Below are positions 1-25,748 of a DNA stretch of 25,748 bases, piece by piece. Position 1 is the stretch's first letter. Each line of letters starts with the position of its first letter. Both the position numbers and the translations under genes were made by a program. A model generated the notes under the pieces. That model had not been told where the DNA came from and did not search any database. It worked only from the letters and a program-made list of their open reading frames with translations. The DNA comes from an uncultured Lentisphaerales bacterium (GTDB lineage: Bacteria > Verrucomicrobiota > Kiritimatiellia > RFP12 > JAAYLN01): assembly GCA_964426115.1 (NCBI GenBank), contig CAYRPP010000001.1:1-25748 (forward strand), in the 5' to 3' direction.

Positions 1-2
1 TC

Positions 3-974
3 CGCGACTGGATGGACACCTGGGTCGAGGCGTCGGCCCGCGCGGAACGGGGCAAGCCCGCCGGCGTGATCCCGGCGGCCATCCACTGGCCTGAAGGGCG
101 TGTCGGCGGGCCGGGCCCGGACTGGTGGGATCCGCAAAACCACCCAGCCGAGACGTCGTTGTATGCCTGGCCCAGCGCCATGTCGATGATGTGCGATACG
201 CTGCTGCTGACCCATTACATGACGAAGGACGCACGCTACCTGGAGCCGATCCGCGCCATGGCCGCGCTGCGGATGAAGCATCTGGACGCCTCCGGCCATG
301 CGGTGGACGCGGTGCCCGGCAGCGAGGCGTGGTGCGCCATGCGCATGGGCTTCCTGGCGGGCACGCTGGCCAAGTACCGGCGCCTGACCGGCGACACCCG
401 GTTCGACGCGGTGCTGGCGCACGATATGCCGTCGGCCCTGATGGGGTTCGGCGGCGCGAACCGCGCGCCACTGGTGGCGGCGCTGCGCAACACGGCCGAG
501 GCCCTGCGGGTGAACTTCGAGGGCTACACGCGGGAAGTGCGATACACCGACCGCGTGCTGAAGTTTCCGGAGCTCTTCCGGATGAAGGGCATGAACAACG
601 CCGCTGGAATCAAGGCGCCGGACACCGTCCTGCTGTACAGCACGGCGACTGGCGATCCGGGCGACATGGGCTATTTTCCGTTGAACCGCGTGCGCTGGCT
701 CACTCCGCCGCGCGACCTGGCGGCACTGGTGACGAGGGGCGCGCCGGACAGTTTCGAGGCCGAGCTTTACCACTTCGGGGCGGCTCCGCGGCCAATGGCC
801 GCGGAACTCTACGGGCTCGGTCCCGGCGACTATCGTCTGACGGTGTCGCAGGCCGGCATGCCGCCGGAGCCGGCCACTCCGGTCGTCGTAGAAGGAACCA
901 GAATACGAGTCGCCTTTCGTCTTCCGCCGCGGCGCCTGTGCGCCGTGCGGCTGGAACGGGACGGGGCGCGCTAG
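3..974 (+). CDS. 5'-truncated hypothetical protein; probable C-terminal part of an (alpha/alpha)-toroid glycoside-hydrolase-like protein with a C-terminal beta-sandwich
   Basis: Frame is open from the window start (CGC GAC TGG ATG...), so the ATG at 12 is probably internal. GC3-rich codons. Helical segment LLLTHYMTKDARYL resembles toroid repeats, and the beta-rich tail (FEAELYHFG...GDYRLTV...CAVRLE) follows it. Stop TAG at 972-974 overlaps the next gene's RBS. Confidence 0.6.
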   Translation, partial: RDWMDTWVEASARAERGKPAGVIPAAIHWPEGRVGGPGPDWWDPQNHPAETSLYAWPSAMSMMCDTLLLTHYMTKDARYLEPIRAMAALRMKHLDASGHAVDAVPGSEAWCAMRMGFLAGTLAKYRRLTGDTRFDAVLAHDMPSALMGFGGANRAPLVAALRNTAEALRVNFEGYTREVRYTDRVLKFPELFRMKGMNNAAGIKAPDTVLLYSTATGDPGDMGYFPLNRVRWLTPPRDLAALVTRGAPDSFEAELYHFGAAPRPMAAELYGLGPGDYRLTVSQAGMPPEPATPVVVEGTRIRVAFRLPPRRLCAVRLERDGAR

Positions 975-986
975 GAGAGACCGCAC

Positions 987-3503
987 ATGACCAACATTAA
1001 TCATTCAAGCGTTCACCGCCGGCTGTTTCCGTTTGTGGCGCTGCTGGCCGGCCTGCTGGCCGGCCGCGCCGAGACCGTCGTAATCCAGCCGGAAAAGAGC
1101 GTGATCGTCATTCCCGGCCGGACTAACCGGCTCGTGGTCGTGGACATGGCGCGGGCCGCGGCGGAGGAGTTGCGGCAGCATATCGAGCTGATCACGGGAA
1201 CCAGGATCGAGATCGTGCAGGACCGCGGCCCGGTCACCGACCGCTTCCCGTTCTATGTCGGGGTTCCGCTGCCGGGTGACGAGAAGCCCATGGCGCCCGA
1301 GGAGGCGCGCTGGGTCGTCACCCCGCAGGCCGTCTACATGTACGGCGACACCGAAGCCGCCAAAACCGGCTTCCATCCTGCGGTCTACGGTTTCCTAGAG
1401 GATGCTCTGGGGGTGCGGTGGATCGAGCCGGGCGAGAGAGGTCTGGTCTATCGTCCGCAGTCGCCACTTAAGCTGGAGTCCGGCGCGAGTTCCTGGGCGC
1501 CGAAGCTGGGGCTGCGGGGGGTGCGGATGGGGCTGCGCGAGGCCGAAGCCAGGTCGAACAACGTGCTCAAGCCGCTGGGCAGTCCCGAATTCGACCCGGA
1601 GAATCCGGCGATGGAGGAACCGGATGACGCCATGGTCTCGCTCAAGGACATGGATTCACTGATGTTTCCTAAGGAGGAGAAGCCCCGTCTCTCCCCCGAG
1701 GCGCAGCGCTACAACCAGTATATCGACGAGGCGTTTACGTGGTTGCGGCGCATGCGTATGGGGCGCCACATGACCATCAACTACGGGCACGCCTTCACGC
1801 GGTGGTGGAAGTATTTTGGCGTGGATCACCCGGAATACTTCGCGATGCGCGGCAACGGCAAGCGCGAGCCGACGGATTCCAGCCTCAAGAGCAAGGAGAC
1901 CATCAAGCTGTGCCCGAGCAACCCGGGTGTGGCGGAGCGGATCATCCAGGAGTGGCTGCGCAACCCGCAGCGTTCGCACGGGATCAACGTCTGCGAGAAC
2001 GACAAGGTTGGCTTCTGCGTATGCACCAACTGCAAGGCGCTGGATGTCCCCGCCGAGATGGACACGGGAGAGTTCCCGTTCCTGACCGACCGCTACGTCG
2101 TGCTGGTGAACCGCGTCGCCCGCATGGCGCTCGAGCATGATGAGGAAGCCTATGCCGTGACTTACGCCTACAACCAGACCGAGTTTCCCCCGCGGCGTCA
2201 GAAGCTCGAACCGAACGTGATCGTGGGCGTGGTGCCCCTGACGATCGACCTCCAGAAGCTGGAGAAGATTTTCGGCGGGTGGAGCCAGATGGGCATGACC
2301 AAGGCTTTCCTGCGGCCCAACTGGCCGGTGTACTACTTCTGCACGCCGCTGCCGATGGGATTCGAGAAGCATTTCTTCGACGCCTTCCAGACGGCCTTCA
2401 AGCATGGCGTCATCGGCACGGACTACGACAGCATGCAGCATGCATGGCCGACCACCGGGTTCGCCGAATACGTCCAAGCCCGGGCCTTCTCGGATCCCGA
2501 CAAGAGCTTCGAATACTGGGAAAACCACTATTGCTCGGCCTATGGCGCGGCGGCGGAAGATGTGAAGCGCTACTACCGCTACTGGCGCGACGAGGTCTGG
2601 GAGAAGCGCGTGCGCGATTCCAATATCGTCACGTGCGACCAGCCCTGGATGTTCATGCAGCGGATCATGAGCTCGTTGGGCGAGTACTACCGGAAGGAGG
2701 ACTTCGAACAGACCGATGCCATTCTAGCCAAGGCCCTTGGACAAAATCTGTCCGACGCCGAGCGTGCGCGGCTGACCCGCCTCAGCCTGGCCAACCAGCA
2801 TGCCCGCCTGGTCTTCACCGCGGTGGTGACGCCCGAGCCCGAGAAATACCGGCATGCCCTCGACCTGCTCGCCTTCCGCGAGAAGCACCGCGACGCGCTG
2901 TTGTTCCAGTGGGACAGCCTCGCGGCCCGGGAGAGCCGCGACAACAAGACGGGACGCGCCCAGATTCCCACCGGAACCGATTTCGTCCTGAAGTTCAGGC
3001 GCTACCCGTGGCCGTGGATCGCGACCGATTCGACCTGGAAGTTCCGGATGGATCCGAAGGACCGGGGACAGCAGCAGAACTGGGCGGCCCTGCCGGCCGA
3101 CGGACTCGGGGAGTGGACGGACACGGTCATCGATCCCGACTTCGCACCGCCCAAGGGTGTCGCGCGCACACGCCCGTTCCAGGGTGTCGGCTGGTATGCA
3201 ACGCGCGTCAAGGTGCCGGCGGACTGGAAGGAACGGCAAATTTGCCTGCATTTCGAAAACATTGCCGGCGCCTGCGAGATCTATGTGAACGGCAAGCTGG
3301 TGGTTGAACAGCCGGGAGCCGCCGGCACCAGCAAGCCGAAGACCTTCGCGGCGCGCATCGATCCGTTCGTGGATTGGAAGCAGGCGGACCAGGGCATCTT
3401 CGTCAGGATCTGGAACGAGGCCGGTGCCGACGGCATTAACCGGAAAGTGTGGCTCCTGTCGGAAGAACAGGACGCGGCGCAGGCCAAGCCCGCCAGCCCC
3501 TGA
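987..3503 (+). CDS. Secreted DUF4838-family protein with GH67/GH20-like N-terminal domain and C-terminal GH2-type sugar-binding (galactose-binding-like) domain
   Basis: RBS GGAGA upstream; signal peptide (RRLFPFVALLAGLLAGRA). DUF4838-like motifs AAEELRQHIELITG, GVRWIEPG, YGHAF, HPEYFA, LCPSNP, ENDKVGFCVCTNC, YAY. C-terminal WKFRMDP...GVGWYATRVKVP..W....LHFENIAGACEIYVNGKLV is the GH2 sugar-binding pattern. Confidence 0.8.
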   Translation: MTNINHSSVHRRLFPFVALLAGLLAGRAETVVIQPEKSVIVIPGRTNRLVVVDMARAAAEELRQHIELITGTRIEIVQDRGPVTDRFPFYVGVPLPGDEKPMAPEEARWVVTPQAVYMYGDTEAAKTGFHPAVYGFLEDALGVRWIEPGERGLVYRPQSPLKLESGASSWAPKLGLRGVRMGLREAEARSNNVLKPLGSPEFDPENPAMEEPDDAMVSLKDMDSLMFPKEEKPRLSPEAQRYNQYIDEAFTWLRRMRMGRHMTINYGHAFTRWWKYFGVDHPEYFAMRGNGKREPTDSSLKSKETIKLCPSNPGVAERIIQEWLRNPQRSHGINVCENDKVGFCVCTNCKALDVPAEMDTGEFPFLTDRYVVLVNRVARMALEHDEEAYAVTYAYNQTEFPPRRQKLEPNVIVGVVPLTIDLQKLEKIFGGWSQMGMTKAFLRPNWPVYYFCTPLPMGFEKHFFDAFQTAFKHGVIGTDYDSMQHAWPTTGFAEYVQARAFSDPDKSFEYWENHYCSAYGAAAEDVKRYYRYWRDEVWEKRVRDSNIVTCDQPWMFMQRIMSSLGEYYRKEDFEQTDAILAKALGQNLSDAERARLTRLSLANQHARLVFTAVVTPEPEKYRHALDLLAFREKHRDALLFQWDSLAARESRDNKTGRAQIPTGTDFVLKFRRYPWPWIATDSTWKFRMDPKDRGQQQNWAALPADGLGEWTDTVIDPDFAPPKGVARTRPFQGVGWYATRVKVPADWKERQICLHFENIAGACEIYVNGKLVVEQPGAAGTSKPKTFAARIDPFVDWKQADQGIFVRIWNEAGADGINRKVWLLSEEQDAAQAKPASP

Positions 3504-3703
3504 CGACCTTATGAACCGCCCGTCCGGATTCGGCGGCGCGATGCAGAATCAGTCTGGTCACACGCGGCACGGAGTGCATATCATGGTAACCGGTATCTGC
3601 CCGCTGTCGCGCTACAGCGCCGTTGCTTTGCGGTTCGTGATGCGCAAGCGAAGCGCAACAGGCCGCAGGATGGCCTTGCGGGCTCTCAAATACTTACAAA
3701 CAC

Positions 3704-3731
3704 TTGCACAAGGTGCGGCATCTGCTATGTT
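3704..3731 (+). promoter_or_regulatory. Putative sigma70 promoter with extended -10
   Basis: TTGCAC (3704-3709), 16 nt, then TATGTT (3726-3731) preceded by TGc. Lies in an AT-rich patch about 40 nt upstream of the AAGGAG RBS and ATG 3772. Confidence 0.55.
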
Positions 3732-3771
3732 ACGTGCCATACGGCATCGTTCAACCAAGGAGAATGACGCG

Positions 3772-4491
3772 ATGAAGACCGGAACAGGCAGGATCATGTT
3801 CAAGACGATGGTGGCTGGCGTCGTCATCGGCGCGGCATGCGGCGGCGCGGCATTCGCCGCGGCGGCCGACGACAAGCCGGCCGCCAAGGTGCCGCCCGCG
3901 GCCGGGCTCCCGGGAGTGCTGCTGCTGGGCGACTCGATCTGTGGCGGGTATGGCCCGATGGTGCAGAAGGCGTTGCAGGGCGAGGCGGACGTCATGTACA
4001 TCAGCCATTGCGCCGACACCGCCAACGGCCTCAAGAACCTTGATGCCTGGCTGGGCGACCGCAAATGGCGCGTCATACACTTCAACTTCGGCCTCCACGA
4101 CATGAAGTATGTGGACGCGAAGGGCGAGCGCACCTCTCCGGACAAGGGCACACAGTTGATTCCGCCCGAGGACTACGAGAAGAACCTGACGGAGCTCTTG
4201 GCGCGGCTGAAGCGCACTGGCGCTGCGCTGGTCTGGGGCACCATCACACCGGTTCCGGCCGGCGCTAACGGCCGCGTTCAGGGTGACGAAGTCAAGTACA
4301 ATGCAATAGCCAAACGTATCATGGAGGCCAACGGCATCGCGGTCAATGACCTCTGCGGCGCCCTGGGAGCCGGCCCCGCGTTGGAGGATCTGCGGCGCGA
4401 GAGCAACAACGTCCACTTCAAGCCCAAGGGCTACAAGGTGCTGGCAGATGCCGTGTCCGGTAGCATCCGGACGGCCCTGAAGCAGCCTTGA
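3772..4491 (+). CDS. Secreted SGNH/GDSL-family hydrolase (probable carbohydrate O-acetylesterase)
   Basis: RBS AAGGAG at 3757-3762 supports ATG 3772 rather than the ORF-track start at 3304. Signal peptide. Blocks VLLLGDSI, IHFNFGLHD, LVWGTITPVP and NNVHF..KGY. Confidence 0.88.
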   Translation: MKTGTGRIMFKTMVAGVVIGAACGGAAFAAAADDKPAAKVPPAAGLPGVLLLGDSICGGYGPMVQKALQGEADVMYISHCADTANGLKNLDAWLGDRKWRVIHFNFGLHDMKYVDAKGERTSPDKGTQLIPPEDYEKNLTELLARLKRTGAALVWGTITPVPAGANGRVQGDEVKYNAIAKRIMEANGIAVNDLCGALGAGPALEDLRRESNNVHFKPKGYKVLADAVSGSIRTALKQP

Positions 4492-4502
4492 GGGAACACG
4501 GC

Positions 4503-5678
4503 ATGGATCGCGGAGTGCTGAAGGAGCGGCTGGCGCTGGCGTGCGGGTGGCTCACGGAGGTGGCGCAGGTAGGGAGCGAGGAGCGGCTGCCTAACGAGAC
4601 GCGGCGGCACCACCACGCCTCGTGGGCCGGCGCCATTCGGGGCGAATACCGCGCCGCGACCCGCGAGTGGGGCTTTTTTGGGCCGGTCTGGCACACGGGC
4701 CAGGCCGTCAAGGCGCTGGCCATGGCCGCTCCCGTGCTGGGGCCCTCCGTGCTCGCGGGGGCGCGGGCCGGAGCCGATTTCATCCTGAACGCCGTCGTGC
4801 GCGAGGGGCCGGACCGCGGCATGATCCTGTCGTACGAGGACGACGTCGACAAGGCCTCTTCCTCCTGCGCCCTGGAGTGCCTGGACGGGTTGCTGCACCT
4901 TTACGCGGCCACGGGGGAGACGCGCTACCGCGATGCCGCGCTGGAGGCGCTGGCCTGGCTGGGAGAACATGCCTACATGCCGGGCACCGGTCTCTTCCGC
5001 GACTGCTACGATCCGGCGGCGCGGGCCTTCGTGCCGCAGCGCCACGGTGTCGAGGGGCGTCCGCTGCTCGACGACGCCATCTTCCTCAAGGGCTATCTCC
5101 TCAACCACGACCGGCGGCTGCTGCAGATCGCCGAGGAGACGGCGCAACGACTGCTGCGCGACGAGCGCCCGTCCGGCATCTGGATCGACTATCCTCCCTG
5201 CGACCGCGCGCGCGGCGCCATCCATCCCCGGCATGCGTACTGGTGGGGATACCCGATGCTCGACCTGTACCGCCACACCGGCGACAGCCGCTACCGCGAC
5301 GCCTTCGGGCGCAGCGTGCGGTGGTATGCCGGCGCCATGCGGCGTGACGGCGGCATCATCCGCGACACCTACCTGGACTTCAACACGGACTCCTTCGGCC
5401 ACGCCACCTCGGGCGTCGGCTGCGCCGTCTGCATGTTCATCGACCACCAGGCCATCGAAGGCGGCGCGGAGATGCCGCCGCTGATCGAGACCGGCCTGCG
5501 CTATTGCCTGCGCATGCAGTTCACGAAGCCGGCCGACCCAAACCTGAAGGGCGCCATCCTGGAGAAGGTGCTGCGTCCGAACGGGACGGACGACAGCCCA
5601 TACCATCTGCGCGACCTGGGGACGATCTTCTTCATCCAGGCCGCCTGCCGGTACCTGGCACAGGAATTGCCCAAGTGA
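4503..5678 (+). CDS. Cytoplasmic six-hairpin glycosidase-like ((alpha/alpha)6 toroid) protein; specific family unresolved
   Basis: RBS GAGG at 4490-4493, ATG 4503. Repeated toroid-type helices (LLHLYAATGETRYRDAA, LDLYRHTGDSRYRDAF, YLLNHDRRLLQIA). No signal peptide. Confidence 0.65.
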   Translation: MDRGVLKERLALACGWLTEVAQVGSEERLPNETRRHHHASWAGAIRGEYRAATREWGFFGPVWHTGQAVKALAMAAPVLGPSVLAGARAGADFILNAVVREGPDRGMILSYEDDVDKASSSCALECLDGLLHLYAATGETRYRDAALEALAWLGEHAYMPGTGLFRDCYDPAARAFVPQRHGVEGRPLLDDAIFLKGYLLNHDRRLLQIAEETAQRLLRDERPSGIWIDYPPCDRARGAIHPRHAYWWGYPMLDLYRHTGDSRYRDAFGRSVRWYAGAMRRDGGIIRDTYLDFNTDSFGHATSGVGCAVCMFIDHQAIEGGAEMPPLIETGLRYCLRMQFTKPADPNLKGAILEKVLRPNGTDDSPYHLRDLGTIFFIQAACRYLAQELPK

Positions 5679-5731
5679 GGCAAGACGGGCTGCGCGGCAG
5701 CCCGGCGACGGACAGACACAAGGGAGAACGA

Positions 5732-7114
5732 GTGAAAATCACGATCATCGGCGGCGGCTCGTACTGCTGGACGCCCACCCTGTTCCGCGACATCGTCTGC
5801 ACCGAGGGCATGGAGGGCAGCGAGATCGTACTGCATGACATCAACAGCCGCAACCTCGTGGATCTGCACGCTTGCTGCCAGGCGATCCTGGGACAACTGG
5901 GACAGACCGGACGCTTCAAGGTCGGCGCGACGACGAACCTCGCCGGCGCCCTGCGCCGCGCGGACTGTGTGATCCTGACGATCACCACCGGCGGCCTGGA
6001 CGCCATGGAGCACGACCTGGAGATCCCGTACACCTACGGCATCTGGCAGCCCGTCGGCGACACCGTGGGCCCCGGCGGCATCTCCCGCGCGCTGCGAAAC
6101 GTCCCGGTGGTGGTCGACATCGCGCGCGAGATGGAGCGGCAGTGCCCCCGCGCCTGGCTGCTGAATATCTCCAACCCCATGTCCGCGATCACCCGCGGTG
6201 TGTGGCGCGAGACGGGCATCCGCTGCATCGGCCTGTGCCACGAGCTCTACGGCACGCTGGCGCAGCTCCAGAAGATCCTGGGCGCCAAGGACTGGCGCAC
6301 GGACTTCGACTGCGTGAGCGTGGGCGTAAACCACCTGCCCTGGATCATCCGCCTCTCCTACCAGGGACGCGACGCGTTCCCCGCCGTGCGCCGCGCCCTG
6401 GCCAAGAACCGGGTACCCGCGTCGGGCAAGGAGCCGGGCACGGTGCTTGATCGGACGCTCATGGGGAGCAACGACGTCAAGTTCGCGCTCTTCGAGGCCT
6501 TCGGCGCCCTGCCGGCGGCGGGCGACCGGCATCTCGTCGAGTTCTTCCCCTACTTCTGCACCGCCCGCATGCGCAAGGGCGCCGCCATGGGCGTTGAGCT
6601 CACCCGCATCGGGCAGCGGCGCGACGTGTGGATGCCGGCCTGGAAGCAGAAGGTGGCGGACATCACCAGCGGCAAGGCGCCGGTCAAGTCCGTGGTCTCC
6701 AAGGAGGCAACCTCGCGCGTCGTGGCGGCGCTCGGCGGCCTCCGCGAATGGAGAGACGTCGTCAACATCCCTAACGCCGGACAGGTGCCCGGCATCCCGA
6801 AGGACGTCATCGTCGAGACCATGGGACTCATCGTCCGCGACCATGTGTACGGGCTGCCCGTCGGCGAGATGATACCGCCTGGCATCCTCACCCAGATCGC
6901 GCGCCACGCGACGAACCAGGAGATGACCGTCGAGGCCGCGCTGACCGGCGACCGCTCGCTCGTGCTGCAGGCCATGCTCAACGACCCGCTTTGCGGCGCG
7001 ATCGGCGATTTCCGCCGCATGGAACGGATGATGGACGAGCTGCTGCAGGCCAACCGCCAGTGGCTGCCGCGCTTTTTCGCGCGGCGTAGGCGCGCGGCCG
7101 GCGGCCGCCGTTAG
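5732..7114 (+). CDS. Glycoside hydrolase family 4 (NAD+/Mn2+-dependent; alpha-galactosidase/alpha-glucosidase-like)
   Basis: GTG 5732 after GGGAG. Rossmann KITIIGGGS, GH4 signature DLEIPYTYGIWQPVGDTVGPGG, NISNP, metal-binding GLCHE, GVNHLPW, LQAMLNDPL. Confidence 0.92.
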   Translation: MKITIIGGGSYCWTPTLFRDIVCTEGMEGSEIVLHDINSRNLVDLHACCQAILGQLGQTGRFKVGATTNLAGALRRADCVILTITTGGLDAMEHDLEIPYTYGIWQPVGDTVGPGGISRALRNVPVVVDIAREMERQCPRAWLLNISNPMSAITRGVWRETGIRCIGLCHELYGTLAQLQKILGAKDWRTDFDCVSVGVNHLPWIIRLSYQGRDAFPAVRRALAKNRVPASGKEPGTVLDRTLMGSNDVKFALFEAFGALPAAGDRHLVEFFPYFCTARMRKGAAMGVELTRIGQRRDVWMPAWKQKVADITSGKAPVKSVVSKEATSRVVAALGGLREWRDVVNIPNAGQVPGIPKDVIVETMGLIVRDHVYGLPVGEMIPPGILTQIARHATNQEMTVEAALTGDRSLVLQAMLNDPLCGAIGDFRRMERMMDELLQANRQWLPRFFARRRRAAGGRR

Positions 7115-7136
7115 CCTTTCGCAAGGCCGCGCCACC

Positions 7137-9329
7137 ATGCTTATAAGGAACCGAGACAAGGAAGCTGGGAAGAAGGGCTCCGGGCGCGGCTGGGCGCGCG
7201 CGGCGGCCCTGCTGTGCGGCTTCGGCGGCATTCCTCTGATCGGCTTGTACGTCCACTGGTTCCCGACCGTCGCCATGGGGAACGGCGCCTTGCAGGTTGT
7301 GTTGATGAACGCCCTGGCGCCGGTAGTTTTCTTCCTCATGCTCGTGCTGGTCGGCATCGTCAACCCGCTGCTGCACCGCTTCCTGCGGCCGATGGCCATG
7401 GCACGCGGCGAGCTTCTGCTCGTCTTCACGCTCTGGTTCATGGGCAGCGCCGTCTGCTACCGCTGCCTGACGATGCCCGCCATGGCAGCCATCGGCAGTC
7501 TCCAGAGCCCCGCCACCGACACGCCGGCGCTGCGGCGCACCGGGCTTAAGAACTACCTGAAGTCCGCCTTCCACCTCCCGGCCGCCGCAGCCAAGGACTA
7601 CTTCTACGGCCTCGCGCCCGGCGGCGAAACGCGCGTCCGCCTGCTGCCGCGTTCCGCCGCGGCACCCGCGGCCACGCCTGCGGCAGCTCCCGCGGAAGCA
7701 TCCAACGCCGCGCCCGCCGCCGCAGCCCAGGCGGAGGCTCCCGTGCCCGCCATCCCCTGGCACGCCTGGGCCAAACCGCTGGCCTTCTGGGTGCCGTTCA
7801 TGCTCGTGGTCGCCGCCTTCTCCGCCTCGCTCGTGCGGATGCTCCAGCGGCAGTGGTCGCAGCACGAGCTGCTGACATATCCGCTGGCCGCGGTGGGCGA
7901 GTCGCTCATCGGTCGCGAGCCCGGCCGGGCATTTCCCGCCGTGTTCTACCAGGGACTCTTCTGGATCGGCTTCGCCCTGCCGGTCTTCATCGACGTGATC
8001 AACGGCCTGCGGGCCTACTTCCCGCTGATGATAGAGATCCCGATGGCCTTCAACCACCAGTCGCTGATCGGCAAGTTCCCCTTCCTGGCCAAGTACTGCG
8101 GCTTCCACGCCTACGGCCTCTTCCGCGGATTTGTCTACCTGTACATGATCGCGATCGCGGCGCTGCTGCCGACCGAGATCTCGCTCACCTGTTGGCTGGG
8201 ATGGATCCTGATGCTGCTCGGCACGGGAGCCTACTTCAAACTGACCGGCGAAGTCATCACGGAGACCGAGACCGCCAGCATGCAATATGGCATGTACGCG
8301 GCCATGGCTCTGACAATCCTTTACATTGGCCGCCGCGAGTACCTTAACGTGCTGCGCTGCGCCGTCGGGCTGCGGCGCGCGTCCGATCAGGGGCTGGCAC
8401 GGGCCGCGCGGAGCTGTCGCGTTTTCCTGCTCTCCGGCGTCATCCTGTGGTGGCTGCTGACGGTGCTGGGCCTGGACGGCTTCATCGCCGTCGTGCTGGT
8501 GGTCTCGCTCTCGGTGGTCGTGCTGCTGATCGCGCGCCTGACGGCCGAGACCGGCATCCCATGGCTGTACAACTTCATCGGCATGGCCAGCGGTCTGCCC
8601 CTGAAGCTGCTGGGTGCCGCGGCCATCGGGCCGCAGTCCCTGGCGGTCATCGCCACCGTGGGCGTGGTGCTCGACTCCAATACGACGAACACCCTCGCCG
8701 CCCAGGAGACCACCTACGGCAAGATGCGCGAGCAGACCGGCGCCTGGCCGCGCGGGCCAATCTTCAACCTGATCCTGGCGGCCGGCATCTGCCTGGCCAT
8801 CGTCAGCGGCATCGTCTTCACCTTGCGGGACAACTACACTTTCGGCGCGCAGCCCGACCAGTATGACTCGGTGATCGTCGGCCGCCTGCATGCCGCGGCC
8901 TCCGAGGTCTCGCGTCTGGAGGCCGAGGGGCGCATGGAGGAGGTGCAGGCCACGCACGGGCTCGCCAAGCTGAGACTCGTGAAGCCCGACCCCGGCCTGT
9001 TGCGCTTCCTGGGCATCGGAGCCGTGCTGGTCGCCGCGTGCGCGCTGCTGCGGCTGCGGTTCGCGGGCTGGCCGTTCCACCCGTTGCCGCTGCTCTTCAT
9101 CAACTCCTGGACGATGTCGCGGCTCTTCCTCTCAATCATGCTGGGCTGGCTGGTCAAGATGGCCATTCTGCGCATCTGGGGCGGCACGACCTTCGCGCGC
9201 GTCAAGCCGCTCTTCTTCGGCGTGGTCTTCGGCCAGGTGGCGATCCACGGCGTCTGGCTGATCGTCAACAGCATCTATTTCCTCGCGACGGGTATCACCC
9301 CGCCCAAAGTGCCTGGAGGTTTCTATTGA
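7137..9329 (+). CDS. Polytopic membrane protein, DUF6785/DUF6784-like (OPT-superfamily-like)
   Basis: Many hydrophobic helices. Motifs FYGL...IPWHAWAKPLAFW, QWSQHELLTYPL and C-terminal LRLRFAGWPFHP...GWLVKMAILRIWG. Start codon is uncertain because the RBS is weak. Confidence 0.75.
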   Translation: MLIRNRDKEAGKKGSGRGWARAAALLCGFGGIPLIGLYVHWFPTVAMGNGALQVVLMNALAPVVFFLMLVLVGIVNPLLHRFLRPMAMARGELLLVFTLWFMGSAVCYRCLTMPAMAAIGSLQSPATDTPALRRTGLKNYLKSAFHLPAAAAKDYFYGLAPGGETRVRLLPRSAAAPAATPAAAPAEASNAAPAAAAQAEAPVPAIPWHAWAKPLAFWVPFMLVVAAFSASLVRMLQRQWSQHELLTYPLAAVGESLIGREPGRAFPAVFYQGLFWIGFALPVFIDVINGLRAYFPLMIEIPMAFNHQSLIGKFPFLAKYCGFHAYGLFRGFVYLYMIAIAALLPTEISLTCWLGWILMLLGTGAYFKLTGEVITETETASMQYGMYAAMALTILYIGRREYLNVLRCAVGLRRASDQGLARAARSCRVFLLSGVILWWLLTVLGLDGFIAVVLVVSLSVVVLLIARLTAETGIPWLYNFIGMASGLPLKLLGAAAIGPQSLAVIATVGVVLDSNTTNTLAAQETTYGKMREQTGAWPRGPIFNLILAAGICLAIVSGIVFTLRDNYTFGAQPDQYDSVIVGRLHAAASEVSRLEAEGRMEEVQATHGLAKLRLVKPDPGLLRFLGIGAVLVAACALLRLRFAGWPFHPLPLLFINSWTMSRLFLSIMLGWLVKMAILRIWGGTTFARVKPLFFGVVFGQVAIHGVWLIVNSIYFLATGITPPKVPGGFY

Positions 9330-10834
9330 GCGGCGGCACGGACATAGTAGCGGCTCCCGAGCGTCTCGAAGTGCGGCCCCAGGCGCGCCTCTCGTTCCGC
9401 CGTCTGCTGGAAGTCTGCCTGGACAGCCTGGCGCACCGGCTGCTGCGCTCGTCGGTGGCCATGGTCATCGTCCTGCTGGCCGTCGCCTTCCTGGCGTTCG
9501 TGACCGGCGAGAACGCGCTGGGGCGGGGCGCCCATGCCGCCGCCCGCGAGCGCGCCGGGCAGGTGGCCGCCTACACCCGCTTCCTACGGAAGGCCAGCCA
9601 GGTCGAGTCCGCCGAGCAACTCGTGCGCCGCGCGGACCGCATGCGCCCGGGATCGGCGGACATGTCCAACCTGGTGCGGTGGGGCGTGATGGATGTCGCG
9701 GACGCCGCCGCGTTTGTCGCCATGTGCCGCGACACGGCAGGCTATCTGGACTTCTTCGACCGGCTGCCGCTTGGGCGCCGCGTGCTGCTGGTCGAGGACC
9801 GCAAGGGCCTTGAGCTGCTCGACTGGCTGTCCGTGGCGCCGAACCTCGCGGTCTTCCGCGCGCGCTTGGCCGGCATGCCGTCCGTCAGCTTGCCGGGCGG
9901 CGCGGCGGCGCTCGACCCGTTCCTCGGCCGCTGGACGGCGTTCCGCGGACGGCTGGCGCTCGTGAACCGCAACCACGCGGACGTCGTGCGGCGGATCGCG
10001 GAGTTCGCGGGCGCCGCGGGGATCGAGGGCCGACTCGCCGAGGCCCGGCAGAACCAGGCCGTCCCCGCCTTCTTCGGGGAACTGGCCGCCCGGGGCCTCG
10101 ATATCGAGAAATCCGACATCGCGAACATCACGGAGGGCCTCGCGCAGCACCGCGATGTCAACTGGGCCTTCGGGCTGCTCAAGCAGACGCCCGTGCGCGT
10201 GGGCTGGCAGCGTGAGTACCGCGAGCAGTTCAATCCCGCCGCCGCGCTCGAAAGTCTGGCGCGACACAGCGCGCGCGTCGCGTGGATCGCGGAACGTCTG
10301 CGGAAGGCCGAACCGGCTACGGAACTCGACACGGCGCGTCTGGCGTCCGTCGCCGGGGTGTACGCGCGCAACCAGGCTGTCCTGCGCCAGGAGGAGCGCC
10401 TGGACGCGCGCTACGGCGAGGGCGGACGTACGGCCGGGCGCACGGTGTGCCTGATCGTGGTCTCCTTCCTCGTCTGCGTGGCGGGCATCGCCAACGCCAT
10501 GCTGATGAGCGTGCTGGAGCGCTTCCGGGAAATCGCCACCATGAAGTGCCTCGGCGCGCGCAACGGCACGATCGCCTTTCTCTTCATAACCGAGTCGGTC
10601 ATCGTCGGCGTGGTGGGCGGCATCGCCGGCGTGGCGGTGGGCCTGGCCATGGCCTTCGCGCGCCTGCTCGCGCAGCATGGCGGGCTGGTGCTCGCCCGCC
10701 TGCCGGGCCACGAGCTCGCCGCCATCGCGGCCGGCTGCCTGGCCTGCGGCCTGTTCCTGGCCATGCTGGCCGCCATCCTTCCCGCGCGCGTCGCCTCGCG
10801 CATGGCCCCCATGGAAGCGATGAGGATCCAGTGA
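9326..10834 (+). CDS. FtsX/MacB-family (type VII ABC) permease, small subunit
   Basis: TTG start overlaps the upstream stop (TTGA) with RBS GGAGGT at 9315-9320. TM1 after LAHRLLRS, a large extracytoplasmic domain, then FtsX motif IANAMLMSVLERFREIATMKCLGA...FITES and C-terminal LPARVASRMAPMEAMR. Confidence 0.9.
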   Translation: MSGGTDIVAAPERLEVRPQARLSFRRLLEVCLDSLAHRLLRSSVAMVIVLLAVAFLAFVTGENALGRGAHAAARERAGQVAAYTRFLRKASQVESAEQLVRRADRMRPGSADMSNLVRWGVMDVADAAAFVAMCRDTAGYLDFFDRLPLGRRVLLVEDRKGLELLDWLSVAPNLAVFRARLAGMPSVSLPGGAAALDPFLGRWTAFRGRLALVNRNHADVVRRIAEFAGAAGIEGRLAEARQNQAVPAFFGELAARGLDIEKSDIANITEGLAQHRDVNWAFGLLKQTPVRVGWQREYREQFNPAAALESLARHSARVAWIAERLRKAEPATELDTARLASVAGVYARNQAVLRQEERLDARYGEGGRTAGRTVCLIVVSFLVCVAGIANAMLMSVLERFREIATMKCLGARNGTIAFLFITESVIVGVVGGIAGVAVGLAMAFARLLAQHGGLVLARLPGHELAAIAAGCLACGLFLAMLAAILPARVASRMAPMEAMRIQ

Positions 10835-11643
10835 TGGACGGAGAAGCCATCCGCGACCAGCCCGCTGCAGCGGACGCCGCACCGGCGGCGCCCCGCCCTG
10901 CCGTCCGGCGCCATGTCAGCCCCGTCATCCTCCGCACCCGCGACGTGACCAAGGTCTATCGCCCGGGGAGCGTCGCAGTGCATGCCCTGCGCGGCGTGAC
11001 CGTCGAGATCCGTCGCGGCGAGTTCGTGTCGATCATGGGACCCTCGGGGAGCGGCAAGACCACGTTCTTCAACATAGTCGGCGCCCTGGTCGCGCCGACC
11101 AGCGGGCGCGTGCTGATCGACGAGGTCGATGTCGCCCAGCTCAACAAGGACGAACTGGCCTTCATCCGCTGCCGCAAGATTGGATACGTGTTCCAGACGT
11201 ACAACCTGGTGCCCGCGGCGACGGCCCTGGAGAACGTCATGATGTCCATGCTGTTCGCGGGCGTCGTGCCCGACGACGCGCGGCGGCGCGGCATGCATCT
11301 GCTCGAGCGCGTCGGACTGGGTGACCGATGGTTCCACCTGCCCAAGGAGCTCTCGGGAGGACAGCAGCAGCGCGTGGCAATCGCGCGCTCGCTGGCGAAC
11401 GATCCGCGCATCCTGCTCTGCGACGAGCTGACCGCGAACCTTGATCTCAAGACCGGCCAGGCCATCATCGACCTGCTGGTGGATCTGAACAAGCAGTCGG
11501 GCGTCACGGTTGTGTGCTCCACACACGACTACCGCATGATCGACAAGTCGGACCGCATTCTCTGGATCCGCGACGGTCGGATCGAGAAGATCCAAGCGCG
11601 TCACGAGATCCGGGTGCGGCTCGGCTCGGTGGAGGAGGAATGA
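10834..11643 (+). CDS. LolD/MacB-family ABC ATP-binding protein 1
   Basis: TGATG overlap at 10832-10836. Walker A GPSGSGKT, Q-loop GYVFQ, signature LSGGQQQRV, Walker B ILLCDE, H-loop STHD. Confidence 0.93.
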   Translation: MDGEAIRDQPAAADAAPAAPRPAVRRHVSPVILRTRDVTKVYRPGSVAVHALRGVTVEIRRGEFVSIMGPSGSGKTTFFNIVGALVAPTSGRVLIDEVDVAQLNKDELAFIRCRKIGYVFQTYNLVPAATALENVMMSMLFAGVVPDDARRRGMHLLERVGLGDRWFHLPKELSGGQQQRVAIARSLANDPRILLCDELTANLDLKTGQAIIDLLVDLNKQSGVTVVCSTHDYRMIDKSDRILWIRDGRIEKIQARHEIRVRLGSVEEE

Positions 11644-14600
11644 GCGTGAGGCGCGCAGATGCGGTGGGCGGCGGAGCGGGCCGCGGCGGGAGTCGGCGGG
11701 GTAGGGCACCGCGCGCCGCCAACCTGCTGCTGGGCCTGCTACTGGGTGCGGCGGCGGCCCACGGCACCGCCGGCGGCGCGCCCGTGCTGGACCCCGAACG
11801 CTTCCGGGCGCACGTTGCGGCGCTCACCCGCGAGGACCATCGCCTGGCGGGAACCCCGGAAGGCGGCCGCGCGGCCGCCTACATCGAGTCGCAGTTGCGG
11901 CAGATGCCGGGCGAGGTGTTAACCCAGTCCATCCGCTTCCCGCAGGAGATCGTCGCGCGCTGCGAGCTGCGCGCCGGATCAGGCAGCCTGGCGCTGCAGC
12001 CGCTGGCCGCCAACGGCCTCCAGCCTTGCATCACGCCGCCGGAAGGCCTGCGGGCGCCGCTGGTATACATCGGCGCCGCGCGCCTGTCCGTGTCGGACAT
12101 CAGGGACGCCGGGGCTTTGCGGTCGCGGCTGGCGGCGGCGGAAGGCGCGGCGGCGCCGTCGCCGGCGCGCCGCCTTTGGGAGCGGCTCCCGCCCGAACTG
12201 CGCCAGCCCGCGGCTCCCGACGCCACGGCGGACGGCGGGGACGCGACTTTCCGGCGCCGTCTGGCCTCCGCCATGGACCGCCTCGTGCTGGGCGACGCAG
12301 GTTTTTTCGACGCCCAAGCCTTCGCCGGCGTCTCCCTGCGTCCTGAGACCCGCACGCTGGTGGAGCAGCGCGAGGGCGGCCTAACGGCCGTACAGACGCG
12401 GCGCCTCAACCGCCTGCTGCTGGAGGACGCCTTCCCGGACATGATCACGCGGGGCGCGGACGGCAAGCGCATGGATGGCTGCATCGCCGTCGACGACCTC
12501 GGCCGCCTGGACGCCTTTGGCGATGCCTTCCGCCTCGGCGCAAGCGCCATCATTTTCATCGGGCAGGCGCGCGACAATTTCGGCGCGCCGCCCTGGTCAG
12601 CCGGCCGCCTCCCCTTCAGCGCGGACCTGCCGCGCTTCCTCGTGACCGAGGAGCAGGCGCTGGCGTCCGACCTGCTGGGCGAGGAGCAGGCGGAGTTGCA
12701 TTCACGGGTGACGTGGGAGCCCTGCGCCGGGACGAACGTTTTTCTCTGGATTCCCGGCCGCGCTCCGTCCTTCGGGCCCAACGCCGGGGAGTACGTGATC
12801 CTTTCGGCGCCGTTCGACAGCGGCGGCATCGCGCCCCGCCGCTGCCCCGACCGCGAGCGGGCGGCCAATTGCGCGGCTCTGATCGAGACCGCGCGGATGC
12901 TCGCTGCGCAACCGCCCGCGCGCTCTGTGCTGGTCGCGTTCTTCGACAACCACGCCAACTTCCTGCAGGGCGGACGCGAGTTCTATGGCGCCTTGCGGCG
13001 CGCCATCGGCCAGCGCGCGGACTACTCTTTCGAGGACTGGGAGACTTCGATCCGGGACGAGCGCGACGCCCTGGTCGGCATTCACGCGCTCTACGGGCGC
13101 GACGATCTGATCGGCGGCCAGGCTGGCAGGACGACCGACGCGCTGCAGCGCCTGGCCGACGAGGCCCGCACGCGCTACAACGCCGTGATGACGGAACTGC
13201 AGGACGCCCGCGTCGCGCATCGCAAGCTGGCGGCCGCCGCGGCGTCGGCGGGCCGCGACGGGCGCGAGCGTGAGCTGCAGGCGCGCATCGAGCAGCTCGG
13301 CCGGGAACAGCGCGCCTGGCAGAAGGTGCGCGAGAGCATCCGCGACCGGAAACCTCCCGATGCGTCGCAGGACGCGCTCGCCTGCGACTACCTGCGGATG
13401 ACCATTGAACTCGTGCGCGCGCAGATCGGCGGCCGCCTCCTAGAGCTCGACGACGATGCCCTGCGCCTCGGCGAGCAGAAGCGCCTCACGGCGCCGCTGG
13501 CCGGCGCCACCCCCGTCTGCCACGCCGCCTTCCGCTTCACGGCCGGTTCGTCTCGCTGGCTGTTCCTGCCGCACGGCCTGACGCAGCACATGCGACTGTA
13601 TGCCGCATGGATGGACCGCGTGGGCGCGGAAGGCGCGGCGGCGGCGGGGTTCGCCTGGGACACGCGCACCTCCTGGGAGGCGGCCAACGCCACGCCGCTG
13701 AGCCACGTGGCCTGGCAGACCGTCGAGGAGTGCGCGCTGGCGGAGATATTCAACATCCCTGCCGTGGCACTGGTCACGGAAATGGACCGCACCGCCGCCC
13801 AGGGCTGGCCGGACGACGCCGCCACGGGCGATCCCGACGCCATCCGGGGCCAGGCGCAGGGTTTCCTGGCCTTTCTGATGCCGCTTCTCGACGAGGCGTG
13901 GGTGTCCGTGCCCAACCGCATCCTCGCCCAGCGCAAGTTCCTGATCGAGGAGCCCGCGTGGAACGGCAGGCGGCCCGAGGGGCACGCGGTCAAGATCTTC
14001 GGCTTCGGCGACACCGAGGCCAGCACGCCCGCGCCTAACGCCCTGGTGCGCGTGATGGACGGAAGCATGCGGGCGGGATATGTCGTGATGGCCAACGGTA
14101 ACGGGCACTTCCCGCTGGCGCCGGTGTTCAACACCATCGAAGCGCCGACGCCGGCCCCTGGGGCGAGCTGGCGCTATCTGCAGCTCGAGGCGGCGAGCTT
14201 CGGCGCGGACGGCCGCATCGAGCGCATCAACGCCTGCGTGCCGGGAGGGGGCACCGCCTCCGTGGACACGGGTTGGCACCGCGCGGGGCGCTGGCGCGCC
14301 AAGGCCGAGACGGGTTACAACACGATCCTGACGCTATTCCAGGGTACACCCGGCTTTTTTTTGGGCCGGGAAAATCCCTTCGCGGGCGGATTCAAGACGT
14401 ACAGTTTCCGATTGCTGGGGGGGCTCGGCAATACGGATATCGGCGAGTCCCAGAAGCTCTGCATGCGCTACGACAATGGCATCGGCGTCTGCTGGGTCGA
14501 GCGGCCGGCGGGCATCAAGATCGTCTACAAGGATCCCCGGAATCCGGACAGCGTCCTGCTCTATGTAAACGCCACGCCGGACAACCCCCTGGGAACCGGT

Positions 14601-17066
14601 TACGGACCCGGAGTCCACGAGGAGGACACGGCTCCCCTGCAACTGGATCTCCACCAGGCCATGGCCGCCGACATGCTGGAGGTGAACGAGTCGCGGCTGG
14701 ACCGTCTGCGCCGCAAGAGCATCGTCCTGAACTACATGGAGTACCTGCACAGCCGCGCGCGCCGGCTGCGGGAGGCCCTCGTGGCGGCGCAGGCCGGCCA
14801 TCTCCATTCCCTGGCGGACCTGCATGCCGCGGTGATCGCGGCCTTCGAGCGCAACGTCTACCGGCCGGTCATGGCCACGACCGACGACATGGTCAAGTCG
14901 GTGACCGTGCTTCTGCTGCTGGCCATGCTTTTTGCCGTCGCGGCCCAGAGCCTGCTGCTCCCCACGTACAACGTCTACCGGCGCATCGGGTGCGTGGCCG
15001 GGATCTTCGTGCTGGTCTTCGCCGCGCTGTACGTGTCGCATCCCGCCTTCGCCTTCTCGGCGACGCCCGCCGTCATCATCCTGGCCTTCATCATCATGGT
15101 GATGAGCGGCGCCGTCATATGGGTGGTCAGCGACCGCTTCCGGTACGAGATCAAGAAGCTCAGGGGATTGGCGTCGGAGACGCATGCCATAGAAAACCGC
15201 GTGCTCGGCAACTTCGGCGCGGCTTTCTCGCTGGCGATCTCCGCCATGCGGCGGCGGTCGGCGCGCACCGGGCTGACCGTGGTCACCGTGCTTCTGCTCA
15301 CCTTCACGATCCTCACCTTTGTGGCCTCCCAGGCCGAGTTCGGCGTCCAGACCTTCCGCAAGGGGCCGGCGGCCGACTCCGTGTCGTCCCTGATGCTCCG
15401 CGGCGCGGGCTGGCGGGACTTCCCCGGCGGCCCCGAGCCATGGCGCGACTTCCTGGAGACTTACCACGGCGGAACCTACGCACTGCACGGGCGCTACTGG
15501 CTGACGCGTCCGATCACGACGGACATCAACGCCGACGAGGACCTGTATGTGCCGGTCCGGACGGCGGCGGGCGACAAGCATGCCGTGGCCGGCTCCATCA
15601 TGACCTTGGACCGGCAGGAGCTGGAGCGCGTTCCGGGCATCGCGGCGGTGCTGCCGCCGGAGCACCGGGAGGACTTCGCGAGAGGGGAGGGGGTCTACCT
15701 CTCCCAGGCGCTGGCCGACCAGCTAGGCGTGGCGCCGGGCGCACCGATCGTGCTCTCCGGGCTGCCGCTGCGGTTCCTTGGCGTGTTCGACGCCGCCGCC
15801 CTCCTGAAGCAGCAGCAGATCGACGGCTCGCCCCTCGCCCCCGTGAGTTTCGTGGGCACGCGCATGGCCTTCGGCGAGGCCAAGGCCAAAGGCAGCGCCG
15901 TCGGCGGATCGGATGCCCTCGCGGACATGGAGGAGGCTCTGGAGCGGCTCGAGCCTGAGGCGCTGGTGCCGGTCACTCCCGATGCGCTGGTGATCGCACC
16001 CACGGCGCTCGCCGGACCGCTGCGCCTCGCGCTGAAGGCCCTCGTCATGTATCCGGACGGCAACGGGGACGATCTCGAGCCGCTGGCGCGCGACCTGGCC
16101 ATCCTGCATCACGACGGCGTGTTCGTCAACCAGGGCGGCGAGCGCACGCATTACCGCTACGGCGACCGGCGCGGCGCGCTCGGCTCCGCCGACGTCGTCA
16201 TTCCGCTGCTGCTGGGCGGCCTGATCGTCTTCTCCACCATGCTGGGTTCCGTGGTCGACCGCGAGAAGGAGATCTACACCTTCTCCGCCCTGGGGCTTGC
16301 GCCGCGCAGCATCGCTATGCTCTTCTTCGTCGAGGCCGCCGTCTACGCCGTGCTGGGCGGACTGGGCGGCTACTTCCTGGGCCAGGTCGTCATGCGGATG
16401 CTGGAGGGGGTGGCCCGTTTCGTTCCCTTCCAGGTGCCGGAGATGAACTATTCCTCGTCCACCGTGGTGCAGACTATCCTGCTGGTCATCGCGACGGTGC
16501 TGGTGTCGACCATCTATCCGGCCGTCAAGGCCGCCCGCAAGGCCACGGCGGAGACGCTGCGGCAGTGGCGGGCGCCCGCGCCGCAGGGCAACCGGCTGGT
16601 GTTCGACTTTCCCTTCACCATCTCGCGCTACGACGTGACCGGCATCGCCTGCTTCATCCAGGAGCACTTCCGCAACCATGCCGACCGCACGGTCGGCGCC
16701 TTCGCGGCCGACCAGGCGGGCATCCGGCTGGATGCACAACACCGCCTCGCCGCGCTTTCGGCGCGAATCTGGCTGCAGCCGTTCGACCAGGGCATCAGCC
16801 AGACCTTCAACCTGACCGCTCGCCCGTCGGCCGACATCGAGGAGGTCTGCGAGATCACGCTGCACATCGAGCGCCTCTCCGGCCCCGACGCGGCCTGGCG
16901 GCGCGCCTGCCGGGTCTTCCTGACGGACCTGCGCGCGCAGTTCCTTCTGTGGCGCACGCTGGGCGACGAGGCGCGCGAGCACTACCTGGCCCAGGCCGAC
17001 GCCGTCGAGGCCCGGCTGGCGGAGCCACCCCCGGGACCGCACACCGACAGGAACGCCGAGACATGA
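11640..17066 (+). CDS. Giant (1808 aa) membrane protein: signal peptide, PA-containing M28-fold pseudo-peptidase ectodomain, coiled coils, beta domain, extra TM bundle, FtsX/MacB permease module and cytoplasmic C-terminal domain
   Basis: ATGA overlap at 11640 with RBS GGAGGAGG. M28-like RLAGTPEGGRAAAYIESQL, YVILSAPFDS and RSVLVAFF. FtsX motifs AMRRRSARTGLT and STMLGSVVDREKEIYTFSALGLAPRSIAMLFFVEA. Confidence 0.85.
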   Translation: MSVRRADAVGGGAGRGGSRRGRAPRAANLLLGLLLGAAAAHGTAGGAPVLDPERFRAHVAALTREDHRLAGTPEGGRAAAYIESQLRQMPGEVLTQSIRFPQEIVARCELRAGSGSLALQPLAANGLQPCITPPEGLRAPLVYIGAARLSVSDIRDAGALRSRLAAAEGAAAPSPARRLWERLPPELRQPAAPDATADGGDATFRRRLASAMDRLVLGDAGFFDAQAFAGVSLRPETRTLVEQREGGLTAVQTRRLNRLLLEDAFPDMITRGADGKRMDGCIAVDDLGRLDAFGDAFRLGASAIIFIGQARDNFGAPPWSAGRLPFSADLPRFLVTEEQALASDLLGEEQAELHSRVTWEPCAGTNVFLWIPGRAPSFGPNAGEYVILSAPFDSGGIAPRRCPDRERAANCAALIETARMLAAQPPARSVLVAFFDNHANFLQGGREFYGALRRAIGQRADYSFEDWETSIRDERDALVGIHALYGRDDLIGGQAGRTTDALQRLADEARTRYNAVMTELQDARVAHRKLAAAAASAGRDGRERELQARIEQLGREQRAWQKVRESIRDRKPPDASQDALACDYLRMTIELVRAQIGGRLLELDDDALRLGEQKRLTAPLAGATPVCHAAFRFTAGSSRWLFLPHGLTQHMRLYAAWMDRVGAEGAAAAGFAWDTRTSWEAANATPLSHVAWQTVEECALAEIFNIPAVALVTEMDRTAAQGWPDDAATGDPDAIRGQAQGFLAFLMPLLDEAWVSVPNRILAQRKFLIEEPAWNGRRPEGHAVKIFGFGDTEASTPAPNALVRVMDGSMRAGYVVMANGNGHFPLAPVFNTIEAPTPAPGASWRYLQLEAASFGADGRIERINACVPGGGTASVDTGWHRAGRWRAKAETGYNTILTLFQGTPGFFLGRENPFAGGFKTYSFRLLGGLGNTDIGESQKLCMRYDNGIGVCWVERPAGIKIVYKDPRNPDSVLLYVNATPDNPLGTGYGPGVHEEDTAPLQLDLHQAMAADMLEVNESRLDRLRRKSIVLNYMEYLHSRARRLREALVAAQAGHLHSLADLHAAVIAAFERNVYRPVMATTDDMVKSVTVLLLLAMLFAVAAQSLLLPTYNVYRRIGCVAGIFVLVFAALYVSHPAFAFSATPAVIILAFIIMVMSGAVIWVVSDRFRYEIKKLRGLASETHAIENRVLGNFGAAFSLAISAMRRRSARTGLTVVTVLLLTFTILTFVASQAEFGVQTFRKGPAADSVSSLMLRGAGWRDFPGGPEPWRDFLETYHGGTYALHGRYWLTRPITTDINADEDLYVPVRTAAGDKHAVAGSIMTLDRQELERVPGIAAVLPPEHREDFARGEGVYLSQALADQLGVAPGAPIVLSGLPLRFLGVFDAAALLKQQQIDGSPLAPVSFVGTRMAFGEAKAKGSAVGGSDALADMEEALERLEPEALVPVTPDALVIAPTALAGPLRLALKALVMYPDGNGDDLEPLARDLAILHHDGVFVNQGGERTHYRYGDRRGALGSADVVIPLLLGGLIVFSTMLGSVVDREKEIYTFSALGLAPRSIAMLFFVEAAVYAVLGGLGGYFLGQVVMRMLEGVARFVPFQVPEMNYSSSTVVQTILLVIATVLVSTIYPAVKAARKATAETLRQWRAPAPQGNRLVFDFPFTISRYDVTGIACFIQEHFRNHADRTVGAFAADQAGIRLDAQHRLAALSARIWLQPFDQGISQTFNLTARPSADIEEVCEITLHIERLSGPDAAWRRACRVFLTDLRAQFLLWRTLGDEAREHYLAQADAVEARLAEPPPGPHTDRNAET

Positions 17067-19036
17067 GAAGCCGGAGCGCCACACAGGATCGGGAGCTCGA
17101 GTTCTACCGCGGCCTGATGGAGCCGCCGGGCACCTTCGACGAGGGGTTCCGGTGGTCGGCCCTCATGGGCGCCATCCTGGTCGCGCTCGTGATGGTGCCC
17201 GGATCGATCTACATGAGCCTCATGCAGGGGCAGGGGGTCGGCGGCGCCGCCCAGTGGGTCATGGTGCTGCTATTTGTCGAGATCGCCAAGCGCATGCACC
17301 AGAGCATGAACAAGGCCCAGATCTTCGTGCTCTTCTACATGGCTGGCGCCGCCATGCAGATGCCCTTCTTCGGGCTGCTGTGGAACCAGTACCTGGTGCG
17401 CAGCGAGGCGGTCATCGGCCATGGCTTCGTGGAGCTGATTCCTTCCTGGGTGGCGCCCTCCGATCCCGCCGTGCTGGCCCGGCGCAGCTTCTTCCAGGCG
17501 GCCTGGCTGCCGGTGATCGGCATGGTGCTGTTCTCGCAGATCCTGTCGCGTCTCGACAACGCGATCCTGGGGTACGGCCTGTTCAAGGTCACGTCGGACC
17601 TTGAGCGGCTGCCGTTCCCCATGGCGCCGGTGGGCGCCCAGGGCATCGCGGCGCTGGCCGAGGATCTCGACCAGGCCAACCGGTCGTCGAGCAACCGGCG
17701 CTGGCGCGTCTTCTCGTTCGGCGGCGCGATCGGGCTCGTCTTCGGCCTGCTTTACCTCGGCCTGCCTACGCTATCGGATGCCCTGCTGGGCAAGTCCATA
17801 CGCCTGCTGCCGATCCCCTTCTCGGACTGGACCGGAAAGACGGCCGGGTTCCTGCCGGCCGTGGCCACGGGTTTCTCCTGCCAGCTGGGCTCCTTCATCA
17901 TGGGGATGGTGCTGCCGTTCTGGGCGGTCATGGGCAGCGTGGCCGGCGTCGTCATCACCTTCATCCTGAACCCGATCCTGTACCACACGGGACACCTCGT
18001 CTCCTGGACACCGGGCGACAGCACCGTCGAGACGCTCTTCAAGAACCGCGTCGACTTCTACTTCAGCTTCGGCCTGGGCATCTCGCTGGCGATCGCGCTT
18101 ATCGGCATCGTCAGCGTCATCCGCGGCCTGCGCGAATGGCGACGGCATGCCGGCGCGGCGGAGGCCGTCGTTCCCCCGCCGAACCGCGGTGACCTCTCGT
18201 TCCGGACCGTGGGTTGCGTGTATGCGGCGAGCACCCTGCTGTACATCCTGGTGTCCGGATGGCTGATCGGATGGCACCGCGGCGTCATGGCCGTCTTATG
18301 CGTCTACGGCTTCGTCTACACGCCGCTGGTGAGCTACGCCACGGCGCGGCTGGAGGGCATGATCGGCCAGACCGTCGAAATTCCCTTCGTCCGCGAGGCC
18401 GGCATTCTGCTGTCGGGCTACAAGGGGCTGGCGTGCTGGTTCCTGCCCATGCCGCTGCACAACTACGGCACGGCTACCATGTTCTACCGCAAAGCCGAGC
18501 TGACGGGCACGCGCTTTCCCTCGATCTGGAAGACCGAGAGCCTGCTGATCCCCTTCGTGCTCGTCAGCGCGATCTTCTACGTCCAGCTCATCTGGTCCAT
18601 GGGCGACATTCCCTCGGCGGCCTACCCCTTCGCGGAGCGCATGTGGGCGCTGCAGGCCAAGAACCAGGTGCTGCTCTATTCTTCCACCGCCGGGGGCTAC
18701 TCCCAGTTCTTCGAAGCCTTCAAGCCCGCCGTCATCGGCGCCGGCCTGGCCGCCTCGCTGGGGCTCTTCGCTGTACTGCAGGCCCTGGCCGCCCCCACTT
18801 TCCTGCTGTTCGGCGCGGTCCGCGGCCTTGACCAGACCATGCCCCACGCGATCCTTCTGGAGATGCTCGGCGCGCTCTTCGCGCGCTTCTACCTCGAGAA
18901 GGTCATGGGCGCCGGCGCGTGGCGCAAGACGGCGCCCGTCCTGGCCGCGGGCTTCGGGTGCGGCATGGGGCTCGTCGGCATGTTCTGCATCGGCGTGAAG
19001 TTCATGGCGACGGCGGTCATCAAGACGCCGTTCTGA
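17063..19036 (+). CDS. OPT/YSL-superfamily-like polytopic membrane transporter
   Basis: ATGA overlap at 17063. About 16 hydrophobic segments. OPT/YSL-type motif LERLPFPMAPVG; C-terminal PVLAAGFGCGMGL. Confidence 0.75.
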   Translation: MRSRSATQDRELEFYRGLMEPPGTFDEGFRWSALMGAILVALVMVPGSIYMSLMQGQGVGGAAQWVMVLLFVEIAKRMHQSMNKAQIFVLFYMAGAAMQMPFFGLLWNQYLVRSEAVIGHGFVELIPSWVAPSDPAVLARRSFFQAAWLPVIGMVLFSQILSRLDNAILGYGLFKVTSDLERLPFPMAPVGAQGIAALAEDLDQANRSSSNRRWRVFSFGGAIGLVFGLLYLGLPTLSDALLGKSIRLLPIPFSDWTGKTAGFLPAVATGFSCQLGSFIMGMVLPFWAVMGSVAGVVITFILNPILYHTGHLVSWTPGDSTVETLFKNRVDFYFSFGLGISLAIALIGIVSVIRGLREWRRHAGAAEAVVPPPNRGDLSFRTVGCVYAASTLLYILVSGWLIGWHRGVMAVLCVYGFVYTPLVSYATARLEGMIGQTVEIPFVREAGILLSGYKGLACWFLPMPLHNYGTATMFYRKAELTGTRFPSIWKTESLLIPFVLVSAIFYVQLIWSMGDIPSAAYPFAERMWALQAKNQVLLYSSTAGGYSQFFEAFKPAVIGAGLAASLGLFAVLQALAAPTFLLFGAVRGLDQTMPHAILLEMLGALFARFYLEKVMGAGAWRKTAPVLAAGFGCGMGLVGMFCIGVKFMATAVIKTPF

Positions 19037-19053
19037 GCAAGGAACCTTGACCG

Positions 19054-19782
<729 letters not shown>

Positions 19783-19820
19783 CCGCGCGGACACACGCGG
19801 CACGGATCAGGTTACACGGG

Positions 19821-20723
19821 ATGCATCCAGTGAAGCGCAGTTCGACAGCAGACACCGCCGGCGCCGTGCCGGACGCCCCCGCCGCCTCCGCCGCGGCGCG
19901 CCTCGGCTGGCACCACCTGCTCCTCGACGTGCCCGTGGATTCCGAGGTGCTCGCCTACCAGGCGGATCCCCGCAAGGGACGCCTGATCCTCGGCGACCGC
20001 CACGGCGAGACGCTGCAGATCTTCTGGCGGGTGACCCGCCGCACGCCGGATCCGCTGCTCGGGCTCGAGCGCGTCGTCCGCGCCTTGACGGGCGACGGGG
20101 CGCGCGAGACCATTTTCACGATCAACGGCTGGCACGCCTGCCTGCCGGAACGGGACGATCTGCCGGGGCTTGCCTGCCGCTACGAGGCCCGCGGCGGGGC
20201 GCTGCTGTACGCCGTCTTCCCGCGCCGCGCCCGCCCGCGCCCGGAGCTCGCGATGCTCGAATCGTACAGTCCGAACGACGGCGAGGAGCGCGTCTGGGCG
20301 GCGTTCGGACTCGATGTGACCTTGCCGGCCGCCTTCGCCCCGGCGGTCGTCCGCCCATATCCGCTGGTCCAGAGAATCCGCTTCGAGAATCCGCGCGGCG
20401 AATCGGTCACCCTCTGCCGCCGCTCGCTTATGAGCTATCTGCCCGACGGGGACGACCTGGCCGTCCTCTACGCGCGCAACACGGAGCACAAGCGCCCGGT
20501 GAGCCGCACGGGAACCTTCCTGCACGACACCATCCACCCTGGCGTCACGCTGGCATACACCACCCGCGGCAAGGGCGGGCTGGAGGGCCTGATCGCGCCG
20601 ACGTGGCAGGGCCGCGTCTGGGCGTGGCGCTGTCCCGGAACGGACCGCGCGTACTGGATCGACCATAACGCGCCGGAAAAGCATCTGCTCCCGGATCTGC
20701 CGGAACGCGTACGCTGCCTATGA
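19821..20723 (+). CDS. Hypothetical cytoplasmic protein with two internally repeated domains (possibly PsbP/DcrB-like)
   Basis: GC3-rich ORF filling the gap between ATPase 2 and the PqqD gene, with its stop overlapping the next ATG. No TM segment or signal peptide. Start is ATG 19821 or GTG 19830. Confidence 0.65.
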   Translation: MHPVKRSSTADTAGAVPDAPAASAAARLGWHHLLLDVPVDSEVLAYQADPRKGRLILGDRHGETLQIFWRVTRRTPDPLLGLERVVRALTGDGARETIFTINGWHACLPERDDLPGLACRYEARGGALLYAVFPRRARPRPELAMLESYSPNDGEERVWAAFGLDVTLPAAFAPAVVRPYPLVQRIRFENPRGESVTLCRRSLMSYLPDGDDLAVLYARNTEHKRPVSRTGTFLHDTIHPGVTLAYTTRGKGGLEGLIAPTWQGRVWAWRCPGTDRAYWIDHNAPEKHLLPDLPERVRCL

Positions 20724-21247
20724 AGACCGACCGGCAACAGATCGTGACCGCGGCCATCCAGACCGCCATGGGCGACCGCGCGGAAGACGGGGAACCTTCC
20801 CGGCGCATGGAGGATCTGATCGACTGGCAGATGCGCTCCCTCGTGCTGCGCGCGCCGTCGGCCGTCTTCTCCCTCCGCCCGGACGGAGCGACGGTCGTCG
20901 TCCCGATCGCCTACCGTGGATGGAGAAGCCTGGCGCGCTGTCTGTTCCGACTGCGGCGCGAGCACCGCTACGCCCTCGACCGGCTCTCCGCCGAAGCGGT
21001 TGAGCTCTTCGACGGCCGCCGCACGGTTGGCGCGGTTGTCGGCGAGTTTGGTACGCGGCATCACCTGACGTTTTTCGAGGCCCGCGGCGCCCTGCTCGGG
21101 TTCCTGCATCCGCTGCTGCGGAAAGGAATTCTCCTGCTGGTCGCGCCGCGCGAGGGGTCACGGGGCGGCGGTGCCGCCCCGAACCAGGCCGGTGGAGAGC
21201 CGTTGACGGAGAGCGCACCGCGGTGCGCGGAAAAGGAAACCAGATGA
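20720..21247 (+). CDS. Stand-alone PqqD-family / RiPP recognition element (RRE)-like protein
   Basis: ATGA overlaps at both ends. PqqD-type segment YALDRLSAEAVELFDGRRTVGAVV....LTFFEARGALLGFLHPLLRKGIL. Confidence 0.75.
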   Translation: MKTDRQQIVTAAIQTAMGDRAEDGEPSRRMEDLIDWQMRSLVLRAPSAVFSLRPDGATVVVPIAYRGWRSLARCLFRLRREHRYALDRLSAEAVELFDGRRTVGAVVGEFGTRHHLTFFEARGALLGFLHPLLRKGILLLVAPREGSRGGGAAPNQAGGEPLTESAPRCAEKETR

Positions 21248-22248
21248 GCACGTATCGAGTCGGGATTATGGGGCTGGGCATCGGCAAACGATGGGCGGAG
21301 GTCGTCGCCAGTCACAAGGCCTCCACCCTGGTAACGATTTACGACCCGCTGCGGGAACGCGCCGCGGCCGCGGCGGAGGAGTTCCACGCGCGCGCGGCCC
21401 GCTCAGAGGACGACTTCTTCGGAACGGAGCTGGGCGTCGTGATCATTGCGACGCCTGATCATCTGCACCTGCCGCACACCCTGCGCGCGCTGGCCGCCGG
21501 ATGTCATGTGGTCTGCGAGAAACCCATGGCACCCACCGTGCGGGAGTGCCGGAAGATTGTCGCGGCCGTGAAGCGCCATCGCCGCCGTTTCATGGTCGGA
21601 CAGGTGTGCCGCTTCACGCCTGCCTTTCAACTGGCCAAGGAGATCCTGGAGAGCGGCGAAATCGGCGAACTGGCCTTTATCGAGAGCGAATACTATCACG
21701 ACTATACCCATGTCGCCGGGGTGGGCAACTGGCGCAAGTCCGCGCGCATCCGGCGGGAGGGGTTTGTCGGCGGCGGCTGCCACGCGCTCGATCTCATCCG
21801 GTGGCTGGCGGGAGAGCCGTCGGAAGTCTGCTGCTACATGAACCACAAGCTCTTGCCCGACTGGCCGACCAACGACACGGGTGTGGCCATCTTCCGTCTG
21901 CCGGGCGGCGTGATCGGCAAGGTCTTCGTCTCCATCGGCGCCAAGGCGGGCTACTCCATGCGCACGGTGCTGCACGGGACGAAAGGCTCGGTGGTGTGCG
22001 ACAACACTTCCGAATCCATCCGGCTCTTCAGTCGGCGTTTGCGGAACGTGGCCGGCGGTATGACTCTGCCGGTCCGCATCCAGAACCACAACATCGCGAG
22101 CGAATGGGAGGCTTTCGTCGCCAGCCTGGAGTCCGGCAAACCGCCGTTGACCGACGAGCACGAGGGCCTGCGCACGGTGGCGTTCGCCGAGGCCGCGCTG
22201 AAGAGCGCCCGCCTGAACCGGCCCGTTAAATTGTCTGCCGGCGCTTGA
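21244..22248 (+). CDS. Gfo/Idh/MocA-family NAD(P)-dependent oxidoreductase
   Basis: ATGA overlap at 21244 with RBS AAGGA. RVGIMGLG, IATPDHLH, CEKPMA, GGGCHALD. Confidence 0.92.
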   Translation: MSTYRVGIMGLGIGKRWAEVVASHKASTLVTIYDPLRERAAAAAEEFHARAARSEDDFFGTELGVVIIATPDHLHLPHTLRALAAGCHVVCEKPMAPTVRECRKIVAAVKRHRRRFMVGQVCRFTPAFQLAKEILESGEIGELAFIESEYYHDYTHVAGVGNWRKSARIRREGFVGGGCHALDLIRWLAGEPSEVCCYMNHKLLPDWPTNDTGVAIFRLPGGVIGKVFVSIGAKAGYSMRTVLHGTKGSVVCDNTSESIRLFSRRLRNVAGGMTLPVRIQNHNIASEWEAFVASLESGKPPLTDEHEGLRTVAFAEAALKSARLNRPVKLSAGA

Positions 22249-22285
22249 ACCGCCGCGGATCCGGAATGTCGAGACGAAGGAGACG

Positions 22286-23485
22286 ATGTACATGAACCCG
22301 CAGAACCCAGGCAAGAGCTACCCCGTGGAGCCGGTCGTCAAGCGCGGCGCGCTGCCAGATCCGTTTGCCCTTCCGGACGGCACGCGTGTCGCCACGCGCG
22401 AAGCCTGGCCGGAACGCGCGCGCGCGTGGCGCGACATGGTCATTGGCATGGAATTCGGCGGGATGCCGCCGGAACCCGTGGCGGTCGAGGCGGAAACGCT
22501 CTGCCAGGCCAGTGTCTCGCGCTGGCCGGGAGCGCCGCGGCTCTGGACCTACCGCGTGCATTGCCGCGGGGGCGCGCAGCCTTTCGCTTTCTGCGTCCGG
22601 ATCCTCTTCCCGGCCGGCGCCGGACCGTTTCCCGCCATCATCAACGGCGACGCCTGCTGGTGGTATCTCTCCGAGGAGGTGGCACGGCGCGTGGTTGAGA
22701 GCGGGTGCGCGCTGGTGATCTTCAATCGCACGGAGATGGCCAAGGATCTGGGCAAGAAGGATCCCGACGTCAACACACGCCGCGGCGGCCTGTACGACGT
22801 GTACCCCGGCGGGACCTTCGGGGCGCTGTCGGCATGGGCCTGGGGTTACCACCGCTGCGTCGACCTCCTGAGCGGGCTGCCGTTCATCGACCGCGGCCGC
22901 ATCGCGGTGACCGGCCACTCCCGCGGCGGAAAGACGACGCTCCTGGCGGGCCTGAGCGACGACCGCATCGCGCTGGTCAACGACAACGCCGCCTGCGCCG
23001 GCGGGAGCCCCGTCTACCGCTACGTCGGCCATGACGGGGAAACGCTCAACATCATCAATGTCTTCCCCTCCTGGTTCGGCACGGGACTGCAGCCCTTCCT
23101 CGGCAAGGAGGACGAGATCCCGTTCGACCAGCACTGCCTGCTGGCCGCCCTCGCGCCGCGCCTGCTGCTCCTGACCTACGCCATGGACGACCGCTGGTCG
23201 AATCCCGAGGGGATGGTCCAGAGCGCCTGGGCGGCCGGCGAGGTATACCGGTTCCTCGGCTGCCCCGACAATCTCGCGTTCCACCTCCGGCCGGGCGAGC
23301 ATGCGCACGCCCCGGACGACTGGGAGGTGCTGCTCGACTTCATCGGCTGGAAATGGCAGGGCAGGGAACCGAAGGCCGCCTACAACGTCCACCCCTACGC
23401 CCACCTGCAACGCGCCTTCGCGTGGCAGGCGCCGAAAGCCGTCGCGCGGGGACGGATCCAGCGGGCGACCGCGGCGGCCCTGTAG
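22286..23485 (+). CDS. Carbohydrate esterase family 15 (glucuronoyl esterase-like), no signal peptide
   Basis: RBS AAGGAG at 22277-22282. GALSAWAWGYHRCVD, nucleophile motif VTGHSRGGKT, PFDQHCLLAALAPR, DRWSNPEG, GEHAH. Confidence 0.85.
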   Translation: MYMNPQNPGKSYPVEPVVKRGALPDPFALPDGTRVATREAWPERARAWRDMVIGMEFGGMPPEPVAVEAETLCQASVSRWPGAPRLWTYRVHCRGGAQPFAFCVRILFPAGAGPFPAIINGDACWWYLSEEVARRVVESGCALVIFNRTEMAKDLGKKDPDVNTRRGGLYDVYPGGTFGALSAWAWGYHRCVDLLSGLPFIDRGRIAVTGHSRGGKTTLLAGLSDDRIALVNDNAACAGGSPVYRYVGHDGETLNIINVFPSWFGTGLQPFLGKEDEIPFDQHCLLAALAPRLLLLTYAMDDRWSNPEGMVQSAWAAGEVYRFLGCPDNLAFHLRPGEHAHAPDDWEVLLDFIGWKWQGREPKAAYNVHPYAHLQRAFAWQAPKAVARGRIQRATAAAL

Positions 23486-24516
23486 AGCGCCTCCATCACC
23501 GTGCTGCGGGCGGCCGCCTCGCGCGGGGTCACCAGCGACAGCGGCAGCGTCTTGCCGGCCAGGGCGTCGAGGAAGAGGTCGAAGGCGTGCGGCGCGGCCG
23601 CGGGCAGGCTGGTCCACGGCTGCTGGCCGTCCGCGCCGGCGACGTGCCGGCTCCGGAAGAAGAGGTTCCCGTTGATGACGGCGGCATGCCCTTCGGTGCC
23701 GCTGATCAGGAGCTGCACCGGATTGGCCACGTCGACCCAGCCGGCGGCCAGGGTGGCGCAGACGCCGCCCGGGAAGCGCAGCAGGCCCTCGCCGCTCTCG
23801 TCGCAGGAGCCGTAGCGTCCCGTCACGGTGCGGATGGAGGCCGTCACGCGCTCGACCGCGTCGCCGAAGAGCCACATCAGGATATCGAGCGAATGGGTGC
23901 CGAGGTCGCCGAAGGCGCCGCAGCCGGCCACGGCGGGATCGGCCATCCAGCGCCACTCGGTATCGAACCAGCCCGCGAGCGAGCCTTCGTGGCAGTTGCT
24001 GTGGCGCGCGCGCGTCACCTGTCCGAGCCAGCCCTTGGCCAGGGCGTCCTTCAGAAACTGGTGGATCGGCGAGGAGCGCATGAAGTAGCCGGTCTGGAAC
24101 CGCACGCCGGCCTTCTCGATCGCCCGGCACATGCGCAGCGCGTCGGCGCCCGCGAAGCCCAGTGGCTTCTCGACGAAGAGATGCTTGCCGGCGGCGGCGG
24201 CGGGGAGCACCAGGCCGGCATGCCGGTCGGTCTCCGCGCAGACGACCACGGCCTGCACCTGCGGGTCGCGCCAGAGGTCCGCCGCATCGGCGACGACCGG
24301 CGCGCCGCCCAGGGCGGCCGCGGTGCGGGCGGCGCGGTCGGCATCGTGGTCCCAGACGGCGACGACGCGCGCGTCGTCGCGGGCGAGGACGCGCTTGACG
24401 AAGCCCGGCGTGTGGATGTGGGCGCACCCGGCAAAGGCCAGCCCGGTCGGTCGGCCGCCGGCCAGATCGCGTGCGCGGATTGGGTTTGGTTGTGTGTTCA
24501 TGGGGTCATGATCCAT
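23395..24516 (-). CDS. Gfo/Idh/MocA-family NAD(P)-dependent oxidoreductase
   Basis: LAFAGCAHIH, VCAETDRH, FVEKPLG, GDLGTHSLD. Start is ATG 24516 (preceded by GGAAGAG) or ATG 24501. Confidence 0.9.
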   Translation of the reverse strand: MDHDPMNTQPNPIRARDLAGGRPTGLAFAGCAHIHTPGFVKRVLARDDARVVAVWDHDADRAARTAAALGGAPVVADAADLWRDPQVQAVVVCAETDRHAGLVLPAAAAGKHLFVEKPLGFAGADALRMCRAIEKAGVRFQTGYFMRSSPIHQFLKDALAKGWLGQVTRARHSNCHEGSLAGWFDTEWRWMADPAVAGCGAFGDLGTHSLDILMWLFGDAVERVTASIRTVTGRYGSCDESGEGLLRFPGGVCATLAAGWVDVANPVQLLISGTEGHAAVINGNLFFRSRHVAGADGQQPWTSLPAAAPHAFDLFLDALAGKTLPLSLVTPREAAARSTVMEALYRAAAVARWIRPRATAFGACHAKARCRWA

Positions 24517-24534
24517 TATGCTCTTCCGAGAGAA

Positions 24535-24563
24535 AAGGTAGCACGCCCGCCCGCGCCATTCAA
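24535..24563 (-). promoter_or_regulatory. Putative sigma70 promoter for the minus-strand Gfo/Idh/MocA gene
   Basis: The minus strand reads TTGAAT-N17-TACCTT with TGc immediately before the -10, 18 nt upstream of ATG 24516. Confidence 0.65.
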
Positions 24564-24649
24564 GCTCACGTGACAATATCTTGCGGTTGACGATTACGGC
24601 GACAGGTTGCTTAGCGAACTCTCGCAGTTTTTGGTGGCGCGCAAGCCGG

Positions 24650-24678
24650 TTGACGGGCTTTCAGGTGTGTGAGATATT
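24650..24678 (+). promoter_or_regulatory. Putative sigma70 promoter for the sORF/radical SAM transcript
   Basis: TTGACG (24650-24655), 17 nt, then GATATT (24673-24678; imperfect -10). Followed by RBS GAGG at 24689-24692. Confidence 0.45.
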
Positions 24679-24698
24679 GATAGACCACGAGGTTGAAC

Positions 24699-24764
24699 AT
24701 GGGTTTTGAGGACATCGACTACGATCCGAGCTTAGGCTACACCAAGCAACTCTTCCGCATGTAG
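24699..24764 (+). CDS. Candidate 21-aa small ORF MGFEDIDYDPSLGYTKQLFRM
   Basis: GAGG RBS 6 nt upstream and a promoter-like element further upstream. 14 of 19 internal non-Met codons end in G/C despite the AT-richer surroundings. Ends at TAG 24762-24764. Confidence 0.45.
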   Translation: MGFEDIDYDPSLGYTKQLFRM

Positions 24765-24806
24765 GCGCCGGATATCACCATGGGGCGCATCGACCGAGGA
24801 AAATTA

Positions 24807-25748
24807 GTGCATCAAGACGACGGGAATGCGTGCCGGCTCTGTCCGCGCCGCTGCGGTGTTGATCGCGCGGGAGGGGAACGGGGCTATTGCGGGGCGGGCG
24901 CCGTGGCGCGCGTCTTCCGTCACGGACCGCATTTCGGCGAGGAGCCGCCGATCTCGGGGACACGCGGCTCCGGAACCGTCTTCTTCTCGCACTGCACGCT
25001 GCGCTGCATCTATTGCCAGAACTTTCCCTGGAGCCAGGAGCACCGCGGCGAGGAAATGTCCGTCGACCGGCTGCGGGCGATCCTCGCCGGACTGGCGGAA
25101 CAGGGTTGCCACAACTGGAACCTGGTCTCGCCGACCCCGTGGCTGCCGGTGATCCGTGCGGCGGCGGCGCCCCTTATTGCGCGTGACAGTCGTCTGCCGT
25201 TCGTCTACAATACCAGCGGTTTTGAATCGCTGGAGACTCTGGCCGCCTACCGCGACCTGGCGGACATCGCTTTGACGGATCTGCGCTACGCGCGGCCGGA
25301 GACGGCAGCGGAGGCCTCGGACGCAGGCGGATATGTCGAGGCCGCGCGCGCGGCTCTGGAGTGGTTCTGGCGGGAGCTGGGGCCCTTGCAGGTGGATGAC
25401 GACGGCATCGCGCGGCGCGGGACGATCTGTCGTCTGCTGGTGCTGCCCGGCCATGCGGACGAGGCGGTCGAAAACCTGGCGTGGATCAGGCGCCATATCG
25501 GCACGGAACTGCACATCAGCCTGATGTCGCAGTACACGCCGGTCTTCCGGGCCGCTGGGCGGCCCGGATGGAACCGGCGGGTTACGGCGGAAGAGTACCG
25601 TCGGGTGACGGATGCCGCCGAGTCGATGGGGTTTGAGAACGGATGGATCCAGCCGCCTGTAGCGGCGGTCGACACGAAACTGTTGGGATGCGAGATGCCG
25701 GCGGGCGAAGGCGCCGCCGGAGAAGAGGGAACGGAACATGAGCGGTCA
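24807..25748 (+). CDS. pflX: PflX-family radical SAM protein (3'-truncated by the window; absent from the ORF track)
   Basis: Translates as ...CRLCPRRCGVDR...GYC...HFGEEPPISGTRGSGTVFFSHCTLRCIYCQN (CxxxCxxC)...HNWNLVSPT...VYNTSGFES...DLRY...RLLVLPG...SLMSQYTP...GFENGWIQ. GTG 24807 follows GAGGA; alternative start ATG 24780. No stop before the window end. Confidence 0.88.
   Translation, partial: MHQDDGNACRLCPRRCGVDRAGGERGYCGAGAVARVFRHGPHFGEEPPISGTRGSGTVFFSHCTLRCIYCQNFPWSQEHRGEEMSVDRLRAILAGLAEQGCHNWNLVSPTPWLPVIRAAAAPLIARDSRLPFVYNTSGFESLETLAAYRDLADIALTDLRYARPETAAEASDAGGYVEAARAALEWFWRELGPLQVDDDGIARRGTICRLLVLPGHADEAVENLAWIRRHIGTELHISLMSQYTPVFRAAGRPGWNRRVTAEEYRRVTDAAESMGFENGWIQPPVAAVDTKLLGCEMPAGEGAAGEEGTEHERS
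25738..25748 (+). other. Possible start of the next downstream gene, overlapping the radical SAM 3' end
   Basis: GAGGG then ATG at 25738 (ATG AGC GGT CA...); only 11 nt visible. Confidence 0.25.

Follow-up and report, generated by a model that had tools for sequence, protein, structure and literature searches.

Does the run of eight co-directional genes at positions 7137-21247 of the window (the whole stretch of DNA that was analysed, 25,748 nucleotides from an uncultured Lentisphaerales bacterium) encode one machine, and what would that machine do? The ORF list and its translations place the eight genes contiguously on the plus strand. A script found 4-nt start/stop overlaps at five junctions (P1/P2, P2/P3, P3/P4, P4/P5 and P7/P8), and a scripted check of the gene ends gave 17 and 38 nt for the remaining two internal gaps. 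GGAGG/AGGA-type sites precede most of the eight starts. The layout described in the initial annotation was borne out by the ORF coordinates, and its inventory of two OPT-like proteins, two FtsX permeases, two LolD-type ATPases, a repeat protein and a PqqD protein proved correct by Pfam and fold matches. The features are as follows, with the basis of each assignment in brackets.

5730-7114, plus strand: GH4 NAD-dependent glycosidase without signal peptide, outside the module (context)
7137-9329, plus strand: P1, polytopic membrane protein of 730 aa (Pfam DUF6785 and DUF6784, OPT/Yellow-Stripe fold)
9326-10834, plus strand: P2, FtsX-type permease A of 502 aa (PF02687)
10831-11643, plus strand: P3, MacB/LolD-type ABC ATPase 1 (PF00005, motifs)
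11640-17066, plus strand: P4, giant permease of 1808 aa (translation, TM scan, PF02687, 15-homologue alignment)
12507-13049, plus strand: P4 residues ~290-470, PA and M28-like core, a predicted pseudo-peptidase (PF04389 in homologues, profile against the PDB)
15270-16541, plus strand: P4 residues ~1211-1634, FtsX permease domain B (Pfam, TM scan, alignment)
16545-17063, plus strand: P4 residues ~1636-1808, conserved cytoplasmic C-terminal domain (15-homologue alignment)
17063-19036, plus strand: P5, OPT-family-like polytopic membrane protein of 657 aa (homologues with PF03169)
19054-19782, plus strand: P6, MacB/LolD-type ABC ATPase 2 (PF00005, motifs)
19821-20723, plus strand: P7, cytoplasmic protein of 300 aa with two PsbP/Mog1-like domains (structure model, PDB matches)
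20720-21247, plus strand: P8, small PqqD/RRE-like protein (PF05402 in family members)
21223-23485, plus strand: Gfo/Idh/MocA oxidoreductase and CE15 glucuronoyl esterase, both without signal peptide, outside the module (context)

The first part of the question was addressed by looking for the same genes elsewhere. One genome collection contained 579 relatives. The module occurs in loci of Verrucomicrobiae, Puniceicoccaceae and Lentisphaerae; besides Verrucomicrobiota and Planctomycetota it is found in a small number of further phyla, with a shuffled gene order, and hundreds of bacteria of the Planctomycetes-Verrucomicrobia group carry the set. Permease A, the giant permease and an OPT protein were present in all 31 full-span loci, the PqqD protein in 26 of the 31 and P7 in 25, and a P5-type gene lay directly 3′ of the gene for the giant in every locus seen. 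Paralogous copies in multi-copy genomes retain the triad of DUF6785 protein, giant and OPT protein; an ATPase gene was not seen in the stretches read for two module copies of one genome. Natural fusions of P7 with P8 exist in some genomes, inside the same modules. The initial annotation had asked whether the genes would co-occur as a unit in other genomes, and hundreds of loci across phyla indicate that they do. Given this conserved co-occurrence, the arrangement is far beyond chance. A literature search found no paper describing the eight-gene module, and the earlier statement that no characterised system combines these parts still stands, since neither a matching system nor a paper was found. 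The eight genes very probably encode a single, undescribed, conserved inner-membrane machine of this composition, because of the 4-nt overlaps, the recurrence of the same genes in other loci despite their reshuffled order and the P7-P8 fusions.

The centre of the module is a type VII ABC core formed by two unlike permeases, P2 and P4, and two unlike, motif-complete ATPases, P3 and P6. P2 (PF02687, E 3.7e-15) has four TM segments in the TM scan, with a periplasmic domain of ~310 aa between TM1 and TM2-4 that matches no known family. In the PDB, the P2 family profile matched Spr0695 (2.7e-21) and MacB (1e-18), then LolF, YtrF and LolE/C, and FtsX weakly, all of these matches covering the TM2-4 region only. 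P3 (PF00005, E 8.5e-31) carries an N-terminal extension of ~30 aa together with Walker A, Q-loop, LSGGQ, the D-E of Walker B and H-loop, and scores 190-215 bits on the LolD, MacB, DevA and FtsE models, always under the model cut-offs; P6 (PF00005, E 7e-36) likewise has every ATPase motif intact. P4 consists of a signal anchor, an ectodomain of ~1040 aa, three extra TM helices, an FtsX 4-TM domain (PF02687, E 5e-11, residues 1521-1634), in which ~285 periplasmic residues separate TM1 from TM2-4, and a cytoplasmic tail of ~170 aa that has no match in Pfam or the Atlas and contains many residues invariant in 15 homologues. The module thus resembles MacAB-TolC, Spr0693-0695, LolCDE/LolDF, YtrEF and FtsEX-EnvC in its FtsX 4-TM domains, whose TM1 and TM2 flank a periplasmic domain, in its MacB/LolD-type ATPases with all motifs and in its best solved matches (Spr0695, MacB and LolF), and it shares with LolC/LolE the possession of two unlike permease subunits. 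Contrary to these systems, its two ATPases differ from each other, one permease carries a fused pseudo-peptidase head of ~1040 aa along with three additional helices and a conserved tail in the cytoplasm, and its periplasmic domains cannot be assigned to any known family. Further, no membrane-fusion protein, TolC, LolA or EnvC partner accompanies the module, whereas genes for two OPT-fold permeases and for a PsbP-fold/PqqD pair belong to it, and it scores far under the cut-off on all curated family models.

The head of P4 contains a PA and M28 scaffold. PF04389 was matched by 12 of the 15 P4 homologues (best 2.7e-9), with single matches to Nicastrin, Gaa1 and PA, and the profile of the head found aminopeptidase 2ek8 (3.5e-8), nicastrin (6e-4) and nicalin in the PDB. 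In the alignment, the His of HxD, the Asp of DDASG and the EE pair have given way to other residues throughout the family; the core lacks the zinc ligands and the catalytic Glu and is taken to be a pseudo-peptidase. The non-catalytic M28-fold proteins nicastrin, nicalin, Gaa1 and transferrin receptor share this scaffold with replaced metal ligands and catalytic Glu, and in them, too, it forms a large head outside the cytoplasm, mounted on a membrane complex. Unlike them, P4 is bacterial, fused to FtsX and broken by long coiled-coil-like inserts.

P1 and P5, whose genes invariably accompany that of the giant, are two very divergent permeases of the OPT/Yellow-Stripe fold. Pfam files P1 under DUF6785 (E 4e-58) and DUF6784 (E 3e-20), but its AlphaFold model (pLDDT 81, pTM 0.84) superposes full-length on barley YS1 in Foldseek (7wst_A, E 3e-8, TM 0.57/0.67) and likewise on every YSL/OPT model from plants and fungi, and the top 30 hits among Swiss-Prot models were all YSL/OPT, although identity is only ~11-15%. 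The sequence of P5 itself had no match in Pfam and missed PF03169; many of its homologues, of which there are at least 3709, do match this family, and some were named OPT/YSL or peptide transporter in the source. No similarity between P1 and P5 was detectable at the sequence or the profile level. The characterised OPT/YSL members known to us take up peptides or metal chelates, and no OPT protein is known to us to act together with an ABC motor.

The last two genes encode a cytoplasmic pair. P7, the repeat protein of the earlier inventory, has tandem domains of PsbP/Mog1 fold and no TM segment in the TM scan, and belongs to a family of 1605 representative clusters. Its model (pLDDT 86.7, pTM 0.80) matched PsbP (E 2e-5), Mog1, the T6SS immunity proteins TplEi and Tsi3 and the Eag-type chaperone SciW in the PDB with E values from 2e-5 to 1e-3, the tandem arrangement being that of TplEi, but with TM scores of just 0.3-0.35 by query and identities of 10-15%; P7 also differs from these DUF1795-type proteins in its cytoplasmic location and in having its gene inside an ABC module. 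P8 alone matched PF05402 (PqqD) under the cut-off (E 0.013), whereas 17 of 18 members of its family matched it (best 4.7e-12) and the family profile matched PqqD and lasso-peptide B1 chaperones such as TbiB1 (5v1u). PqqD/RRE relatives bind peptides. In contrast to discrete RRE proteins, P8 is not accompanied by a conserved precursor peptide, radical SAM enzyme, protease or cyclase; its fixed companion is a protein with tandem PsbP folds, and the two are fused in some cases.

With regard to function, the reading that we tentatively favour over export or regulation, although it falls short of an even chance, is ATP-assisted uptake of peptide-like cargo, because three parts have peptide-binding ancestry: the OPT fold of P1 and P5, the M28-derived head of P4 with its nicastrin-like loss of catalysis, and the PqqD/RRE relatives of P8. 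As in MacB, LolCDE and FtsEX, the FtsX helices would relay ATP hydrolysis by P3 and P6 to the periplasmic domains. The dead-peptidase head would capture a peptide or glycopeptide and load it onto the OPT-fold permeases for inward transport, and on the cytoplasmic side the P7/P8 pair might bind the peptide as it enters or else a disordered subunit tail. Against uptake, type VII ABC systems of known function export, extract or activate, and we know of none that imports; nor is it obvious what an imported peptide should need an RRE-type protein for.

An alternative is movement in the opposite direction, in which the OPT-fold proteins or the FtsX core would expel a peptide, lipoprotein or lipid-linked molecule or extract it from the membrane, with P7/P8 delivering a cytoplasmic peptide encoded elsewhere, like RRE proteins in natural-product pathways. 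The type VII relatives whose function is known all work outward or on the outer side, permease A has its nearest solved relatives in the Spr0695 and MacB efflux pumps and in LolF/LolE, the ATPases score best on LolD, MacB, DevA and darobactin-export models, and PqqD relatives handle cytoplasmic precursor peptides. Such an exporter or extractor is nevertheless unlikely, as neither a precursor gene nor a modifying enzyme is conserved in or beside the module, nor is a membrane-fusion protein or an outer-membrane channel, the characterised OPT/YSL proteins known to us work inward, and the patchy distribution (27 of 201 genomes) does not fit an essential Lol-like role.

In the window, where cytoplasmic GH4, CE15 and Gfo enzymes directly adjoin the module, an oligosaccharide or glycopeptide may be imported; under peptide-like uptake, too, a glycoside or glycopeptide may be what is carried here, because the module shares a co-directional array with these enzymes. 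The plus-strand array stops at 23485, and a convergent minus-strand Gfo/Idh/MocA gene occupies 23395-24576. The initial annotation had described the flanking enzymes as lacking signal peptides, which holds for GH4, CE15 and Gfo and fails for the DUF4838/GH2_N protein at 987-3503, whose N-terminus is signal-peptide-like. It had also placed the module inside a carbohydrate-catabolic operon, a description that fits this lineage and is no property of the module, whose flanks are not conserved: none of the Pfam families in 101 flanking ORFs of 48 loci occurred in more than three. The context therefore gives no general substrate. A conserved outer-membrane partner or binding protein is absent as well. 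Glycan uptake as the general function of the family in the Planctomycetes-Verrucomicrobia group, served by neighbouring cytoplasmic glycosidases, is accordingly improbable. Glycan genes (GH116/GH109, GH95/GH106, GH78 and GH20/GDSL/Gfo) do adjoin the module in loci L006, L088, L091 and L093, and of 29 genes lying immediately downstream on the same strand about 7 encode glycan enzymes, but the remainder are housekeeping genes, and chance alone should produce some adjacency because carbohydrate enzymes abound in these phyla. Around eight module copies in four multi-copy genomes, the 20 nearest flanking ORFs that were scanned included no glycan enzyme, and no part of the module belongs to a carbohydrate-binding family.

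More improbable still is a mechanotransducer, in which ATP would switch the head of P4 to gate the OPT-fold channels or to activate an envelope enzyme. The FtsX domains and the non-catalytic ectodomain, partly coiled-coil at residues ~470-640, recall the logic of FtsEX-EnvC, and pseudo-peptidases such as nicastrin, which the head matches, are gatekeepers; however, no conserved hydrolase lies nearby, the FtsE and FtsX model scores are far under the cut-offs and the invariable partners have a transporter fold. That an ABC efflux pump, OPT importers and a stray RRE gene merely lie side by side, each from a family that can work alone, is largely refuted by the synteny across phyla despite reshuffling, by the 4-nt overlaps and by the constant giant-to-OPT adjacency. 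Finally, near-identical contigs in two metatranscriptomic libraries, a type of library whose contigs can contain DNA, span parts of the module and three of its gene junctions.

The eight plus-strand genes located between positions 7137 and 21247 form one unit. The genes are joined by five 4-nt start/stop overlaps, the remaining gaps being of 17 and 38 nt, and no credible intrinsic terminator or promoter that would split the module was found on the plus strand. The inspection of ORFs and translations together with Pfam and profile searches bore out both the list of parts and the layout of the junctions proposed in the initial annotation. The features are the following:

7137-9329, plus strand: P1, a protein with the Pfam domains DUF6785 and DUF6784
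9326-10834, plus strand: P2 (permease A), a four-TM FtsX permease (PF02687, 3.7e-15) with a periplasmic domain of ~310 aa of no known family
10831-11643, plus strand: P3, an ATPase
11640-17066, plus strand: P4 (the giant permease), 1808 aa, comprising a signal anchor, an ectodomain of ~1040 aa, three extra helices, an FtsX domain and a cytoplasmic tail of ~170 aa
17063-19036, plus strand: P5, an OPT-like protein without a Pfam match of its own, whose family has at least 3709 members, PF03169 (OPT) being present in many of them
19054-19782, plus strand: P6, an ATPase
19821-20723, plus strand: P7, with no TM segment and no family, modelled as two PsbP/Mog1-like domains in tandem (pLDDT 86.7)
20720-21247, plus strand: P8, a PqqD-like protein whose own PF05402 score (16.3 bits) is below the cut-off of 23.4
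23395-24576, minus strand: a Gfo/Idh/MocA oxidoreductase (Pfam E 1.8e-22), convergent with the plus-strand array

The recurrence of this gene set as a unit in other genomes was confirmed. The identical set was found in three different orders in loci of Verrucomicrobiae, Puniceicoccaceae and Lentisphaerae, and a pattern scan in which each species was represented by a single genome identified 579 relatives. These are found in Verrucomicrobiota (Verrucomicrobiia, Kiritimatiellia, Lentisphaeria and Opitutae) and Planctomycetota (Phycisphaerae and Planctomycetaceae), with a few in assemblies labelled Fibrobacterota, Omnitrophota or Deltaproteobacteria. At least one relative, Verrucomicrobia bacterium LW23, has a record without a metagenome-assembly label. 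Profile searches of the loci with full flanks detected permease A, the giant permease and the OPT-like protein in 31/31 each, the PqqD protein in 26/31 and P7 in 25/31; DUF6785 was present in 18/31, and in most of the others its expected position falls outside the fetched DNA. The OPT-like gene lies directly 3′ of the gene of the giant in every locus examined. Within the phylum of the window the module is patchy: 27 of 201 genomes carry it, in one to four copies each, and it occurs in 23 of 104 genera. In multi-copy genomes (loci L094-L107; genomes G163, G158, G035 and G004) distinct module subtypes coexist: one corresponds to the type of the window, and a second carries a short permease A (~260-360 aa) and PqqD, without P7. 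Further, G004 contains DUF6785-giant-OPT triads, and the 18-28 kb read around these revealed neither an ATPase nor a permease A. The existence of paralogous subtypes together with these ATPase-less triads indicates that the invariant core consists of DUF6785, the giant and the OPT-like protein. In the window organism's own assembly (L002), a second DUF6785 fragment (E 2e-12) on a short contig (C23, 4-456) suggests a second, paralogous copy of the module.

Its domain content places the module in the type VII ABC (MacB/FtsX) superfamily. The four-TM FtsX domain with an extracytoplasmic domain between TM1 and TM2 is present in both permeases according to the TM scan and to PF02687 (5e-11 in P4), and the FtsX match was found in 15/15 homologues of the giant. 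Comparison of the P2 family profile with the PDB placed this protein closest to Spr0695, MacB, LolF, YtrF and LolE/C, with a match confined to TM2-4. P3 and P6 are MacB/LolD-type ATPases, whose translations contain intact Walker A/B, signature and H-loop motifs. Neither periplasmic domain, in P2 or in P4, has any Pfam match, the Porter/Sabre-type domain (MacB_PCD) included. In contrast to MacAB-TolC, the module proteins score 18-222 bits with NF007826 (cut-off 966), and no HlyD/MFP or TolC gene was found in the window or in related loci. The difference from LolCDE is given by TIGR02212 (29.5-29.9; cut-off 362) and TIGR02211 (215-221; cut-off 307.75), and also by distribution, LolCDE being near-universal in diderm genomes whereas the module was found in only 27 of the 201 genomes of the phylum. 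As for FtsEX-EnvC, TIGR02673 gives 192-216 (cut-off 264.85) and the FtsX models 25-33 (cut-offs 225-255), and no hydrolase or EnvC gene is conserved among the flanking ORFs of related loci. Judged by these curated models and by the lack of the corresponding partners, the module appears to be neither MacB, nor LolCDE, nor FtsEX. A literature search on DUF6785/DUF6784 and on the combinations OPT + FtsX and PqqD + FtsX + M28 returned no description of it, in agreement with the earlier claim that no characterised system matches the cluster.

The ectodomain of the giant permease holds a PA and M28 core. PF04389 was found in 12 of 15 homologues, with stray matches to Nicastrin, Gaa1 and PA, and the M28 Pfam score of the window protein (19.6) is under the cut-off of 21.3. 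Comparison of the family profile with the PDB retrieved the bacterial aminopeptidase 2ek8 (3.5e-8), nicastrin (6e-4) and nicalin. Alignment to 2ek8 revealed that the active M28 site, with its two-zinc ligands and catalytic Glu, is not preserved, as the His of HxD, the bridging Asp and the EE pair are replaced family-wide. In contrast to active M28 aminopeptidases, the module keeps the M28 scaffold without the active site, and the head of P4 is a conserved pseudo-peptidase. After the M28-like core, residues ~470-640 (window 12900-13560) form a long Arg/Glu/Ala/Gln-rich, coiled-coil-like stretch, which recalls the coiled coil by which EnvC docks on FtsX. The cytoplasmic tail is strongly conserved among homologues and has no match in Pfam or in the Atlas.

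P1 and P5 appear to share one fold, from which they have diverged strongly. The AlphaFold model of P1 (pLDDT 81, pTM 0.84) superposes full-length on barley Yellow Stripe 1 (7wst_A; E 3e-8, TM 0.57/0.67), and the 30 Swiss-Prot models that best match it are all YSL or OPT transporters. P1 is tied to OPT by fold only. Many homologues of P5 bear source names that include OPT/YSL family transporter and have precomputed PF03169 matches, some of them marked weak or faint. In the Pfam scan PF03169 did not exceed the threshold for either protein, and the P5 family had no match by sequence among solved structures. The module has, compared with OPT/YSL transporters (PF03169, TC 2.A.67), the OPT fold without the Pfam signature. 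That P1 and P5 are detectable sequence paralogues was discarded after BLASTP and hhalign of the family profiles, which found nothing. OPT/YSL proteins are regarded as importers that work alone and take up oligopeptides or metal chelates by proton coupling; to our knowledge, their bacterial members are essentially unstudied. One Atlas cluster of DUF6785 proteins is 85% archaeal.

The P7 model matches PsbP, Mog1, the T6SS immunity proteins TplEi and Tsi3 and the Eag-type chaperone SciW, and by sequence P7 has no match among solved structures. Its family contains 1605 representative clusters. In lineages with the P7 gene upstream of those for PqqD and permease A, the P7 homologues mostly have a conserved L-x-C-C at the C-terminus; the window's own P7 ends in R-C-L. 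The assignment of P8 comes from its orthologues, 17/18 of which contain PF05402 (PqqD) at E<=0.01 (best 4.7e-12), and from the family profile, which retrieved PqqD and lasso-peptide B1 chaperones from the PDB with E values of 0.004-0.05. P7 and P8 are a single fused protein in several lineages: 5/6 long members of the P7 family have a C-terminal PqqD domain, the top AlphaFold-DB cluster match is a 426-aa 'PqqD family protein', and the fusions are encoded within the module. No precursor peptide or modifying enzyme is conserved beside the PqqD gene in related loci, and the gaps within the module do not exceed 38 nt; a radical SAM gene lies at 24780, beyond a convergent gene. The module differs from known PqqD/RRE proteins in that its PqqD-like domain is associated with no natural-product pathway.

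By analogy with MacB, LolCDE and FtsEX, P2 and P4 would form a heterodimer with the ATPases P3 and P6, and ATP hydrolysis would shift the periplasmic domains rather than open a transmembrane path. A peptide-like ligand would then be captured and carried inward with the assistance of ATP, with P7 and P8 acting on the cytoplasmic side. The OPT fold, the M28 scaffold and PqqD descend from peptide-handling families. Because of these three parts, because the carrier-fold partners are invariable and because all characterised OPT/YSL members known to us are importers, we tentatively favour a reading in which a peptide-like ligand is captured and delivered inward with the help of ATP. In the window, the ligand could be a glycopeptide or a glycoside. 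A more elaborate proposal, which we regard as doubtful, is that the module represents a new transporter class, in which a type VII ABC mechanotransducer would use ATP to load a heteromeric OPT-fold pair via a dead-peptidase receptor head, the PsbP-fold/RRE pair being the cytoplasmic acceptor. If this were true, it would be without precedent in two respects, as an importer with the MacB/FtsX architecture and as an OPT system coupled to ATP.

Outward export or extraction would accord with current ideas on type VII ABC systems, which are believed to drive efflux, extract lipoproteins or activate enzymes solely through mechanotransmission on the outer side of the membrane; next to partners with an importer fold, it seems unlikely. 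General oligosaccharide import, close to the ATP-energised importer for oligosaccharides or glycopeptides suggested in the initial annotation, is rather improbable. In the window, the module is flanked by a GH4 glycosidase gene at a 22-nt gap and by a Gfo/Idh/MocA oxidoreductase gene at a 25-nt overlap, with a CE15 esterase. Glycosidases also adjoin it in four other loci: L006 (GH116, GH109), L088 (GH95, GH106), L091 (GH78) and L093 (GH20, with GDSL and Gfo). Against this, the 101 flanking ORFs from 48 loci contain 121 Pfam families, none of them more than three times, and a scan of the closest flanking ORFs of eight module copies from four multi-copy genomes, 20 ORFs in all, found no glycan enzyme. 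Approximately 7 of 29 immediate same-strand downstream genes are glycan-related, others including FAA hydrolase, sulfate permease, QueH and rRNA methyltransferases. A modest enrichment of carbohydrate enzymes beside the module is possible. As the flanking ORFs vary among loci, a conserved carbohydrate neighbourhood was rejected as a general feature; the carbohydrate-catabolic operon originally described holds for the window and some lineages, not for the module, and the sugar-import role is left unsupported. PUL-like multiplication with different glycan enzymes beside each copy was likewise rejected, the paralogues differing in module type and not in glycan neighbours.

A regulatory mechanotransducer, comparable to FtsEX, is improbable, as the neighbourhood shows no conserved gene for a hydrolase or EnvC and the FtsE/FtsX models stay below their cut-offs. 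The mere adjacency of independent systems can practically be set aside, since the gene set recurs in shuffled orders, and permease A, the giant and the OPT-like gene in 31/31 loci. A machine in which a type VII ABC system and an OPT pair are always encoded together, along with a dead peptidase akin to nicastrin and an RRE-type protein, would broaden all four families, the last of them beyond peptide natural-product pathways. The module could also show in what way a class of substrates is taken up or handled by the environmentally abundant polymer degraders of the Verrucomicrobiota, Planctomycetota, Lentisphaeria and Kiritimatiellia.

The flanking enzymes had been described as lacking signal peptides. 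This is correct for the GH4, Gfo/Idh/MocA and CE15 proteins beside the module, the absence being unusual for the CE15 glucuronoyl esterase family, and incorrect for the DUF4838 and GH2_N protein further upstream (987-3503), which has a signal-peptide-like N-terminus. In another locus, a DUF4838 protein is encoded directly downstream of the module.

The window comprises an entire contig of 25.7 kb (~68% G+C) from a 55%-complete metagenome-assembled genome, and its DNA was detected in bioreactor and wastewater metagenomes. Two metatranscriptomic libraries contained near-identical contigs (0-4 differences per 450-1800 nt) covering parts of P1-P5, the junctions at 9326, 11640 and 17063, and parts of the GH4 and Gfo/CE15 genes. 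This coverage is consistent with transcription in situ, bearing in mind that RNA libraries can carry DNA and that a contig spanning two genes in such a library is not proof of one transcript. A depth spike at 19108-19771, present in all four runs, the DNA run included, coincides with P6, a conserved ATPase gene, and is read as cross-matching from other organisms. The occurrence of the module in hundreds of genomes, the LW23 record and the wastewater metatranscriptome libraries make it experimentally approachable.

The plus-strand array extends from the contig start to 23485, the end of the CE15 gene, where the convergent minus-strand Gfo/Idh/MocA gene brings it to a close. A 406-aa plus-strand ORF at 23353-24573 was dismissed as spurious, the real gene there being the minus-strand one. 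Upstream of the module, the stretch 3304-5678 holds a GDSL/SGNH esterase ORF and a 396-aa protein. The esterase ORF begins with a long N-terminal extension rich in Arg, Ser and Pro, probably untranslated, with the true start likely near residue 90-100. The 396-aa protein, which follows it, has only faint matches to alpha/alpha-toroid glycosidase or lyase families. Between this 396-aa ORF and the start of GH4, one base at position 5714 is absent in one DNA contig of run X1, probably the sample from which the window derives; the difference probably reflects strain or assembly variation in an intergenic stretch.

Follow-up and report, generated by a model that had tools for sequence, protein, structure and literature searches.

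Within a 25,748-nucleotide stretch of DNA from an uncultured Lentisphaerales bacterium (contig CAYRPP010000001.1; hereafter the window), a region resembling an M28 peptidase is embedded in a much larger gene. The locus raises the question of whether this region still encodes an enzyme and, if it does not, what role a peptidase fold may have taken on there. The open reading frame concerned, P0002, spans 11640-17066 on the plus strand (1808 amino acids) and contains all of 11790-13890, in which a sequence-only reading had seen a recognisable M28 scaffold. Its ATG start (11640) overlaps the stop codon of the preceding ATPase gene within the tetranucleotide ATGA, with GGAGGAGGA immediately 5'. The protein is laid out as follows.

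11640..11780, plus strand: Arg-rich N-terminus and a hydrophobic Leu/Gly/Ala stretch (sequence; hydropathy below the transmembrane threshold)
11781..11975, plus strand: N-terminal part of the M28 fold, with helices, the first beta hairpin and a conserved PHRLAGT-type motif (alignments, model)
11976..12686, plus strand: PA (protease-associated) domain, inserted in the M28 fold (alignment to the PA region of 2ek8/6hc6, model)
12687..13016, plus strand: middle part of the M28 core, with remnants of the HxD, bridging-Asp and EE motifs (alignments, family composition, model)
13017..13496, plus strand: insertion of about 160 residues, helical and coiled-coil-like, that separates the EE strand from the strand of the fourth ligand (model)
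13497..13901, plus strand: C-terminal part of the M28 core, with the fourth-ligand strand and QGWPDD (alignment, model, covariation)
13902..14645, plus strand: beta-rich ectodomain domains, ectodomain residues ~708-955 (model)
14646..14912, plus strand: stalk of three long helices running into the membrane (models)
14880..15140, plus strand: three closely spaced transmembrane (TM) helices (hydropathy, model)
15195..16541, plus strand: MacB/LolC/FtsX-type module, with one TM helix, a periplasmic domain of about 280 residues and three TM helices forming the Pfam FtsX domain (Pfam, NCBIfam, model, structure search)
16557..17066, plus strand: C-terminal alpha/beta domain, cytoplasmic and conserved, about 170 residues long (model, conservation), for which no Pfam match was found

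The N-terminal segment could serve as a signal peptide or stay uncleaved as an anchor. Within the PA domain lies a helical insert of about 130 residues (ectodomain ~103-230), which is restricted to this subclade and represented by three sequences in the alignments. The longer insertion in the M28 core is common to all family members aligned. It is modelled as four helices (ectodomain residues 417-437, 451-485, 492-521 and 532-570), and its charged residues E427, R477, R552 and E555 are kept in at least 90% of 72 sequences. The beta-rich domains also occur in an FtsX-like permease that has no M28 part (AlphaFold DB match, rank 22).

The ectodomain belongs to the M28 fold and homologous superfamily. 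The AlphaFold2 model of residues 48-1091 has a pLDDT of 90.5 and a pTM of 0.92, and its best Foldseek matches are 2ek8, BSAP, PaAP, GCPII and the transferrin receptor (TfR). Because VIA comparison with the Aeromonas aminopeptidase 1amp gives a Z of 25.1 (257 of 291 residues, 2.6 A), the likeness of the scaffold is far beyond chance. Similar values were obtained with BSAP 6hc6 (Z 25.3, 368 of 407 residues aligned) and with TfR and GCPII (Z 24.5). Profiles point the same way: searched with HMMER against the PDB, the family profile finds 2ek8 at E 7e-18 and 6hc6 (BSAP) at E 1.6e-15, and the alignments continue through the PA region of both structures. The single sequence stays just below the gathering threshold of Pfam M28 PF04389 (19.6 bits for the whole reading frame and 20.6 for the ectodomain, against 21.3), but the family profile and hhalign place five of the six active-site positions. 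The first three motifs align with canonical M28 proteins of this genome and its relatives with Prob 96.9 and E 1.4e-10. Pfam M28 is matched by 12 of 17 relatives at E<0.01 (best 9.5e-8), Pfam PA by just one of the 17.

The metal site has fared differently from the fold. In the profile alignment, the first His ligand is replaced by Pro391 (nt 12810-12812) and Asp of the HxD motif is kept as Asp393; the AHxD motif reads A390-P391-F392-D393 at nt 12807-12818, exactly as had been noted from the sequence. The GAdDNaSG motif, too, reads as described, D404-R-E406-R-A-A-N410-C-A-A, with Glu406 (nt 12855-12857) in place of the bridging Asp. Next, the catalytic Glu is replaced by His438 and the ligand Glu by Ala439 (nt 12951-12956). 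The residues D436-N437-H438 are indeed encoded from 12945, where the EE motif had been read as DNH, but the EE pair aligns with H438-A439 and D436 lies two residues upstream. The last His ligand corresponds to Gly722 (nt 13803-13805) within Q721-G722-W-P-D-D (nt 13800-13817), and the proposed equivalence with YHTxxD is supported by hhalign, which aligns QGWPDD with the YHHxxDD motif of canonical M28 (Prob 73, E 3e-5). A 45-sequence profile of the C-terminal M28 half alone did not find M28 in the PDB, only chance matches at E>1. The fourth ligand, an Asp in the enzymes, was therefore placed by secondary structure and spacing only, at about Arg632 (nt 13533-13535, plus or minus one residue), with which the strand of this ligand ends; His628 is conserved.

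These losses extend through the whole family. None of 121 representatives keeps three or more of the six canonical residues. The ligand-Glu position holds Glu in none of them, the last-His position is Gly in 88, and the first-ligand position varies among P, H, N, A and T. The catalytic-Glu position is His in 39, Gln in 32, Glu in 15 and Arg in 12, and the bridging-Asp position is Arg in 94, the Glu of P0002 being unconserved in the family. Asp393 of HxD is nearly invariant (117/121). The same genome also encodes a canonical M28 protein with all ligands. Hence, the alignments confirm the ectodomain as a pseudo-peptidase, an M28 fold without the dinuclear zinc site. The earlier statement that all zinc ligands are lost holds in that all five are substituted, but the bridging-Asp position is still acidic in P0002.

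The old site is probably closed by a salt bridge. A salt bridge between Glu406 and Arg632 here, and between Arg and Asp in most relatives, is suggested because the charge at the bridging position co-varies with that at the fourth-ligand position. Where position 359 (ectodomain numbering, bridging-Asp) is basic, an acid is found at 585 or 588 in 89 of 95 sequences; where it is acidic, a base is found at 585 in 9 of 14. This covariation comes from few, related clades and is no statistical proof. Together, alignments, secondary structure and covariation suggest a 406-632 contact in a metal site that would be empty.

The nearest relatives of the ectodomain by both profile and fold are the PA-M28 aminopeptidases, namely the Aneurinibacillus AM-1 enzyme (2ek8), Bacillus subtilis BSAP/YwaD (6hc6) and Pseudomonas PaAP. 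They share the M28 core and the PA domain inserted at the same place. Their two zincs are held by the ligand set His, Asp, Glu, Asp and His, and a catalytic Glu acts as general base, whereas P0002 has Pro391, Glu406, Ala439, ~Arg632 and Gly722 as well as His438 at these positions. P0002 adds the core insert of about 160 residues, the beta domains, the stalk and the fused permease.

TfR and nicastrin are catalytically dead M28 folds reused for binding or recognition, and the domain had been described as a bacterial pseudo-peptidase resembling them. It is a dead M28 fold in the same sense, but it does not belong to their lineages. TfR 1 and GCPII (M28B) are membrane-anchored ectodomains with a PA and M28 fold in common with P0002. 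Beyond this fold, no sequence kinship of TfR with P0002 is detectable. A TfR-type helical C-terminal dimerisation domain was not found in P0002 by Pfam, and in the model the M28 core is followed by beta domains. Moreover, TfR is a type II single-pass protein and GCPII an active enzyme, whereas P0002 is a fused ABC permease with 7-8 TM helices. Nicastrin and nicalin, like P0002, carry degenerate M28-like ectodomains on a membrane machine. They are eukaryotic, and the machine of nicastrin is an intramembrane protease, that of P0002 an ABC transporter. The family profile matches nicastrin locally (6.5e-5, profile positions 196-335) and nicalin at 0.03; Pfam Nicastrin PF05450 has no match in P0002 and matches 1 of 17 relatives (E 0.0022). 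Since the nearest proteins by profile are bacterial PA-M28 enzymes (2ek8 at 7e-18), with nicastrin matched only locally and TfR absent from the profile matches, the alignments indicate that the loss of the metal site in the P0002 family is an independent event, analogous to those in nicastrin and TfR.

The membrane part of P0002 is an ABC permease of the MacB/LolC/FtsX type (type VII). Pfam FtsX PF02687 is matched with 43.1 bits (cut-off 25.5; E 5.3e-11), and M28 and FtsX are the only Pfam families found in P0002 at E<=1. The model of the C-terminal half (residues 1000-1808; pLDDT 88.5) has the layout of TM1, large periplasmic domain and TM2-4 with a MacB-like fold, and matches 5xu1, MacB, LolC/LolE, HrtBA, YbbAP and BceAB at probability 1.00. 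P0002 is no LolC/LolE equivalog by NCBIfam: the lolCE match is weak (E 3e-7), with 29.6 bits against 362.45 for TIGR02212 and 27.1 against 473 for NF008076. The first half of P0002 was also considered as a duplicated FtsX repeat, with which its topology of an ectodomain followed by three TM helices agrees, but the loops between these helices are very short and Pfam finds one FtsX domain only.

Moreover, P0002 is part of a cassette of eight genes. Its other members are listed below.

7137..9329, plus strand: polytopic membrane protein with DUF6785 and DUF6784, first cassette gene (Pfam, related loci)
9326..10834, plus strand: second, ordinary-sized FtsX permease of 502 aa, with a TTG start overlapping the preceding stop (Pfam, related loci)
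10834..11643, plus strand: ABC ATPase between the two permease genes (Pfam, related loci)
17063..19036, plus strand: OPT-like membrane protein (related loci)
19054..19782, plus strand: second ABC ATPase (related loci)
19821..20723, plus strand: soluble protein of 300 aa (related loci)
20720..21247, plus strand: PqqD-like protein (related loci)

The same eight genes were found in all eight related loci examined, from Verrucomicrobiota and Lentisphaerales MAGs. The family comprises 602 representatives (50% identity) at E<=1e-30, nearly all of 1600-1900 aa, and occurs in 65 of the 401 genomes of the phylum sampled, about one in six. In the literature searched, no papers on the P0002 family were found, DUF6785 and DUF6784 are mentioned in no paper, and nothing relevant was found on FtsX with an M28 pseudopeptidase or on bacterial nicastrin-like M28 proteins. 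Within the cassette, conservation is lowest in the ectodomain (35-41% identity); the OPT-like and ATPase genes reach 60-77%. Such fast divergence would fit a non-catalytic module and could equally fit a purely structural spacer.

At the level of genes, a cognate ATPase is present: an ABC_tran gene adjoins P0002 on its 5' side through the ATGA overlap and is kept in 8/8 related loci. The order permease-ATPase-permease is that of lolC-lolD-lolE, and the locus shares with LolCDE two unlike FtsX-type permeases whose genes flank that of the ATPase; in the structure search with the C-terminal half of P0002, LolC and LolE also rank among the best matches. In contrast to LolCDE, P0002 has an additional N-terminal ectodomain of 1,100 residues and three additional TM helices, and its cassette includes genes without a counterpart in LolCDE, namely those for the OPT-like protein, the PqqD-like protein and the second ATPase. 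The 502-aa FtsX protein is likely the heterodimer partner of P0002. Complex prediction supports this pair weakly: it scored 0.45 against 0.00 for the best control, passing a mark reached by 51 of the 78 solved complexes and by 2 of the 108 mismatched pairs; passes at or below 0.60 comprised 5 of the 78 solved complexes and all 4 passing mismatches (of 180), and the pass may also stem from LolCDE structures that the predictor had already learned. At least 54% of contacts recur between runs, and the partner has a pLDDT of at least 68.

Known permeases of the MacB/LolC/FtsX type pass ATP-driven movement to periplasmic domains and do not import through binding proteins. We consider it somewhat more probable than its contrary that the region forms the periplasmic, non-catalytic head of a giant type VII permease, with fold, plug, complex and action taken together. 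According to this proposal, a bacterial PA-M28 aminopeptidase would have been converted to a non-catalytic module, with the fold kept and the site plugged by a salt bridge. The head would be connected through the beta domains, the three-helix stalk and the three TM helices to a canonical 4-TM FtsX module. The complex would consist of P0002, the 502-aa FtsX protein encoded nearby and an ATPase dimer from the adjoining gene, and ATP binding and hydrolysis would move the head by way of the stalk. The head would bind a periplasmic ligand without cleaving it. A peptide-like ligand is plausible, given that the head descends from a peptidase and that the cassette also encodes OPT-like and PqqD-like proteins. 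We know of no earlier description of a bacterial dead M28 fold coupled to an ABC motor, and the literature searched gave none.

A bolder and rather doubtful version is that an asymmetric LolCDE-like motor swings the fossil aminopeptidase as a hand, that peptide-like cargo passes via two OPT-fold proteins, and that the PqqD-like protein and the C-terminal domain act in the cytoplasm. If true, this would be a hybrid PVC envelope machine, in which a mechanotransmission ABC system is coupled to secondary-transporter-like channels. We know of such coupling in neither class.

Several other readings have to be weighed against the mechanically driven head. A ligand-capturing role of the head is possible, and it could take the form of an importer receptor: the head would capture a peptide or glycan and hand it to the OPT-like or DUF6785 proteins, and the type VII motor would reset it. 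Two OPT-like polytopic proteins and a PqqD-like protein (peptide-binding type) are always in the cassette, peptidase ancestry offers a ready pocket for peptide N-termini, and the ectodomain evolves faster than the remaining cassette, as ligand-recognition modules often do. Nevertheless, the residues of the old substrate site are unconserved (H/Q/E/R at the catalytic-Glu position and P/H/N/A/T at the first-ligand position), and we know of no MacB/LolC/FtsX-class system with an import pathway dependent on a solute-binding protein. Import of this kind is hence unlikely on our estimate. The original suggestion that the domain stands in for a solute-binding protein does not suit a domain that is covalently part of a permease of this class.

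The head could also act in the manner of EnvC. FtsEX activates hydrolases through EnvC, PcsB or RipC, and by analogy the dead domain and the helical insertion of P0002 would switch on a separate periplasmic hydrolase upon ATP hydrolysis, the target being perhaps a cell-wall or envelope enzyme. The parts follow the same logic, with an FtsX-class permease and ATPase, coiled-coil helices (ectodomain 417-570) and a degenerate periplasmic metallopeptidase domain, and the conserved charged residues of the helical insert would suit such an adaptor. EnvC, however, is a protein of its own and its domain is LytM (M23), whereas the dead domain of P0002 is an M28 fold built covalently into the permease, so that the likeness is one of analogy. 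Furthermore, no amidase or other hydrolase gene was found in the conserved eight-gene cassette, and the OPT-like and PqqD-like partners would be left unexplained. We regard an adaptor of this type as decidedly improbable.

Least of all do we expect a cryptic enzyme with a rebuilt site, e.g., a mononuclear centre of His438, Asp436 and Glu406: the FFD-x-H motif (Asp436, His438) does not vary among the six closest relatives, the HxD Asp393 is nearly so across the family, and PDB 2anp is titled a 'functional' Glu151His Aeromonas aminopeptidase, so that a His there need not abolish activity, but two of these six relatives have Pro or Gly in place of Glu406 and most of the family has Arg there, and His438 is Q, E or R in most members. 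Mononuclear M28-fold enzymes, the glutaminyl cyclases, use Asp, Glu and His, and the corresponding positions in P0002 are Glu, Ala and Gly. An alternative metal site was judged unlikely, as neither the six closest relatives nor the family as a whole conserve three metal-capable residues at the old site.

Dead M28 folds are textbook eukaryotic cases, with TfR and nicastrin as examples, and P0002 is a bacterial counterpart. The change from a two-zinc centre to an apparent salt bridge, with the charges swapped between subclades, would show cleanly how a fold can be kept while its enzyme site is given up. Once known, the ligand of the head would give a function to the whole cassette, including the DUF6785/DUF6784 and OPT-like proteins, and it would also widen the list of jobs performed by type VII mechanotransmission ABC systems.

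The interval 11790-13890 falls within one long open frame of the forward strand. Its most likely start is the ATG at 11640, which forms an ATGA overlap with the stop codon of the ABC ATPase gene upstream; GGAGGAGGA stands directly before it. The frame stops at 17066, and its product of 1808 residues is identical to the database entry P0002, whose residue numbers are used here (ectodomain numbering is P0002 minus 47). Hydropathy and two AlphaFold models give the following layout.

Layout of the giant protein (11640-17066, forward strand), from N- to C-terminus
Signal-like segment at the N-terminus
Periplasmic ectodomain, about 1,040 residues
Three closely spaced transmembrane helices, then a cytoplasmic linker
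Canonical FtsX/MacB module (Pfam FtsX, E 5e-11): transmembrane helix, periplasmic domain of about 280 residues, three transmembrane helices
16557-17066, forward strand: conserved cytoplasmic C-terminal domain, about 170 residues

The interval corresponds to ectodomain residues 4-703, exactly the part matched to M28 structures by VIA-align (model range 1 to about 707). In the model of the ectodomain, the M28 core is followed by beta-rich domains and a three-helix stalk. A predicted four-helix insertion of about 160 residues splits the core; it lies after the EE strand and before that of the fourth ligand, and alignments place it in all family members. A second helical insert of about 130 residues in the PA domain (12087-12470, ectodomain about 103-230) is confined to P0002 and its two close relatives P0003 and P0004, all other members being without it; model confidence is lower there (block means 72-93). 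The C-terminal alpha/beta domain (16557-17066) has no match in Pfam or NCBIfam. Its conservation is strong: identity is 99% to the near-identical locus L016 and still 51-65% to relatives further away, and many Trp, Phe, Pro and Arg residues are invariant. It could be a docking site for the ATPase, the PqqD-like protein or the 300-aa protein encoded nearby.

The M28 scaffold is real, on evidence that ranges from weak to strong. The single-sequence match to Pfam M28 is sub-threshold (19.6-20.6 bits against a cut-off of 21.3), and a protein-language-model look-up, taken as a lead only, also pointed to M28 clusters. Pfam M28 is matched by 12 of 17 relatives (best E 9.5e-8). Among solved structures, a 72-sequence family profile matched PA-domain M28 aminopeptidases (2ek8, E 7e-18; BSAP 6hc6, E 1.6e-15), then 3iib (9e-8) and, weakly, nicastrin (6.5e-5). 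Comparison by hhalign with canonical M28 proteins from the same genome and its relatives gave Prob 96.9 and E 1.4e-10. The AlphaFold2 model of residues 48-1091, built from the 72-sequence alignment (mean pLDDT 90.5, pTM 0.92), upheld the fold: the top Foldseek matches were 2ek8, BSAP, Pseudomonas PaAP, GCPII and the transferrin receptor. VIA-align Z-scores were 25.3 for BSAP (368 residues), 25.1 for Aeromonas aminopeptidase 1amp (257 of 291 residues, 2.6 A) and 24.5 each for the transferrin receptor and GCPII.

Within this scaffold, all five metal ligands and the catalytic Glu are substituted, the fourth ligand by the model only.

Canonical M28 residues and their equivalents in P0002 (forward strand)
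12810-12812: first His ligand (HxD motif), now Pro391; HMMER against 2ek8/6hc6 and hhalign agree
12855-12857: bridging Asp, now Glu406; HMMER against 2ek8/6hc6 and hhalign agree
12951-12953: catalytic Glu, now His438; HMMER against 2ek8/6hc6 and hhalign agree
12954-12956: ligand Glu, now Ala439; HMMER against 2ek8/6hc6 and hhalign agree
13533-13535: fourth ligand Asp, now approximately Arg632; model only
13803-13805: last His ligand (YHTxxD motif), now Gly722 in QGWPDD; hhalign Prob 73, E 3e-5, and weak HMMER match to 3iib

The Asp of the HxD motif is retained as Asp393. For the fourth ligand, sequence search and alignment gave no equivalence to M28. In the model its strand spans ectodomain 577-585, and a loop of seven residues links it to the next strand; the spacing in canonical M28 sequences points to Arg632, plus or minus one residue. 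The four motifs of the sequence-only reading were thus read correctly, and its coordinates 12807-12818 and 12945 are exact. It had given the EE motif as DNH: the region is right, but the pair aligns to His438-Ala439. Its statement that all recognisable zinc ligands are lost holds for the positions, but one of the five is still a carboxylate (Glu406).

The loss extends across the family. A word-index search, with only 8 relatives, was misleading: at E<=1e-3 an exhaustive profile search retrieved 1,997 representatives, of which 602 pass the stricter cut-off of E<=1e-30. Of the 150 family matches listed, almost every one has a length of 1,600-1,900 residues. Among 401 genomes taken as a sample of the phylum, 65 contain a match, in open frames of that same size. 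Named relatives are MAGs labelled as Lentisphaerales (92% identical), Verrucomicrobiota or Verrucomicrobiia, and one as Planctomycetota. When the full ectodomain of 121 representatives was aligned, none had even three of the six canonical residues. The first His position holds Pro (31), His (14), Asn (12), Ala (11) and others; the bridging-Asp position is Arg in 94; the catalytic-Glu position holds His (39), Gln (32), Glu (15) and Arg (12). The ligand-Glu position is never Glu (Ala in 72, Tyr in 18, and others), the fourth-ligand position holds Asp (37), Asn (33) and others, and the last-His position is Gly in 88 and His in 3. Hence, the loss is ancient and general, not peculiar to this gene. 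The same genome carries, on another contig (C158:2489-3058, locus L032), a canonical M28 gene with HxD, bridging Asp, EE, fourth Asp and final His (110 bits to Pfam M28).

At the former site, the charge of the bridging-Asp position (ectodomain 359) covaries with that of the fourth-ligand region (585/588). With a basic residue at 359 (95 sequences), Asp or Glu occurs at 585 and/or 588 in 89; with an acidic one (14 sequences from few related clades, the giant protein included), Arg, Lys or His occurs at 585 in 9. On the simplest reading of these sequences, a salt bridge would now lie where two zinc ions sat, Glu406-Arg632 in the giant protein and an Arg-Asp pair in the main clade. That the head is still a cryptic enzyme is very improbable: Asp436 and His438 are invariant among the six closest relatives, and the PDB title of 2anp describes a 'functional' Glu151His mutant of the Aeromonas enzyme, but the contrary evidence is stronger, as two of those six have Pro or Gly instead of Glu406 and the family as a whole conserves no trio of metal-capable residues at the site.

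The membrane half is a type VII ABC permease by Pfam and fold. The model of residues 1000-1808 (pLDDT 88.5) matches MacB, LolC/LolE, HrtBA, YbbAP, BceAB and the pneumococcal transporter 5xu1, all of them type VII ABC systems; the protein falls far under the equivalog thresholds for LolC/E or MacB. At rank 22 of the structure search stood A0A7X3NP50 (AlphaFold DB, 1262 aa, 'FtsX-like permease family protein'), which has the beta-domain and stalk part (residues 735-1041, rmsd 4.4 A) without the M28/PA head. The entry is a hint that an older ectodomain either gained the head or lost it.

The giant gene is the fourth of eight same-strand genes.

Cassette (7137-21247, forward strand), in order
DUF6785/6784 membrane protein
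502-aa FtsX permease
ABC ATPase
Giant protein
OPT-like membrane protein
Second ABC ATPase
300-aa soluble protein (19821-20723)
PqqD-like protein

The cassette is strictly conserved: its genes are present in all eight related loci examined, as far as contigs extend, in unchanged order in seven. In the eighth, L001, the two four-gene halves (DUF6785-FtsX-ABC-giant and OPT-ABC-unknown300-PqqD) are swapped, which suggests two functional sub-units. Compared with the window products, the ectodomain is the least similar part (35-41% identity), and the OPT-like protein (60-63%) and the ATPases (about 65-78%) are the most similar. In the relative P0008 (2143 aa), DUF6784, FtsX and DUF6785 domains belong to one polypeptide. 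The 300-aa protein has no Pfam match; its frame ending at 20723 is favoured by homology (37% identity to the L001 homologue, E 8e-48), and a longer ORF with an ATG start in a different frame, 19712-20668, was rejected. The flanks (987-7114 and 21223-23485) hold carbohydrate-active genes: DUF4838 with a GH2 sugar-binding domain, GDSL esterase, GH4 glycosidase, GFO/IDH/MocA oxidoreductase and glucuronyl esterase. Since they differ in relatives, they are probably neighbours outside the system.

The order of small permease, ATPase and large permease mirrors lolC-lolD-lolE, and the 502-aa FtsX protein is the likely partner. Its predicted complex with giant residues 1180-1640 scored 0.45 against 0.00 for the best control ('weak support'), with at least 54% of contacts agreeing between runs and partner pLDDT of at least 68. 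Of 78 solved complexes, 51 attained the mark used, as did 2 of 108 mismatched pairs; at scores of 0.60 or less, only 5 of the 78 passed, and all 4 passing mismatches (of 180) lay there too. Solved structures exist for LolCDE, so likeness to them could by itself explain the pass.

The sequence-only reading of a nicastrin/transferrin-receptor-like pseudo-peptidase stands as to the way of working but not as to lineage: the homologues are bacterial PA-M28 aminopeptidases by the family profile, Pfam Nicastrin does not match, and the helical domain type of the transferrin receptor is absent by Pfam and the model. The protein combines known kinds, a pseudo-M28 fold and a type VII ABC permease. A literature search turned up no article about this family or DUF6785/6784. 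New here are the complete ligand map and family-wide counts, the charge-swap covariation pointing to a salt-bridge plug, and the full cassette with both ATPases demonstrated at this locus.

An intact M28/PA fold without a metal site is covalently fused to a MacB-class permease, adjoined by an ATPase and a second permease. Two less likely readings make the head a receptor feeding an importer, as had been proposed, or an EnvC-like adaptor switching on a separate hydrolase. MacB, LolCDE and FtsEX transmit ATP-driven changes to periplasmic domains. On the most likely reading, by analogy with these systems, cytoplasmic ATP binding and hydrolysis would act through the long stalk helices on the periplasmic domains and move the pseudo-peptidase head, which would bind its target and not cleave it. 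Our best guess is a peptide-like ligand, in view of the head's descent from a peptidase and of the partners, OPT-like and PqqD-like, in the cassette.
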